Virus record (IMG/VR): IMGVR_UViG_3300027798_000020
Coordinates: 32,001 to 96,000 of that record
DNA length: 64,000 bases
Reading direction: 5' to 3' (one strand)
Origin: a virus
Part shown: positions 1 through 64,000 of the stretch, piece by piece
How the letters are laid out: each line of letters starts with the position of its first letter
Position numbering within the stretch: position 1 is the stretch's first letter
Notes under the pieces: model-generated
The model's input: only the letters and a program-made list of their open reading frames with translations
Told to the model about the DNA's origin: nothing
Database searches by the model: none
Program-made: the position numbers and the translations under genes

Positions 1-1
1 T

Positions 2-487
2 TTGAAAATATTGCCCGAAGATGTCGTGCAAGCAGAAGAGATTCAAAAACATTTTCGAAAATTTTTGTTTAGTGCCATTGAAGGCGAAAACGATTTCCAA
101 ACTAACATTAATACTATCCTTAGCAGTGACACAGTAAAACAAAATCAATTTGGTTACGTTGCTTGCCTACCCAGCGTCCACGTTCGTGATGTTGCCCAAA
201 CTAAAGTTAAACGAGCCGCTCGATCTGTTGAAGACGGCCATCTAGCAGAAATTGGTTCTACGCTCAAAGATCTGGATGCAGAAATTATTTCATCAATTAA
301 GTCAAAAAACTTTGAAGGTTACAATATAGATGCTATAATTAAAAATAGGATGTGCTCTTGGCTCAATAAGACTAATTTGCAATTAGGTGCATGTGTTGTT
401 GTCAAAGCCAAAGTTAAAGATCATTCTAAACATTGGAAGCACGGTAACGACGTAACTAGACTTAATTATGTAAAGGCGGCACAATGA
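2..487 (+). CDS. hypothetical phage protein, 5'-truncated at window edge
   Basis: Open frame from the window start; its stop overlaps the next ATG (ATGA coupling). Confidence 0.7.
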   Translation: MKILPEDVVQAEEIQKHFRKFLFSAIEGENDFQTNINTILSSDTVKQNQFGYVACLPSVHVRDVAQTKVKRAARSVEDGHLAEIGSTLKDLDAEIISSIKSKNFEGYNIDAIIKNRMCSWLNKTNLQLGACVVVKAKVKDHSKHWKHGNDVTRLNYVKAAQ

Positions 488-732
488 GCAAAGAAAAACA
501 TAAACCTTATCAATGGATTGATGGTGAAACTGCGGATCGTATTACCAGTCTTAACCTAAAAGACTATCGTGCGTACCTTAAAAAAGAATTAAAGCAGTGG
601 AAGAAGAATCCAAAGTCAGATGCTAATCCAAATGGCTATTGGCTACATCCAGAAGATGTGGGCTTGAACATACAGACCATTGCGGCATTGGATTTGGTTA
701 TTAGTCATTTTGTAGTAACAGAGGATGAATAA
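484..732 (+). CDS. hypothetical protein
   Basis: 82-aa ORF, translationally coupled on both sides. Confidence 0.75.
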   Translation: MSKEKHKPYQWIDGETADRITSLNLKDYRAYLKKELKQWKKNPKSDANPNGYWLHPEDVGLNIQTIAALDLVISHFVVTEDE

Positions 733-1208
733 TGTCAGACGAATTTGAAAAATATGATGCCTTTGCAAAACATATGGAAGAACGTTTCCCAAAGATGTTT
801 GCGGGTAAGTATGGCGGGTTTGCTTGTGGCCAAGGGTGGTGGCCTATTCTTGAAAGCCTATGTGCTAATATTCAAAGCCATATTGACTGGAAAGAAAAAC
901 AGGGAACGACTGTCCCACAAGTTACTATAGCACAGATTAAAGAGAAGTTTGGTGGCTTACGTTTTTACTATGACGGTGGTGATGCTGAGATCCGTGGCAT
1001 GGTACGTATGGCAGAAGCTTGGGCAGATGTCAGTTGTGAAGAATGTGGCGCACCTGGCACGTCAGGTGGCAAAGGTTGGATTAAAACTCTGTGCCCTACA
1101 CACAGGGCAGAATCAGATGCTCGTTATGCAGAACGGTTCAAAGAAAGAACTAACGATGAAGATTTGCAATTATCTATTTTTGAAACGATGAAAAGCGAAT
1201 CTCAATAA
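732..1208 (+). CDS. conserved phage hypothetical protein with C-terminal CxxC...C putative zinc ribbon
   Basis: QIKEKFGGLRFY motif followed by CEECG...GWIKTLC; GAGG RBS upstream. Confidence 0.75.
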   Translation: MSDEFEKYDAFAKHMEERFPKMFAGKYGGFACGQGWWPILESLCANIQSHIDWKEKQGTTVPQVTIAQIKEKFGGLRFYYDGGDAEIRGMVRMAEAWADVSCEECGAPGTSGGKGWIKTLCPTHRAESDARYAERFKERTNDEDLQLSIFETMKSESQ

Positions 1209-1219
1209 AAGAGTTAAAA

Positions 1220-2080
1220 ATGAAAATTAAATTAGTCAGTGATTTACATTTGGAATTTTCGGATTGTTTTATCAACAATGACGAAGGTGCCGATGTATTG
1301 ATTTTAGGCGGTGATATTTGTATCGCCCAGGATCTACACGACCACCCTGAGCCAGCTAATACTGCGGATCAGGCCGCTATTGCCAACGGCACTGGCTTAG
1401 GTCGTAGACAGTTGACAGCACAGCGTTTTAGAGATTTCTTCAAGCGTTGTAGTTTTCAGTTTCCACATGTGATTTACATTATGGGCAATCATGAATTCTA
1501 CAATGGCAAGTTTTACGCAGGTATTGATTACATGCGTGAAGAATGTGCCAAGTACCCTAACGTGTATATGTTAGAGCAAGACATGAAGATTATTGACGAT
1601 GTTGTGTTTGTTGGCGGAACGCTTTGGACCAACATGAACAAGCGTGATCCTTTGACAATGCATGCCATCGAAGGTATGATGAACGATTTCCGTATCATCC
1701 GTAACGACCAAAGAAACTATGCGGCTATGAGTGCGTTAGATGTTGCTGTTCGTCACGATAAAACTCTAGGCTACATCAAACACATTGTTCAGGAACACAA
1801 GGACAAGAAGTGTGTTGTAGTTGGTCATCATAGTCCAAGTTTCCAAAGTTGTCATCCAATGTATGGTAATGACACATTAATGAACGGTGGATATCACAGT
1901 GACTTGAGTGAATTTATTATGGATCATCCACAGATCAAACTGTGGACACATGGTCACACTCACCATCCATTTGATTATGTACTTGGTGAAACTAGAGTTG
2001 TGTGTAATCCTAGAGGTTACGAAAATGACGGATACAGCGAGCAGACTGGCTGGAGCCCTAACTTAATTTTGGAGATTTAA
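1220..2080 (+). CDS. calcineurin-like metallophosphoesterase
   Basis: Motifs SDLH, GGD, GNHE, GHH, HGHTH and NPRGY in the canonical order. Confidence 0.92.
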   Translation: MKIKLVSDLHLEFSDCFINNDEGADVLILGGDICIAQDLHDHPEPANTADQAAIANGTGLGRRQLTAQRFRDFFKRCSFQFPHVIYIMGNHEFYNGKFYAGIDYMREECAKYPNVYMLEQDMKIIDDVVFVGGTLWTNMNKRDPLTMHAIEGMMNDFRIIRNDQRNYAAMSALDVAVRHDKTLGYIKHIVQEHKDKKCVVVGHHSPSFQSCHPMYGNDTLMNGGYHSDLSEFIMDHPQIKLWTHGHTHHPFDYVLGETRVVCNPRGYENDGYSEQTGWSPNLILEI

Positions 2081-2254
2081 ATGAGTAACGAAAACTTGCA
2101 ACCAACAGTTGTACAAATGATTAGAATGACCGGCGCAAATACTGCTAATTTCTTAGAGCAAATTGCTGAACATATTGAGATGCTTGAGCAAAAAGTTGCC
2201 GAGGCGACAAAGCGCATTGAGGAACTTGAAAGTAAACAAAATGCTACTGACTGA
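2081..2254 (+). CDS. small coiled-coil hypothetical protein (57 aa, not in the ORF track)
   Basis: GGAG RBS then ATG at 2081; MSNENLQPTVVQMIRMTGANTANFLEQIAEHIEMLEQKVAEATKRIEELESKQNATD; fills the gap between neighbours. Confidence 0.7.
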   Translation: MSNENLQPTVVQMIRMTGANTANFLEQIAEHIEMLEQKVAEATKRIEELESKQNATD

Positions 2255-2555
2255 GAAAGAAACCAAGCTGTTTAAAAAATGGCTTAAAAGTCATTTAGCG
2301 CACGGACCTACAACCGTAGTGTTTACTAAAAAAGATGGCACTGAACGAGTTATGGAATGTACAACCAATCCAACACTCGTTCCTTTTGTAGAGGAAAAAG
2401 TTCATGTAACTAATACAGATAACCCAATTGATTTTCCTGCCCCTAAAAAAGAAAAGAAAGTCAACGAAGAGGTTATGCCTGTATATGACCTAGAGTCCAA
2501 AGCGTGGAAAAGTTTCCGTTGGGACAGTATTAAAGAAGTAAGATTTACATTATGA
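2241..2555 (+). CDS. WYL_2 / Sm-like SH3 beta-barrel fold protein
   Basis: FTKKDGTERVM...VYDLESKAWKSFRWDSI signature; ATG at 2241 preferred over TTG at 2163. Confidence 0.7.
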   Translation: MLLTEKETKLFKKWLKSHLAHGPTTVVFTKKDGTERVMECTTNPTLVPFVEEKVHVTNTDNPIDFPAPKKEKKVNEEVMPVYDLESKAWKSFRWDSIKEVRFTL

Positions 2556-2791
2556 GCACAATACTAAGACATAGCGATACTTGCCAAATTAAAATGGCAA
2601 AAGGTTCAAAAACAACAGAAGCTGTGGTAGATCAGTTTATTTTTGAAAATGTACTTGACGTCATAGTCAATAAGAGTGTAAAATTAAAACTAAAGTGGAA
2701 TGGTAGATGTTACGAAGGTCGAAGTGCAGGAATGGATATTGAAAGCACTGGGCCTACTATTACTCGTACTCAAACAGGAATTAGAGGATAA
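2552..2791 (+). CDS. hypothetical protein
   Basis: 79-aa ORF with ATGA overlap. Confidence 0.7.
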   Translation: MSTILRHSDTCQIKMAKGSKTTEAVVDQFIFENVLDVIVNKSVKLKLKWNGRCYEGRSAGMDIESTGPTITRTQTGIRG

Positions 2792-2792
2792 T

Positions 2793-3233
2793 ATGAAAAT
2801 TGGACTAAGTTATAGTCGGTGTGTGCGTGATATTGTTGACGGAAAGATTGACATTGACGATGTATTAGTAGTTATTGCTCGTACAGATTTCGATCCTCGT
2901 GATGCCGACCAGTGGCAGGGAATTTGGTTGGGCTATGGTGGTGGCACTGAAAATGCCTACAGTCAAGGATTCTTCAGTCACAGCAATCCTGAATGGGCTG
3001 GCTATCACGATGAAGACCAGTTCCGTAGTGTCAGCATTGAACTTTGGGAGTCTGGTCGACTACACCAGCCCCGCAAGTTTGGCGCACACCCTACTCGTCG
3101 TCCAGAAATTTGGCTAGAAGCAGTATTGCCTAGCAGTGAGCTGGAATCTAATCCAGCCGCTAAAGCCGCTTGGGACAAGTTTCAAACTGTCGCAGGTCTT
3201 ACTAACGTTGAACTAGATGACAAATATCGATGA
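2793..3233 (+). CDS. hypothetical protein
   Basis: Start MKIGLSYSRC at 2793 after GAGG RBS; the track start at 2700 overlaps the upstream gene. Confidence 0.75.
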   Translation: MKIGLSYSRCVRDIVDGKIDIDDVLVVIARTDFDPRDADQWQGIWLGYGGGTENAYSQGFFSHSNPEWAGYHDEDQFRSVSIELWESGRLHQPRKFGAHPTRRPEIWLEAVLPSSELESNPAAKAAWDKFQTVAGLTNVELDDKYR

Positions 3234-3499
3234 AGATTACTTCGTTACTAGTAGTGGCATTACTCCTAGTTGGGTGTGATAGCCAAAGTACAACCTCAAA
3301 GGTTATGACCTATAGTGAGCTGTACGACTATCCAGTCAGCTGTTCACTAAAGGATATTCAATTAAAAGAGCTAACTGCACTACAGCGACAACTAAATTTT
3401 GATCCGGATCCAGACATGTTAAGCGAATTTAATCGAGCTTATAATAGTAGACTCAAAGCTACCATTTGGTGGTACGCTTATAGGTGTGATCAATCATGA
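3230..3499 (+). CDS. lipoprotein
   Basis: Signal peptide with lipobox LVGC. Confidence 0.75.
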   Translation: MKITSLLVVALLLVGCDSQSTTSKVMTYSELYDYPVSCSLKDIQLKELTALQRQLNFDPDPDMLSEFNRAYNSRLKATIWWYAYRCDQS

Positions 3500-3840
3500 A
3501 ATGGTTAATACTCTTACTGGTACTTGTGCCTGTGTCATCGTGGGCCAATTGTAATGTTAAAAGCGCCACATATCAAAAAGATGGTATAATGAGTAGCGAG
3601 TCAGTTACAGTTTGCCAAAACGGACGAACCCCTGATTCTAAAATTAAAATTGGCGATACTATTTTGGAAAATGAAGTTGGGCCAACTGATGCTAACGTTG
3701 GGTATTTCAAACATAAAAATACAACCTGTAAACTGTTTACTGAAAGACAAGGTCGAGATAAAAAGTTACAAGTATACCACGGTGTTATTTGCCAAATTGA
3801 TAACAGTCCAAATAATTGGATAGTTATGGACAAATGGTGA
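3496..3840 (+). CDS. secreted Cys-containing protein
   Basis: Sec signal MKWLILLLVLVPVSSWA; 4 Cys. Confidence 0.7.
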   Translation: MKWLILLLVLVPVSSWANCNVKSATYQKDGIMSSESVTVCQNGRTPDSKIKIGDTILENEVGPTDANVGYFKHKNTTCKLFTERQGRDKKLQVYHGVICQIDNSPNNWIVMDKW

Positions 3841-3841
3841 C

Positions 3842-3870
3842 TTGACCTTTTGATTTAATTCAACTATAAT
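3842..3870 (+). promoter_or_regulatory. sigma70-like promoter
   Basis: TTGACC-N17-TATAAT in an intergenic gap. Confidence 0.8.
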
Positions 3871-3901
3871 ATAACTGTTATTAACACACAGAGAGGCACA
3901 T

Positions 3902-4030
3902 ATGAAAGGCTTTATTTTAGGCACTATCTTTGGACTAATTCTAGCAACTGTTGGATTTTCTGGCATTGCTAAGATGTTAGACAAAGGTGTAGACACAGTT
4001 AAAACACACTCACAGGAGATGGCAAAATGA
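3902..4030 (+). CDS. small membrane protein (42 aa, not in the track)
   Basis: GAGG RBS; MKGFILGTIFGLILATVGFSGIAKMLDKGVDTVKTHSQEMAK; ATGA overlap with the next ORF. Confidence 0.7.
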   Translation: MKGFILGTIFGLILATVGFSGIAKMLDKGVDTVKTHSQEMAK

Positions 4031-4149
4031 AAGCAGTTGGCGTAATTATTTTGAGCATGGCACTTACTGCATGTTCTACAGTAGCAGGGGTTGGCAAAGA
4101 CATTTCGTCTACTGCCGAATGGACTAAAGAAAAGATGGGTGGCCGATAA
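4027..4149 (+). CDS. entericidin EcnA/B-like small lipoprotein (40 aa, not in the track)
   Basis: MKAVGVIILSMALTACSTVAGVGKDISSTAEWTKEKMGGR: lipobox LTAC plus the C-x-T-V-x-G-x-G-K-D-I entericidin pattern; AGGAG RBS. Confidence 0.75.
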   Translation: MKAVGVIILSMALTACSTVAGVGKDISSTAEWTKEKMGGR

Positions 4150-4691
4150 TGAAAAAATTACTAATTGCACTTCCTATGATTGCGTTGTTAGCTGCCTGCG
4201 GTACTACAGACAGGCATGCAAAAATTGCAGAAGATGTTCGCGAACGTGAGTATCGTGATCGTCAAGCAGTACTGGATAAAGCACCAGATTGGATGATTAA
4301 GCTACCAGAAAGCAAAAGTGCAGTCTACGCGGCTGATACTGCCAAAGCTAGAGATTATTCAATGGCACGACAAATTGCCGAGCAAAATGCTAGAAATACA
4401 ATTTGTATGACTGCAGGCGGCACTTCTAGCACACGCATGAAAACATACTCAACTGAATCTGTTACACGAAGCGAATCAATATCGCGTTCTTCATGTAAAG
4501 AAGTTGATCTAACTGGCGCCTATGTTGAAAAACATAAAATTATTAATACTAGAGGCGGCGGCTATCAAGCCTATGTATTGTTAGTCTTACCAACAGGTGA
4601 TGCTAACGTACTGAAAAATCAACGCCATCAGCAGAATCTTCAAGAGATGGCTACCAAGCGACTTAAAGAAGTTGATAGCGAATTAAATTAA
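4149..4691 (+). CDS. lipoprotein, possibly LPP20-like
   Basis: Lipobox LAAC; PDW...A..NAR pattern. Confidence 0.7.
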   Translation: MKKLLIALPMIALLAACGTTDRHAKIAEDVREREYRDRQAVLDKAPDWMIKLPESKSAVYAADTAKARDYSMARQIAEQNARNTICMTAGGTSSTRMKTYSTESVTRSESISRSSCKEVDLTGAYVEKHKIINTRGGGYQAYVLLVLPTGDANVLKNQRHQQNLQEMATKRLKEVDSELN

Positions 4692-4703
4692 TTAAGGAAT
4701 ATA

Positions 4704-5294
4704 ATGCCACATTTGGTACCCACGGTTATCGAGTCCGAAGCTCGCGGAGAACGAGCTTACGACATTTACAGTCGTTTACTTAAAGATCGTATTATCATGC
4801 TGGACACAGATGTTAATGAACATTCAGCAAGTCTAATAGTAGCACAGCTACTCTTTTTAGAAAGCCAGGGAAATGAAGATATCAACTTTTTTATCAACAG
4901 TCCAGGTGGAGTGGTTACTGCTGGCATGGCCATTTACGATACTATGCAATTCATTAAGCCTAATGTTAGCACCATTGTTATGGGCCAAGCCTGTAGTATG
5001 GGCAGTCTGCTTGCCACTGCTGGTGCTCCTGGCAAGCGTAAGATGCTACCAAACGCTAGACACATGATTCATCAACCTAGCGGTGGGGCTGGTGGACAGG
5101 CTACAGATATGGAAATCCAGGTAGAAGAGATTCTAAAAATGAAGAAGAATTTGACCCAGATTTATGTGAATCATAATAGCAAGGGCAAAACATTTGAACA
5201 GTTTAGGCACGATATGGAACGTGATAAATTTATGAGTGCGCAAGAGGCTCTAGAATACGGTTTGATTGACGAGATTATAACAAAACGCCCATAA
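4704..5294 (+). CDS. clpP: ATP-dependent Clp protease proteolytic subunit
   Basis: [23 protein letters not shown], catalytic ACSMG (Ser), MIHQP (His), MERD (Asp). Confidence 0.97.
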
Positions 5295-5325
5295 AGTGCG
5301 CAGATAATGAAAAGTCGTAGTACAC

Positions 5326-5333
5326 TATAAATA
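5326..5333 (+). promoter_or_regulatory. T4-like late promoter TATAAATA inside an RBS-sequestering hairpin (5316-5356)
   Basis: Exact T4 late consensus, 20 nt upstream of ATG 5354. Confidence 0.7.
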
Positions 5334-5353
5334 CTAATGTCTAGGAGTGTACT

Positions 5354-6082
5354 ATGGCCCGCAAGGCGTTTAACTGGTCTTTACTTGACCGAGAAACTCT
5401 GTACTCAATGCTACATCAACTAAAATCTGAGTTAGTTGATAGACGACTTCCTATTGATGAAATTACTCGTCTAATAAGTCAGCACGTTAAGTGTCATCTT
5501 CCAATAAAATTTAAAAGTAGTAGATACAAGCCTGTAAAGAAGGGCGAGATTTGGGTAGGCGGTGCTTATTATTCTGATTTAGATAAAAAGGGCAGAAAGC
5601 GTTTTATTGAAGTTGAAATGGTTTACCCTCCAAATATTTCAACTATGAAGATGAGTATCTATCGTTGGGAGAGAGTTTGCCAACTTTTTGCTGATACTGT
5701 ACTCCATGAGGTTATTCATACACGGCAATATCGTGCTAGGAATTTTAAAGATATTCCAGGATATCAAAGTACTGCCTACTATGCTCGTACCCGTAAAGAA
5801 CAAGAGTATTATGGTGATAGAGATGAAATGGGTGCTCATTCATTTAACCTAGCTCAAGATATGATTGATAAATTTGGTTTTGATCCCAAAGCTATCAAAA
5901 TATACTTAGATTCAAAAGTACCAAAACGTGTTCGTCCAAATAGTTGGGGACGCTTTATGAAGGCATTTGAGTACGATCACAACCATCCAAAAGTTCGCCA
6001 AATGAAGCGTAAGATAATGAATCAACTAGAATACGCATATACTGGTAAGCCATTTAAGACAACAAATCACTTGACATACTGA
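5354..6082 (+). CDS. putative zincin-like metalloprotein (HExxH)
   Basis: VLHEVIHTRQ with a downstream E..A segment (RDEMGAH); AGGAG RBS. Confidence 0.6.
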   Translation: MARKAFNWSLLDRETLYSMLHQLKSELVDRRLPIDEITRLISQHVKCHLPIKFKSSRYKPVKKGEIWVGGAYYSDLDKKGRKRFIEVEMVYPPNISTMKMSIYRWERVCQLFADTVLHEVIHTRQYRARNFKDIPGYQSTAYYARTRKEQEYYGDRDEMGAHSFNLAQDMIDKFGFDPKAIKIYLDSKVPKRVRPNSWGRFMKAFEYDHNHPKVRQMKRKIMNQLEYAYTGKPFKTTNHLTY

Positions 6083-6099
6083 TACATAGACTGTACAAT
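6071..6099 (+). promoter_or_regulatory. sigma70-like promoter
   Basis: TTGACA-N17-TACAAT upstream of the ligase. Confidence 0.8.
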
Positions 6100-6128
6100 A
6101 GTTACATTAAGTCAACTAAAGGTCTAGA

Positions 6129-7451
6129 ATGAGCGAAGCTTGCTACCGAGTTATTTCCGATCTGGAAAATCATCCTTCACGTTTGAACAAAGAAGCGATC
6201 CTACTGGCGCAAGCCGAAGCAGGAAATGACGAACTGTTTGCAGGATTGAACCTAACATTTAATGCGATGGTAACATTTGGACTCAAACAAATCAAGGAAA
6301 AAACAAATGAAGACGGTAATGGTATCACTTGGAGTACTTTTAATAGTGTTGCTCAGTGCCTACGTCATCGTGATATCACCGGTAATGACGCCCGTGATGC
6401 CGTTGATGCGTTGATGGCGCAGGCCACCAAGGCCCAATGGAATGGTTGGTATCGTCGTATTCTTATTAAAGATATGCGAGCAGGATTTAGTGAAAACACC
6501 ATTAACAAAGTTGTAGAAAAGAAATGGCCCGATTATGCCGTTCCTGTTTTTAGTTGCCAACTTGCCCATGATAGTGCCAATCATGAATCCAAGGTCACTG
6601 GACAAAAACTTATTGAAGTTAAACTCGACGGCGTTCGTGTTATTACCATTGTTTACCCTAACGGTCGTGTTGATCAATTTAGTCGCAATGGTAAGGAACT
6701 TGTAAACTTTCCCCATGTGAAAGATCAAATCTCAAAAGTAGTCAAGCAAGATCCGCCACCTTATCCGGTAGTACTGGATGGTGAAATCATGAGTGGAACT
6801 TTCCAAGACTTAATGAAACAGATTCACCGCAAGAGCAGTGCCAAGGCAAACGATGCGGTTCTTAACTTGTTTGACTTTGTGCCGTTAGCAGATTTTGAAA
6901 AGGGTAAATGGGACAAACCCCAGACTACCCGAAGCATGATGCTCAAGGCATGGTTTGAAAAAAATGAATTACAGCTACCCAATGTAACAGTTGTTGCTCA
7001 GGAAACTGTAGACCTAGATACCGATGCTGGCCAAAAACGTTACAAAGAAATTAACGCATTGGCAATTGCTGGTGGGTATGAAGGCATCATGTTGAAAGAC
7101 CCGGATGCCGGTTATAAATGCAAGCGATCAGTTGCTTGGCTCAAGCTCAAGCCGTTTATTGAAGTATCGCTAACCGTTACGGCTGTAGAAGAAGGCACAG
7201 GTCGTAATGTTGGTAAGCTAGGTGCCGTTGTTTGTGAAGGGGTCGATGATGGTAGAGAGATATCCGTTAATGTTGGTAGCGGGTTTACTGATAGCAATCG
7301 TGATGACTACTGGGCTAGTCGTGAAGCTGTGGTTGGCAAGATTGTCGAAGTCCGAGCCGATGCAATTACACAAAATCAAGATGGCACTTACTCTTTACGT
7401 TTTCCACGATTTCTCCATTTTAGAGGCTTTGCAAATGGCGAAAAAATTTGA
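6129..7451 (+). CDS. lig: ATP-dependent DNA ligase
   Basis: EVKLDGVR (motif I), VLDGEI, FD, EGIMLK, KRSVAWLKLKP and OB-fold GSGF...LRFPRF. Confidence 0.96.
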   Translation: MSEACYRVISDLENHPSRLNKEAILLAQAEAGNDELFAGLNLTFNAMVTFGLKQIKEKTNEDGNGITWSTFNSVAQCLRHRDITGNDARDAVDALMAQATKAQWNGWYRRILIKDMRAGFSENTINKVVEKKWPDYAVPVFSCQLAHDSANHESKVTGQKLIEVKLDGVRVITIVYPNGRVDQFSRNGKELVNFPHVKDQISKVVKQDPPPYPVVLDGEIMSGTFQDLMKQIHRKSSAKANDAVLNLFDFVPLADFEKGKWDKPQTTRSMMLKAWFEKNELQLPNVTVVAQETVDLDTDAGQKRYKEINALAIAGGYEGIMLKDPDAGYKCKRSVAWLKLKPFIEVSLTVTAVEEGTGRNVGKLGAVVCEGVDDGREISVNVGSGFTDSNRDDYWASREAVVGKIVEVRADAITQNQDGTYSLRFPRFLHFRGFANGEKI

Positions 7452-7686
7452 TTTAAAACGTAGTATGAACAAAGACCTTGTCTACGGAGGTCTGCTAGAA
7501 CTTAGCCGTAACAAAATGGTTTGGCATGAAAGTACTGTAAGTCCAGAGTATAGCCACTTGACAGAAGATGGAAAAGTTGCTATTATACACGTTGTAGAAA
7601 ATATGTTTCGTGGTTTACAAACCGTTCATGAAACAGAGATCAAAGAAGAAGCAAAGCGTCAAACGATTGAGGCATTCAAATTATGA
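7435..7686 (+). CDS. hypothetical protein
   Basis: Start MAKKFDLKRSM at 7435 preferred over the upstream track start inside the ligase. Confidence 0.65.
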   Translation: MAKKFDLKRSMNKDLVYGGLLELSRNKMVWHESTVSPEYSHLTEDGKVAIIHVVENMFRGLQTVHETEIKEEAKRQTIEAFKL

Positions 7687-7907
7687 ACATTGTTATTAGT
7701 AGATCTAAGATTAACACGATTAAACAAGGTGATCCTAAGTTCATGCTCACAGACGGAATGGTAGTCTGCCCCCGTGCTGGATTTGAAATTAATCAACGAT
7801 GCCCTAAAGAATATAAATTAATCATTGCTGAATGTATTAATAATGGATGGCTTAAACCCGTTGCTCATATATACGGCAAAGAACTAACAATGGATGCGCT
7901 AAGATGA
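7683..7907 (+). CDS. hypothetical protein
   Basis: 74-aa ORF coupled by ATGA overlaps. Confidence 0.7.
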   Translation: MNIVISRSKINTIKQGDPKFMLTDGMVVCPRAGFEINQRCPKEYKLIIAECINNGWLKPVAHIYGKELTMDALR

Positions 7908-8089
7908 CAACAGTAAAAGAAGGCAGTACCTGGGAAGGAAGCGATCATAAACAGTTTTTAGTATTGCATACTATAGAAAAAGATGGGCATGTATGGGTGC
8001 ATTATAGGCAAAACGGTAAAGATAATAATCAAGAATTTAGTTGTTATGTAGAAAGTTTTGTCAATAGGTTCAGAGAAATTCTTACATGA
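7904..8089 (+). CDS. hypothetical protein
   Basis: 61-aa coupled ORF. Confidence 0.7.
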   Translation: MTTVKEGSTWEGSDHKQFLVLHTIEKDGHVWVHYRQNGKDNNQEFSCYVESFVNRFREILT

Positions 8090-8313
8090 AATATGTTAGA
8101 CACTTTCTAGTAGCAATAGTCTTGTTATTGTTAGCTAGATTTTGGGTACAACGATTGCCATCTGATTCTACTATTAGGATATTTTGTGCATACGATAAAT
8201 TGTTTATTGAGTTTGAAGAAAAGAATAGTCGATGGGGCACTATGTTTTTAGATAACACTGGTAAACCAATGTCTTGCAATAAAAAAATTACTGTAGAACA
8301 ATACAGTTTGTAA
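8086..8313 (+). CDS. small membrane-anchored hypothetical protein
   Basis: N-terminal hydrophobic helix; coupled ORF. Confidence 0.65.
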   Translation: MKYVRHFLVAIVLLLLARFWVQRLPSDSTIRIFCAYDKLFIEFEEKNSRWGTMFLDNTGKPMSCNKKITVEQYSL

Positions 8314-8334
8314 ATAATTAAAAGGAGATTTAAT

Positions 8335-9030
8335 ATGTTTGGATCATCATATACCGGCGGTTTGCCAACTTACCGCTCGGCAACACAAATTAACTCAGCA
8401 ATGGGACGAGTCTACGGACATATGTCTCTTGCAGTTATTACCTCAATGATTGTTAGTTTTTTAGTTGGTACTAACGCTGGATTGATGGAATTTTTCTTTA
8501 CTGGCGCAATGAAGTGGCTTGTGATCTTTGCACCGCTTATCGCCATTCTTGGTGTTAGCTTTGCTATGGAAAAGATGAGTAAAAGTGCCCTACAACTTTT
8601 TCTACACGGATTTGCGGCGCTGATGGGACTAAGTTTTTCCACAATCTTTGTAGTCTACAACATGGGCAGTATTGTCAGTGCCTTTATGGGTGCGGCAGTG
8701 TTGTTTGGTGTTATGAGTGGCTATGGTTATTTTACTAAGAAAGATCTTAGTGGTGTTGGACAGTTTATGTTTATCGGTCTTATTGCTATTGTGATTGCCA
8801 GTATTATTAATATCTTTATTGGAAGTACGGTAATGCAAATGGTTATCAGTGCTATTGGCGTTATTGTATTCCTAGGCTTGACTGCCTACGACACACAGAA
8901 GATTCGTGAAATGGTGTCAGTAGGTGATGATACTGGCAAAGAAGAAGTTGCAGGTGCGTTAACTCTGTATCTGGACTTTATTAACTTATTCTTAATGCTG
9001 TTACAACTATTTGGTGGAAAGAAAGAATGA
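8335..9030 (+). CDS. Bax inhibitor-1/YccA family membrane protein
   Basis: About 7 TM helices; TKKDLS, LTAYDTQKI, ALTLYLDFINLF. Confidence 0.95.
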   Translation: MFGSSYTGGLPTYRSATQINSAMGRVYGHMSLAVITSMIVSFLVGTNAGLMEFFFTGAMKWLVIFAPLIAILGVSFAMEKMSKSALQLFLHGFAALMGLSFSTIFVVYNMGSIVSAFMGAAVLFGVMSGYGYFTKKDLSGVGQFMFIGLIAIVIASIINIFIGSTVMQMVISAIGVIVFLGLTAYDTQKIREMVSVGDDTGKEEVAGALTLYLDFINLFLMLLQLFGGKKE

Positions 9031-9392
9031 CGAATCCATTTCGCGATCAAGAAAAGTTTATGCGGGCCTGTGATCAAACCGCAGGCGGTGAGTTTGATCA
9101 ATCTCAATTTAAAATGTATCTTGGATTGATCGAAGAAGAATATAAAGAGCTTAAAGAAGCTGTTAATAATCACGATCAGTTAGAAACGCTTGATGCACTT
9201 ATTGATATTCTAGTTGTTACTATTGGTGCTATCCATAGTATGGGCAGTGATGCCGAGGGTGCGTGGAAAGAAGTTATGCAGACTAACTTTGCCAAGATTG
9301 ATAAAGATACTGGCAAGGTTCGTAAGCGTGAAGACGGTAAGGTGTTAAAACCCGTAGGATGGGTTCCGCCGAATCTTGCACCATATGTATAA
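9027..9392 (+). CDS. MazG-like / PRA-PH all-alpha NTP pyrophosphohydrolase
   Basis: LIEEEYKEL...DALIDILVV...EVMQTNFAK...REDGKVLKP. Confidence 0.88.
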   Translation: MTNPFRDQEKFMRACDQTAGGEFDQSQFKMYLGLIEEEYKELKEAVNNHDQLETLDALIDILVVTIGAIHSMGSDAEGAWKEVMQTNFAKIDKDTGKVRKREDGKVLKPVGWVPPNLAPYV

Positions 9393-9415
9393 CGTCTTTA
9401 TAGATAAGGATTAAC

Positions 9416-10258
9416 ATGGCACAGCACACAACCTATTGGTCATGCACACCGTTTGCAGACTGGATTCGCGGCACTAAAAAACTAAGCGCAGGCACAGCCG
9501 AAGAATGGGACAACTGGACCACTGCGGCTCAAATGAAACATAATTTTCGTTACTGGCTAGCTGAAGAGGGTCTAAGCTATATCCAGGATTTTGTAACTTG
9601 GCCCATTAGAAAGATCTACGATGTTAAGTATTACATCAATAACCGTTGGGTTACTCGTACTCACAGTCTTACCGCCCATGCTCGTGATATCAAGCCTGGT
9701 AATTGGTGTGATGTTGGCAATCGGTTCCTGCCATGCCTATTTAATGAGTTGGTTGATTTCGTCGAAATTGAATCCGCATGGTCGCACATCGCCTGGGGAG
9801 ATAAGGAAGCTCGCGCAAAGTATGATCCTCCCTTTTGGGCTTCTGGTTGGTGGCGTTGGCGCACTTGGCGTTGCCCTCAAGCAGGTATCGATCATCTTGA
9901 CTGGGCAATGACTCTGACTAACACTGACTGGTGTGGACCAGAGCATCCAGACTACGGCAAGCCAACTGGGCAAGCTATTCGTGCAAAAGAAATCAAAGAA
10001 CTGTACGTATGGTGGACTACTGTATATCCCAATCGTCCAGATGCTCATGATGCCAGTGGTTGGAGTGCTTACTGCGAAGCGGCACGTTTGGCCAATGGTG
10101 GCAAGCTAAGTTGGATGAGTAGTGACAAGACACCCGAACTTCGCAAGATGGCTGACAAAGCACTCAAACTTACTACCAAGATTGAAGCGGCCTATGACAA
10201 AGAAGATACTGAAATGATGATCCGTTTAATCAAGGCTCGCGATAGTCTTTGGACTTAA
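9416..10258 (+). CDS. Trp-rich conserved phage hypothetical protein
   Basis: 280-aa ORF with AAGGA RBS. Confidence 0.8.
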   Translation: MAQHTTYWSCTPFADWIRGTKKLSAGTAEEWDNWTTAAQMKHNFRYWLAEEGLSYIQDFVTWPIRKIYDVKYYINNRWVTRTHSLTAHARDIKPGNWCDVGNRFLPCLFNELVDFVEIESAWSHIAWGDKEARAKYDPPFWASGWWRWRTWRCPQAGIDHLDWAMTLTNTDWCGPEHPDYGKPTGQAIRAKEIKELYVWWTTVYPNRPDAHDASGWSAYCEAARLANGGKLSWMSSDKTPELRKMADKALKLTTKIEAAYDKEDTEMMIRLIKARDSLWT

Positions 10259-10344
10259 CCAATTTGTGTCAACGTAATGCAAAGCTAAGGCGTTATATAT
10301 ATGTAGGGTAATAATTCCTACACTAACATAAAGGAAACTTTAAA

Positions 10345-10551
10345 ATGAAATTAGCAATCGTAATCGCATCATTGTTCGCAGTATCAGCATTTGCACAAGC
10401 ACCTGCTAAGAAAGAAGAAGCCAAACCAGCCGCACCTGCCGCTTCAGCACCAGCCAAAGCTGAAGTTAAGAAGGACGAAAAGAAGCCTGTCAAAAGTGAG
10501 CCTGCTAAGAAGGACGCACCTAAAGCAGACGCCAAGCCAGCCGCTAAGTAA
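10345..10551 (+). CDS. secreted low-complexity Ala/Lys/Pro-rich protein
   Basis: Sec signal ending AFA-Q followed by a K/A/P/E-rich disordered chain; AAAGGA RBS. Confidence 0.75.
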   Translation: MKLAIVIASLFAVSAFAQAPAKKEEAKPAAPAASAPAKAEVKKDEKKPVKSEPAKKDAPKADAKPAAK

Positions 10552-10715
10552 TCGACGCTTAGAAGACAACGACAGTCTTGTTATTGAAGATGAGATTGTT
10601 TTTGGACGTAATCTACAAGCACGTAAGTTCGGAAAAATTGTTGATGAAGAACTATCTGATTATGTATTATGGAGATTATGGCGAGCTCGACAATTAGCAT
10701 TATCGAAGTATAATC

Positions 10716-10747
10716 AAGTCCATGGTTAAGTCCATGGACTTTTTTTT
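10716..10747 (+). terminator. intrinsic terminator
   Basis: AAGTCCATGG-ttaagt-CCATGGACTT running into a T8 tract. Confidence 0.8.
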
Positions 10748-10771
10748 GGCAAGCCTTAGTACAGGATAATT

Positions 10772-11611
10772 ATGTTAATGCACCTATCCTGTATATTCGA
10801 TCATCAAGAATTAAAAATAGAACTTTTAAACAATCCTGTAGTAGATAAATGGGTTGCATCGTTGTTGCCCAATGAAACTTGGGATGTTAATCATAATCGG
10901 TTAGCTAATGTAGATTATGATGTGTTTTTAAAATCTTCAAAGAGAACAACACTTGTTAACACTATTAGACAATTCAATTCACAATTTCCAGAAACAATTT
11001 TTCCGTTCGAAGTAAGCGATCAAACACAATTTTCCAACAATGACCTAAACGATATACATCGATTTTTTACTTCAGCAACTTGTCACAGATCATGGTATCC
11101 GCATCAGCCTCCGTTTGAATTGCCCATTATTGATCAATGGTATCAAGGTCTAGACAAAATAAACTTAGCTGTACATCAACTACAATTACATTATCCTAAC
11201 AAACGGAAAACACTGCATACCGATATATGTTTATTAGAGTTCTCCAATCCATCTGCCCAGGAATATATGCACGAGGTAGGTGATTGGCAATATTTAGATT
11301 ATGATCTTACTTGTAATGTATTCCTACAACACTGTATCTGCGGCAAGGACAGTTTCCAAGCATACGTAGACAATGATGATTGCAGACATTTTGATGTTAT
11401 GTCGCAGTGGAATAGCGTCCATAATAGTTTTTATATTGATGTGAACAATTCAAGAAATAATACTATGAAAAATACTGCGTTTAAAGAATGGTTGATTGCC
11501 GGTAGAAAGTATAACACTGCGTGGCAATATATGCCACTTGGAAGAATTAAAGATCAATTTGATGTTAACACCCTTGGCTCACTTAAAGAGATTAAATTAA
11601 ATGACTGTTGA
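10772..11611 (+). CDS. hypothetical protein, first gene of the radical SAM/glycan module
   Basis: 279-aa ORF overlapping the next gene by 11 nt. Confidence 0.75.
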   Translation: MLMHLSCIFDHQELKIELLNNPVVDKWVASLLPNETWDVNHNRLANVDYDVFLKSSKRTTLVNTIRQFNSQFPETIFPFEVSDQTQFSNNDLNDIHRFFTSATCHRSWYPHQPPFELPIIDQWYQGLDKINLAVHQLQLHYPNKRKTLHTDICLLEFSNPSAQEYMHEVGDWQYLDYDLTCNVFLQHCICGKDSFQAYVDNDDCRHFDVMSQWNSVHNSFYIDVNNSRNNTMKNTAFKEWLIAGRKYNTAWQYMPLGRIKDQFDVNTLGSLKEIKLNDC

Positions 11612-12974
11612 TAAAAATAAAATTATTAAGATTAAAAACATTACAGACCGAATTAGTCCTACATTCTGTCTAGCCAAATGGCATCACACAACTATCTATC
11701 TACAAACAGGCGAAACACATAGTTGTTATCATCCGGCACCTCATGCTATTCCGTTAAACGAAATATTAGAAAATCCAAGTGCATTACATAACACGCAAGA
11801 GAAAAAGAATCAACGAATTGCTATGCTTAACGGCGAGCAACCCACAGGTTGCCAGTATTGCTGGAACATTGAAGCATTAGGGTCCGACTATATTAGTGAT
11901 AGACACGAAAGAAACGCCAGTATCTACACCGAAGATCGTATGTCAGAAATTGAAAATAACGATATAGATTTTAATATCAATCCCGAATATATTGAGATAT
12001 CGTTTGGCAACGAGTGTAATTTTAAATGCGGATATTGCCATCCTAAAGCATCAAGTAGTTTCTACAAAGAAATTGAAAAGTTTGGTCCGTACGATATGGT
12101 ACGCAATCACCGAAGTGACATTGATTGGTTTAAGATTCATAAAATTGAAGAAGAAAATCCATATGTTGAAGCATGGTGGAAGTGGTGGCCTACCATGCGT
12201 AAGACTTTAAACATATTGCGTATTACTGGTGGCGAGCCGTTGTTACAACAATCAACGTGGCGGCTTCTGGAGGACCTTGATCTAAATCCATTGCCGCAAC
12301 TTGAATTAAACATTAACAGCAACTTAGGTGTTAAGCACTTACTAGTTGAACGTTTATCAGAGAGGGTTGAAAAGTTACGAGTTGAAGGTAAGATACGTAG
12401 GTTTAAATTATTCACTAGTTTAGATACATGGGGACCTCGTGCAGAATATATTCGCACAGGGCTTGACTTAGATGTATGGAGCAACAACTTCCACACGTAT
12501 CTAACTAAAACTAAAAATCCAATTACATTTATGATAACTTTTAACATACTAGCAGTTACTAGTTTTAAAAGTCTATTAGAAAAAATGTTAGAGTGGCGTA
12601 AACAATACGGATGGTACGATCATTTAAAAGAACATCGAATACGATTTGACACACCATACTTAAAAGAACCGTTACAGTATGATATGAATATTTTACCTAA
12701 AGAAGAATTTATGCCGTACATGCACGAAGCATTAGACTTCATTAAACAAAACATTGATAATACTGCATCTGATAAGTTTACAGACTTAGAATATGAAAAG
12801 TTTCGAAGAGTAGTTAACTATATGGAAACCACTCACTACTCAGATGATAAATTAAAAGAAGGGCGGACTGATTTTCATCGGTGGTTTACTGAGTTTGATC
12901 GACGAAGGGGAACTGATTTTTTAGAAACGTTTCCTGAATACAAACCATTTTTCTTGGATTGCAAAAAAATATGA
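11601..12974 (+). CDS. radical SAM protein with N-terminal twitch/SPASM-like Cys cluster
   Basis: CNFKCGYC (CxxxCxxC) and ITGGEPLL; N-terminal FC...SCYH...CQYCW. Confidence 0.9.
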   Translation: MTVDKNKIIKIKNITDRISPTFCLAKWHHTTIYLQTGETHSCYHPAPHAIPLNEILENPSALHNTQEKKNQRIAMLNGEQPTGCQYCWNIEALGSDYISDRHERNASIYTEDRMSEIENNDIDFNINPEYIEISFGNECNFKCGYCHPKASSSFYKEIEKFGPYDMVRNHRSDIDWFKIHKIEEENPYVEAWWKWWPTMRKTLNILRITGGEPLLQQSTWRLLEDLDLNPLPQLELNINSNLGVKHLLVERLSERVEKLRVEGKIRRFKLFTSLDTWGPRAEYIRTGLDLDVWSNNFHTYLTKTKNPITFMITFNILAVTSFKSLLEKMLEWRKQYGWYDHLKEHRIRFDTPYLKEPLQYDMNILPKEEFMPYMHEALDFIKQNIDNTASDKFTDLEYEKFRRVVNYMETTHYSDDKLKEGRTDFHRWFTEFDRRRGTDFLETFPEYKPFFLDCKKI

Positions 12975-13969
12975 AAATTTTTATAACAGGAGTGGCTGGA
13001 TTTTTAGGCAGTCACATTGCAGATAGAATGTTAGAGTTAGGACATTCTGTGGCTGGCAATGATATTTTGCTAGGAGGCTACAAATCTAATGTACCAGACA
13101 ATGTAGAATTTCACGAAGTTGATTGTTGCGACCAGCAAAAGATGACTGAGATTATGCAAGGATCAGATATTGTTATTCATTGTGCTGCCACTGCACATGA
13201 AGGACTCAGTATCTTTAGTCCTGCATTTATTACTAAAAATATATTCCAAGCCAGTGTTAGTACTATTAGTGCAGCCGTATCATTAAAAGTAAAGCGGTTT
13301 GTATTTTGCTCAAGCATGGCTAGATACGGCCACGGCGAGCCTCCATTTAAAGAATCGGACATACCGTGTCCAGCAGACCCTTACGGCATTGCTAAAGTTG
13401 CCAGCGAAGATATTCTAAAGACTATGAGTCACGTGCATGGTATTGAATGGAACATTGCAGTCCCTCACAACATTGTTGGGCCACGACAACGCTATGACGA
13501 TCCGTTTAGAAATGTTGTAAGCATAATGGTTAATCGATGCTTACAAGGTAAGCCTCCAATTATATACGGTGACGGCAGTCAAGAACGGTGCTTCAGCTAT
13601 ATAGACGACTGCGTGTATTGTATTGAGCAGTTAGCTCTTGGTCCATTTACGTACGAAGTTGTAAATATTGGTCCGGATGAAGGCACTATAACAATTAAAG
13701 AGCTAGCCGAGATAGTAGCAGACGAGTGCGGTTATACTAGAGGTTTTATGCATATGCCTGATCGACCTAACGAAGTAAAGTATGCTACCTGTAGTTCACA
13801 GAAGGCAAGAGAATTATTAGGCTACATCCACACCATAGATGTGCGTGAGTCTGTAAAAAGAACAGTAGAATGGATTAAGGAACACGGTCCTAAACCGTTT
13901 GATTACAGTTTTCCTTTAGAAATAGTTAACGACCTTACACCGCTAACTTGGAAGGATCGGTTGATGTGA
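12971..13969 (+). CDS. NAD-dependent nucleotide-sugar epimerase/dehydratase (extended SDR)
   Basis: TGVAGFLG, SS, YGIAK (YxxxK), N..GPRQ, GDGSQERCFSY. Confidence 0.95.
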   Translation: MKIFITGVAGFLGSHIADRMLELGHSVAGNDILLGGYKSNVPDNVEFHEVDCCDQQKMTEIMQGSDIVIHCAATAHEGLSIFSPAFITKNIFQASVSTISAAVSLKVKRFVFCSSMARYGHGEPPFKESDIPCPADPYGIAKVASEDILKTMSHVHGIEWNIAVPHNIVGPRQRYDDPFRNVVSIMVNRCLQGKPPIIYGDGSQERCFSYIDDCVYCIEQLALGPFTYEVVNIGPDEGTITIKELAEIVADECGYTRGFMHMPDRPNEVKYATCSSQKARELLGYIHTIDVRESVKRTVEWIKEHGPKPFDYSFPLEIVNDLTPLTWKDRLM

Positions 13970-15237
13970 TTAACTTTGTTTTTGAAGACTTAGACAGTAG
14001 AAGAAACTTTGTTGCATATCAAGACGACATTGGTCCAAACCGATTTGGTCCGAGTGCTATCATGGGTGCCATTAAACACTATAGAGTACACAGTTCTTTA
14101 GAAAATTACTTTAGTGACTTAGTTGAATTAGATCATTGTATTATTGCATCTGGAGTAGGTGAATCTCCTAATTGGTGGACTGGTGCTAACTACTATAAAG
14201 ACAATATTAGAGAGAGCTTGTTTGACTACTTAACTGATCAACAATTAGATAGACTTAAAAATAAAAAAGCATTATTACTTTTAGATCAATGTTTGGAGGG
14301 ATATCAGACTCCTTGGCTGTGGCAATTCTTTCACGAAGAATGTAACCGTGTTGGAATAGATCCTGCGTGTATAGTGTATGTCACTGGCAACATGCTGGCC
14401 GCAAGCCAATATACTATGTGGGCTAATAATAAATCTGTTACATCACAAGTTAAGGTAATTTCATATCCACACTTTGAAAAAGATATTCAGATGATCGCTA
14501 AAGACTCTAATATCCTACCCAGTGTAACTGTTAACTTAGACTATAAGAAGTATAACATTACAAAAGTAAGAACGTACAACTGCCTTAATAAAAGGACGCG
14601 GGCTCACCGAAGTTGGTTTTTCCTTATGCTGTATAAAGAGAAATTGTTGTCAAAGGGTCTAGTCAGTGCCAACGATTATGGGGCACACATACCACGAATT
14701 GAAAATAAATGGCCTGATCAACGTGCAATGGAAGAAGCTAGAAAATTGTTGCCGTTATTAGTGTATGAAACAGCTAACAATGAACAGGAAGATTTATATT
14801 ACATAAATCGAATAATGGACCAAATATATTTAGATACATGGGTAACTGTTATTTCCGAAGCTAGTTTTTCCGATGCTGACGAAACTGTATTCATTAGCGA
14901 AAAAACATTTAAACCAATTGCCTGCAAGCATCCATTTATTTTCCTAGGAAATAGAGGAAGTTTAAAAAAATTAAAAGAGATGGGGTATAAAACATTTCAT
15001 CCATTCATAGATGAAAGCTACGACGAGTTATCAACGTTTGATCGATTTGATGCCATTATAAAAGAGATAAAAAGAATCGATGCAATACCTGATAAATTTA
15101 AATGGATTCAATCAATGAAAGATATATTAGAACATAACTATCAAATACTCAACCAACGAGAAACACAAGTTCCGGCTGCTCACGTAGAACTGTTTAACTA
15201 TTACAATAACTACTTTAATATATGTATAACAGAATGA
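13966..15237 (+). CDS. putative glycosyltransferase (GT-B, GT10-like C-terminal motif)
   Basis: GTG start overlapping the upstream stop; VISE...FISEKTFKPI...HPFIFLG resembles the E..TEK..PI..G donor-binding motif. Confidence 0.5.
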   Translation: MINFVFEDLDSRRNFVAYQDDIGPNRFGPSAIMGAIKHYRVHSSLENYFSDLVELDHCIIASGVGESPNWWTGANYYKDNIRESLFDYLTDQQLDRLKNKKALLLLDQCLEGYQTPWLWQFFHEECNRVGIDPACIVYVTGNMLAASQYTMWANNKSVTSQVKVISYPHFEKDIQMIAKDSNILPSVTVNLDYKKYNITKVRTYNCLNKRTRAHRSWFFLMLYKEKLLSKGLVSANDYGAHIPRIENKWPDQRAMEEARKLLPLLVYETANNEQEDLYYINRIMDQIYLDTWVTVISEASFSDADETVFISEKTFKPIACKHPFIFLGNRGSLKKLKEMGYKTFHPFIDESYDELSTFDRFDAIIKEIKRIDAIPDKFKWIQSMKDILEHNYQILNQRETQVPAAHVELFNYYNNYFNICITE

Positions 15238-16085
15238 TTCCGACTATTGTGCCCGGAGCAAAGATTGTAATAGGCTTGGGTGATAGTTTTACACAGGGTG
15301 TAGGCAGTTGGCCTAAAGAAGTTTGGGATCGATACAACGGTCAAATTGATACGCTGAAAATCCCATTAGAAATCTTTGATCAAATGTACGATAACAGTTG
15401 GGTTCAACAGTTGTGCAACAATCATATGACAGATTGGACTCCAATTAACTTAGGATGTTTAGGCACTGGCAACAGAAGTGCAGTAAAGAATTTGTATCTA
15501 CATCCTAAAATTAAATTTGAAAATGCTTCTAGCGGCGTTGTTATACTGATGCTTAGTGGCATGGAACGATTTGATTTTGTTAATAAAGATTTTCCAGAGC
15601 ACAATCATTTTTATACTATGTGGCCAAACCCGTGGGATAAAAACTCTACAAATAAAAAATTATGGGAAGCATATGCTGAATCTTTATGGAGTGAAAAATT
15701 TATCTGTGTAGAGACATTATTAAACATTCGAGAAGCAGAAATGTTTTGTAAGGCACACGGATTTCATTTAATTGTTGGCAGTGCATTTGACGTTAGAATA
15801 ACTAAAGATTATTTTGTTAAACACCTAGGGAACAGTCATCTTGAGTTGATTAATTCAATCCCATGGGGATCATTTTGCCAACCGGGCGGGGTTAGAAGCT
15901 TTATGGAGATGCTACTAATTATGGAAGGGCGTCCAGATTTGGTTGCAGGAGGATTTTATGATTATTGTCATAAGCTCAAAGGACCAACCGATTTTGTTAC
16001 ACCCTGCGCCCACCCTAGCCAAAATGGCTACGCTGTAATGGCTAGCCAATTACACGAATATATCGTGTCCAAAAAGATAATTTAA
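15222..16085 (+). CDS. SGNH/GDSL hydrolase-like protein
   Basis: GLGDSFTQG block I, NLG..G.GN block II, C-terminal HPS.NGY. Confidence 0.75.
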   Translation: MYNRMIPTIVPGAKIVIGLGDSFTQGVGSWPKEVWDRYNGQIDTLKIPLEIFDQMYDNSWVQQLCNNHMTDWTPINLGCLGTGNRSAVKNLYLHPKIKFENASSGVVILMLSGMERFDFVNKDFPEHNHFYTMWPNPWDKNSTNKKLWEAYAESLWSEKFICVETLLNIREAEMFCKAHGFHLIVGSAFDVRITKDYFVKHLGNSHLELINSIPWGSFCQPGGVRSFMEMLLIMEGRPDLVAGGFYDYCHKLKGPTDFVTPCAHPSQNGYAVMASQLHEYIVSKKII

Positions 16086-16088
16086 GTA

Positions 16089-16117
16089 TTGACAGCACCC
16101 AAGTTTGGTGCTATAAT
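16089..16117 (+). promoter_or_regulatory. sigma70-like promoter with an inverted repeat in the spacer
   Basis: TTGACA-N17-TATAAT; AGCACC/GGTGCT at 16094-16112. Confidence 0.85.
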
Positions 16118-16148
16118 ATACATATCGTTAAACAAATAGGAGCTTGAA

Positions 16149-17354
16149 ATGGCGAAAACCGCAACCAAAACTCGTGTAACTAAAAAGCAAGTCATTGCCC
16201 ATCGTACTCGCGTAATCAAGGACACTAGTCCAACTTGGGAAGGTTGTGAGTCTTGGGACAGTGACAAGTTCCACAAGCACTTTCGAAACTCTATGGACTA
16301 CTATCGTCTCGAGTCCGAAATTAAAACTTACAAACCTGTAGTTGTACGTTGGATGGAAAGTGTCGGTTGCACTAAAGCAGACATTTCAGCATTTAAGAAA
16401 GTCAAAGACAGTCGTGTTGGCACTACTATGGGCGCAGTGGCGGCGTGTTTGAACCGAGGTATGCAAGCCCAACGTCCTGATTTTAATCAAGGTCGAGACA
16501 GTGCCGCTTGGTTGCGGGCAGAAATTGTCAAAGTAATCAATGACGGCAAAGACGATATTGACCCTGAGGTAGCTGCCGCCGAAAAAGAATCAGCTAAGGT
16601 AGACGTATACACTCCTACAATCCAAGAACGAGTACGAGACGCCGCGTATGCAATGACTGAAGAAATAGAAGATGCGTATCAAGCCTTCCAAGTTGATCCT
16701 GAAAACTTTGATCCTAAAGCATTTAAGATGCTTAACCTGCTTAAAGGAAAAGGTGCTAAGGCAGCTCATGCACGTATCATTCGTGACTTCTACGCTCGCG
16801 ACCTTGCAGAGTTAAATGAGTTGGCTAGTGGGGAGGCTGACGAGCAACTCAAAGAAGGTTACAAGCATCGTAGTCGTAAGCAGATTAAAAACTTTATTGC
16901 CTTCCTGCAAGAAATTGAATCAGCTTGCAATATGCTAATGCAAGAAGCCAAGGTCAATCGTGCTCCACGTAAGACCAAAGCAGTTAGCAAGGATAAACTT
17001 GTTGCTAAACTCAAGTACATGAAGACTAATGAGCCTTTGAAACTTGTAAGTGTCAGCCCTACTGACATTATTGGCGCTAGCGAACTGTGGATCTTTAACA
17101 CTAAGACTCGTAAATTAGGTCGGTATGTTGCGGCCGAGTTCAATACCCTAGGCGTTAAAGGCACTAGTATCACAGGGTTTGATGAGTTTAAAAGCGTACA
17201 AAAGACCCTGCGTAAGCCCGAAGAAAAGCTCAAAGAGTTTAAAGCGGCTAACAAAGTAGCTCTGCGTAAGTTCTTAGACGAAATCAACGCTACAGATACT
17301 AAAATGAACGGTCGTATTAACGAAGAAACTGTTCTACTTAAAGTATCAAGTTAA
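16149..17354 (+). CDS. conserved phage hypothetical protein
   Basis: 401-aa ORF, AGGAG RBS, its own consensus promoter. Confidence 0.85.
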   Translation: MAKTATKTRVTKKQVIAHRTRVIKDTSPTWEGCESWDSDKFHKHFRNSMDYYRLESEIKTYKPVVVRWMESVGCTKADISAFKKVKDSRVGTTMGAVAACLNRGMQAQRPDFNQGRDSAAWLRAEIVKVINDGKDDIDPEVAAAEKESAKVDVYTPTIQERVRDAAYAMTEEIEDAYQAFQVDPENFDPKAFKMLNLLKGKGAKAAHARIIRDFYARDLAELNELASGEADEQLKEGYKHRSRKQIKNFIAFLQEIESACNMLMQEAKVNRAPRKTKAVSKDKLVAKLKYMKTNEPLKLVSVSPTDIIGASELWIFNTKTRKLGRYVAAEFNTLGVKGTSITGFDEFKSVQKTLRKPEEKLKEFKAANKVALRKFLDEINATDTKMNGRINEETVLLKVSS

Positions 17355-17368
17355 CATGGTAAGCCATA

Positions 17369-17376
17369 GATAAATA
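17369..17376 (+). promoter_or_regulatory. late-promoter-like GATAAATA in the 5' arm of a 13-bp hairpin covering the next ATG
   Basis: AGCCATAGATAAA (17362-17374) is the exact reverse complement of TTTATCTATGGCT (17391-17403). Confidence 0.65.
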
Positions 17377-17397
17377 CTCGAAAGAGACTTTTTATCT

Positions 17398-18696
17398 ATG
17401 GCTAACTACACCGCAAACTCAGAAAATAATTTAGAAGGTCAGGGCCTTGAATGGACTGATGGCAAAACTTCTACCTCATTAATTTACAAAGTTGGAAATC
17501 GACTACACCTTAATGGTAGTTTAGACCTCGATGCATCTAAAGCATTTAAGATTAATAATGCAGATGTACTAACAGCTAAAGAGTTAGGGCCCGGAGTTAT
17601 CCGCAGTAGTCTTAGACAAGTAGGTAATTTACGATCATTAATTGTAAACGGCGATACAAACCTTGGTGAATTTGCTACATTCAACAGCGCACTCAATCGC
17701 TTAGGCATTAATACTGATCGCCCTAACGCTACCCTTTCCGTACTAGAAAACAACGTAGAAATCGCCTTAGGCGCACCCGTTGACGGTAGAGCACAAATTG
17801 GTACGTTTACTAATCACGATCTTGATCTAATAACAGATAACACTGCACGAGTAACAATCACAAGTGACGGTGAAGTTGTAATTGGGCACGAGCGGTTTAA
17901 CAACGGCATTTTACGAGTAAATGGTACAATATTTGCTAAAAATATTATTACCGACGATAAAGATGGTCGTGCTAATTCTGTTGTATTTTCACAGCCAGGC
18001 GATGTATCTGTGTTTGGTGTTGGGTTAGCGTGGAGAGCAAAAGATCTTACTCGTCAATTGATTTTAAGAAACGGTCCTGAAAGACTTTGGAGTTCAGAAA
18101 GTTTTGATCTAGGCGAAGGCAAGTCATACTATCTTAACGGAGAACTAGCAATATCACCGAGAGCAATTGGTCCTAATATTAGCCAGTCTAACCTAACTAC
18201 ATTGGGCACACTTGAGAATTTAAGTGTAGGCGGTGCGTCTAGATTCATGGGCGATATTAAAGCTGAATTTATGACGTTGAAGGCTGTAACTATAAACCAC
18301 GCCGGAATACTAACCGTTAACAATGACGGTATCAGAACATCAAAAGACTTTAAAGTAACAGTAGACGGCTTAGAAGACGTTAAGGTAGGCAGTCAAGAAA
18401 TTGTTATTGGACATAATCAAAATGTCAACAGGCCACTTAAACTATTTGGTAAAGTTTCAATTGGTGTTAACAGTCCAGATACATCTGTCGACTTAGAAGT
18501 GAAAGGGCCAGTTAGTTTAAATGGTAAGAAGTTTATTTCTGCTAGCGAGCATCCAAGTATTGGAATTTATACCAAAGGTGACGTTTGCTGGAATGCTGAA
18601 CCACACGATGGTAACTATGTAGGTTGGATCTGTGTAGTTTCGGGCAATCCCGGAACTTGGTTGCCATTTGGTGCAATTGGTCGCCACAATAGTTGA
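17398..18696 (+). CDS. virion structural / tail-fibre-like protein
   Basis: Internally duplicated SSLRQVGNL / SNLTTLGTL and LGINTDRP / VSIGVNSP modules; C-terminal GD.CWN..P...GW.C...G.PGTW. Confidence 0.65.
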   Translation: MANYTANSENNLEGQGLEWTDGKTSTSLIYKVGNRLHLNGSLDLDASKAFKINNADVLTAKELGPGVIRSSLRQVGNLRSLIVNGDTNLGEFATFNSALNRLGINTDRPNATLSVLENNVEIALGAPVDGRAQIGTFTNHDLDLITDNTARVTITSDGEVVIGHERFNNGILRVNGTIFAKNIITDDKDGRANSVVFSQPGDVSVFGVGLAWRAKDLTRQLILRNGPERLWSSESFDLGEGKSYYLNGELAISPRAIGPNISQSNLTTLGTLENLSVGGASRFMGDIKAEFMTLKAVTINHAGILTVNNDGIRTSKDFKVTVDGLEDVKVGSQEIVIGHNQNVNRPLKLFGKVSIGVNSPDTSVDLEVKGPVSLNGKKFISASEHPSIGIYTKGDVCWNAEPHDGNYVGWICVVSGNPGTWLPFGAIGRHNS

Positions 18697-18720
18697 CATT
18701 GTTCCTTAAGACTGTATAAT
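18693..18720 (+). promoter_or_regulatory. sigma70-like promoter
   Basis: TTGACA-N16-TATAAT upstream of an ~80-nt queD leader. Confidence 0.75.
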
Positions 18721-18807
18721 TACATATAGCGGACTTTTAACGTCATTCATCCCGCTTTATAAACTCTGCATGTCGTCAAACTTGCTACCTTACAAAGGAG
18801 ACTAGAG

Positions 18808-19314
18808 ATGGCAAATCTACAACCCGTACAATACAAGTACACATCAACTAAAGAATATCACGACTCATTCCCATGCGCCTACAGGCAATGGCGAGCTGAT
18901 AGTCACTGTAATCTGATTCACGGTTACAGTTTTAACATGAAGTTCTACTTTGGAACTAACGACCTAGATGCTCGTAATTGGGCCGCTGACTACGGAGGTC
19001 TTAAAGAACTCAAAGGTATATTAGAAAGTCAATTTGATCATACCCTGTTAGTAGCAGAGGACGATCCCGAGTTAGACTTTTATAAGGAAATGGAAAAGCG
19101 TAAGTTGGCTAAACTTACTATTCTTCCTAGGCTAGGTTGCGAAGGCCTAGCTGATCAACTGTACAAGTATGTCAATGGTGTTTATATTCCAGACATGTGG
19201 GGCGACGGCGAAAGCAAACGTCTTTGGTGCTATCGCGTAGAAGTGCGTGAAACTCAAAGTAATATGGCCTATCGTGAAGGTCACCGTGAATGGAATGAAG
19301 ATTTATTTGCATAA
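18808..19314 (+). CDS. queD: 6-pyruvoyl-tetrahydropterin synthase / QueD family (T-fold)
   Basis: HCNLIHGYS, DYGGLKELK...FDHTLL, E.LA, VEVRET; AAAGGAG RBS. Confidence 0.85.
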   Translation: MANLQPVQYKYTSTKEYHDSFPCAYRQWRADSHCNLIHGYSFNMKFYFGTNDLDARNWAADYGGLKELKGILESQFDHTLLVAEDDPELDFYKEMEKRKLAKLTILPRLGCEGLADQLYKYVNGVYIPDMWGDGESKRLWCYRVEVRETQSNMAYREGHREWNEDLFA

Positions 19315-19465
19315 ACTTTGGCGGATTTGGGCTAAAGCATTAGGAGAAAAATCAGGCAGTTCGGACGCGGAAGCGGACCGAATTGCTTGCATTAGGACGT
19401 TAATTGTGTTAACATACGTTATTACAAACTTTTTTATAATCGCAGGCGTTATAAGGCATTGGTAA
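19295..19465 (+). CDS. small membrane protein
   Basis: WRIWAKALGEK...DRIA.IRT followed by a TM helix; stop overlaps the next ATG. Confidence 0.7.
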   Translation: MKIYLHKLWRIWAKALGEKSGSSDAEADRIACIRTLIVLTYVITNFFIIAGVIRHW

Positions 19466-19878
19466 TGACAATTGGATTTACTTGTTCAACTTTTGATTTG
19501 TTTCATGCAGGGCATATTATGATGCTTAAAGAAGCAAAAGAACAATGTGAATATCTAATTGTAGGGCTTCAGACAGACCCCACGCTAGACCGTGCTAGTA
19601 AAAATAAACCCGTACAGGGTGTATTTGAACGTTATGTACAGCTAAAAGCATGTGTATATGTCGATGAAGTTGTGGTATACGCTACAGAAAAAGAACTTAG
19701 AGACATACTGCTTTCTTATAAAATTGATGTAAGAATTTTAGGCGAAGAATATCAAGGCAAGGATTTCACAGGACATGACATTCCTATGAAATTTTATTTT
19801 AATCAACGTAGGCATAGCTTTTCAACATCCGAACTAAGACAACGGGTAATGGAAGCAGAGAGAAACAAAAATGGGTAA
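19465..19878 (+). CDS. TagD-like cytidylyltransferase (HxGH nucleotidyltransferase)
   Basis: TFDLFHAGH, LIVGLQTD, ER..QL....YVDEV, R.HSFSTSELR. Confidence 0.88.
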   Translation: MTIGFTCSTFDLFHAGHIMMLKEAKEQCEYLIVGLQTDPTLDRASKNKPVQGVFERYVQLKACVYVDEVVVYATEKELRDILLSYKIDVRILGEEYQGKDFTGHDIPMKFYFNQRRHSFSTSELRQRVMEAERNKNG

Positions 19879-20893
19879 AATAGGCTTCGCATGTAAATGG
19901 ATCGATACACCTAATCAGATAAATGGTATTAAACCTACTGATGACTGTAAAAAGTACAACACTAGTTCAACTACTGTGGCATGGCTTAATCGACAATCTA
20001 AAGAAGTAGCTGAGACCAAACTATGGGATTTGATGAAACAAAACATCGAATCAACAAGATTACTTGTAGAAAAAGTAGGTACATTAGATGAATCTCTCCG
20101 AATGGTTCGTATTAGCAGTGACCTTCTTCCTGTGTACACCCAACGCGATTATAGCTATTTTTGGTGCTTATCAGACGTTCGTGCTTATGCGGAAAAGCAC
20201 TTTGCCCAGGTCGGCGCTTTGGCTCGCGCTCGTAACGTTCGTTTGTCATTTCATCCTGGTCAGTTTACTGTGCTGGCTAGCGATAATCCAGATATTGTAA
20301 ATAGAAGTATAGAGGAATTTGAATATCATGCAGATATGGCCAGGTGGATGGGATTCGGTAAGCAATTTCAGGACTTTAAAATTAATGTCCACATATCGGG
20401 TAGATGCGGCCCCGACGGTATCAAAGCAGTTATCCCAAGACTCAGCCCCGAAGCAAGAAACTGCATCACGATCGAAAACGACGAAAACTGTTGGGGCATC
20501 GAAAGTAGCATTGAGCTTGCCAAGCACTGCGCCCTCGTGCTTGACGTACACCATCACTGGGTCCGTACAGGAGACTATATTCAGCCAACCGACGATAGAG
20601 TTTTACGCATAATTGAAAGTTGGCGCGGTGTTCGACCTGTCATGCATTACTCTATTAGTCGTGAAGAATGGTTATCAGGACATTGCGACAACACTTTACC
20701 AGACTACGCAACTTTGTTAGAAGCTGGACATAAAAAACAAAAACTCAGAGCTCATTCAAACTTCTTTTGGAATAAGGCAGTAAATGAGTGGGCTCTAAGT
20801 TTTACAGAAACACACGATATCATGTGTGAATCTAAAGGCAAAAATATTGCAAGTTTTGCCTTGTATGAACAAGCTAAATTATTAGGCTTGTGA
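19871..20893 (+). CDS. uvsE: UV-damage endonuclease
   Basis: IGFAC, RISSDLLP, RLSFHPGQF, NVH, IENDE, LDVHHH, HYS, AHS, DIMCESKGK. Confidence 0.93.
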   Translation: MGKIGFACKWIDTPNQINGIKPTDDCKKYNTSSTTVAWLNRQSKEVAETKLWDLMKQNIESTRLLVEKVGTLDESLRMVRISSDLLPVYTQRDYSYFWCLSDVRAYAEKHFAQVGALARARNVRLSFHPGQFTVLASDNPDIVNRSIEEFEYHADMARWMGFGKQFQDFKINVHISGRCGPDGIKAVIPRLSPEARNCITIENDENCWGIESSIELAKHCALVLDVHHHWVRTGDYIQPTDDRVLRIIESWRGVRPVMHYSISREEWLSGHCDNTLPDYATLLEAGHKKQKLRAHSNFFWNKAVNEWALSFTETHDIMCESKGKNIASFALYEQAKLLGL

Positions 20894-21148
20894 TTTAGGT
20901 TTTCGAGGCGGTCTTTTAGCTCCAGTTGCTTTTTTGGCGGCTGGAGCTTTCTTTTTGGCTGCTGGCTTAGGCGCCGCTGCCGGAGCAATATCAGCATAGG
21001 CAACCGGTGTTAACTCTACAGTTGCTGGCTTAACATCCTCGTACTTAAAAGTTGTCTCAGCATTATTTGTAGCTTCTACTTTATACGGTACTTCTGGGGC
21101 TGCTTCTGGCTTTTTGCCTGTAAAGAATTCTGCAATTTTCTTGAACAT
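20882..21148 (-). CDS. small protein with basic Lys/Ala/Pro-rich (histone H1-like) tail
   Basis: AAGGAGG RBS and TATAAATA (21171-21178) upstream on the minus strand. Confidence 0.75.
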   Translation of the reverse strand: MFKKIAEFFTGKKPEAAPEVPYKVEATNNAETTFKYEDVKPATVELTPVAYADIAPAAAPKPAAKKKAPAAKKATGAKRPPRKPKSQA

Positions 21149-21173
21149 TCTATGTTCCTCCTTGGAGTTTTAT

Positions 21174-21461
21174 TTATATATGGCTGATGTCAATTAGACT
21201 TGATGCAGGCAGATCCCATACCTTTTTACGATCCTTGCCACGCTTCTGAGCAAATCGTTTAGCATCACAATTTGAACACACATGAAAGTAATTGTTGCTC
21301 AATCGTTTAGAATCTATTTGCCCTTTATCTCGATTAAAGACTTCGCTACAACTATCACATCGAAAAACTACAATTGTTTTTTGTCGAGTATAGGTGTGCC
21401 CTAAACCTAATTTACTAGGTCTAGTATGTGTAGTCTGTTGATATTCTAAACGTAGGAACAT
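21174..21461 (-). CDS. small CxxC...CxxC zinc-binding hypothetical protein
   Basis: MFLRLEY...RCDSC...HVCSNC; start 5 nt after a minus-strand TGTAAATA (21467-21474). Confidence 0.65.
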   Translation of the reverse strand: MFLRLEYQQTTHTRPSKLGLGHTYTRQKTIVVFRCDSCSEVFNRDKGQIDSKRLSNNYFHVCSNCDAKRFAQKRGKDRKKVWDLPASSLIDISHI

Positions 21462-21495
21462 ACAACTATTTACATTAAGGTTATAAAATACTATT

Positions 21496-21503
21496 GATAA
21501 ATA
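21496..21503 (+). promoter_or_regulatory. late-promoter-like GATAAATA heading erpA and the structural block
   Basis: Same motif recurs before several late/structural genes. Confidence 0.55.
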
Positions 21504-21516
21504 TCTCATAGGACCT

Positions 21517-21843
21517 ATGATGATTACAATTTCACCGTCTGCTTCAGTAAAAATACAAGACATTTTGTCTGAAGAAAACAATCTTGAAGTAAGTTTAAGA
21601 GTGTATGTGCAAGGCGGCGGGTGTTCAGGATTCAGCTACGGATTTACGCTAGACGGCGAAAAAGGCGAAGATGACTTTGAAATACCCCTTGGAAGATGGA
21701 AAGTTTTAGTCGATTCCATGAGTTTACAATATCTGCAAGGTGCAGAAGTTGATTACATAGAGGAATTGTCAGGGTCACAATTTACAATTAAAAACCCAAA
21801 CGCAACAACAACTTGCGGGTGCGGATCAAGCTTCGGAGTTTAA
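21517..21843 (+). CDS. erpA: Fe-S cluster insertion protein (ErpA/IscA/HesB family)
   Basis: [17 protein letters not shown]...[15 protein letters not shown]...NPNA...CGCGSSF. Confidence 0.95.
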
Positions 21844-21846
21844 AAT

Positions 21847-24800
21847 ATGGCACGTCAAGAAATCGACATTGGTGTACAAGGTAATGATGGTACCGGTGAT
21901 AGTATTAGAGAATCGTTTAGAAAAGTTAATGAAAACTTTAACGAAATTTATGCTATATTTGGTGCTGGTGGTGCAATTAGTTTAACAAATTTATCAGATG
22001 CACAATCATTACGCTTTATAGACGGTGAAGGTTATGTAGCAGATTACGGTCAGAATCGTCTTATTATTTCTAAAACGGACGGCAGTGGCTTAGCAGCCAA
22101 AACACTGATTGCTGGCGAAGGTATCAGTATTGATGTGACTGACCCGGATAAGGTAACCATTACCAATGCCCTGTCAACAACAGCTAGCGATCCTGCTCCA
22201 AAACTTGGTGGACCGTTAAACTCAAATCAATTTCCAATTGGTAAGGTTCCAGATCCAAGTTCTGATCTAGTAGCATCTTTTAATGCGGTTCACGGACCTC
22301 GAGGAGTAACTACTACCCTAGACGAACTAGCAATTAGCAAAGGCTATGCAGATAGAAACTATGTAAAAAGCCAAGGCGGACTTATTGGTGATGCTCTCCG
22401 TGTTAGAGACGAACCATTAGTTCCCCAAATTGAAGAAGACGATTATGATCCAACCCTAACCAGCAACTATGTAGCTAATGAAACACTACCTCGTAAAAAT
22501 GTAGTGTTTAGGGGCGGTGACTCAATGACTGGGCCGCTGATCCTTAATGACCACCCAGGCGCTATTGCAGGCATTGGATCACCCAACGGAGCCGACGATT
22601 TACAGGCCGCAACCAAATATTATGTTGACAATTCAACATATTCTAGCGCCATTAACTTGTTTGTTACTACTAAAGGTGACGACACTCAGGCATTAACTCC
22701 AAGAGGCAAAGAAGGCCGTTTTTGGAATTATGCTTATAAATCTGTTGGGGCTGCCTGTTTGGCAGCTGAAGGATTAATTACAATCAGTCAAACAGAACCT
22801 GGTCCGTATCGTCAACGTATTGCCTACACACAAGGTCCTGATCAAACATTTTCACTTGTTACTAATGTAACACTAAGTGGTGGTAACAGTGGAGATACCG
22901 GATATGTTAATGCGTTTGACCTGTTGCGTGTTAATAAAGAATTTATTCAATACGAAACTATTGCCTACATCAACAACAAATACGTAAACACATTTACATT
23001 TGACAAAGCAAAGTGCAGTCGTGACGTTGGTCTAATGATCGATGCAGTTACCCTTGACCTAGTACTAGGTACAACTTATAATACTGTATTGGCTGCAACT
23101 AGATATTATGACGAATCCAGTTCTAAAGTATTAAGCGACCAATTAATTCAAACGGTCGACGCTATTAGATTTGTAAGAGACTCAATCTTAAATTTCTCGT
23201 ACAGTAATACTATTTTAAGCGCCTATATTGGAGATGTTATTGATGCGCTGTGTTTTGATGTTGTTTATCAAAGCAATTTTAGATCTATTAGAATGGCTGA
23301 GAAATTTCCAAGTGCAGAAACTGGCATTGAATTTGAACAGCTAATCGGAGTACTAACTGATCTAAAAGAAAGTATTTTAGGTCTAAGTCAAGTAGTTGCT
23401 GTACCAATTGCCGTTGATATTATCAATGATAATATTAATTTAATGATTGCACTAATCCAGGGCGACGAAGCGCCGACACCTACATTACCAAGTGTACTTG
23501 GAGTCACTAAAGGATCAAATTCAGATAGTCGAGAACTATTGCTTAACAATATTGATTTTATTCAGTCAGAAATTATTGCATTCTTAACTGCTGAATACCC
23601 GGGTCTACAATACAGTAAAGAGACTTGTAAGCGTGATGTACGTTTAATGATTGAAGCTGTTATCTATGATCTATTATACGGAAATAATACAACTGGTGTA
23701 AACGTTGCCAGCGTATACGCAGGCCAACGCTATTGGGTAGGAACACAGCGTCAGATTGCGGCACCTGAATTAGTACCAACATTGGCTGCTGTAGAATATA
23801 TCAACACGTTAGCACAGTCTATTGTACAAAATCAAACGCCGGCTGTGGTTTATCAAACCACTACCAAACAGTATAGAAATCAAACGTTTTCACGAGTAAG
23901 TGGTGTTGGTGCAGATGCAGTGGCCACAAGAACACGCATCACAGAACTGATAACAATTATCAAAGGTCTAGTAGAAGTTAACGTACCGCCGGCAATTGTT
24001 GAAGTTGATGTTAGCAACACCAGCGGCACATCAAGTGCGCTAAGAGGCGTTCGTACTGCAATTTTAGGTACCGGCGGTAATGCTAATAGAACTGCACTAC
24101 GGAATGCGGCAGTTGCCTATGTTAACGAAAATTATCCCGTAATTAACAATGCGCTGGCACTGCAAACGATCAACAGTAATTTCCAAATCATCATTGATCT
24201 ATTAGAAATTGGAATATCGTCAAGACCCGAAGTTACTTATATTAGTCCAGAAAGTTTAGGCGGTGGTGTAACTAGTGCTAGAGAGTTAATGTTAGAAAAT
24301 ATTTCTTTCATACAAGAAGAAACTATTGGTTGGATTAATACTAACTTTCCAGATTTAATCTATAATCAGAATACTTGCAAACGAGATTTAAAATACATTA
24401 TTGAAGCAGTTGCATATGATATTACCTACGGTGGTAACTCGGCTAGTGTATTTGCCGGTGAATTATATTGGATAAATGCAGTCTCACAAGTTGTTGGTCA
24501 GATAACACAGACCATAGAAGGTATTAACTATGCTCAACAAATTATTGGGCAAGTTATTTCAAACGTTAATATTTTGCAAAGTTATCAGTCGCCTCCGTTC
24601 CAAGTTCCACAATTTATTGATTTAGATTTAGAAGACGGGATCGATGCAACTGTAGAAATTAATAGTCTGTTTACAGCTATCAAAGATTTAATTGCAAGCG
24701 AAAGTCTTACTATCGACAGTCAATACCCTGCACTTGATACTGGTGATTACTCTGAAGCATATCTTGCTATTAGACAAACTATTCAAAATGAAAAATCAGT

Positions 24801-27800
24801 CATACAAGATGAGACTGTCAAATATCTTGATGTAACTTACAAAGGCGGCTTCAACTATGACGAAGCTATTTGTTTTAGAGACGTTGGTTTAATTATTGAA
24901 GCTATGGCCATTGACTTGGTCACAGATGGTACATATCAAACTATCAATGCTGGTACTAGTTACTATAGAAACACCAGCGCCAAGAGTATTGCCATTGGTA
25001 CACAGTATAAAGAAACACTAGACGGTATTGAGTATGCTAAAACTCTAGCAGTACAGGTGCTAAACAGAACAACTGCTTCAAGATATCAAAGCCTGTATAC
25101 TCAGACATTTAATATCAGCGGCACACTGCCAAGCTCACTATATGGCATGATCGGTGACCGTGGTGCACCAAGTCAAGGCGCTATTACTGATTTAACCTAC
25201 AATATGAATACCTTAATTGGTATTATTGTAAACGGTTTTGGTTCTGCACCAACTCCGTCATTCGGTACTGGGTTATGGACTGTAAGACACAGCAACGGTG
25301 GTAACAGTTATGTTGACCAAGGTAATCCAAACAACAACGACATTTTACCAGCCAAGGTATTAGTTGGAGTTAGTTCAGATGCGTTTGCTAATATTGTTAC
25401 TTACGCACCCGGCCTAAGCGACACTTCTGACACTATTACTTGTAGATTGACCAAACCTGCGTACTATCAAGTTGGTGAACAGATTGAGTTCGGTGAGAAG
25501 GTTAAAGATTTACAAATAGTAATTTTTGTTGAAGCTGGTATTTACTACGAAGATTATCCGATCAAACTGCCAACAAACTGTTCGATCAAGGGCGACGAGT
25601 TCCGTAGAACTATTATCCGTCCTAAGGATCGTATCAGTCAAAGTCCATGGCGCAAAGTATTATTCTATCGTGATGCAATTATCGATGCAATGCAGTTAGG
25701 GCCAATTGACACTTCAGTTGATTACAAGACCAATACTACAATTAATGTCAGTGCAACTAATGGAACGATTGTTGTAACATTAGGGTCTGGACAAGTGCCA
25801 AGTTCATGGATTGGTAGACTGTTAGTAGTTGACAGTACTGTTCCTGGACGACCAGAAGGCAAGGCAGTTATTGACTCTGTATCTGGCAACTTTATGAACT
25901 GTAGTGTTGTTTATCCGTTTGAAGTAGCAGGTATTAAACAACCAGTTGATTGGCATTTATATGCCACAACTAACTACGGTAGACATTATCTAGTTAATCC
26001 GTTAGACGTTAACTCAAGTCCAAAAAATAACAAAGAGATCGATATCTTCTTGTGTAACGATGCAACTCGTATTAATAATCTTACTATGCAAGGGCATGGT
26101 GGATTTGCCATGGTGCTTGACCCAGAAGGTCAAATTTTAACCAAGTCACCATACGGACAAGTGTGTTCAAGTTTCTCACAGTCAATCAACCGCAAGCGTT
26201 TTGCTGGTGGGCAGTACATTGACGGATTCGCAGGAAGATTGCGCGGAGCAATTAGTGCTGTTGCTAACAACGGCGGACAAATTACTATTACTGGAGCAGT
26301 TAACTCAGGTTTAGATGTAAGAGCTCCACAGCCTCCGTGTGCATTCTTTATATCAGGAACCCGCTATCAAATTAACGACATTGTTAGTTACAACTCAGCT
26401 ACTAGTTCAGTTACAGTGACAATGGATACTGCCACTCCATGGAACGGCGGATTTAACTTTAATGAAGCAAAGTGTTCAAGAGACGTTGGGTTAATTATTG
26501 ACGCAGTTACTTATGATCTTGTAACTGGATCAAACTATCAATCTATTAATGCTGGCCGCTCATACTTACGTTCATATTCTAGTCTAGTACGAGGTAACGT
26601 ACAACTTGCTAAAACTATACAGGCTTTAGAAGAAGTTACTAGCCAAGTAGTAGCATCTATCCCAGGTAATACTACAGCAATTGCAATACTTCAAGATCGT
26701 ATGCAACTTGTAATTGATATTTTAAGAGATGGTGCAAGTGCTATTCCAGAGCCGGTGTATCCCGCATTGTCATGGCAAACAACTCCATATACTAATGCTA
26801 GAGATATCTTGCTAGCCAACAAAGAGTTTATTGGGGAAGAAGTTGTTTCCTGGATTGGTGTTAACTTTAACGTTGCACAAATTCCTAACTACAGCGTTAA
26901 TACCTGCAGACGAGATGTCAAATATATTGTAGAAGCATTAGTACACGATATTATATACGGTGGCAACTCAATGTCCCAAGATGCGGGTCTTGCCTACTTC
27001 CGCGGAACTACTAGTTACATTCCAGGCGAAGAAGCTGTTACCATTGCTGCCTACAATTACATGAAGGGTATCCTAAACAGTATTGTTCAGAATAACCTAA
27101 TTACTAAATCAGCAGGCAATGATCTAACTCAAAATGTAAGTTTACCAGTGAGTAACTCCACTGTGGGTACTGCTGTTATTGCACTAGTTGATGTGCTAAA
27201 TGACATATTATCAGGCGGTACAACTAGTACCCCTTATCAATTCCCAAGTAACTTTACAGGTGTTAGTACAGTACTGACAACTGCTCGCGCAACAGTGTTA
27301 AGTGTAAAAACTACTATTGCCACTGACATTATTGTATTCTTAAGAGAAGGCCTTGGTACACTAATTAATATTGAGATGGGCGGTAACAAGTCCATGTTGG
27401 CCAACGACTTTGCCATGATCAACGACTTGGGCTATGGTATTGTTGCTAACAACGGTGGTGTAACTGAACAAGTTTCAACATTCTCATACTACTGTCATAC
27501 TCACTATTGGGCCAGCAACGGTGGACAAATTCGTTCAGTTGCAGGCTCTAACTCACATGGAACGTACGGTCTACGTGCTACAGGGTATGACGTAACTGAA
27601 TTACCAGACGAAGTAAACCTAGCAGACAACATGATTCAAGTTGCTCGTGTTTACAAGGAAGGGTTGTTTGTTAATGAAATGACTCCTACTATAGCTAAAC
27701 AATCGTTAGCAGTGTATATCACTGATTACGATTACGGTCCTCAGAATATTTCAGAGCTAGAAGTTGATCATTCTTTAGCTGGTTTTGGTGTTACCCGTTA

Positions 27801-30800
27801 TGAAGTTAATGCGGTTGAAAGAACTGCGGTAACTGTTAACGGTGTAAACATTTTAAAACTAAACTTGTCAACTGCTGGTAACAATGGTACTTCATCAGTT
27901 GGTTTAGTAACTGCACTATACAACGGTCAGTTAGTAACTATTCGTACATTACAGAATAACAAGTACTTGGGCATTGCTAACGTAAACCCAACTCGTCCAA
28001 GTACTGCGTTACAGTATACTGATAATCTAGCAGATATCTATCGTGTTATTACATATAACTTAACAGAAGGTACAGGAGAACTACTGCCGCAAAATCAAGC
28101 AGTACTGTCAACTGACACATCATTTCTTTACTTTAAGATTGTAGTTGATCCGGCTAAGATTGGCACAGTTGATTGGATTGAACCTACTAAGACTATGGGA
28201 TTCAATGTAGGAGACACTAGATTAGCTATCCTGTCTATTGCTAAACAAAATACCATTGACCAAATTAATAAAGGCACGTACATAACAGGCTGGAACGGCA
28301 GAATTCATCGCGTGGCACAGTACTATGGCATACCAGAAACTGTACTTACAGATTATAATCCTGTTGGTAGTACCGGAGTAACACTGAAAGTAACCAGTAC
28401 TACCGGCATACATGAAGGCATGGAAGTTAACGGTAACGGTTTTATTAGTAATCAAACTGTCGTTGCTGTGGTTAACTCTGTAACCTTAACTCTTAGCGGT
28501 GCTCCTGATAGCACACCTGGTGGAGGTTTATCTTTCGTCAGTTTACGACCTGCATATCTTGAGTTAGAAGAAACACCAATTTATAATATTGGTGGTACTG
28601 GTACTATTACTCCAGCATTGACATTTAATTCAATAACCGGAACTGGTTTAGAAACTAGATATATAACGTTTGATACACCTTGGCAGCTGACTCCCCAGAC
28701 TGTAGATAGTTACGTCAATGTATCTGGTCAAGGTAATAGTTTATACAACGGGCCAAAACAAGTAACTAAAATTATTTCTGAAACACTTGTTACAGTTGCT
28801 AGTACATCAAGCCTTGATGTTGGTATGATCATTACCGGCTCTACTGTTACTGGCAACGTTAACTTGACTGATATTGTTAGTTTAACACAATTTAAAGTTA
28901 GCCCAGCTATTTACTTGCCAGCAGGCACTAACATCACTGCTACTAAGGTAGCTACATTAGGCAGCGTTACTATTGTTAACGGCGGTAGTGGGTACTTAAC
29001 TCCACCTGTGATTACAATCAGTGGCGGTGGCGCAACTATTGATGCCCTAGTAACTTGTACAGTTGTTGGCGGCAGTATTGATACGGTAACTGTTGTTAAT
29101 CCGGGTTACAACTATACCAGCTTACCAAATTTATCTATTGAAGTTGCAGGAGACAACAACGCAGTATTAGTACCAGTTCTAACTGCAACATCAACTACTA
29201 ACGTAACTGCAACTGCTGGTGTAAACACATCTCAGATAACATTAGCATACAAGACAGACCCAAATACTAGTGGGACTATTTCTGCAACTACAGTAACTAC
29301 TAACTGGATCAATATTAGTACAACTACAAACTTGTATGTTGGCAATACTATTGTATTCAGCGGTACTGCGTTTGGTGGCATTACCGCAGCCACTACGTAT
29401 TACATCATTCAAGTAGGTACAGGTCAAATTAAAGTAAGTACCAGCAAAGGAGGGTCATCAATTACCCTAAGCACCGCAGTCGGTGCTATGACATTTGTTG
29501 CTAACAGCTTTAATTTTGGAACTAGTATTACTGCCACAGGATTTGGTTCACAGACTGGAACAGGTCCTTATTCAGTTACTCTAAACTTTGGATCAACAAC
29601 TGCGCCTGAGACTGGGCAGTATTACAAGGTAGAAGGAAATTCAAATCCGATATATAACGGATTCTTTAACTGTACTGCATCTACCACTACTAGCATTACA
29701 CTAACATATCCAAATAATCCAGGTGTGTATGGCTCAGGAACTACTCTTATTACTAAAGAATTGACCAAAGGTACAAACGTATCAACAGGTATTAGTAAGC
29801 CGTTTGGAAATATAGATGCTACTACAATTCGTTTAGGTTATGCGGCAGGAGCACAAGGACAAGTTACTACACGTATTAGTACTTGTCGTGCAACAGGGCA
29901 TGACTTCTTAGATATTGGTACTGGTGGTTACTCAACTACTAACTACCCATATCAAATTTATGGCAACCCTGCTATTAGCCGTAAGGGTGAAAACGAAACT
30001 TACGAAGAGGGTGTAGGTCGTGTGTTCTATGTAACCACTGACCAAAACGGTATCTTCCGTGTAGGTCGATTCTTTACAGTTGACCAAGGTACTGGTACAG
30101 TTACATTCTCAGCGTCAATTGCGTTGAGTAACTTGGACGGTATTGGTTTCAAACGTGGTGTTGTTGTAAGTGAATTCTCAACAGATGCTAGCTTTACAAA
30201 CAATGCTCCAGACGCTGTACCTGTTCAATCAGCCACACGTGGTTACATTGACAAGCGTTTAGGTTTAGATCACGGTGGTGCTCCAATTGCCGCAAGTAAT
30301 TTAGTTGGTCCAGGATACTTGGCATTGAACGGTGCGCTGGCAATGAAGGGCAACGTTAATGCTAATAACTACAAAGTTATTAATTTAGCTCCACCAACAG
30401 ATATAAATGATGCTACTCCAAAAGCATATGTAGATGCACAGGTTAGACTATACGATCAATTATCTGAATTATTAGATGTTGATGTTGGCACACCTATTGC
30501 TGGGGACTTGGCAGTCTTTGTAGGCGGTAGCAAAATTATGGTCAGTGCCACAACTGCCGGCGATTTAAGTGCTACCTTTACTAACAGTACTCCGACTACT
30601 TTAGCTGTACCTATTATTAGTTTATTAGCAGTTGATGTGACAACAATTACTGTAGTTAATGCTGCCGCATTCGGAACAGGGCCCGGCTATGTTAAAGTTA
30701 ACAACGAAGTATTTTACTATAGCTCAACAAACTACGGAGCAAACAGACTAGACGGTGTACAACGAATATCAACTACTACAGATACAAAGTTTGGTATTAA

Positions 30801-32295
30801 CACTGGAAACGCATCAGCAACACATATTGTTGGTAGTCCAGTTGTTGACCTAACTAACGCACAGATTAACTACCAAATTAATCCGGGTGTTATTGTCAAT
30901 GCTGACGTTAACGCGGCAGCTGGCATTGTACAAAGTAAATTATCAATGACGCTGGCTACAACTTCTGCCAGCGCACCAACAGGTACTGCCGCACAGAAAC
31001 AAGCTGCCAGTGGCGTAGCAAGTTTTGATAGTGCTAACTTTACTATCACAGACGGTTGGGTTGGAATCAAAGCAGGTGGTGTTGCTCTAGCAGAAATTAC
31101 TAATCTCGGTAATGGTTCTATACTTGGAAACTTTTCTGGCACTGCCAGTGCTCCAAGAGAAGAAACTGCACAAACTGTTTTAGATGCTGGATTTAATTTA
31201 AAATTTACCACTAACGTAGGCGTTGTAACATACGGCGGAACATCTGGTTCTGCTTCAATTACTACTATATCTACAGATGGTACTGCCAGTACAATTGCCA
31301 AATACGGCTCATCTGGTGAGTTTGATACTAAACAATTAAAAGTTGACGGATTTAAAGCCCTTGACGTTTCAGCAAATGCTTTAGAATTCTTTACTCCGGC
31401 AGGTTTTAAATTCCAAAGTGCAATTGGTTCTACAGGTAGTAATACCGTTACTACTGCATTAGGAACTTGGGACTTCAGTGGTGGCACATTAAAAGCCACT
31501 GCGTTTACTACAGGTGCTGCCGCAACTGCTGGTAGTATTACTGGACAGTGGGCAGTACAGTCAAGTAGCTTGGTTGACTTCTCTCTAGGCACATTAAAAT
31601 CAACTACATTAACTACAGGTGCTGCCGCAACTGCTGGTACTGTAACTGGTGCTTGGAGTTTAGGTGCTTCTAGTTCGTTTGATGCTACAGCAGGTACATT
31701 AAGAAGTTACAGTCTATCAACAGGGACTGTTAGTCAAGCTGGTACTATTACTGGTGCTTGGAGTTTAGGTTCTACTAGTAGTTTAACTACCGGCACAGGA
31801 TACATTGATGCTAGAAATGGAACGTTATATACTGCTTCTCTAAATGCAGGAAATGCAACAGCAACAGGTACTATTACAGGTAACTGGAGTACCAGCGGTA
31901 ATCTAGCAGCCACATACGGTGCTGACTTAGCTGAGTGGTATAGAGCTGATACAGAATACGAGGTAGGAACTGTCTTAATATTTGGTGGCTCTGCTGAAGT
32001 AACTGTATCTAATACCATTGCTGACACTAGATTAGCAGGTATTGTTTCTACAAATCCAGCATACATTATGAATGATGGCTTAGAAGGCACACGAGCATTA
32101 ATTGCACTTGCAGGGCGTGTTCCATGTAAAGTGCTAGGTAGAGTTAAAAAAGGTGATATGCTAACAACATCTGCAACTCCAGGCGTGGCAGTTAAAGCAT
32201 TAGATCCTAAGCTAGGTACTATCATTGGCAAGGCACTTGAGGATAAAGACTCTGGTGACATTGCTGTAATTGAAGTGGCCGTAGGAAAGGTGTAA
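21847..32295 (+). CDS. giant (3482 aa) virion structural / tail-baseplate protein
   Basis: T4 gp9/gp10-like N-terminus (IG...NDGTGDSIR..F.K.NENF.E.Y); helical C-x-R-D repeats; G.Y.E..PI...SI.GDEFR beta-helix cap; Thr/Gly-rich fibre modules; C-terminal ADLAE...GIVSTNPA...GRVPCKV.G...KGD chaperone/autocleavage-like domain. Confidence 0.85.
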   Translation: MARQEIDIGVQGNDGTGDSIRESFRKVNENFNEIYAIFGAGGAISLTNLSDAQSLRFIDGEGYVADYGQNRLIISKTDGSGLAAKTLIAGEGISIDVTDPDKVTITNALSTTASDPAPKLGGPLNSNQFPIGKVPDPSSDLVASFNAVHGPRGVTTTLDELAISKGYADRNYVKSQGGLIGDALRVRDEPLVPQIEEDDYDPTLTSNYVANETLPRKNVVFRGGDSMTGPLILNDHPGAIAGIGSPNGADDLQAATKYYVDNSTYSSAINLFVTTKGDDTQALTPRGKEGRFWNYAYKSVGAACLAAEGLITISQTEPGPYRQRIAYTQGPDQTFSLVTNVTLSGGNSGDTGYVNAFDLLRVNKEFIQYETIAYINNKYVNTFTFDKAKCSRDVGLMIDAVTLDLVLGTTYNTVLAATRYYDESSSKVLSDQLIQTVDAIRFVRDSILNFSYSNTILSAYIGDVIDALCFDVVYQSNFRSIRMAEKFPSAETGIEFEQLIGVLTDLKESILGLSQVVAVPIAVDIINDNINLMIALIQGDEAPTPTLPSVLGVTKGSNSDSRELLLNNIDFIQSEIIAFLTAEYPGLQYSKETCKRDVRLMIEAVIYDLLYGNNTTGVNVASVYAGQRYWVGTQRQIAAPELVPTLAAVEYINTLAQSIVQNQTPAVVYQTTTKQYRNQTFSRVSGVGADAVATRTRITELITIIKGLVEVNVPPAIVEVDVSNTSGTSSALRGVRTAILGTGGNANRTALRNAAVAYVNENYPVINNALALQTINSNFQIIIDLLEIGISSRPEVTYISPESLGGGVTSARELMLENISFIQEETIGWINTNFPDLIYNQNTCKRDLKYIIEAVAYDITYGGNSASVFAGELYWINAVSQVVGQITQTIEGINYAQQIIGQVISNVNILQSYQSPPFQVPQFIDLDLEDGIDATVEINSLFTAIKDLIASESLTIDSQYPALDTGDYSEAYLAIRQTIQNEKSVIQDETVKYLDVTYKGGFNYDEAICFRDVGLIIEAMAIDLVTDGTYQTINAGTSYYRNTSAKSIAIGTQYKETLDGIEYAKTLAVQVLNRTTASRYQSLYTQTFNISGTLPSSLYGMIGDRGAPSQGAITDLTYNMNTLIGIIVNGFGSAPTPSFGTGLWTVRHSNGGNSYVDQGNPNNNDILPAKVLVGVSSDAFANIVTYAPGLSDTSDTITCRLTKPAYYQVGEQIEFGEKVKDLQIVIFVEAGIYYEDYPIKLPTNCSIKGDEFRRTIIRPKDRISQSPWRKVLFYRDAIIDAMQLGPIDTSVDYKTNTTINVSATNGTIVVTLGSGQVPSSWIGRLLVVDSTVPGRPEGKAVIDSVSGNFMNCSVVYPFEVAGIKQPVDWHLYATTNYGRHYLVNPLDVNSSPKNNKEIDIFLCNDATRINNLTMQGHGGFAMVLDPEGQILTKSPYGQVCSSFSQSINRKRFAGGQYIDGFAGRLRGAISAVANNGGQITITGAVNSGLDVRAPQPPCAFFISGTRYQINDIVSYNSATSSVTVTMDTATPWNGGFNFNEAKCSRDVGLIIDAVTYDLVTGSNYQSINAGRSYLRSYSSLVRGNVQLAKTIQALEEVTSQVVASIPGNTTAIAILQDRMQLVIDILRDGASAIPEPVYPALSWQTTPYTNARDILLANKEFIGEEVVSWIGVNFNVAQIPNYSVNTCRRDVKYIVEALVHDIIYGGNSMSQDAGLAYFRGTTSYIPGEEAVTIAAYNYMKGILNSIVQNNLITKSAGNDLTQNVSLPVSNSTVGTAVIALVDVLNDILSGGTTSTPYQFPSNFTGVSTVLTTARATVLSVKTTIATDIIVFLREGLGTLINIEMGGNKSMLANDFAMINDLGYGIVANNGGVTEQVSTFSYYCHTHYWASNGGQIRSVAGSNSHGTYGLRATGYDVTELPDEVNLADNMIQVARVYKEGLFVNEMTPTIAKQSLAVYITDYDYGPQNISELEVDHSLAGFGVTRYEVNAVERTAVTVNGVNILKLNLSTAGNNGTSSVGLVTALYNGQLVTIRTLQNNKYLGIANVNPTRPSTALQYTDNLADIYRVITYNLTEGTGELLPQNQAVLSTDTSFLYFKIVVDPAKIGTVDWIEPTKTMGFNVGDTRLAILSIAKQNTIDQINKGTYITGWNGRIHRVAQYYGIPETVLTDYNPVGSTGVTLKVTSTTGIHEGMEVNGNGFISNQTVVAVVNSVTLTLSGAPDSTPGGGLSFVSLRPAYLELEETPIYNIGGTGTITPALTFNSITGTGLETRYITFDTPWQLTPQTVDSYVNVSGQGNSLYNGPKQVTKIISETLVTVASTSSLDVGMIITGSTVTGNVNLTDIVSLTQFKVSPAIYLPAGTNITATKVATLGSVTIVNGGSGYLTPPVITISGGGATIDALVTCTVVGGSIDTVTVVNPGYNYTSLPNLSIEVAGDNNAVLVPVLTATSTTNVTATAGVNTSQITLAYKTDPNTSGTISATTVTTNWINISTTTNLYVGNTIVFSGTAFGGITAATTYYIIQVGTGQIKVSTSKGGSSITLSTAVGAMTFVANSFNFGTSITATGFGSQTGTGPYSVTLNFGSTTAPETGQYYKVEGNSNPIYNGFFNCTASTTTSITLTYPNNPGVYGSGTTLITKELTKGTNVSTGISKPFGNIDATTIRLGYAAGAQGQVTTRISTCRATGHDFLDIGTGGYSTTNYPYQIYGNPAISRKGENETYEEGVGRVFYVTTDQNGIFRVGRFFTVDQGTGTVTFSASIALSNLDGIGFKRGVVVSEFSTDASFTNNAPDAVPVQSATRGYIDKRLGLDHGGAPIAASNLVGPGYLALNGALAMKGNVNANNYKVINLAPPTDINDATPKAYVDAQVRLYDQLSELLDVDVGTPIAGDLAVFVGGSKIMVSATTAGDLSATFTNSTPTTLAVPIISLLAVDVTTITVVNAAAFGTGPGYVKVNNEVFYYSSTNYGANRLDGVQRISTTTDTKFGINTGNASATHIVGSPVVDLTNAQINYQINPGVIVNADVNAAAGIVQSKLSMTLATTSASAPTGTAAQKQAASGVASFDSANFTITDGWVGIKAGGVALAEITNLGNGSILGNFSGTASAPREETAQTVLDAGFNLKFTTNVGVVTYGGTSGSASITTISTDGTASTIAKYGSSGEFDTKQLKVDGFKALDVSANALEFFTPAGFKFQSAIGSTGSNTVTTALGTWDFSGGTLKATAFTTGAAATAGSITGQWAVQSSSLVDFSLGTLKSTTLTTGAAATAGTVTGAWSLGASSSFDATAGTLRSYSLSTGTVSQAGTITGAWSLGSTSSLTTGTGYIDARNGTLYTASLNAGNATATGTITGNWSTSGNLAATYGADLAEWYRADTEYEVGTVLIFGGSAEVTVSNTIADTRLAGIVSTNPAYIMNDGLEGTRALIALAGRVPCKVLGRVKKGDMLTTSATPGVAVKALDPKLGTIIGKALEDKDSGDIAVIEVAVGKV
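31507..31770 (+). repeat. 105-nt period intragenic repeat (35-aa TTGAAATAGTxTGxW units)
   Basis: 28-nt exact copies at 31507-31534 and 31612-31639; 21-nt exact copies at 31645-31665 and 31750-31770. Confidence 0.85.
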
Positions 32296-32296
32296 T

Positions 32297-32716
32297 ATGA
32301 GATACAAAGAATTTATTTTAACTGGATTGGGTCAACTTCCCAGTGTGGGAGATAGTTTTGATATTGAACTTGACAACATAGTATTAGAAACCGGAGTGGT
32401 TGGATTTGTTAGCGACGGCATTGTAGTAGAAATTGATGCAATTGGTCTTAGTCACTTATCGGGGTTTCAGCTTGACGAAGCAGAATACCAGGGGCGTAAT
32501 GTACCTTTAGGTAAAAAGATGGCAGGCGATGTAAAGAAATCAAAAGTGTATGTGCGCAAACCTAATGGCAATATTGTCAAAGTTAACTTTGGTGATAAAA
32601 CTATGCGTATTAAAAAGTCTAATCCTGCAAGACGCAAGAGTTTTAGAGCAAGACATAACTGCAAAAATCCAGGGCCACGTTGGAAGGCTAGATATTGGAG
32701 TTGCAGAAGTTGGTAA
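32297..32716 (+). CDS. hypothetical protein with basic C-terminal domain (DUF6321-like)
   Basis: EAEYQGR...KVNFGD...RRKSFRARH.C...ARYWSC..W. Confidence 0.75.
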   Translation: MRYKEFILTGLGQLPSVGDSFDIELDNIVLETGVVGFVSDGIVVEIDAIGLSHLSGFQLDEAEYQGRNVPLGKKMAGDVKKSKVYVRKPNGNIVKVNFGDKTMRIKKSNPARRKSFRARHNCKNPGPRWKARYWSCRSW

Positions 32717-32737
32717 ATATAGAATAGGATTACATTT

Positions 32738-33274
32738 ATGGCATATCAATTACCCCCAGATCTCATACTAAACATTGGTGCGTATCCAAACGACGGCACC
32801 GGTGATGACTTGTATACCGCTTTTAGCAAAGTTAAAGATAGTTTTACTGCTGTTAGCGGTGCAGTTGATGCAATTTCTGGACAAAATGTTGGTGCAGGTG
32901 CTGGCATTTTTAAAGAAAGAGTCAATAATGTTTTAAAATTTAAGACTATTACGGGCACCGGAGTTACTATTACTACCACAGCAGACACTATTAATTTGTC
33001 TGCATTAACCGCCGTACAGTCAGATACTAGCCCAATGTTGGGTGGGAACCTTAATTTAAATTCTAAAAATATAACAGGAACTGGAAATATCAACATCAAT
33101 GGTAATATGACATTGACCAGTAGCATTACTGCTAGTAATGTGCAATCTTTAGTTTATGGTATTGACATACGAGCGTTACAAGCCCAGGTTGATTCAGGTG
33201 GCGGGGGCTCCGATGTAGATTTTGGGACATTCGTCCAACCCGCGCCTGGCGATCAGGATTTTGGAAACTTTTAA
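32738..33274 (+). CDS. baseplate/fibre-like structural protein
   Basis: N-terminal NIG..PNDGTGDDL..AF.K as in the giant protein; SDTSPMLGGNLNLN module. Confidence 0.75.
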   Translation: MAYQLPPDLILNIGAYPNDGTGDDLYTAFSKVKDSFTAVSGAVDAISGQNVGAGAGIFKERVNNVLKFKTITGTGVTITTTADTINLSALTAVQSDTSPMLGGNLNLNSKNITGTGNININGNMTLTSSITASNVQSLVYGIDIRALQAQVDSGGGGSDVDFGTFVQPAPGDQDFGNF

Positions 33275-33290
33275 GGATTAGGAGAAACAA

Positions 33291-36119
33291 ATGGCATTAC
33301 GTCTAAGAAGAGGATTAGAGGCGCTAAGAACAACTATTACACCAGCAGAAGGAGAAATAGTTTACACCACAGACAGTAAAAGATTGTATGTAGGTGACGG
33401 TCTCACTGCTGGTGGTAACGGTGTTAGTGCGCCTGTTACAAGTGTTAACAACAAAATTGGGGCTGTAAGTCTAATCAGTGATGATTTAGCAGAAGGAGTT
33501 ACTAACCAATTTTTTAGTGTTGACCGGGCGCAAGATGCGGCTTGGGAGTTATTTAACAATGCTTCACATTCAAATATCTCATTTACATATGACGATGTTC
33601 TTAACAAAATTGTAGCTGTTGCTTCTCCTACATTTACAGCTGAAGATGCCATTGACACTATTGCCAACGTACTAGTTAACAGTCCTCATACTGGTATTAC
33701 GTTTAGCCACATTGATAATTCTGATCAAATCAGTGCAACTGTTACATCCGCCGGTCAATCATTTAAAACAATATCAGTTAGTCCAACACTAACTGTTACG
33801 TTAACTAATCCAGGATCTAATTATAATAGTATTCCAGAAGTTACTGTTGCTGCCCCACCGCTTGGCGGAGTTCAAGCAGTTATTACTGCAACTATTGCAC
33901 CAACTTTTGTTGCTAACATTGAAGTCACTAACGGTGGTACTAATTATTCAGCAGGCACAATTGTTACTGCTTCTGGCAGTGGATCACAAAGAGCTACAGG
34001 ATATGTATACTTAGATCCAAACGGAGCAATTACTGAGATCGATGTTCGTGAGCCAGGTGCTGGTTTTAGAAACACTCCTATAACAACTATTGTTAAACCA
34101 ATAGATGCAACTGCAACTTATGTGTCAGGTGGATTAACGACTACTATTATTGTTAGCAGTGTTGTAAATACAATCCATCCAGGCATGGCCATTACCGGAA
34201 CTGGGTACACTAGCAATCAGAAAGTAGCATCAGTAAGTGGTACTACAATAACGCTAACGGCCGGAGCAACATCATTGCCATCCGGAACTCTTACTTTTAC
34301 TGACATAGGCTCAAATGCAGTGTGCGAAGCAGTACTGGCTGCAACTACTCTTGAAGATTTTAATGTAGTCAATAGCGGATCGGGATATATCTCAATACCT
34401 GCGGTAACTATTGACCCTCCGGTATCATACACATTTAACGCTGCCACCGATGTAAACACTGTAGCTAATTCTATAACTGTTCCTGTAAATTCATTTACTA
34501 CTGGTACACCAGTAATCTATACAGCAGTTGGTGGCGGTGCTGTTGGCGGACTAATGTCTGGATCAACATATTATATAATTAAGATTAACGGAAGTTCATT
34601 TAGGTTGGCCATGAGTGCTGGAAATGCACTTGATAGCATTGCACTTGATATTACTTCAACTAGCACTGGATCTCATACTATTCGAGGGCTTCAAGCAGTT
34701 GCCGTTGCTCTTCCGTCGTCTAACCTAGTAGCTGACAGTGCTGAAGACACACTAACGCTAGTAGCCGGCGGGGATATCATTCTCACTACTAACTTTAATA
34801 CCGATACTATTACTATTAGTAACAAAGATAAAGGCAAAGTGCTGTTTGGCGGAGTTAGTCAATTAGCATACTATTCTGAAACTGGTAATACGGTTGACGG
34901 TATAGGACCTACATTAACTTTTAGACAACCTACATCCGAAGGAAATGCAGACGGTGCGTTGCTGGTGCAAGGGCAAATTATATTTGAGAATCAAGTACCA
35001 AAGATTTATTCATCAAATGCTACATTAGCAATTGCTTCAACACAGCCACTTGGGTTTGTTGAAATTGGTGATAGAGACTACGGTGGGCGATTAGGTGTTA
35101 TACAGAACGCCTATATTCCTAGTAATGGCGCACAATTTAAAGTACAACAAGCTCACAGTATGATGGATGCTAATAACACTAGCTTCATTAGATCAAGGGG
35201 AACTATTGACGTACCATTAGCGGTACAAGCTGAAGACGAATCTGGTGATTTGTCATTCCAATCTTTTGATGGCACAACTTATATGACCCACGCGGTTATA
35301 AGTGCAGTAGTTGACGGAGCGTACACTCCTAACATGATGAAGATGCCTGGTAGACTTGATTTCTTCACAAGAAGTGCAACAGATACATCAGTTGGCAGAG
35401 CATTAAGATTAAAAGGTGATAAGACTGCTGAGTTTACTTCAACTGTTAGTGCAACAGGATTTATTGGAAGTGGTGCGCAACTTACTAATTTACCAGTTAG
35501 TTCTATTGTTGCCGGTGGGGGCATTAGCATAGTTGACAACGCCGGAGCAGTTACTATTACTGCTACAGGCAGTGATATACCTGATGTAGTAGTTGCTACT
35601 GGTTCATATGCTGATCCTACATGGATTACTAGCTTGTCAGAATCTAAAGTGTTGCCTAGTCAAGCTAGCAACAATGGAAAATTCTTAACTACCAACGGGC
35701 TAGTGTCAAGTTGGGCAGATTTTCCAGCAGGCGGTGGACTAGTTACTCGAGCAACTATTGCTGGAACAACTGCTAGTATTATGAACGGTGCAACAGGCAA
35801 CGTAAATATTACTGGATACAAGGGATACATGCTTTACAAGATACAAACTTCTGCGGCGGCGTGGGTAAGATTGTATGTTAGCGATGCGGCTAGAACTAGC
35901 GATGCCGCAAGAACAGAAGGTGTAGACCCATTGCCAGATGCTGGACTTATTGCAGAAGTAATTACTACAGGAGCACAGACTATTTTAATTACTCCCGGAG
36001 CAGTTGGATTTAACAACGAGTCTCCAGTAACTAACATAATTCCAGTAGCAGTAACAAACAAGAGTGGATCAACAGGCACTATAACAGTCACATTAACTGC
36101 TGTTCAATTAGAGGTTTAA
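33291..36119 (+). CDS. tail fibre protein with Mtd-like N-terminal domain
   Basis: LRLRRG...PAEGEIVYTTDSKRLYVGDG...GG N-terminus; repeated N.GS.Y...P.VT modules. Confidence 0.78.
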   Translation: MALRLRRGLEALRTTITPAEGEIVYTTDSKRLYVGDGLTAGGNGVSAPVTSVNNKIGAVSLISDDLAEGVTNQFFSVDRAQDAAWELFNNASHSNISFTYDDVLNKIVAVASPTFTAEDAIDTIANVLVNSPHTGITFSHIDNSDQISATVTSAGQSFKTISVSPTLTVTLTNPGSNYNSIPEVTVAAPPLGGVQAVITATIAPTFVANIEVTNGGTNYSAGTIVTASGSGSQRATGYVYLDPNGAITEIDVREPGAGFRNTPITTIVKPIDATATYVSGGLTTTIIVSSVVNTIHPGMAITGTGYTSNQKVASVSGTTITLTAGATSLPSGTLTFTDIGSNAVCEAVLAATTLEDFNVVNSGSGYISIPAVTIDPPVSYTFNAATDVNTVANSITVPVNSFTTGTPVIYTAVGGGAVGGLMSGSTYYIIKINGSSFRLAMSAGNALDSIALDITSTSTGSHTIRGLQAVAVALPSSNLVADSAEDTLTLVAGGDIILTTNFNTDTITISNKDKGKVLFGGVSQLAYYSETGNTVDGIGPTLTFRQPTSEGNADGALLVQGQIIFENQVPKIYSSNATLAIASTQPLGFVEIGDRDYGGRLGVIQNAYIPSNGAQFKVQQAHSMMDANNTSFIRSRGTIDVPLAVQAEDESGDLSFQSFDGTTYMTHAVISAVVDGAYTPNMMKMPGRLDFFTRSATDTSVGRALRLKGDKTAEFTSTVSATGFIGSGAQLTNLPVSSIVAGGGISIVDNAGAVTITATGSDIPDVVVATGSYADPTWITSLSESKVLPSQASNNGKFLTTNGLVSSWADFPAGGGLVTRATIAGTTASIMNGATGNVNITGYKGYMLYKIQTSAAAWVRLYVSDAARTSDAARTEGVDPLPDAGLIAEVITTGAQTILITPGAVGFNNESPVTNIIPVAVTNKSGSTGTITVTLTAVQLEV

Positions 36120-36120
36120 C

Positions 36121-38763
36121 ATGGCCAAACTAGTGTATGAGTATATTGTCACATTACACAATGTAGACGATTTAGATTCGTTCTATCAAGAAATGGCAGC
36201 GCCAGCTGATGGGATTCAAACATCTATTCCAGATAGGGAAGTTGAGTGTGCTGCCTTAAGACCTTTGAGTAGAAACACTCATTACATAATGACTGCCGAA
36301 GAAGCCAGTGTGTTAGAAAAAGATCCCAGAGTAAAATATATAGAACTTGCGCCTGCTGAAAGAGGTATCAGCGCAGGAACATTTGTAGATCAATCTAGTT
36401 TAAGTTGGAACAAGTCTGCAACTACGGCTGGCCTTCACAAAAACTGGGGTCTGTTAAGATGTACTAGAGAAACCAATGTGCCTAACTGGGGATCAGACGG
36501 GAGTAGTGCTACCGTCAGCGGTACTATAACACTTACTAGTACTGGTAAAAACGTTGACGTGGTTATATGTGACACAGGTTTGCCTACAGCAACTCATCCA
36601 GAATTTCAAAAGAACGCAGACGGTACCGGCGGCACTAGGATTGTAGATTACAATTGGTATCAACATAATCCCGAAGTAACAGGAGGCGCTCCAGGTACTT
36701 ATAATGTTGGGTTACTTGATCCTCACGGTATGCACGTAGCTGGCACGGTTGCAGGCAATACACAGGGCTGGGCCAGAGATGCCAACATCTATAGTCTCTA
36801 CTATGATACTGGTAACAGCGGTAACTTCAGCTTGGTGTTTGACTATATTCGTGCGTTCCACAGAAACAAACCAATTAATCCTGCCACTGGCAGACGTAAC
36901 CCAACTATTATCAACAACAGTTGGGGACAGAGTATTTTTCCAGGAGAGTGGTCATTTAATGACATAACTGCTGTTACCTACAGAGGAACACGTAATACGC
37001 CTGCAGGAACTCCAACAATTGTGTACACAGGGTTTAGCGGTGTGTGTTCTTCAAGTACAAAATTAGGAAATATTTTAAATTTAGAAAACGGTGGAAATAG
37101 AATTGTAACAACTTCAACTGTTAACAATTTAATTCTCAGCAAGCCTGAAACATGGGCTGTTGACAATGCTAACAATCAAGCATATCTAACTTCCTTTGAT
37201 AAACCTGCAGATACATATGACGTACAGGTACAAGGACCATGCACGGTTGATTTGATTAGTCAATTCTCTGGAGGTTCGCTTGTAGGTGATGGTATCACTA
37301 CTCTAGCAAATGCTATCGAAATATTATACAACGGTGTGAGGGTAGTACAATACGAAGACGGGCCTGTATCTGATACAGCCGAACCGGGTGACGATGTTTC
37401 TGTAGACATAAGTGAAACTAACGTAGCATTAGCAAACACAGGTACCTATACTATTAGATTCCATAACAGTGTAGTCGAAACTGGAGATGTCGGTGATCCA
37501 ATTTATGCAACTGCTATGAGCGTAAGAGCACGATCAGGCGCTAGTAGTGTTACAGTGTCATCAATATCAAGCAGTTTACTTGGAGCGGCATCATTGACTG
37601 CGTCAACAACTCCTACAGATATTGCAGGTAACACAACAAATCCTAACGATGATGCTTATTGGTTGTTGACTTTACCATTTAACATTAGTTTCTTAGGAAC
37701 TACTTATAATCAAATATATGTCAGCACTAATCACTATTTGACATTTGGCGGCGGATCTTTTGTATACAGTGGTATAAGTGAAAGTGTTCCAGCACTGCCA
37801 AAAATATCTGCTAGTGCCGCTGACAATTCAGTTCAACGAATATACTACGGAGTTGAAGGCACTGCACCTAATAGAACATTCCGTGTGCGTACAGAAGGCA
37901 ATGCGGCAACTAGTGGAACACTAGGAAGTCCTAACATGGTACACGAATGGACGTTTTATGAAGACGATCCAAGCAAGATAGATTTACAAACAGGCGTAAA
38001 CAATAGAAAGACTAGTTCAGGCGGTGGCGCATTTACTTCAGGTGAATTAAACACTTGGGGATTTATTGCAGGACAACGTATACCTGCTAGAGTAACAGCC
38101 TGTGACGAAGATATTATTGACGCAATGGAAGAAGGAATTATATTTGTTGGTGCGGCTGGAAATGGTAGGTGGAAACACGATGTACCAGGAGGCCTTGATT
38201 GGGACAACACATTTGAAATGAGCAATAGATATCCGGGTCAAATATTCTACTACATGCGAGGCACGAGTCCAACTGCTAATGATCTTGGTATGCCAAACAT
38301 ATGTGTTGGTGCGGTAGACGTATTAGCAGTTGACCAAAAGAGTTACTTTAGCGATTGTGGACCTGGTACTGATTTATATGCGCCAGGCACCCAAATTATT
38401 AGTGCAGTGCCTAGTGGTACTGCTGATCCAAGAAGTCCTACCCACTACCTTGCCAAGTATAGCGGAACTAGTATGGCTAGCCCGCAAGTATGCGGAGTTA
38501 TTGCTTGTGCATTGGAAACATATCCAAATATGAATCAATCAGCAGCCAAAGCCTATATTCTGTCAGTAGCTAAAACAAATCAGCTAACCGCTACTTCAGG
38601 AGGACCTGCTGATATTAGAGATCTTCAAGGCGGTGCAAATTTATATTTGTACTACAAAAAAGAGCGAGCTACAGTGGGAACTACGTTTCCTAAACAAACA
38701 ATTGGTATTAGACCTGTCACAGGGACTGCTTACCCAAGACCAAGACTACGTAGAAGAGGGTAA
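36121..38763 (+). CDS. S8 subtilisin-family serine protease with a large internal insertion
   Basis: VVICDTG (Asp), HGMHVAGTVAG (His), NNSWG, AAGN (oxyanion Asn), SGTSMASPQV (Ser); N-terminal YIVTL propeptide-like region. Confidence 0.9.
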   Translation: MAKLVYEYIVTLHNVDDLDSFYQEMAAPADGIQTSIPDREVECAALRPLSRNTHYIMTAEEASVLEKDPRVKYIELAPAERGISAGTFVDQSSLSWNKSATTAGLHKNWGLLRCTRETNVPNWGSDGSSATVSGTITLTSTGKNVDVVICDTGLPTATHPEFQKNADGTGGTRIVDYNWYQHNPEVTGGAPGTYNVGLLDPHGMHVAGTVAGNTQGWARDANIYSLYYDTGNSGNFSLVFDYIRAFHRNKPINPATGRRNPTIINNSWGQSIFPGEWSFNDITAVTYRGTRNTPAGTPTIVYTGFSGVCSSSTKLGNILNLENGGNRIVTTSTVNNLILSKPETWAVDNANNQAYLTSFDKPADTYDVQVQGPCTVDLISQFSGGSLVGDGITTLANAIEILYNGVRVVQYEDGPVSDTAEPGDDVSVDISETNVALANTGTYTIRFHNSVVETGDVGDPIYATAMSVRARSGASSVTVSSISSSLLGAASLTASTTPTDIAGNTTNPNDDAYWLLTLPFNISFLGTTYNQIYVSTNHYLTFGGGSFVYSGISESVPALPKISASAADNSVQRIYYGVEGTAPNRTFRVRTEGNAATSGTLGSPNMVHEWTFYEDDPSKIDLQTGVNNRKTSSGGGAFTSGELNTWGFIAGQRIPARVTACDEDIIDAMEEGIIFVGAAGNGRWKHDVPGGLDWDNTFEMSNRYPGQIFYYMRGTSPTANDLGMPNICVGAVDVLAVDQKSYFSDCGPGTDLYAPGTQIISAVPSGTADPRSPTHYLAKYSGTSMASPQVCGVIACALETYPNMNQSAAKAYILSVAKTNQLTATSGGPADIRDLQGGANLYLYYKKERATVGTTFPKQTIGIRPVTGTAYPRPRLRRRG

Positions 38764-38765
38764 TT

Positions 38766-41609
38766 ATGCTCGATATTTGGACACAATCTTCAGGTTACAA
38801 TTTTGGAACGTTTCAAGAACGATTTCAGATTAATTTGCCGTTACCTGTAACTAATGTCCCAGGTAACACTAATTTTAAAGTTATATCGGGGGCATTGCCC
38901 CCTGGTCTACGAATTGAAGGACAGTTTATTATTGGAACTCCTGGAGAAGTTCCTCGAGACACAAGTTACGCATTTTGTATTAGGGCTAGTCATAGCAGTG
39001 GAATAGCCGATAGAACATTTAATATGATTGTGCAAGGCCCTGACGAGCCAAGGTTTATTACTCCAGCAGGTCAATTAAGAATTGGTGAGAACGAACAGCT
39101 ATATGTATTAGACAGTTCATTTGTAGATTTTCAAATAGGTGCGATTGACACTGATACTGTTACTGGACAACAATTAAGTTTCTTTATTGCCAGCGAAGAA
39201 GGCGAACTACCTCCGGGGCTATTATTAACACAAACTGGTAGAATAACTGGGTTTGTGCAACCAGCACTATCAATTAAAGTTGCAGACGGCGACGGAAGTT
39301 TTGACAACAGCTACTATGATAATGTTGCATACGACTTTGGCTATCGTCCAACCAACGGCTACGACAGTTATATATACGATCTTGTATTTTATGATTTTGC
39401 TCTACCTAGTAAACCTCCTAAAAAATTAAATCGTAACTATGAGTTTATTGCTACTATTAGTGACGGTGATTCTGTTACTAAAAGAAAATTTAAAATATTT
39501 GTAGTCGGCGATGACTATTTCCGTGCAGACAATGTAGGGTTCCCAGTTAATAGCGGATTATTTACTGCGGATGCACAGTACTTAAGACAACCAATATGGA
39601 CTACTCCTGCTTACTTAGGGACTCGACGAGCAAACAATTATGTGAGTTTTATACTTGATACTTACGAAGCACTAACTTCGGGAATAGTTATCTATAGTAT
39701 GACCGACGAAGAGATTACAAAATTGCCGCCTGGAATGCAATTTGACCCGACTACATCTGAAGTGTTTGGTTCTATCCCATATCAACCGGCTGTTACTAAA
39801 CGATATAGTTGGACTATTGTTGCCACACGTTACGGAACAAATGAAGATGTTGTTGTCACTGAAAGAACTTTCTATGTAGATGTTATTGGAGAGATTGACA
39901 GTGTTATTAATTGGCAAACTAATAGTGATCTTGGTATTATAGATGCAAACTTTGTATCAACTTTAAAAATTCAAGCTACTAGTACAGTTCAAGATGCTAT
40001 TGTAGTATATACTGTAGAACGCGGTGAGCTACCTGTTATTGTTGAAATTAATCCAAATACATCAAATACCGTTGCGGCGGGATGCGCAGACGCTAATTTT
40101 AATACTACATTGACATTAGGTCCACTACTAAACGGAAAAAACAGTTATACAAATGGTAACAAGAGTCTAACATGGAACGGATTTATTTGGACTTACAGAA
40201 TTACTGGTGAGGACGAATATTATAAAAGTGTACAAAACGTACAGTATCCGTGGCAGATTACAGAGTGGACATCTGAATTAGGAGCCCTAGAACCTGCACC
40301 ATCATTTACTCAATTAGGCGGATTAGCTAACGACGGCACTATTGCCACACTGACGTTCCCAGAACAATTTGAACCGCCATTCAAAGTTGGTGCTATGATT
40401 AAAGTTGAGAAAATGAGTGTGCCGGCATACAATGGAGTGTACTCTGTTTTAAGTTGTACCACAACAAATGTAACGTATAAAAACACTACTCGGTTACCAG
40501 CACTGGCAGGGACAATTAGTAATAATAATGGCGGGTTCCCTCCGGGACTAGTGTTAGACTTAGGTGGTGAAGTTGTTGGAAAAGTTAATCAATACGGCAC
40601 TGCTGACACACCTGGATTAATTACCTTTGATAATAACTCGTTTAGTATCGATCAACAGGCTACTACTATTGACCGGTCTTATAGTTTTATAGTTAAAGCT
40701 AGAGATCAGTTTGGATTCAGTGCGGCGTCTAAGGCATTTACACTGTTAGTACAAACACCAAACAACAAACTATACAGTAATATATCGGTTGCTCCCTTGC
40801 TTAAAATTAATCAACGAAAACTATGGAAGGATTTTATCACTGACAGCACAGTGTTTACTCCTGAAAATATCTATAGACCAAACGATACTAATTTTGGCGT
40901 ACAGCGCGATCTTAAAATGTTAATCTATGCAGGCATTGAAACTACAGAAGCAGGCGCATATGTAGGAGCAATTGGACTAAATCACAAAAAGAAAACATTT
41001 AGATTTGGCGAAATTAAGAAAGCAGTTGCAGTAATTCCAGGAACAAACACACAAGTATACGAAGTAGTATATGTAGAAATGTTAGATCCACTTGAACCAA
41101 ATAAGAAAGTTTTACCTCAACGATTAACTGCTATAGGTCGACAAAACATTACATTAACTACAGATAATACTGTAAACTTCTGGGACGCTGGTGAAAACAT
41201 TCCAAGTTTAAATCAAGATAGAGCATACAAAGAACGTCCAGACCCCATAGTTACTATTGACAGTCAAGGATATCTAGCTAGCGATCCTAACCCATCTACG
41301 TATTTTCCTAACAGTGTTACTAATTGGAAACGACGAATACGTACTGTTGGGTCAACAGAAAGAAATTATCTGCCATTATGGATGCGTAGTATTCAGCCAG
41401 GCGGAAAGCAGGAATTAGATTTTCAACTAGCTTTACCTATTTGCTATTGCAAAATAGGGGGTGCAGATGACATAATTTTAAACATTAAATACAGCGAATT
41501 TGATTTTAAAACTTTAGAATATACTATAGATCGATATCTAATAGATTCTATAGAAGACTATACACGAGATAAATATCTTGTATTCAGAAACGATAGGATA
41601 ACAATATGA
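38766..41609 (+). CDS. virion structural protein with putative Ig (He_PIG-like) repeats
   Basis: Repeated G.LPPGL.L...G.I.G motifs. Confidence 0.75.
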   Translation: MLDIWTQSSGYNFGTFQERFQINLPLPVTNVPGNTNFKVISGALPPGLRIEGQFIIGTPGEVPRDTSYAFCIRASHSSGIADRTFNMIVQGPDEPRFITPAGQLRIGENEQLYVLDSSFVDFQIGAIDTDTVTGQQLSFFIASEEGELPPGLLLTQTGRITGFVQPALSIKVADGDGSFDNSYYDNVAYDFGYRPTNGYDSYIYDLVFYDFALPSKPPKKLNRNYEFIATISDGDSVTKRKFKIFVVGDDYFRADNVGFPVNSGLFTADAQYLRQPIWTTPAYLGTRRANNYVSFILDTYEALTSGIVIYSMTDEEITKLPPGMQFDPTTSEVFGSIPYQPAVTKRYSWTIVATRYGTNEDVVVTERTFYVDVIGEIDSVINWQTNSDLGIIDANFVSTLKIQATSTVQDAIVVYTVERGELPVIVEINPNTSNTVAAGCADANFNTTLTLGPLLNGKNSYTNGNKSLTWNGFIWTYRITGEDEYYKSVQNVQYPWQITEWTSELGALEPAPSFTQLGGLANDGTIATLTFPEQFEPPFKVGAMIKVEKMSVPAYNGVYSVLSCTTTNVTYKNTTRLPALAGTISNNNGGFPPGLVLDLGGEVVGKVNQYGTADTPGLITFDNNSFSIDQQATTIDRSYSFIVKARDQFGFSAASKAFTLLVQTPNNKLYSNISVAPLLKINQRKLWKDFITDSTVFTPENIYRPNDTNFGVQRDLKMLIYAGIETTEAGAYVGAIGLNHKKKTFRFGEIKKAVAVIPGTNTQVYEVVYVEMLDPLEPNKKVLPQRLTAIGRQNITLTTDNTVNFWDAGENIPSLNQDRAYKERPDPIVTIDSQGYLASDPNPSTYFPNSVTNWKRRIRTVGSTERNYLPLWMRSIQPGGKQELDFQLALPICYCKIGGADDIILNIKYSEFDFKTLEYTIDRYLIDSIEDYTRDKYLVFRNDRITI

Positions 41610-42169
41610 GCACTTTAAACTATGCAGCCATTGACGAAACATACCCAGTTGCAGGGCAAGATAATAACAGTCAAGGATTTAGAGGCAACTTTGCCGCAAT
41701 TAAGTCTTCGATTGCCCAAGCAGAAACTGACATTACTGCACTAGAGACAAATACTGCTAAAAAGAATGCTAGTAACGATTTTAACGGAAATACTGTTGCC
41801 AATGCAGTTTATAACAAGTTCTACGGAGCAACGTATCCGCTAGGTGTTATTAGTGCGCCGCAAAATATTAATTTAAATAACGGTCCTTTACAGTATGTTA
41901 CCTTAGGTGCTGATACAACACTAACGTTTCAAAATTGGCCCGCAACTGGAAAATTTGCACAGGTGCGTGTACACATGATCGGTGACGGCAATGCTATTAG
42001 AACTCCAACACTTGCCACTGAAGCAGGCGGATTAATTGTATATGATCAAGAAATCATTGATGATCCAGATATTCTTAAATTACCTACTAATCAAAAGAAT
42101 AAAGTAATTGATGTGTGGACGTATAACGGTGGCGCAAAAGTTTTTATTAAGTTAGTTGGAACATTCTAA
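41606..42169 (+). CDS. structural hypothetical protein
   Basis: IDETYPVAGQDNNSQGFR.NF N-terminal motif; lies in the structural operon. Confidence 0.7.
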   Translation: MSTLNYAAIDETYPVAGQDNNSQGFRGNFAAIKSSIAQAETDITALETNTAKKNASNDFNGNTVANAVYNKFYGATYPLGVISAPQNINLNNGPLQYVTLGADTTLTFQNWPATGKFAQVRVHMIGDGNAIRTPTLATEAGGLIVYDQEIIDDPDILKLPTNQKNKVIDVWTYNGGAKVFIKLVGTF

Positions 42170-42399
42170 TGCACCCATTTGCCAGTGACCTATCGCAACT
42201 AAAGGATGGTGAATTGGAAGCTAAGGTGCATGAGTTAACTAGAAAATACTTTATCACCTACAATCCCGAAGTTCGTTCTCAAATAGTATTGTTTTTAGAA
42301 ACTTACAAAGAAGAGATACGAGTTCGGCAAGCCAAATTATGGCAATCACAACAGGCGCAAGTCAGTAATGGACTTGACAAATTAATCAAAGTCAACTAA
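42169..42399 (+). CDS. hypothetical protein
   Basis: 76-aa coupled ORF. Confidence 0.7.
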   Translation: MHPFASDLSQLKDGELEAKVHELTRKYFITYNPEVRSQIVLFLETYKEEIRVRQAKLWQSQQAQVSNGLDKLIKVN

Positions 42400-42402
42400 A
42401 AT
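42374..42402 (+). promoter_or_regulatory. sigma70-like promoter, probably giving a leaderless mRNA
   Basis: TTGACA-N17-TAAAAT; ATG 7 nt after the -10; no SD. Confidence 0.7.
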
Positions 42403-42408
42403 GTTGAC

Positions 42409-42921
42409 ATGCGATTAGACAAATATTCCAACCCAGTTTTTAGCGAGCAGGATCTTTTTGAAGCCATATACTCTGGCTTTGAGTTTAATCCGGCAGACAC
42501 ATTATTAGTAGACACTCGCTCCGACGATCTAAAAAATTTAGAAACACAACTAGGTTTTAAATTTTTAGAAACGTATAACACCAATTTTGAAATTACAGAC
42601 TACGATGCGGCATGCCAAAGTAATTGGAATATGCCTAATGAATATAAAACACTAGATATTGAAGCATGGATATGGGAACAATGTCCGCCTTGGGACCCAG
42701 AACATACTAGAGTTAAAGAAGAGTTGGAAGCGTACAAAGCAAGAAATATGCTAGATTTACTGCGGTGGCTTAAATATTTTGTAGATACTTGCTCAAAAGA
42801 AAAAATAGTGTGGGGTATAGGACGGGGGTCAAGCGTGGCTAGTTATGTACTATTCCTAATTGGGGTTCACAAAGTAAACAGTATAAAATATAATTTAGAC
42901 TGGCAGGAATTCTTGAGATAA
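42409..42921 (+). CDS. dnaE: DNA polymerase III alpha (family C) fragment, piece of a probably split polymerase
   Basis: RVKEEL...WGIGRGSSVASYVLFLIGVHKVNSIKYNLDWQEFLR matches the DnaE GxGRGS...SLV.Y.L.IT..DP...L.FERFL segment. Confidence 0.8.
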   Translation: MRLDKYSNPVFSEQDLFEAIYSGFEFNPADTLLVDTRSDDLKNLETQLGFKFLETYNTNFEITDYDAACQSNWNMPNEYKTLDIEAWIWEQCPPWDPEHTRVKEELEAYKARNMLDLLRWLKYFVDTCSKEKIVWGIGRGSSVASYVLFLIGVHKVNSIKYNLDWQEFLR

Positions 42922-42948
42922 GTACTATTATAATCCTAGGAGATTAAT

Positions 42949-43242
42949 ATGGCAATGAAAGAACAACAAAGAGCGGTCTATCGCTCAATGCAGGGTAAAG
43001 AAGTTGATATGAGCAAATTGGCTCTGCAAAACGAAATGACAGTTGCAGTCGGTAATGTGCGAGTAAACGCCCGTGGCGACGAACTAGGTCCTGGTGGTAA
43101 AATCGTTCGTAAACGTGAAGACATTCTTAAAGAGTATCATCAAGATCACCCACAGTCTGTACCAGACGAAGTATCTGTTAGAAAACAAGTAATTGACAAA
43201 CAGGTTGCTGTTAAAGATATGGATTTAGAAGGTGACGAATGA
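42949..43242 (+). CDS. conserved hypothetical protein
   Basis: AVGN.RVNARGDELGPGG motif; AGGAG RBS; GATAAGTA at 42917. Confidence 0.75.
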   Translation: MAMKEQQRAVYRSMQGKEVDMSKLALQNEMTVAVGNVRVNARGDELGPGGKIVRKREDILKEYHQDHPQSVPDEVSVRKQVIDKQVAVKDMDLEGDE

Positions 43243-43583
43243 ACGCTGTAAAAGGTAAAATTATTCCTCTTCGTGATAACGTGCTAATTGCCGATATGAA
43301 CTTTGATGAACAGAAGACTACTTCAGGTATTATCATTAGAAGCGATAACGGCAAAACTGAAGGCATTAAACCTAGATGGGGTCAAGTTTGGGCTATTGGT
43401 CCTGAACAGGAAGATGTTAAAGTAGGTGATTGGATTTGTGTTGAACACGGTCGATGGACACGGGGTATCAAAGTTGAAAATCCAGACGGTACTGAGATTA
43501 CTGTTCGAATGGTTGATAACGGCTGTATTATGCTACAGTCCGATGAGCGTCCTACTGATGTAGATATTAGAGACGGTATTTAA
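43239..43583 (+). CDS. groES: GroES-like co-chaperonin
   Basis: IIPLRDNVL...TTSGIII...G.V.AIGP...VKVGD.I. Confidence 0.85.
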   Translation: MNAVKGKIIPLRDNVLIADMNFDEQKTTSGIIIRSDNGKTEGIKPRWGQVWAIGPEQEDVKVGDWICVEHGRWTRGIKVENPDGTEITVRMVDNGCIMLQSDERPTDVDIRDGI

Positions 43584-43596
43584 ATATTTTAATTGA

Positions 43597-43861
<265 letters not shown>

Positions 43862-43865
<4 letters not shown>

Positions 43866-44005
43866 CCTGTCAAACATGCAAGAAGGAATATTCTGCATTA
43901 TGTAACTATAATCAAGGCAGATGTCCTCATCATCCACCATATATAAATTCACATTCACTGAGATTTTATAATCTAATACAAACAATTAAAGGCTGGTTTA
44001 AATGA
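43862..44005 (+). CDS. small Cys-rich protein (47 aa, not in the track)
   Basis: AAAGGAG RBS, GTG start; MTCQTCKKEYSALCNYNQGRCPHHPP...; overlaps both neighbours by 4 nt. Confidence 0.6.
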
Positions 44006-44916
44006 AAGAACTTTGGACAGAAAAATACAGACCGGATACACTAGACGGATATGTATTTGCAGACGACCTACAAAAAGGTCAAATTGAAAACTGGATTAAA
44101 GAAGGATCAATTCCTCATTTGATGTTTAGCGGAAATGCAGGTGTTGGTAAAACTACATTGGCTAAAATTTTAATTAACAAACTTGAAATACAAGATACCG
44201 ATGTACTGTATGCTAACGGTTCAAAGGAAGGTCGTAAGATCGAGTGGGTTGATAAACTAATTGGTTTTTGTCAAACAATGCCGTTTGGTGATGTTAAAAT
44301 TGTGTTGATTGACGAGGCAGACTATCTTAACGCACAGTCTGTACAGCCCGCACTACGCAATCTTATGGAGGAGTACAGTCACAGTGTACGATTTATTCTT
44401 ACCTGTAACTATCCTAATAAAATTATTCCACCGTTACATAGTCGATGCCAACGTCTGCATATTGAAAAAACAGACTTAACTGAGTTTACTGCTCGTGTTG
44501 CTATGATCCTTGTAACTGAAAATATCGAATTTGATCTTGACACGTTAGACACCTATGTAAAAGGAACCTATCCGGACTTGCGCAAGTGTATTAATAACTT
44601 GCAAATGAATAGTTTAAACGCTAAACTTGAAAAACCTGAGTCTGTAGATAACAGCAGTGACTATCGAATTGCTATGGTTGACCTATTTAAGAATGGAAAG
44701 ATTAGCGAAGCTCGTAAACTAATTTGTGGTCAGGCTCGACCAGAAGAAATGGAGGAAATTTATCGGTGGTTGTACGATAATATTGAATTGTTTGGCAACG
44801 AGAGCCAACAAGATAAGGCTGTGCTAATCATCAAAGACGGATTAGTTAACCATAGCTTAGTTGCAGATGCTGAAATTAACCTAGCCGCAACATTAATTAG
44901 ACTGAGTCATTTATAA
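44002..44916 (+). CDS. sliding-clamp loader AAA+ subunit (RFC-small / T4 gp44-like)
   Basis: LWTEKYRP, GNAGVGKTT, LIDEAD, RFILTCNY, SRC, DLRKCIN. Confidence 0.93.
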   Translation: MKELWTEKYRPDTLDGYVFADDLQKGQIENWIKEGSIPHLMFSGNAGVGKTTLAKILINKLEIQDTDVLYANGSKEGRKIEWVDKLIGFCQTMPFGDVKIVLIDEADYLNAQSVQPALRNLMEEYSHSVRFILTCNYPNKIIPPLHSRCQRLHIEKTDLTEFTARVAMILVTENIEFDLDTLDTYVKGTYPDLRKCINNLQMNSLNAKLEKPESVDNSSDYRIAMVDLFKNGKISEARKLICGQARPEEMEEIYRWLYDNIELFGNESQQDKAVLIIKDGLVNHSLVADAEINLAATLIRLSHL

Positions 44917-44941
44917 AAATAGGGGCGCAATGCCCCTATTT
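44917..44941. terminator. probable bidirectional terminator between convergent genes
   Basis: AAATAGGGGC-gcaat-GCCCCTATTT. Confidence 0.75.
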
Positions 44942-44944
44942 CAT

Positions 44945-45664
44945 TTAGTCTCCATAAACCGCTAACACCTCCTTTACGGCATTATGGCGTTCGATCTCTT
45001 TGGCAGTAAATTCAACAATATCAATATGTTTTAGTTTGCTGAAGTTTTGCATTAGTTGGCAAAATTCTGATAAACCGTTGTTATCAAGCCGGTCTGCTTG
45101 ATTCAAGTCTCCAGTTACAACCATTTTAGAGTGTTCCCCTAGTCTGGTTAACAGCATTTTCATTTGATTCTGAGTGGCATTTTGCATTTCATCTGCTATA
45201 ACGTAAGCGTTCTTAAATGTGCGTCCACGCATATAAGCTAACGGACTGATCTCAATTACACCTTCTTCTAGCATTTTGGCAATGTCTTTTGCTTGGTAGT
45301 ATTCTCCTAATACGTCAAAAATTGGTCTTGTCCACGGCGCCATCTTTTCATTTAGCGTTCCTGGTAAGAATCCAAGGTCTTCATCTACACTAACGGCGGG
45401 TCTTGTAACTATGAGTTTGTCGACAATACCTTCCTGAAATAGTTTGATGCCTACTTGCACCGCTAGCATAGTCTTGCCCGTTCCTGCTGGGCCAACTGCA
45501 AAAACAATACTTTTACTATCGTCTTGAAGTTTATCTAGATATACTTGTTGCGTGGAATTACGTGCATACAGGCTGACTCGCTGTTTCTTCTGTGGAAGAT
45601 ATGTATCGAAATCTATCACATTCACGTTTGAAGTAAAACGTTTTTTCACTCGGTTTTTACTCAT
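44945..45664 (-). CDS. phoH: PhoH-family ATPase
   Basis: GPAGTGKT, TRPAV, LGFLPG, PLAYMRGRTF, ADEMQN, TRLG, VTGD..Q.D. Confidence 0.95.
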   Translation of the reverse strand: MSKNRVKKRFTSNVNVIDFDTYLPQKKQRVSLYARNSTQQVYLDKLQDDSKSIVFAVGPAGTGKTMLAVQVGIKLFQEGIVDKLIVTRPAVSVDEDLGFLPGTLNEKMAPWTRPIFDVLGEYYQAKDIAKMLEEGVIEISPLAYMRGRTFKNAYVIADEMQNATQNQMKMLLTRLGEHSKMVVTGDLNQADRLDNNGLSEFCQLMQNFSKLKHIDIVEFTAKEIERHNAVKEVLAVYGD

Positions 45665-45822
45665 TGTTTTTCGTCTCCTACTTTAGGGAAAAATAGGACA
45701 CTGTAGTGACCGCCCGATAACTACAGAGGTCCTACACTATTATTTACAGTTTTATACTAAAATCATTCAGTTATACTATAAAAACACATCGGATAAATAT
45801 TAGATATAAAAGAGCCATTACT

Positions 45823-46401
45823 ATGCAAGACATACTAGACGTTATAAAAAACGTAAAAGACGTTTACGAAAACAACACTAATCTAGGAGTTTTAAAAGAC
45901 TTTGAACGTGTGTTAGACGAAGTGGATTTATACGTATATAAAAACTGGGAAGACGGTGAATTAGCCGTAGGGCCAAAGGTTGACCGTCACTGGATCACTT
46001 GCGGATTCATGTGGGATAAAGATCACATGCCAGACCCTGACGGGGGTAAAAGACTAGTTGAATTAGGATGTAAAATTACATTTGAAAAAACAAACCTAAT
46101 AGAACCTAGAAAGATAAAAAGCCCAGATGATTTTAGACCAGGTACTAAAAAAGGTAAATTAGATCATACTCCTGTATGGCTGGTTACAATTCGAATGCCT
46201 AAGAAACTAGCCTTTGACATTTATAAAGGCTATATGAATAAGATGAAGGGTGAGGACGAAATATCTGGCATTACTAAACAAGGCACAACTACTCCTATGG
46301 ATGCCGGTGCAACTAAAGAAGCGGCAGGTGCCGCCCAAGGGGGTGCCGCTCCAACTGCTCCAGGTGCATCAGCACCAGCACCAACCGCTCCAGCGGTATA
46401 A
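45823..46401 (+). CDS. conserved hypothetical protein (probably late)
   Basis: 192-aa ORF; GATAAATA at 45792-45799. Confidence 0.8.
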   Translation: MQDILDVIKNVKDVYENNTNLGVLKDFERVLDEVDLYVYKNWEDGELAVGPKVDRHWITCGFMWDKDHMPDPDGGKRLVELGCKITFEKTNLIEPRKIKSPDDFRPGTKKGKLDHTPVWLVTIRMPKKLAFDIYKGYMNKMKGEDEISGITKQGTTTPMDAGATKEAAGAAQGGAAPTAPGASAPAPTAPAV

Positions 46402-46410
46402 GGATAAGAC

Positions 46411-47130
46411 ATGGCGCTAAGAGCTAACGACTTAAAAGACCTAGTTAAAGATATTTTTGAAATTGATAATTTTAAAAGTAAATTAGGTGACGACAACGAA
46501 ATAGTAGTTCTCAGTTTTACTGTAGACTACAAAGACCCGGCTGATGACTTAGAACATTTCTTTGAAATGGGGTATGAGTTTGTATTAGATGCAGATGTAA
46601 CAGCCGGTGAGATGGACGACGGACGTTACAAAGTGTTTGTTGAACTTGAAAGAGGCAGACATGTTGCCAAACAAATATTTGAACTAGTTGAAGGATTGAA
46701 AAAACTTTCAGGGTTAGATCGCATAAAGTTTAGATACTACAAAAGTTTCAAGAGCTACGAAGCAACTGAAGATAACTTAGATCTCATTGTGCCTAAAGAC
46801 GGCAACTCTTATAAAATTGCTACAGATCAAAATCAATTGAATAACTTTAGTACGTTTTTTGGAAATAGTTTTGCTGACGAGATTTCAATTGCTGAAGATA
46901 AAATATCATTTGTTAGAGATAAGAATCATATTGCCGCGTTTAATATTTTAGAATGCGGCATAACTAAAGAAGTTTATAATTCAATTAGCGGCCCTATTAT
47001 GTTAGAAAGCAAAGACATTGCCGAGGTTTTATTTTTAACTAAGTGTATTGGTAACTATAACATCACCAAGGTTGGTGATAAATTTATTTTTGAAAACAGC
47101 GGATATGCTGTAGCTTTGGAGAAAGTATAA
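46411..47130 (+). CDS. conserved hypothetical protein
   Basis: 239-aa ORF, AGGA RBS, coupled to the endolysin. Confidence 0.8.
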   Translation: MALRANDLKDLVKDIFEIDNFKSKLGDDNEIVVLSFTVDYKDPADDLEHFFEMGYEFVLDADVTAGEMDDGRYKVFVELERGRHVAKQIFELVEGLKKLSGLDRIKFRYYKSFKSYEATEDNLDLIVPKDGNSYKIATDQNQLNNFSTFFGNSFADEISIAEDKISFVRDKNHIAAFNILECGITKEVYNSISGPIMLESKDIAEVLFLTKCIGNYNITKVGDKFIFENSGYAVALEKV

Positions 47131-47759
47131 TGTCAGGATTTGATTTCGATTTTACTAAACAACAACTTGCAGAAATTATCAAAGGAAACTCCTATATTGA
47201 TAATTGGTATCATGCTCTAAGTGAGATTTTACCAGAGTATGAAATTAATACTAAACCAAGGGTTGCCGCGTTTTTAGCCCAATGCGCTCATGAAAGTGGC
47301 GGATTTAAATTCTTAAAAGAGAATCTAAACTACAAAGCCGCTAGTCTACGTAAAGTATTTCCTAAATATTTCCCAGACGATGCAACCGCTGCCGCTTATG
47401 CTAATAAGCCGCAAATGATTGCCAACAGAGTCTATGCTAATCGCATGGGCAACGGTGACGAGGCCAGTGGTGACGGTTGGCAATTTTGTGGACGTGGACT
47501 TATTCAATTAACTGGTAAGAACAACTATACATTTTTTGCAGCCAGTTTAGGTATTCCACTAGACGAAGCATCAGAATATTTAGAAACGTTTGAAGGTGCT
47601 ATTCAATCGGGTTGCTTCTTCTGGGAGCAAAACAAACTTAACCAGTGGGCAGATGCAGGTGATATCTTAACATTGACTAAACGCATCAACGGTGGTACTA
47701 TCGGTCTAGAAGATCGTATTAAGCATTACAATCACGCACTTCACGTTCTAGGACATTAA
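47130..47759 (+). CDS. glycoside hydrolase family 19 endolysin
   Basis: AAFLAQCAHESGGF..LKENLNY, GRGLIQLTGKNNY, TKRINGG..GL.DR. Confidence 0.92.
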   Translation: MSGFDFDFTKQQLAEIIKGNSYIDNWYHALSEILPEYEINTKPRVAAFLAQCAHESGGFKFLKENLNYKAASLRKVFPKYFPDDATAAAYANKPQMIANRVYANRMGNGDEASGDGWQFCGRGLIQLTGKNNYTFFAASLGIPLDEASEYLETFEGAIQSGCFFWEQNKLNQWADAGDILTLTKRINGGTIGLEDRIKHYNHALHVLGH

Positions 47760-47760
47760 T

Positions 47761-48249
47761 ATGTCACAGATTACATGGATGATCGGTCTAATACCTGATG
47801 CAGTACTAAATTGGGCATACTGGGCTATAATTATTGCTGGTGTTACTGGTGTACTTGCTGGATGGTTAGGCAAGTGGATTCCATTCTACGGAAACTACGT
47901 AAAGATTCTACAACCTGTAGGTATTGTATTACTAGTGCTAGGCGTATGGTTGCGTGGTGGCTACGATACAGAAATGGCTTGGCGGACAAAGGTTGCTGAA
48001 GCTGAAGCACGAGTTGCAGTTGCTGAACAGAAGTCACAAGAAACCAATACAGTTATACAAGAAAAAGTAGTAGAAAAGACCAAAGTTATCAAAGGCAAGA
48101 CTGAGTACATTACACAATATCTTGACCGTGAAGTTGTAAAGAAAGAAGAGATCATCAAGTACATAGAACAATGCCCTGTGCCTAAAGAGATCATTGACAT
48201 ACACAATCAAGCCGCAGAGATGAACAAGGCAGCGGAGGGTAAGAAATGA
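47761..48249 (+). CDS. putative i-spanin (Rz-like)
   Basis: N-terminal TM segments followed by a coiled coil with one Cys; directly after the endolysin. Confidence 0.7.
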   Translation: MSQITWMIGLIPDAVLNWAYWAIIIAGVTGVLAGWLGKWIPFYGNYVKILQPVGIVLLVLGVWLRGGYDTEMAWRTKVAEAEARVAVAEQKSQETNTVIQEKVVEKTKVIKGKTEYITQYLDREVVKKEEIIKYIEQCPVPKEIIDIHNQAAEMNKAAEGKK

Positions 48250-48512
48250 AATACATTATTTTAGGTCTTGCTATAGTTCTAACTGCCTGTTCTACACCTG
48301 TTCCAGTTAGCCAACGATTCCCCGATGTTCCTAAAGCATTGGTAGAACGATGCGAAAGTCTTAGAAAAGTAGAAGGTGACAAGGTTGCTATCACAGAGAT
48401 GTTAAAAGTAGTTGTACAAAACTACGGCATGTACTACGAATGTGCGGCAAAAGTTGACGGGTGGAATGACTGGTATCAGGAACAAAAACGCATTTACGAG
48501 AGTGTAAAATGA
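48246..48512 (+). CDS. putative o-spanin (Rz1-like lipoprotein)
   Basis: Lipobox LTAC, Pro-rich N-terminus, C...NY..Y.EC. Confidence 0.75.
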   Translation: MKYIILGLAIVLTACSTPVPVSQRFPDVPKALVERCESLRKVEGDKVAITEMLKVVVQNYGMYYECAAKVDGWNDWYQEQKRIYESVK

Positions 48513-48736
48513 AAATTGCCGTTGTTATTATAGCCGTAATGCTATCGGGTTGTGCTGTTATGTCTAATCCAGAGGTTGAAAAATCTGTATCTAGAGATAA
48601 AACAATGGAGCAGATGGCAAAAGCGGCATTAATCAACGATATGTTGCACAGTCCAGATGCTCATGTAAGGGCAAAGGGAGCCTCTATTGCAGAAAAGTTT
48701 TTAACGGAACCTAAACGAAACTTATTTGGATTTTAA
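48509..48736 (+). CDS. small lipoprotein
   Basis: Lipobox LSGC. Confidence 0.7.
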   Translation: MKIAVVIIAVMLSGCAVMSNPEVEKSVSRDKTMEQMAKAALINDMLHSPDAHVRAKGASIAEKFLTEPKRNLFGF

Positions 48737-48760
48737 TTGCAACAAAAGATAATTTAAAAT

Positions 48761-50311
48761 ATGGCAAATATAGTAATATGTGCAGGTATAACATTTTCAA
48801 CTGCTCATATGAGACCAGTTGGAGCTTTTCAATTAGCAAATGTTCTTAGACGAGCAGGATACACAGTTCAAGTAATTGATTGTTGGCCGTGGATTGCCGA
48901 CATGGGGGTGGAGGTAGTTAAAAGAGTATTAGAACACTTTGTAAACGAGGATACCTTGTGGGTTGGATTCAGTTCAACTTGGCTTACTAAAATTAAACAA
49001 CCAAAGTCAACTATTGGTTCAATATACAGTGATCTCGACAAATTAATTGAAAATACATATATCTTTGACCCAGAAGAATTAAACAATCTTAAAAGTCATT
49101 TAAAAACTCGAAGCCCTAATTGTAAATTTGTGCTAGGAGGAGGTAGAGCTACATTAGGAAGAACTGGCAAGGTTCCGCCATTTATTGATTGTTTTATTGA
49201 AGGGTATGCTGACACTACTGTGTTAGAATGGACCAAATATTGCCAAGGTAAAAATCCGTTCTTGCCTGTAACTAAGAACGCAGACGGGTCGATTAGCCTT
49301 ACTCATGATCACAAGGCTAGTAGCTTTGACTACAACAACCATAAATTTAATTGGCATGATAACGATATGGTTGGTCAAGGCGAAGCACTGCCTATGGAAA
49401 TTGCCCGAGGATGCATTTTTAGTTGTGCATTTTGTGCATACCCATTAAATGGTCGAAAGAAATTAGATTATCTTAAAGACCCAATTATTATACGTCAACA
49501 GCTAGAAGAAAACTACGAAAAATTTGGTACTACTCATTATTGGTTTCTAGATGACACCTTTAACGACAGTATAGATAAATTAAAAATTCTTAATCAATCA
49601 GTATTTTCAAAATTACCGTTTAAGGTTAATTTCTCTGCATTTATGCGACTTGATTTAATAAATGCACATCCAGAATCTATTGACTTGTTAAGCGAGATGG
49701 GGTGCGGTGGAATAAGTTTTGGAATCGAATCGTTGAACTATGAATCAGTAAAGGCCATAGGCAAAGGCATATCTAGGGATAAAATTTTTAATACCTTAAC
49801 AAAAATTAAAGAAAAAATGCCCAATGCCATTGTTGACTCTCAGTTTATTTTAGGGTTACCGTACGAAACACGGGAGACTGCCGAGGATTGGCTTAAAGAA
49901 ATTGAACATCCGGATTACCCGTTACATAATATTAAAATTCATACGTTGACTATGAATACCGTGTCAGGATACGAAAATATTTGGTTAAGTCATTTTGAAA
50001 AAAATCCAGAAAAGTACGGTTATACGTTTCCTACAGAAAATAAGACCTATTGGGTCAACAACATGAATTTCAGTAGAAAAGAAGCGTTTGAAATAATAAA
50101 AATGCATCAGAATTTTATCGATACTAAAAACGGACACGGTGGCGAGGGGTGGTTAGGCTATGCAGGAATTAGAAATATGGGGGTTTCTGAGGAAACTGTT
50201 AAAGAACTGTATAGTATGCATAGATTATATAGAATTCCGCGAGTAAATGAGATTAGACGACAGTTTACAAGTACATATATCCAAAATTTGTTAAAATTGG
50301 ATCCACAATAA
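48761..50311 (+). CDS. radical SAM protein with B12-binding-like N-terminal domain
   Basis: G...LA..LR..GY.V.VID...VGFSST...VLGG...EGYAD; EIARGCIFSCAFC; FLDDTFN; FGIES; FILGLPYET. Confidence 0.88.
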   Translation: MANIVICAGITFSTAHMRPVGAFQLANVLRRAGYTVQVIDCWPWIADMGVEVVKRVLEHFVNEDTLWVGFSSTWLTKIKQPKSTIGSIYSDLDKLIENTYIFDPEELNNLKSHLKTRSPNCKFVLGGGRATLGRTGKVPPFIDCFIEGYADTTVLEWTKYCQGKNPFLPVTKNADGSISLTHDHKASSFDYNNHKFNWHDNDMVGQGEALPMEIARGCIFSCAFCAYPLNGRKKLDYLKDPIIIRQQLEENYEKFGTTHYWFLDDTFNDSIDKLKILNQSVFSKLPFKVNFSAFMRLDLINAHPESIDLLSEMGCGGISFGIESLNYESVKAIGKGISRDKIFNTLTKIKEKMPNAIVDSQFILGLPYETRETAEDWLKEIEHPDYPLHNIKIHTLTMNTVSGYENIWLSHFEKNPEKYGYTFPTENKTYWVNNMNFSRKEAFEIIKMHQNFIDTKNGHGGEGWLGYAGIRNMGVSEETVKELYSMHRLYRIPRVNEIRRQFTSTYIQNLLKLDPQ

Positions 50312-50341
50312 ATACTAGTATATTAAGTAGGAGCGAAGTAA

Positions 50342-50905
50342 ATGGCATTAATTGATTCAGTATTAAATTTAGTAAACAAACAACCTAAAGATCCGGACGC
50401 ACCAAAGCCTCCAGTGGGATCAAGATCAGAGCGTGAAGCCAAGCTAAAAGACAAAGCAGGTATGGTTATTTCCGTATTTGCTCTATTACTAGCAGTTAAC
50501 AGTTGGTACGGTGGTAAGTTAAGTTCAACAGTTCTTAACAATACACTAGGTGCTAACAACACATGGGCACAGTATCAAGCCAAAGCAGGTCGTGGCGTTA
50601 GCTACGAGATTGCGGCTAAGACAGCAAGCGATCCAAAAATTAAAGCAGAGTTCATGGCAGAGAAAGAACGCATGGATGATGACAAGAAAGAACTTGCTGT
50701 TAAAGCAAAAGCAATGGAAGCAGAGCGTGAAGTGGCTAAAAAATCTAGTCCTTGGATTGCATATGCTAATACAGCATATCAGTTAGCAATCGTTGTGCTA
50801 TCGGCAAGTATTCTTGCAGTTAGCATGGGCATGTTCTGGGGTAGTTTTGTTGTTGCAGGATTTGGAATATTATTAAGTCTCAACGGCTTATACCTTTGGT
50901 TCTAA
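50342..50905 (+). CDS. membrane protein (DUF4337-like)
   Basis: TM helix, N.WA.YQAK, coiled coil, then Q.AIVVLSASIL TM pair; AATAAATA at 50307. Confidence 0.7.
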   Translation: MALIDSVLNLVNKQPKDPDAPKPPVGSRSEREAKLKDKAGMVISVFALLLAVNSWYGGKLSSTVLNNTLGANNTWAQYQAKAGRGVSYEIAAKTASDPKIKAEFMAEKERMDDDKKELAVKAKAMEAEREVAKKSSPWIAYANTAYQLAIVVLSASILAVSMGMFWGSFVVAGFGILLSLNGLYLWF

Positions 50906-50915
50906 GGAGAACACT

Positions 50916-51032
50916 ATGTTAGATATTTTATTATGGGTAGCAGTAGGAGCATTTGTAGGATGGAATTTTCCTCAGCCTTTCTGGGCTAAAGCAATGCAGG
51001 AAAAAATTCAAACAATGATTGCCAAAAAGTAA
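50916..51032 (+). CDS. small membrane protein (38 aa, not in the track)
   Basis: AAGGAG RBS; MLDILLWVAVGAFVGWNFPQPFWAKAMQEKIQTMIAKK. Confidence 0.7.
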   Translation: MLDILLWVAVGAFVGWNFPQPFWAKAMQEKIQTMIAKK

Positions 51033-51052
51033 TCAACAAATAGGAGCGGGAA

Positions 51053-51592
51053 ATGAGCGAAGAAGTTAAAAGCGAAAGCGAAAAGAAAAAAGAAGATTGG
51101 ATGAATTCAAAATGGCGTCCAATGATGGGTTGGATGTACATGTTGGTCTGTACCATGGACATGGTTATATTTCCAATCTTATGGAGTTTATTACAAACTA
51201 CAACAGGCACACAAATTACACAATGGAATCCACTAACCCTACAAGGTGCTGGTTTATTCCATATTGCAATGGGTGCGGTATTAGGTATTGCGGCGTTTGG
51301 TCGTACACAAGAAAAATTAGGCGGAGCAAATAATGGCGGAGCACAATTACCATCGAGCGGGTTTACAGCACCTAGCGCACCTCAATCAGGATTTGGTGCA
51401 CCGACGGGGGGCTTTGGTTCTACAGCACCAAACAGCTTTGGCGGAGGCGGGTTTGGAAGCGCACCTCCAGCACCGTCAACAAGTTTTACACCAGCACCCA
51501 GTTGGGGTACAACACCAGTTGCGTCAGCAAAACCAATGACTAGTAGCACAGGTAAACCGATGCCTATGCAACCAGATCAACCAGAACTATAA
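51053..51592 (+). CDS. putative holin (GTA 3TM holin-like) with G/P/S-rich tail
   Basis: WRPMMGW...TM...VLGIAAFGRTQEK. Confidence 0.7.
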   Translation: MSEEVKSESEKKKEDWMNSKWRPMMGWMYMLVCTMDMVIFPILWSLLQTTTGTQITQWNPLTLQGAGLFHIAMGAVLGIAAFGRTQEKLGGANNGGAQLPSSGFTAPSAPQSGFGAPTGGFGSTAPNSFGGGGFGSAPPAPSTSFTPAPSWGTTPVASAKPMTSSTGKPMPMQPDQPEL

Positions 51593-51603
51593 AGGAAAAC
51601 AAA

Positions 51604-51834
51604 ATGAAACATTTAATTTTTGTAGCAGGTCTAGCATTAGCTCTAGCATTCCCTGCACAGGCAGCAGAAGAAAAAAAAGCAGAAACTGTAAAAGTATGCG
51701 TTGACATTCAAGGTAAAGATGGCAAACCAGTAATAGATCCAAAAACTAAGAAACCTAAGCAAGATTGCAAAGAAGTTAAGAAACACAAAAAGCACGAAGG
51801 CACAGCAGTTCCGGAAGACAAAAAGAAGAAATAA
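51604..51834 (+). CDS. small secreted Lys-rich protein
   Basis: Sec signal ending AQA; two Cys. Confidence 0.7.
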   Translation: MKHLIFVAGLALALAFPAQAAEEKKAETVKVCVDIQGKDGKPVIDPKTKKPKQDCKEVKKHKKHEGTAVPEDKKKK

Positions 51835-51846
51835 ACCATTCAAACA

Positions 51847-51875
51847 TTGACAGGTTCGGTCTAAGATAGTATAAT
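51847..51875 (+). promoter_or_regulatory. sigma70-like promoter embedded in a long terminator-like hairpin (51852-51901)
   Basis: TTGACA-N17-TATAAT; AGGTTCGGTCTAA...TTAGACTGGACCT followed by ATTTTT. Confidence 0.78.
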
Positions 51876-51907
51876 TACTGTATTAGACTGGACCTATTTT
51901 TACGACT

Positions 51908-52765
51908 ATGACAGACTTATATAAAACTTTAGGAATTGACCCAACTGCTAGTCAGGACGAAATTAAGCAGGCTTATCGAAGCTTGGCTATGAAACATCAT
52001 CCTGACCGAAATGGAGGCAACGATTCTAAATTTAAAGATATTCAAGGTGCGTATGCTACCCTAAGCGATCAACAAAAACGAGCTGAATACGATCAAATGC
52101 GCAATGGCGGAGGTAGTCAATTTAGATTTACTTCTAGTGAGGGGTTTGATCCGTTTGGGGATATGTTTGGAGGGGTTCCTCCGTTTGGGGGACAGCATCC
52201 GTTTGGAGATATATTTGGAAGGCAACGAGTTAGAAAAAATCGCGATTTAAATATACAATGTCAAATATCTCTATTAGATAGCTACGTTGGTAAACAATTG
52301 GAAGCCAGCTACCAATTGCCTAGTGGTCGATTACAAAGTGTTATTATTAATGTACCTCCCGGTATTGAACACGGTGCAACTATTAGATATCAAGGATTAG
52401 GTGATGATAGCCATCCTCAGTTGCAAAGAGGAGATTTAAATGTTACAATACTAGTAATGCAAGATCCCAAGTTTAGGCGTGAAGGGAACGATTTATATAC
52501 CCATTTAGATATAAGTCCAATTGAAGCAATGATTGGTTGTAGAAAATCAGTTGTATCTATAAACGGACAACATATAGCTATAGACGTTAGACCTGGGGTT
52601 GAAACTGGTGTTGAATATGCTGTGTTAGGTCACGGTTTTGCAAACGTTAACAACGCTATGCGTGGGCGATTGGTTGCTGAAATTAGAATTAAAACACCAG
52701 AGATAACAGATCCGGCACTGATTGAAAAATTAAAATTAATCGATCACGAAATTAATCATAGATAA
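51908..52765 (+). CDS. dnaJ: DnaJ-class chaperone lacking the zinc finger (CbpA-like)
   Basis: J domain with HPD, G/F-rich linker, GDL.V...F.R.GNDL C-terminal domain. Confidence 0.92.
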   Translation: MTDLYKTLGIDPTASQDEIKQAYRSLAMKHHPDRNGGNDSKFKDIQGAYATLSDQQKRAEYDQMRNGGGSQFRFTSSEGFDPFGDMFGGVPPFGGQHPFGDIFGRQRVRKNRDLNIQCQISLLDSYVGKQLEASYQLPSGRLQSVIINVPPGIEHGATIRYQGLGDDSHPQLQRGDLNVTILVMQDPKFRREGNDLYTHLDISPIEAMIGCRKSVVSINGQHIAIDVRPGVETGVEYAVLGHGFANVNNAMRGRLVAEIRIKTPEITDPALIEKLKLIDHEINHR

Positions 52766-52774
52766 AGGAAATAT

Positions 52775-55036
52775 ATGGTAGAACCAAGCGACAGTCTCCA
52801 AGCAGTTTTTGAAAAAGCTATCGAAAGTGCAAGACAACAAAGACATGAATATTTAACAATAGAACACTTGTTGTTTGCTATGCTATGCGAAGAGTCATTT
52901 GCTAACTGCCTACAAGGCTACGGAAGTGATCCTGATTATATTAAAAAGAATCTTGAGCACTACCTAAAGAATAAATGTGCAGAAATCACAGTAGAAGATG
53001 TTGTAGTTAAGCCAAAGAAAACTCAATCAGTTGAACGGGTACTTAATCGTGCATTTACTCAGGTGCTGTTTAACGGCAGGCAGCGGATTGAGCCTGCAGA
53101 TGTATTCCTATCAATTATTGGTGAGAAACGCTCTTGGGCATACTTTTATATCCAACAAGCAGGCATCGATAAAGATAAATTTGCAGATTATCTAAACAAC
53201 GTATCTGAATCACCAGAGGAAGAAGAGCTGCCAGACCAAGTTGGAACTAAAGCTCTTAAAGCGTTTACTACCAATCTTAATGATGCAGTTAAGAAGGGAG
53301 CAGTTGATCCGGTAATTGGACGCATTGACGAGCTAGAAAATATTGCTCTAGCATTAGGTCGTCGTAGTAAAAACAACGTTATCCTAGTTGGTGATCCAGG
53401 TGTTGGTAAAACTGCCATTGCAGAAGGCCTTGCTTACAATATTGTCAAAGGTGCAGTTCCGGACTTTCTAAAAGATTATACTGTCTTTAACTTAGATATT
53501 AGTGCAATGCTTGCAGGTAGTAAGTATCGTGGAGATTTTGAAGAGCGTTTTAAAGCAGTGCTTAAAGGTCTTAGTAAGAAAGGTAAGACTGTGTTGTTTA
53601 TCGATGAAGCACATATGATTAGTGGTGCAGGTTCAGCAAGCAACTCAGCAAACGACCTTGCCAATATGATGAAGCCTGCACTAAGCAAAGGCAATATCAA
53701 AGTAGTTGCATCAACTACATGGGAAGAGTATCGCAAGCACTTTGAGAAAGATCGTGCGCTAATGCGAAGATTCCAACGTATTACTGTTGATGAGCCAACT
53801 ACAGAAGTTACCTTACAGATTCTTAAAGGTATTAAAAAATACTATGAGACACATCACAATGTTAAGATTAAAGACGAAGCGTTGCAAATTGCAATTAAGT
53901 TAAGTGTACGATATCAGGCAGATAAGAAATTACCTGATAAAGCAATTGACCTTATTGACTGTGCATGTTCTAGATTTAATTTAAAGCTAGCCGATGAACG
54001 AGTAGTTGGTGCTAAAGAAATTGAATACGAGTTGTCAAAGATGATTCAAATTCCAGAAGAAGTAGTAGCGGAACAGGAAAGTGACGGGCTTGTTACGTTA
54101 CAAACTCGTCTACAGGATGAAGTGTTTGGTCAAGATCTTGCAGTGCAAGAAGTAGTTGATAAGATCGTAGTAGCCAGAGCCGGATTAAAACCTGACAACA
54201 AACCAGTTGGGTCGTTTGTGTTTATGGGACCAACTGGTTGTGGTAAGACTGAAACTGCCAAGTCACTTGCAAAACACTTAGGAGTTAAGTTACTACGATT
54301 TGATATGTCAGAATATCAAGAGAAGCATAGTATCTCTAAGCTGATCGGTAGTCCTCCGGGATATGTCGGATTTGAAGAAAATGCCGGACAACTAATTACA
54401 CAGATTCAAGAAAACCCAAATGCTGTGTTATTATTTGACGAAGTTGAAAAATCACATCCAGATGTAACAACTGTACTCTTACAAATGATGGATAACGGTT
54501 TTATTACTGGATCAAACGGAAAGCAAGCAGACTGTAGGAATTTACTATTAATCCTTACTACAAATGCTGGCGCTCAAAGTGCTGAAAAGAATAACATCGG
54601 TTTTGGTAAGCAAGAAAAAGAATATGCCGATACTGATCTTAAAAAGTTCTTTACGCCAGAGTTCCGTAATCGTTTAGACGGTATTATTACTTTTAACAAA
54701 CTTGAAAAATCTACTATGACTAAGATCGTTACTAAGTTTATCGATGAACTTAAGGAACAGGTCAAAGAAAAGGGCGTTCGTATCAAGATTGATAAAGATG
54801 CAGTTGAGTGGTTGATTGACAAAGGATTTGATAGCAAGATGGGAGCTCGTCCATTACAGCGTGTGATTGACAAAGAGATTAAACGCGACCTTGCTAAAAT
54901 GATGTTGTTTGGAGATTTAAAACTTGGCGGATGGTTAACTATTACTATAGCAGACGACAAGTTATTCCTATCATCTAGAGGTAAGACTCCAAAAATTCCG
55001 TTGATATCAACGACTGTTTTAGAAAATGCTGACTAA
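52775..55036 (+). CDS. clpA: ATP-dependent Clp protease ATPase subunit
   Basis: RHEYLTIEHLL N-domain; two AAA+ modules (GDPGVGKT, GPTGCGKTE); no ClpB M-domain; IGF ClpP-docking loop; GARPL.R. Confidence 0.93.
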   Translation: MVEPSDSLQAVFEKAIESARQQRHEYLTIEHLLFAMLCEESFANCLQGYGSDPDYIKKNLEHYLKNKCAEITVEDVVVKPKKTQSVERVLNRAFTQVLFNGRQRIEPADVFLSIIGEKRSWAYFYIQQAGIDKDKFADYLNNVSESPEEEELPDQVGTKALKAFTTNLNDAVKKGAVDPVIGRIDELENIALALGRRSKNNVILVGDPGVGKTAIAEGLAYNIVKGAVPDFLKDYTVFNLDISAMLAGSKYRGDFEERFKAVLKGLSKKGKTVLFIDEAHMISGAGSASNSANDLANMMKPALSKGNIKVVASTTWEEYRKHFEKDRALMRRFQRITVDEPTTEVTLQILKGIKKYYETHHNVKIKDEALQIAIKLSVRYQADKKLPDKAIDLIDCACSRFNLKLADERVVGAKEIEYELSKMIQIPEEVVAEQESDGLVTLQTRLQDEVFGQDLAVQEVVDKIVVARAGLKPDNKPVGSFVFMGPTGCGKTETAKSLAKHLGVKLLRFDMSEYQEKHSISKLIGSPPGYVGFEENAGQLITQIQENPNAVLLFDEVEKSHPDVTTVLLQMMDNGFITGSNGKQADCRNLLLILTTNAGAQSAEKNNIGFGKQEKEYADTDLKKFFTPEFRNRLDGIITFNKLEKSTMTKIVTKFIDELKEQVKEKGVRIKIDKDAVEWLIDKGFDSKMGARPLQRVIDKEIKRDLAKMMLFGDLKLGGWLTITIADDKLFLSSRGKTPKIPLISTTVLENAD

Positions 55037-55640
55037 AGAAACTAGACGTCTATTTCAAGGACAATACCAGTACAAGGCAGTACTGGTATGTCCGGCGGCG
55101 GGCTGGTTTAGAGGTAGAAATGTCAGTGAAGCGTTAGATAAGATAAAAGAAAACGGTATTGGTGCTCATAAAAATCCGTTTAATAAAGTTAAAACCCCAG
55201 AAGATTTTGACTATTGCATGAAACTGGCCAAGACTATTTTAAAAATGTCAAATTTTAATATTAGAGTTGAAAGCCCGTTTATAAGTTTCTATACAAACAA
55301 TCGTCAAGATATTGATCTATTAACTAAATTAGATACCGAAAGAGTGAAATATATTAGTATTCCTTCTGGTACTGTTGAAATGAATACTATTATAATGCCT
55401 AAAATTGACTTTGATTTTAGAGTTACCTTAGGAAAAAGTAATAAACCACAAGATAGCTTTGTAGAGTGGGCCGATGCTAACAGTAAGATTAAACTAACTA
55501 AAGGCTGTAAGAGTCAGTTGCTTAGATCAGTAAGCTGGGGCGGGAGCTATTTTTACGTTAAAGGCGAAAAACAGCTACTAATGGCTAAAATGATGCTGGG
55601 TGGCAGCATTAACAAAGTAGAAACTATTGTTAAAAAATAG
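55026..55640 (+). CDS. hypothetical protein
   Basis: 204-aa ORF overlapping the end of clpA. Confidence 0.75.
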   Translation: MLTKETRRLFQGQYQYKAVLVCPAAGWFRGRNVSEALDKIKENGIGAHKNPFNKVKTPEDFDYCMKLAKTILKMSNFNIRVESPFISFYTNNRQDIDLLTKLDTERVKYISIPSGTVEMNTIIMPKIDFDFRVTLGKSNKPQDSFVEWADANSKIKLTKGCKSQLLRSVSWGGSYFYVKGEKQLLMAKMMLGGSINKVETIVKK

Positions 55641-55663
55641 TTTGGTCGTAGATTTTATCCTAA

Positions 55664-55671
55664 GATAAATA
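55664..55671 (+). promoter_or_regulatory. late-promoter-like GATAAATA heading the putative internal-protein cluster
   Basis: Recurring motif in an intergenic gap. Confidence 0.6.
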
Positions 55672-55710
55672 CACTAAGACATTGTCTTTGTGCAATTACG
55701 GGCTTATAAC

Positions 55711-56064
55711 ATGCGAATTAACGAACTAGTAGAAAATATTGATTTAGATCTACACTTTAATAATAAAAAACAGGAAGATACAGGCTTTGACATAGCTGAA
55801 GATCTGTTGTTTTATATGCAAAACAACGACGATGTGTATCGTCGGCATGTTTATCCCCAGGTAATCAAGCATAAAGCCGCTATGAAAACTGGCAAGGCTA
55901 ACCGTAGCCTATTCAGCAATGCTACTCTCGAAGCTTACAAAGCATATTCAGCAGAGTTTCCAATTAAAAAACTACCATCTAAATTACCTAAAGATGTTCA
56001 AGAAAAAGTTTGCTTAGAACTTTATAAGAAGTGTACTGAAGAATTTAGTACCGGTAAAAAATAA
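55711..56064 (+). CDS. hypothetical protein, putative internal head protein
   Basis: ATG at 55711 gives an MRINELVE leader. Confidence 0.7.
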   Translation: MRINELVENIDLDLHFNNKKQEDTGFDIAEDLLFYMQNNDDVYRRHVYPQVIKHKAAMKTGKANRSLFSNATLEAYKAYSAEFPIKKLPSKLPKDVQEKVCLELYKKCTEEFSTGKK

Positions 56065-57296
56065 TGCTACTTAGAGAACTATTTGCTTTTACAGAAGCTA
56101 AAAAACAAACTGCTATCGATGACGATAGCATGGATCGATACGGACGTCCGTTTAATCATCCAGAGCATTTTGTTTTTTTTAAGGGACAGCGTGGCACACT
56201 AGAGCAATTAAATAATTTTAAAGAAATTATTGAAGAAAAACCAGGTAAGACATCACTAAGGCGTAAGTGGGATGGTAATCCTCAAGTTTATTGGGGTAGA
56301 GAAGTTAAAAACGGCCCGTTAATCTTAGTAGGTCATAACCAATGGTCTCGAGGTGTTAAAGCAGAAAGTCCTAAAGAGATTGTTGACTTTATTGTTAATC
56401 AAAGTGGCACAGCCAAGACTGCTGATGAAGTTGCTAAACGTAATCAGTTTGCACAGAACTTTGCCAACCTTTATCCTTTATTTGATGCGGCAACACCTAA
56501 AGACTTTGTAGGATTTGTTTATGCCGATGCACTATACGGTGTTGACCCATTACTAAACAAGAGTCTTGATGACGGTGGTGCAGACTACCCCAAGGGGATT
56601 TATACTTTCTGTCCTAATCCAAGATCCAATACTTGCTATCATGTAGATGCAGGCAGTGAATTAGGTAACAGGATTGCACAAGCCAAGGTAATGGTAGTAG
56701 GGCACGGTTATTTCTCAACGTTTGGTATGAATGATGCCTCTCAAGAACCACTTGATGATTTTGATATGTTTAATCAAAGTCCAGGATTAATCGTTCAAGG
56801 TCCTATCTATACAGAAACTGCACCTGAAGTAGATCAATCTGTATTAGAAGAAGTTAACCAAGCTATAGAATATGCAGAACAATACGGTGCAACTATTGAT
56901 AATTTCTTAGGGTCATTACCTGATCCAGATAAGAATGGAATTTTTTACCCATTCTTTAATCAAATGAGCAGAGAACATGCTAAGGGGCAACGAAACTTTT
57001 CTGATCTTGCTGGACACGATTTTACAGAATGGATGAAAAAGAAAGGTGTTAGTGCCGCTAAACAAAAACATATTGTTGATATGGTACAAGAGCACCCCGG
57101 CGGATTAGACGCTATCTTTTTTCTAATTAAAGAAATAAGAGATATTAAAGATGCAATAGATGCATCAGTTAAATCGCAACCTCGTCGAGAGATATGGGAC
57201 ACTAACGGTGAAGGACATGTACGTTATCCACAGAAGCATCATAAATTTGGTGCAGTTAAGTATGTTCCAACTACTTGGGTTCCTGCAGGAAATTAA
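56064..57296 (+). CDS. hypothetical protein with KxDG motif (ligase/nucleotidyltransferase-like, DUF6267-like)
   Basis: HPE...RKWDGNP.VYWG...ADALY...EGHV...K.V; MLLRELFAFTE leader. Confidence 0.55.
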   Translation: MLLRELFAFTEAKKQTAIDDDSMDRYGRPFNHPEHFVFFKGQRGTLEQLNNFKEIIEEKPGKTSLRRKWDGNPQVYWGREVKNGPLILVGHNQWSRGVKAESPKEIVDFIVNQSGTAKTADEVAKRNQFAQNFANLYPLFDAATPKDFVGFVYADALYGVDPLLNKSLDDGGADYPKGIYTFCPNPRSNTCYHVDAGSELGNRIAQAKVMVVGHGYFSTFGMNDASQEPLDDFDMFNQSPGLIVQGPIYTETAPEVDQSVLEEVNQAIEYAEQYGATIDNFLGSLPDPDKNGIFYPFFNQMSREHAKGQRNFSDLAGHDFTEWMKKKGVSAAKQKHIVDMVQEHPGGLDAIFFLIKEIRDIKDAIDASVKSQPRREIWDTNGEGHVRYPQKHHKFGAVKYVPTTWVPAGN

Positions 57297-57298
57297 TC

Positions 57299-58573
57299 AT
57301 GAAATTAAGAGAATTTTTTACAATAGAAGCAAGTTTAGCATTAGGAAAATTTGGTGCTAGGACTGTCGACGATGTTGTAAAAAGCAGTGACGATATTGCA
57401 AAGACAGGAACTACTACACAGTCAGTTGGACAGAAAGTAGGGACAAAAATTGCGGCTGGTACAAAGGTTCAGGCAAAATCAAAAGAAAAAGAAACTGATC
57501 AAGAAGTTGCTATAATATTTGGACGGTTTAATCCACCACACGTTGGCCACAAAGAAGCATGGATCAAAGCATCTGAAAGTCCTGTTTGGTATTTAGGAAC
57601 TAATCAAGCAACTGTCGGTCCAAGCGACCCGTTGCCATATGAAGTTAAAGTTGAATGCATTAAGACAATTTGGTCGGGCACTGAAGGACATATAGTGCCA
57701 GAGCAGACGTGGTGGACATTAGCCACTTACGTTTATAAAAAACACGGCCCAGTGACATTGGTCGTTGTTACAGACGAACAAGATGCAAAAGTGTTTGTAC
57801 CAGGATTGCAGAAATCAAATGGCGTACAAGGGCCGCACGGTTTTTATAACTTTAAAAAAATTGAGTGGAGAAAAGCTGATAGAATTTCCTCAGCTACTGA
57901 TCTTAGGGCCGCAGTACTAGAAGGCAATAGGAAAAAATTCACTCAGGCTGCAGGCGTAAGTAGTGAAACTCCGGTAATGGGTAAACCATTCTTTGATGTT
58001 GTAGCCAAATATCTATTGCCTTACAAAGATCAAATATTAGCTTCAATGGCTAGAAAAGCCGCTAAAGCTGTTAAGAAGAACGAAGATGCAGCCGGTGTAG
58101 GCATTATTACCAAACAAAATACCACAGTAGATGTTGATGCATCTACACCATACAAGAATTTAAAAGCATTTGGTCTAGTAAAAGAAACACTTGACGAAAT
58201 AGAACAAGCCATGATGGCTGAAGCAAAACAAGCTAAAATATCAAAGCGACAAAGTCAGTCGAGTCGAGGTATAAGCATCTACGGTGACGAAGAAAAAGCC
58301 AACAGTGATTATGTAGCATTCAAGTTAGGTCAAGCTATGGCTAGCACTGACGGCAAAACTGTTCCTGACATTGATGCTAAGAGTTGGTATGGAAAAAAGA
58401 AAACTGTGCATCCATATACAGAAGTTGAAAATGAAATGTTTAAAAAGGCCGCTAAGGCAGTGGGTGCTTCTTACACTGATCTAAATAACGGCGATATGGA
58501 AAGTAAAGAGTTAGATAGTACTAATACAGTAAGTCCGATCCCAACACGTAAGACTAACCAATACGGTGTGTAA
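57299..58573 (+). CDS. HxGH cytidyltransferase-like domain fused to additional small modules
   Basis: FGRFNPPHVGH, DPL...K, ISSATDLR; MKLREFFTIE leader. Confidence 0.75.
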   Translation: MKLREFFTIEASLALGKFGARTVDDVVKSSDDIAKTGTTTQSVGQKVGTKIAAGTKVQAKSKEKETDQEVAIIFGRFNPPHVGHKEAWIKASESPVWYLGTNQATVGPSDPLPYEVKVECIKTIWSGTEGHIVPEQTWWTLATYVYKKHGPVTLVVVTDEQDAKVFVPGLQKSNGVQGPHGFYNFKKIEWRKADRISSATDLRAAVLEGNRKKFTQAAGVSSETPVMGKPFFDVVAKYLLPYKDQILASMARKAAKAVKKNEDAAGVGIITKQNTTVDVDASTPYKNLKAFGLVKETLDEIEQAMMAEAKQAKISKRQSQSSRGISIYGDEEKANSDYVAFKLGQAMASTDGKTVPDIDAKSWYGKKKTVHPYTEVENEMFKKAAKAVGASYTDLNNGDMESKELDSTNTVSPIPTRKTNQYGV

Positions 58574-58812
58574 TGAACGAATTAGATCAAATTAAAAAGT
58601 TAGCAGGGATAAACGAGTTTAAAGGATATTTAAACTATAGCCCTGTTGATCCGTTTGGTGGGAGTAATATCAGCCTTACTGGAAACGAAAAAGGCGAACT
58701 AATGAAACAACATAATATCAAACCCGGAACTCCAGAGTGGTTCCAGCTTTGGTTTAGTTTGCCAAAGCTAACTGGAGAGAAACCAGTGGGTGAAGGAATA
58801 AGGACAAAATAA
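58573..58812 (+). CDS. hypothetical protein
   Basis: ELDQIKKLAGI...IKPGTPEWFQLWF. Confidence 0.75.
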   Translation: MNELDQIKKLAGINEFKGYLNYSPVDPFGGSNISLTGNEKGELMKQHNIKPGTPEWFQLWFSLPKLTGEKPVGEGIRTK

Positions 58813-59333
58813 TGAAGGTCATACAAATTTTATCAGAAGTGTATGGTCGTAATCCAGACACAATGAGTCCCGGTGATTACGATCGTTACCAGCAAAATCA
58901 AATGGATTCTGAAAGACGTAATTTTAAACGTGGTGAAATGGAACATGAATTAGGTCACGAAGATGATCCCGACTTTGAAAGAAAACTACGTCAGCAACAA
59001 AAGAACAAAGACCGCGGCCCTTGGTACTTACGTGTTAACGGAAAGATACTAAAAAGCCAAGGCGAACCTAAGACGTTTGAATGGAAAAAAGGTGCTAATA
59101 ACTATGCCCTGGCAATAATCAAAAATAAACCTGAATTACAAGGTAAGATTATGCTTACCAAACGCCCGCAAGACGACGAAACAGTGGTAGAGATTGCCTC
59201 TAGCGGTGCAACAACTGCCGGTGATATGTCGGTCGGAGCAGTACATAAGAATCAAAGCCCTAAGATGCAAACGCCCACAGATAACGCCGTAGACGGCGAT
59301 AATCTACTGACCGGCGGCAGCATCAAACGCTAA
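58812..59333 (+). CDS. hypothetical modular protein, putative internal head protein
   Basis: MKVIQILSE leader; coupled ORF. Confidence 0.7.
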   Translation: MKVIQILSEVYGRNPDTMSPGDYDRYQQNQMDSERRNFKRGEMEHELGHEDDPDFERKLRQQQKNKDRGPWYLRVNGKILKSQGEPKTFEWKKGANNYALAIIKNKPELQGKIMLTKRPQDDETVVEIASSGATTAGDMSVGAVHKNQSPKMQTPTDNAVDGDNLLTGGSIKR

Positions 59334-59358
59334 ATATAAGACTACGGAGTTTTTTACC

Positions 59359-60633
59359 ATGCAAGATATGAACGAACCACAATCAGCAATGCCAACAGAT
59401 CATGAAGGCGCAATGGCCAAGGCTGATCTATACAAACTAGCAAATTATAGCTATAAGCTGTTTAAAATGTTAGATGGAGACCAACAATTAGAAGGTTGGG
59501 TCCAAGCTAAGATTACTAAAGCGGCCGATTACATTGCGTCTGTGTATCACTACATGGAATACGAGATGAAATTTAGCGAATACGGAGAACAGTTAGAAAC
59601 TGCCGACGTATACTCTGAAAGTCAACGAGTTGAACTGCGTAACAAGCTGATGGAAGCTAAAGACAAGATTAAACAGTTAAAGCAGAAGCAAGCTGAAAAA
59701 ATGTCTAAGAAAGATGTTAAAGAAGAAAAAGAAGAAAAGTCGTCAACTGGTGGTAAGATTGATCGTAGTAAAAAAGGTGTTACCAAGCATACACAAAATC
59801 CAAATCGTTTTAGCGATGAGCCGCATACAGAACCAAAGTCACAAGCCAAGTCACAATCAGCTGCCGATAAAGCAAGTGACAAGGCTGCTGACAAAGCAGA
59901 AGAAAAAGAAGGCAAGAACTGGGAAAAGCGTTTTGGTAAAGATTCCGTAACTCGTGTTAAAGACGGCCAAAAAGTTAAAGAAGCACTTGATCCTGTAGGT
60001 AAAGAAGACGACGACGTAGACAATGACGGTCAAAAGAATACCAAGTCTGACAAGTATATCAAAACAAAACGTGCCGCTGTAAGTAAAGCAGTAGCTAAAA
60101 ATGTTAAAGAAGCTGCCGATGAAAAATGTAACCATACTGCCAAAGGCAAAAAATGCCCAGTGCATGGTTTGAAAGAATGTGGCGGCATGTCTGAAGCTTC
60201 CAAGCCAGACTTCTTAGACGTAAACAAAAACAAAAACAAAAAAGAACCAATGAAGCAGGCTATTGCTGACACAAAGAAAGGCACTGCACCGAAGAAAGGT
60301 GTAAATCCTTTTGCTAAAAAAGATTCTCCAGTTAAAAAAGCTGTTGCTAAAGCAAAAGCCAAAATGGAAGGTTCTATTCAAGGCGGTGTATGGGTAAGCA
60401 GTCCCGACAAAGGTGTTCCTCCCCCACAAGACGTAGACGGCGGAAGCGTTGCCCCTGCAAAGAAAGCTAAAAGCCCTTTCCCAAGCCGTAATGATCCAAA
60501 GAAGGCAGCAGGTGCGGCTGCTACTAAACCTGGCACGGCTAATCCAGCAATGCCAAGTCGTAACAAAGAAACAGTAAAAGAATCTGCAGATTTGTTTCGT
60601 ATGAAGCAATTAATGACTCGCTTAAACGGATAA
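59359..60633 (+). CDS. highly charged modular protein, putative internal head/core protein
   Basis: DHEGAMAK...LEGWVQAKITKAADY domain followed by Lys/Glu-rich modules. Confidence 0.75.
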   Translation: MQDMNEPQSAMPTDHEGAMAKADLYKLANYSYKLFKMLDGDQQLEGWVQAKITKAADYIASVYHYMEYEMKFSEYGEQLETADVYSESQRVELRNKLMEAKDKIKQLKQKQAEKMSKKDVKEEKEEKSSTGGKIDRSKKGVTKHTQNPNRFSDEPHTEPKSQAKSQSAADKASDKAADKAEEKEGKNWEKRFGKDSVTRVKDGQKVKEALDPVGKEDDDVDNDGQKNTKSDKYIKTKRAAVSKAVAKNVKEAADEKCNHTAKGKKCPVHGLKECGGMSEASKPDFLDVNKNKNKKEPMKQAIADTKKGTAPKKGVNPFAKKDSPVKKAVAKAKAKMEGSIQGGVWVSSPDKGVPPPQDVDGGSVAPAKKAKSPFPSRNDPKKAAGAAATKPGTANPAMPSRNKETVKESADLFRMKQLMTRLNG

Positions 60634-60637
60634 TTAT

Positions 60638-61690
60638 ATGGACATGAAGAAACTTCTACAGACCTTAGACAGCTCTTCTAAAAAGGCTGCAGAAGGGTCC
60701 AGCGACATGAAAAAACTTCTTCAGGTGGTTACCGAAGGTAAGAATCCTAAGACTAATAGATTGTCACAGGCAGAAAATATAGTGTATATGAATACACCTA
60801 AACCAAAGCCAGTTGATCTAAACGAAACTCCTAGTCTGTTTAAAACTTATCTAAAGCTAGTTGAAGAAGAAGACATTAATCAAGAAGACAACTTAAGACT
60901 AAAATTGTCTGAACACTTGTCCGAAGTAAAAAGTACTCCTGCACCAAAGCCACCTAACTTTGTAGCCAAACACGCTATGAAAACAACCAGCGGTGCTGGC
61001 GCACACACAAATAAAAAGCGAGCTGAAAAGCAAGGCGATGTCAAACACAAGAAACAGGCAGTTCCTGTAGATGAAAACTTATTGACAATGGAAAGTCAAA
61101 GTGTGTTAGAAGGCAGCGCACACGGATATAATGTTACTAAATTTTATAGAAAATTTAGAGACCAGAGTAAAATTACTAGGTGGTTAAAGAAAGAAGCGGG
61201 CCTGCCAAAAGAAACAAAGCTGTACTTTGATGATGCTGATCTAGTGTTAGGCAGTGATACTATTGTGCCATATGCTCTAGTTGATGAAACTTTAAAATTT
61301 AACGATTTACTAACTGCACTAGTTAAAGTAACAGGTGGCACAGCAAAACAAAAAGTAGACGGTGTGTATAGATCGCAAGGTGTAGATGAAAACTTATCCC
61401 CGCCAGATGGAGCAACTGCTCCGCCACCAAAAGGCAAAGATGGTCAGTATCCTATTGTAACATCTGGACCACACAAAGGTAAAAGATGGAGCCCACAAAC
61501 TCCGGGCCCTACAAATCCAGCGTTCAAAGAAGGTGTAGCAGGCCCACAGCACTGCTGGCCTGGGCACAGAAAAGTTGGCACCCAACCTGGTACTGGCAAG
61601 AACGCAGGTAAGCGTGTAAACGACTGCGAGAAGATTAAAAAAGAAAGCGTTAAGCCTAAAACAACACCAGTGAACGAAGGCGACGAGTAA
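60638..61690 (+). CDS. modular hypothetical protein, putative internal head protein
   Basis: Duplicated DMKKLLQ leader; CWPGHRKVG...VNDC.K module. Confidence 0.75.
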   Translation: MDMKKLLQTLDSSSKKAAEGSSDMKKLLQVVTEGKNPKTNRLSQAENIVYMNTPKPKPVDLNETPSLFKTYLKLVEEEDINQEDNLRLKLSEHLSEVKSTPAPKPPNFVAKHAMKTTSGAGAHTNKKRAEKQGDVKHKKQAVPVDENLLTMESQSVLEGSAHGYNVTKFYRKFRDQSKITRWLKKEAGLPKETKLYFDDADLVLGSDTIVPYALVDETLKFNDLLTALVKVTGGTAKQKVDGVYRSQGVDENLSPPDGATAPPPKGKDGQYPIVTSGPHKGKRWSPQTPGPTNPAFKEGVAGPQHCWPGHRKVGTQPGTGKNAGKRVNDCEKIKKESVKPKTTPVNEGDE

Positions 61691-61691
61691 C

Positions 61692-62129
61692 ATGGAAGAT
61701 TTAAAGCAGTCAATGAAAGTAGCTATGGCTAGCACCTTTGTGTTTTACATGAAAGCACACTACTTTCATTTCAATGTTGAAGGTATATTCTTTAAACAGT
61801 TCCATGATTTATTTGGTGCTATATACGAAGAAGTATACGGCAGCATTGATCAGTTTGGTGAAGAAATTCGCGCACTAGGATCTTATACACCAATGAGCAT
61901 TGGCAGATTTCAGGAACTTAGTGTTATTGACGAACCACCCGGTGTAGTCAGTGCTGAAGAAATGGTTAACGAACTTATGCAAGACAACGCCAAATTGATT
62001 GAACTACTTAATCAAGTATTTGGTCTTGCAGATTCAACTAATGAACAAGGATTAGCTGATTTTATAGCTGGTCGTTTAGACTCACATAAAAAACATGCTT
62101 GGATGCTTAGAGCAACTAGCAAAGGATAA
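61692..62129 (+). CDS. dps: Dps family ferritin-like protein
   Basis: K.H.FHFNVEG..F.QFH.LF...YEE....D..GEEIRALG...HKKHAWML. Confidence 0.92.
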   Translation: MEDLKQSMKVAMASTFVFYMKAHYFHFNVEGIFFKQFHDLFGAIYEEVYGSIDQFGEEIRALGSYTPMSIGRFQELSVIDEPPGVVSAEEMVNELMQDNAKLIELLNQVFGLADSTNEQGLADFIAGRLDSHKKHAWMLRATSKG

Positions 62130-62132
62130 ATC

Positions 62133-63944
62133 ATGGACATAAAAAATATTATTGCAAGACTACGACAAATCAACGAAGCGTTGAGTTTGCAAGATGTGCA
62201 GGCAGCTGAAAAGCAGGCAATGGATGCGGCAGCGGCAAAGAAAAAATCAGGTGGATGGGGTGGATTTACTACTCTTGATCCAGTAACTGCCGGTAACGAT
62301 GCATTAGCGGCGTTGGCTGCAAAAAGTGGTTTGCCTGGACTGATGAACAGCAAAGGTGAATTTGTTGTTGCGCAAGGTGATGCAGAGTTTCATTCTAAGC
62401 CAAATAGTCCAAGAACAGCACCTCCTAACAGAGATGACACACTAGCATTACAAAAGCTAGGGTTGATTCCGGGCAATGCACAAGGTCCAAGTGGATTAGC
62501 AAACATGCTGACTAGAGGTGATGCTGAAAGAGAATTTCAAGCTAGTAAAACCGACTCTGCTAGAACTGGCGCAACTAACACTAGCAATGAATTTATAAAG
62601 AGACGCCTGGGTCAGCTTAAGAATCTAGTGGCTAGAATTAGATCAAAAGGTGCGGCAGCAGGTGGAGCAACACCCGGTGCTCCTGCGCAATCAGGTAAGT
62701 CTGTAATGAAGCCGCCAACTCAGGCCCAAACTCAAGGGTGGGATGTTCCGGGAGTTAACATAGTTAAAGAATCAATACATAGTTCACTATCAAATATATT
62801 AAAAGAAGAATTTGGATACGATCTAAGTGAAAAGGTAACCTTAGGCACTGGACCTGTTGTCCAACAAGACATAGGTAACGGTATAACTATCAATGCTGGT
62901 CAATACCAAAAAGAAGTAGCATTAATTAGAAAGATCATGGCTGAACTTGCAGATATTGATGATCCAGAAGTTATTGCCGCGTTACAAGATGCACAAGCCG
63001 CATTAGACGAATTAGCAAAAGGTTCCTCTGCAGGTGGTTCGGGCAGTGCAGGTGACAAAGAAAAAGATCGTGCTAGAATGAAAGAGCTTGTGGCTCTTAC
63101 TAAGAAGCCTCCAGTTAGTGATACTGACATGGAAGAATCAACTCAACCAAAATCATTAAGTGAAAGCATGGGTGCTATTAGAAATAAACTTCTGTTATTA
63201 GAAGCACCGTTGCCTGTTCCAGCAGGCGCAGGTCGTAACGCTATTGCTACACGCCCCAATTTACCTGCAAAACGTCCCGGTGCTGCCGACGATGTTATTG
63301 ATGTTGATGCTAGAGTAATTCCTAACAAATCGGGAATGAGTATGGGGCAAAAAGTTGCCATCGGTACCGGTGCTGTAGGTGCAGGGACTGCAGGTGTTAC
63401 TGCTCTCAACGGAGAAAAACCAGCTCGTGATCCAAACGGAGCATATCGTGGAGATAGAACTGACGTAAAACCTACTACTCCGGCCCGTGATCCAAACGGA
63501 GCATATCGTGGAGATAGAACTGACGTAAAACCTACTGCGGCTACAGGACCAACAACTGCGGCGCCAGCAGATGCGCCAGCACAGTCAGGTAAAGCCGCGG
63601 GTGCTGGTAGTGATTACACTATCGTTAAGGGTGACAATCTTACAAAGATCAGTAAAAAGTTTGGCGTAAGCATCCAAGACATTATGAAAGCCAATCCTTA
63701 CATTAAAGATCCAAACTTGATTTATGCAGGTAAGACTTTGAAAATTCCAGGTGGGGCAGCTGATCAAGGCGGCACTACTTCTGGAAGTGTTGGCGGTGGC
63801 AAAACTAATCTTACAAAATGGTATGCTAGCGAAATGGCAGAACTAGAGACACTTATCGGCAAGTATGCTAACGACCCAGAGATGGCTGACGATGTTAAAA
63901 CGGCAAAAGCTCAGTTAGACGCACTTAAAGCTACTGGACAATAA
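62133..63944 (+). CDS. LysM-domain modular protein
   Basis: YTIVKGDNLTKISKKFGVSIQDIMKANPYIKDPNLIYAGKTLKIP LysM near the C-terminus. Confidence 0.85.
   Translation: MDIKNIIARLRQINEALSLQDVQAAEKQAMDAAAAKKKSGGWGGFTTLDPVTAGNDALAALAAKSGLPGLMNSKGEFVVAQGDAEFHSKPNSPRTAPPNRDDTLALQKLGLIPGNAQGPSGLANMLTRGDAEREFQASKTDSARTGATNTSNEFIKRRLGQLKNLVARIRSKGAAAGGATPGAPAQSGKSVMKPPTQAQTQGWDVPGVNIVKESIHSSLSNILKEEFGYDLSEKVTLGTGPVVQQDIGNGITINAGQYQKEVALIRKIMAELADIDDPEVIAALQDAQAALDELAKGSSAGGSGSAGDKEKDRARMKELVALTKKPPVSDTDMEESTQPKSLSESMGAIRNKLLLLEAPLPVPAGAGRNAIATRPNLPAKRPGAADDVIDVDARVIPNKSGMSMGQKVAIGTGAVGAGTAGVTALNGEKPARDPNGAYRGDRTDVKPTTPARDPNGAYRGDRTDVKPTAATGPTTAAPADAPAQSGKAAGAGSDYTIVKGDNLTKISKKFGVSIQDIMKANPYIKDPNLIYAGKTLKIPGGAADQGGTTSGSVGGGKTNLTKWYASEMAELETLIGKYANDPEMADDVKTAKAQLDALKATGQ
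63426..63536 (+). repeat. 60-nt period tandem duplication (51 nt identical)
   Basis: 63426-63476 is identical to 63486-63536; encodes (PA)RDPNGAYRGDRTDVKPT twice. Confidence 0.92.
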
Positions 63945-63958
63945 TTTTATCCACTCCT

Positions 63959-63989
63959 AAAATGGCAGACTAAGTCTGCCATTTTTTTT
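63959..63989 (+). terminator. intrinsic terminator
   Basis: AAAATGGCAGAC-taa-GTCTGCCATTTT ending in a T8 tract. Confidence 0.88.
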
Positions 63990-64000
63990 GATTTAGCTAT

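Follow-up and report, generated by a model that had tools for sequence, protein, structure and literature searches.

Mullaney and Black are said to have described, in 1996, a capsid-targeting sequence (CTS) and gp21 processing for the internal proteins of bacteriophage T4. Reviews assign both features to IPI, IPII, IPIII and Alt (PMC9026906, PMC3012670). In phiKZ, 201phi2-1 and SPN3US, head and ejection proteins are likewise processed by a prohead protease (PMC5694885, PMC10052503), and a further point of reference is provided by the polyvalent proteins found in phages and in conjugative elements (Iyer et al. 2017, J Bacteriol, as cited in PMC7824862). Another is the cyanophage S-SCSM1, whose ORF89-93, including an NMNAT-like enzyme, were found through mass spectrometry in CsCl-purified virions; its authors stated that the route of the enzyme into the virion was not known to them, and noted neither leader nor sites (PMC9602691).

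The window analysed here is a 64,000-nucleotide stretch (positions 32,001 to 96,000) of the IMG/VR record IMGVR_UViG_3300027798_000020. On the strength of its sequence, a gene cluster near the end of the window is likely, in our view, to represent the internal-protein (IP/Alt) system of T4 in an enlarged and modular form, carried by a giant uncultured T4-like phage. The initial annotation had proposed an undescribed system; the cluster elaborates the known T4 CTS/internal-protein system, and to that extent the proposal is too strong, but no published description of such a modular cluster was found in the literature.

The late unit and its setting

The late unit occupies positions 55664-63995 of the window and comprises a promoter-like site, nine plus-strand genes and a strong terminator. 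Its features are given below with two upstream neighbours, a slash following the Glu at each predicted cut.

52775-55036, + strand: ClpA-like AAA+ protein, conserved upstream neighbour outside the late unit
55026-55640, + strand: 204-aa ORF, conserved upstream neighbour outside the late unit
55664..55671, + strand: late-promoter-like motif GATAAATA (T4/cyanophage type NATAAATA), 46 nt ahead of the first ATG
55711..56064, + strand: 117-aa protein, leader MRINELVE/N (nt 55711-55734), orthologues in relatives L005, L007, L014 and L023
56064..57296, + strand: 410-aa DUF6267 protein (PF19782), leader MLLRELFAFTE/A (nt 56064-56096)
57299..58573, + strand: 424-aa NMNAT-like protein (phrog_3041, phrog_395), leader MKLREFFTIE/A (57299-57328)
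58573..58812, + strand: 79-aa protein, long leader MNELDQIKKLAGINE/F (58573-58617)
58812..59333, + strand: 173-aa protein, leader MKVIQILSE/V (58812-58838)
59359..60633, + strand: 424-aa cassette polyprotein without N-terminal leader
60638..61690, + strand: 350-aa cassette polyprotein, duplicated leader MDMKKLLQ..DMKKLLQVVTE ending VTE33/G
61692..62129, + strand: Dps/ferritin-like 145-aa protein without leader (PF00210, 7.9e-22; phrog_3636)
62133..63944, + strand: 603-aa protein, long leader MDIKNIIARLRQINE/A (62133-62177), with LysM domain (PF01476, 2.1e-14)
63959..63995, + strand: intrinsic-terminator-like hairpin, 12-bp stem and T run, 15 nt past the last stop codon

The late-like promoter previously claimed for the cluster corresponds to GATAAATA. 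The source contig has 15 plus-strand copies of NATAAATA, nine of which precede a gene start by 11-46 nt; further copies of the motif sit ahead of structural genes, and late expression of the operon with the head genes is indicated at the level of motifs. The order of the upstream neighbours (52775..55640) is kept in L005, L007, L014 and L023, and ClpA has been noted in T4-like jumbo phages (PMC7824862). The contig itself is a 111-kb fragment, 31% complete by CheckV estimate; the genomes of these phages are estimated by the same means at ~350 kb, and as such the capsids of phages carrying the cluster must be very large.

For the 117-aa protein no known family was found in Pfam and PHROGs searches; its leader, MRINELVE/N, may be set beside the T4 gp24 propeptide, MAKINELLRE/S. 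The NMNAT-like protein holds its cytidylyltransferase/NMNAT-like domain at approximately residues 64-262, and orthologues of the 79-aa protein keep its leader (MDDISQLKKLAGINE/F, MNLDELKKLAGINE/Y). The Dps/ferritin-like gene is found at the equivalent place in relatives.

Leaders and head-protease motifs

All of the leaders and genes quoted for the cluster (55711, 56064, 57299, 58573, 58812, 60638 and 62133) are present, with the MKLREFFTIE gene starting at the ATG at 57299, not the TTG at 57275. Leaders ending in hydrophobic-x-Glu, 8-33 residues long, begin seven of the nine cluster genes, the 59359 and Dps-like genes having none; in MKLREFFTIE the P3 residue is Thr, not hydrophobic. Another proposed family member, MRYKEF at 32297, falls off the leader pattern and has no site nearby. 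Across six contigs, the pattern ^M[KR][LIVM].[DENQ][LIVFM] was matched by 19/61 in-cluster ORFs versus 0/190 outside, and another leader expression by 18/61 versus 3/190. When applied to 50 kb of T4, the latter picks IPII, IPIII, Alt, gp24, gp21 and gp22. The asserted likeness to the T4 CTS was borne out by direct comparison with the propeptides of IPII and IPIII (MKTYQEFIAE/A), Alt (MELITELFDE/D) and gp24 (MAKINELLRE/S), read with that of IPI (..ITE/A) from NC_000866. Among DUF6267 homologues, 109/120 begin [MV]LLRE, nearly all continuing LF..E/A.

The internal sites listed earlier were all recovered, at E99, 122, 208, 251, 279 and 408 of the 59359 protein, E33, 96, 146, 251, 298 and 347 of the 60638 protein, and E15, 213, 233, 335, 344 and 357 of the 62133 protein. 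One may ask whether motif and leaders are simply by-products of Glu/Lys-rich amphipathic sequence in ordinary late cytoplasmic proteins with no capsid association. A weak general excess of [LIVMF]xE in the contig's other 116 ORFs (ratio 1.14) agrees with that explanation, but in the window's cluster proteins the motif occurs 57 times, where shuffling that preserves composition gives 35.1 (z 4.4, ratio 1.62), and the control [LIVMF]xD gives 0.97; taken by themselves, the two enzyme genes show no significant excess. Across 149 sequences representing the 59359 family, [LIVMF]xE[AGS] exceeds expectation 3.3-fold (z 39) and [LIVMF]xD stands at 0.96, the counts being drawn from related sequences and not from independent events. 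At P3 ahead of xE[AGS], V is enriched 4.1x and L 3.5x, while A, S and G are not. The comparison with composition-matched controls suggested at the outset therefore gives an excess specific to Glu and absent for Asp. Given further that the first leader pattern is missing from the ORFs outside the cluster, that leader Glu and internal Glu coincide in at least seven module families (below), and that homologues were detected in virions (PMC9602691), we regard the by-product explanation as very improbable.

Protease, capsid and scaffold genes were not found on the 111-kb contig (PF03420 absent), itself only a fragment; the annotation's call for a gp21-like protease is answered in relatives. Relative G001 (270 kb), which carries the same cluster, encodes a gp21-type Peptidase_S77 (91 bits), Portal_T4 and Gp23, and Peptidase_S77 is also encoded by S-SCSM1 and S-SCSM2R. 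The capsid protein of G001 has YLSE/SAS at the position of T4 FLTE/AEIGG, and its head module holds a separate gene in the gp22 position.

Module junctions and the probable fate of the chains

The comparative evidence from module junctions is, at the level of sequence, what we consider decisive. Modules of at least seven families stand alone in one relative, as genes each with a leader, and lie inside a longer protein in another, and in these the last Glu of the leader aligns exactly with an internal hydrophobic-x-Glu (hxE), as the proposal of hxE at module boundaries had it. Thus MKVIDIISE/AKQAKISKRQ corresponds to ..QAMMAE/AKQAKISKRQ, MKIRELLE/TASAGG.. to ..ETVVE/IASSGA.. and ..KFDE/TATVGG.., and MKVHEILTE/NVAGPQKCW to ..PAFKE/GVAGPQHCW. 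When 52 distinct internal contexts were aligned to the leader Glu of a stand-alone gene, that exact position held Glu in 28 and closed an hxE in 26, against a background of ~2% of positions. Among independent representatives, hxE lies at a fixed distance before 25/25 C-tails and 5/5 LDPVGKED cassettes; for PDFLD cassettes this is so in 32/49, with 17/49 lacking a preceding site.

The modules are indeed shuffled independently, being inserted and reordered among genes and relatives. The C-terminal 116-aa module of the NMNAT-like protein (58223-58570), which follows MMAE308/A (E codon ending at 58222), is a separate leader-bearing gene in relatives. The 118-aa module of the 58812 protein is joined to the NMNAT gene in L006 and L007, and its 46-aa cassette, beyond VVE127/I (E codon ending at 59192), is a separate 60-aa gene in L021-L024. 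The 59359 protein, whose family numbers 3420 representative clusters at E<=1e-3, has a conserved helical N-domain (residues 13-124) followed by a variable cassette string with boundaries at LME99/A, VKE122/E, VKE208/A (then LDPVGKED..DNDG), VKE251/A (then a Cys knuckle), MSE279/A (then PDFLD) and VKE408/S, and ends in a conserved helix, SADLFRMKQLMTRLNG. In the 60638 protein the sites are LSE96/V (with a DUF7230-like PKPxNFVAK cassette), VDE146/N, VDE251/N, FKE298/G (preceding the Cys cassette GVAGPQHCWPGH) and VNE347/G, and the 105-aa module between the two VDE sites is missing in the close relative L005. Support for module boundaries is weaker in the 62133 protein than in the other cluster genes: it contains stretches of low complexity along with several hxE sites, its LysM domain (peptidoglycan-binding) lies at residues 495-539 (nt 63615-63749), and no hxE site was found at the boundary of its N-terminal replacement relative to L005.

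These same junctions could be read as linker or recombination joints in proteins that are packaged or virion-associated, lose at most the leader and otherwise act as intact long chains. A fusion created by deletion could retain a leader's final residues, NELLE/TAAWRR of L018 being an example; some cassettes lack a site, as the 17 PDFLD cassettes above do; and the 62133 protein resembles an ordinary multi-domain protein. Against this, the junction tripeptides are diverse (MAE, VVE, FDE, ITE, FKE, LSE, VDE), and only the positions relevant to a protease are kept (hydrophobic P3, Glu at P1, small P1'), with no other leader residues. The enrichment of Glu and not Asp fits T4, where Asp at P1 blocks processing (PMC9026906), and the same motif marks the maturation site of the G001 capsid protein. 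As such, we hold it unlikely that the chains remain intact.

The nature of the cargo bears upon a different possibility, namely that the cluster encodes an accessory scaffold or core of a very large capsid, comparable to T4 gp22, gp67 and gp68, which would be shredded at hxE to peptides that are mostly expelled or serve only as DNA counter-ions, without any role in the host. Lys is abundant in the cassette polyproteins, for which disorder with short helices is largely predicted (in the 59359 protein, all but the N-terminal helical domain and C-terminal helix), the predicted fragments are mostly short, with a basic pI of 8-10, much as T4 internal proteins and peptides are, and a very large capsid is expected from the genome size. 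T4 gp22, moreover, begins MLKEQLIAE/A in the T4 record and is cut to small peptides (PMC9026906). Yet the cluster also holds well-folded enzymes with the same leaders, which would be unexpected for a scaffold. The DUF6267 protein is a candidate RNA-ligase-like covalent nucleotidyltransferase: K68-W-D70-G71 is invariant in 47 sequences (motif I of the ATP-dependent RNA/DNA ligase superfamily being KxDG), and although no sequence matches were found in the PDB, the best long structural matches of its AF2 model (pLDDT 89) are the RNA ligases 5cot, 1xdn, 2hvq and 9r3w, at Z of only 5.9-7.0 over 178-193 residues and a weak Foldseek E-value of 0.1. Relatives additionally encode a nucleotidyltransferase of Pol-beta type and a protein resembling 5'-nucleotidase. 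Mature virions yielded homologues (PMC9602691), G001 has its separate gene in the gp22 position, and the module content is highly variable among close relatives, unlike an essential scaffold; we therefore judge a scaffold role improbable. Some of the short peptides carry DxDxDG or Cys-knuckle motifs, but since disorder is predicted for many of the pieces, which are also short and basic, the idea of a library of mini-effectors finds no support.

The virion data come from S-SCSM1, whose ORF89-93 share homology with modules of the window and are arranged in another order; the NMNAT-like protein of the window shares 27% identity (E 1e-10) with the virion NMNAT. ORF93 was detected in virions although it has no leader, and so either the leader is not the sole route or virion detection is not specific.

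Because the leaders are T4-style and the pieces are joined at the head-protease motif, the cluster proteins probably enter the head, are cleaved into their pieces and reach the host along with the DNA. We infer their targeting, cleavage, ejection and function to run as follows. The operon would be transcribed late, and an amphipathic N-terminal leader of either a short (M[KR][LIV]x[DE]hhxE) or a long form (MD[IM]K..h..h.hxE) would act like the T4 CTS and, judging by its likeness to the propeptides of T4 IPII/III, Alt and gp24, dock the protein onto the prohead scaffolding core. A gp21-type protease (Peptidase_S77) would then cut after the Glu of hydrophobic-x-Glu, removing the leader, and at internal sites, separating the chained modules. 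The products, which would include enzymes (RNA-ligase-like DUF6267, cytidylyltransferase/NMNAT-like), many short and mostly basic peptides and the LysM protein, would remain inside the head alongside the DNA and probably exit together with it on infection. As leader Glu and internal Glu appear interchangeable, a module would keep its route into the capsid whether as its own gene or as a link in a chain, and we propose that the observed shuffling follows from this.

Comparison with described systems

Polyvalent proteins share with the cluster the concept that a single DNA-travelling polypeptide bears several conflict-related modules and is processed into parts, but they are very large, consist mostly of enzymatic domains and have been proposed to undergo cleavage by peptidase domains embedded in the chain itself. 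Here the chains have 79-603 residues (cassette chains 170-600), the cassettes are mostly short and non-enzymatic, and the joints fit a prohead protease. No peptidase domain was found in the cluster chains with Pfam, NCBIfam and PHROGs; a 581-aa protein of one relative gave a sub-threshold DUF6782 match (18 bits). On chain length, and on the peptidase result of those searches, the cluster does not fit the polyvalent proteins.

As in phiKZ-like phages, many internal head proteins would bear a short motif ending in Glu, sometimes at several sites per protein, with paralogues that have conserved N-termini and with cargo enzymes packaged and ejected, the last being proposed here. Their motif, in contrast, is A/S/G-x-E (PMC5694885), their propeptides mostly exceed 100 residues, and multiple cuts fall mainly inside discarded propeptides; cassette shuffling at sites is not described there, and the phage lineage differs. 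The V/L at P3 and leaders of 8-33 residues do not fit that group.

The virion-associated NMNAT-like proteins of the T4-like cyanophages S-SCSM1 (ORF91) and S-CBWM1 have a homologous cytidylyltransferase domain in the same 'virion protein' gene neighbourhood (PMC9602691). That of S-SCSM1 has, as does the window gene, a CTS-like leader (MKSFLQFLKE/A); the window gene differs in its extra fused C-terminal module.

With the T4 IP/Alt system the cluster shares short leaders that end in hydrophobic-x-Glu and stand on proteins otherwise unrelated to each other, late expression (here at motif level), basic products (here as predicted), probable enzyme cargo (Alt in T4; ligase-like and NMNAT-like here) and a locus highly variable between relatives. 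The Peptidase_S77 protease and gp20/gp23 head that go with the system in T4 were found here in relative G001. BLASTP of the cluster proteins with the T4 ORFs of the two regions holding ipI-III and alt gave noise only (E >= 0.39). The T4 internal proteins are themselves unrelated in sequence to one another, and homology of the mature parts is therefore not defining for the mechanism. Unlike in T4, packaging and cleavage are predicted here from sequence, the 59359 family lacks an N-terminal leader and ends in a conserved helix beyond the last site, modules alternate between stand-alone and fused forms with cassettes down to 20-50 residues, and several modules are chained behind one leader, parted by internal sites.

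The cluster and its probable transcription unit

The window spans bases 32001-96000 of an IMG/VR virus contig (111.1 kb, 31% complete by CheckV estimate) that carries almost all of its genes on the + strand. It encodes tail-fibre-like and other virion proteins, a clamp-loader-like protein, and proteins resembling DnaJ and ClpA. Megablast against cultured phages returned no cultured relatives of the region. The features that frame the cluster are as follows.

55664-55671, + strand: GATAAATA motif, 46 nt upstream of the ATG at 55711
55711-63944, + strand: nine tightly packed cluster genes, after the GATAAATA motif
63959-63995, + strand: hairpin with a 12-bp stem and a T run, 3' of the cluster

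Given the promoter-like motif, the packed + strand genes and the terminator-like hairpin, the cluster looks like a single late transcription unit. The late-like promoter proposed in the initial annotation is present in a relaxed form: the exact T4 late promoter TATAAATA was not found upstream of the cluster, but the relaxed NATAAATA form does precede it, and nine of the 15 + strand copies of this form in the whole contig lie 11-46 nt upstream of gene starts, structural genes among them. Two genes are correctly read from ATG codons (55711 and 57299) in preference to the upstream GTG and TTG, because these starts give leaders and agree with orthologues.

The stretch immediately before the operon (51908-55640) holds a DnaJ-like gene, a ClpA-like AAA+ gene and a 204-aa ORF that is conserved; the ClpA-like gene and the ORF keep this position in every relative examined, and it is conceivable that chaperones or unfoldases encoded here help to load the cargo. 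Elsewhere in the window, a 3482-aa protein (21847-32295) gave only weak FlgK-like and phycobilisome-like Pfam matches, and the cyanophage S-SCSM2R has a 'large exoprotein' gene of similar size adjoining its neck genes.

Leaders, hydrophobic-x-Glu sites and exchange of modules

Every leader and internal hydrophobic-x-Glu site (hxE; a slash marks the predicted cut) quoted for the cluster in the initial annotation was found in the translated genes. MRYKEF at 32297, which had been added to the set, does not belong there, as it fails to match the leader regex, has no hxE nearby and sits in the tail-fibre region. A signal-peptide or RiPP-leader reading was also dropped, the leaders being short, charged and amphipathic, with T4 head propeptides matching instead.

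Shuffling at constant composition does not reproduce the excess of the motif. Across the eight leader or cassette proteins, [LIVMF]xE occurs 57 times versus 35.1 in shuffles that preserve the composition of each protein (z 4.4), while the control motifs are flat in the same proteins ([LIVMF]xD 0.97, [LIVMF]xK 1.09) and the ratio for [LIVMF]xE in the contig's other 116 ORFs is only 1.14. The excess resides mainly in the 59359, 60638 and 62133 proteins (named by window start position); the two enzyme genes taken alone show no enrichment, as expected if the sites mark boundaries only. Among 149 representatives of the 59359 family, clustered at 50% identity, [LIVMF]xE[AGS] is 3.3-fold enriched (z 39, although the relatedness of these sequences means that such scores overstate independence) and [LIVMF]xD stands at 0.96, with V and L preferred at P3 and S, A and G at P1'. 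We thus regard a compositional origin as very improbable.

The exchange of modules anticipated from the window sequence is evident among relatives, where modules occur stand-alone or fused and in differing order. The NMNAT-like protein, used as an IMG/VR query, retrieved 20 loci, and those that span the region (L005, L007, L009, L014 and L023) have the same cluster after the same ClpA-like gene, with nearly every gene beginning M[KR][LIV]x[DE]hhxE or with a longer MD[IM]K... leader. BLAST against these loci resolves the window proteins into mosaics. In nine loci the 116-residue C-terminal part of the NMNAT-like protein is a gene of its own, 124-129 aa long, and in L006 and L007 the NMNAT gene ends with what is residues 7-123 of the 58812 protein. 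The final 46 residues of the latter occur as a 60-aa gene in L021-L024 and elsewhere as the C-terminus of 219-aa proteins, while pieces of the 60638 protein are spread over three different host proteins. Compared with the close relative L005 (84-96% identity between orthologous proteins), the 60638 protein contains an additional module of 105 residues, placed exactly between two VDE/N sites. Where a module is fused, an internal hxE falls exactly where the leader of the stand-alone gene has its final Glu, as in the following cases.

Junctions of modules in stand-alone and fused form
MKVIDIISE/AKQAKISKRQ (stand-alone) versus QAMMAE/AKQAKISKRQ (fused)
MKIRELLE/TASAGG versus ETVVE/IASSGA, KFDE/TATVGG and NITE/DPSAST
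MKVHEILTE/NVAGPQKCW versus PAFKE/GVAGPQHCW
MRIIDIITE/AKQPQAPKPRNF versus HLSE/VKSTPAPKPPNF
MKVIQILSE/VYGR versus KVEMAE/AYGR

This equivalence, seen in at least seven independent module families, bears out the claim that hxE delimits the modules. In a systematic count over 52 distinct contexts, the extrapolated position was occupied by Glu in 28 and showed hxE in 26, against a background in which ~2% of positions bear a site of this kind; alignment gaps shift several of the misses by one to three residues. As a separate observation, the N-terminal 140 residues of the 62133 protein are wholly replaced in L005, with no site at the boundary.

The 59359 family aligns as a conserved N-domain and C-tail around a variable cassette middle, with hxE columns common to up to nine of nine sequences and a PDFLD cassette whose position varies. 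Across 150 representatives, hxE lies at a fixed distance before the C-tail (25/25), the LDPVGKED cassette (5/5) and the PDFLD cassette (32/49). In the predicted structure of the 59359 protein the N-domain is helical, most of the middle is disordered, and the C-terminus past the last site is a helix predicted with confidence. The last 16 residues (SADLFRMKQLMTRLNG, 60583-60630), a C-tail that comes after the final hxE in 25 of 25 representatives, are similar to the long leaders found at N-termini (MNELDQIKKLAGINE); the family, which has no leader, may have its targeting peptide at the C-terminus instead.

Protease, virion homologues and predicted cargo

The gp21-like protease expected from the initial annotation was located in relatives and not on the window's own contig, a 31%-complete fragment in which a profile search did not find PF03420; it was for this reason that relatives were searched. 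G001, a 270-kb relative (71% complete) with the same cluster (L014), encodes Peptidase_S77 (91 bits) inside a head module of T4 order (Portal_T4, a 79-aa gene in the gene-67 position, protease, a gene in the gp22 position, Gp23), and its capsid protein reads YLSE/SAS where T4 has its maturation site. Peptidase_S77 is also encoded by the cyanophages S-SCSM1 and S-SCSM2R. Among cultured phages, the closest capsid proteins are those of the jumbo T4-like Sinorhizobium phage Phosso, Vibrio phage 2.275.O and PA5oct (66-70% identity), phages which were ruled out as models for the cluster since tblastn with two of its proteins gave no match in them. The 79-aa gene of G001 (11150-11389 of region L026, - strand) starts MILRELFYFNRE, nearly identical to the leader of the DUF6267 cargo protein, and this likeness suggests that core proteins and cargo use one common docking motif.

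Tblastn with the 59359 protein led to T4-like cyanophages, and in Synechococcus phage S-SCSM1 the match lies in a run, ORF89-93, annotated 'virion protein' and including an NMNAT. For this phage, 45 proteins were identified by mass spectrometry of CsCl-purified virions; the authors of that study found the virion NMNAT unexpected, pointed to comparable enzymes in the virion proteomes of two other cyanophages and proposed no route for its packaging (PMC9602691). Leaders resembling the T4 capsid targeting sequence (CTS) occur in the run (MKSFLQFLKE/A, MTHLNDISKVYME/K, MDSKTFNSLSE/A and MATVAETLLALNE/I). ORF91 is homologous to the window's NMNAT-like enzyme (E 1e-10), ORF92 holds the LDPVGKED and PDFLD cassettes in reversed order, with predicted junctions MSE/ALDPVGK and YME/KVAKPDFLDLDK, and ORF93 (69 aa) shares 78% identity with a cassette inside the homologue of the 59359 protein encoded in L014. 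With such homologues in virions and the leader likeness, packaging of the cluster proteins into heads is likely.

Cleavage at the internal sites is probable, given the junction equivalence, the specificity for Glu and a protease family that fits. That the chains instead remain uncut we consider unlikely.

Six of the nine cluster proteins have no family in Pfam, PHROGs or NCBIfam, and the recognisable domains are DUF6267 (56064), cytidylyltransferase/NMNAT-like (57299), a weak DUF7230 (60638), Dps/ferritin (61692) and LysM (62133). The DUF6267 protein is probably an RNA-ligase-like nucleotidyltransferase: the modelled fold is confident (pLDDT 89) with a low-confidence leader, K68-W-D70-G71 is invariant and looks like ligase motif I, and the only long structural matches, seen with VIA-align only and at consistent but middling scores, are RNA ligases. 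Foldseek with this model gave nothing significant, and in a sequence search of the PDB neither the DUF6267 protein nor the NMNAT-like one had a match. The start [MV]LLRE is shared by 109 of 120 DUF6267 homologues (59-92% identity), nearly all continuing LF..E/A. Relatives also carry a 5'-nucleotidase-like protein and a gene that shows a Pol-beta-type signature (VGSAGHKASSGDMDL), fused in L023 to the ligase-like domain.

The fragments predicted from the chains, mostly 16-130 residues and basic, fit the basic internal proteins and peptides of T4 better than the folded 'mini-effectors' first envisaged. An accessory scaffold that is shredded would leave short pieces too, and beside homologues annotated as virion proteins we hold that reading to be quite unlikely.

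Several other features of the cargo may be recorded. The Dps/ferritin-like gene (61692-62129) lacks a leader and lies inside the operon, in the same place in relatives. The LysM protein has an 18-residue unit (ARDPNGAYRGDRTDVKPT) tandemly duplicated at residues 435-470 (~63435-63540). The cassette after VVE127/ of the 58812 protein (IASSGATTAGDMSVGAV, 59193-59330; stand-alone form TASAGGTSAGNVTVGP, 10384-10566 of L023) resembles both the start of the mature G001 major capsid protein (SE/SASTGATSAGNVATL, 6732-7907 of L026, - strand) and T4 gp23* (AAGQTSGAVTQIGP), and may mimic the capsid protein N-arm or its protease recognition region.

Interpretation and comparison with T4

Taken as a whole, these observations lead us to favour, with reasonable though not full confidence, the reading of the cluster as an internal-protein system of T4 type, developed into chains with protease sites at their joints; cargo ejection and function we infer only. 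More tentatively, and with rather less than even confidence, one might envisage a plug-in cargo grammar for T4-type heads, in which an hxE-flanked peptide or enzyme could hop between stand-alone gene and polyprotein link and still be loaded and released, so that phages would pre-load a fast-evolving kit acting at DNA entry before phage gene expression. Such a kit would comprise RNA-ligase-like, Pol-beta-type and NMNAT-like enzymes, as RNA-repair and NAD-restoring counter-defence, and dozens of short basic metal-binding peptides.

If the favoured reading is true, the rule of capsid targeting and gp21 processing would apply far beyond a handful of coliphage proteins, to a vast and widespread set of proteins from environmental phages (the 59359 family alone has 3420 representative clusters, and DUF6267 has 960 homologues), and it would offer a concrete explanation for the NMNAT-like enzymes and many unknown proteins in cyanophage virion proteomes. 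Cassettes bounded by protease sites suggest a simple evolutionary mechanism for rapid turnover of injected cargo, the leader and hxE grammar could flag packaged proteins in metagenomic T4-like phages, and there is a hint here at natural rules for multi-payload loading of T4-type capsids.

The initial annotation had put this forward as its best candidate for an undescribed system. Our literature search found neither CTS leaders nor cassette polyproteins described for these phages or for cyanophages, but the system is best read as an elaboration of a T4-type one. The first ten residues of IPIII are sufficient for packaging, residues 8 and 10 control processing, which Asp at position 10 prevents, and T-even internal proteins are diverse, with the CTS alone in common (PMC9026906; PMC3012670). 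Head proteins of phiKZ-like giant phages are processed at multiple sites (PMC5694885), and a polyvalent-protein concept has been set out (PMC7824862). Applied to T4 (82 ORFs, 50 kb), the cluster-leader regex matches IPII, IPIII, Alt, gp24, gp21, gp22 and three others. Matches of the regex in T4 include gp2 (MAIFQIINE/S; 16062-16886 of L027, T4 60000-80000), a head-internal DNA-end protector, for which the match may be meaningful, and lysozyme e (MNIFEMLRIDE; 6504-6998), where it is probably chance. In the T4 record the propeptides read MKTYQEFIAE/A (IPII and IPIII), MKTFKEF...ITE/A (IPI), MELITELFDE/D (Alt) and MAKINELLRE/S (gp24), with FLTE/AEIGG at the gp23 site, and the window's own leaders resemble these one for one: MKLREFFTIE/A is like IPIII, MLLRELFAFTE/A like Alt, and MRINELVE/N like gp24.
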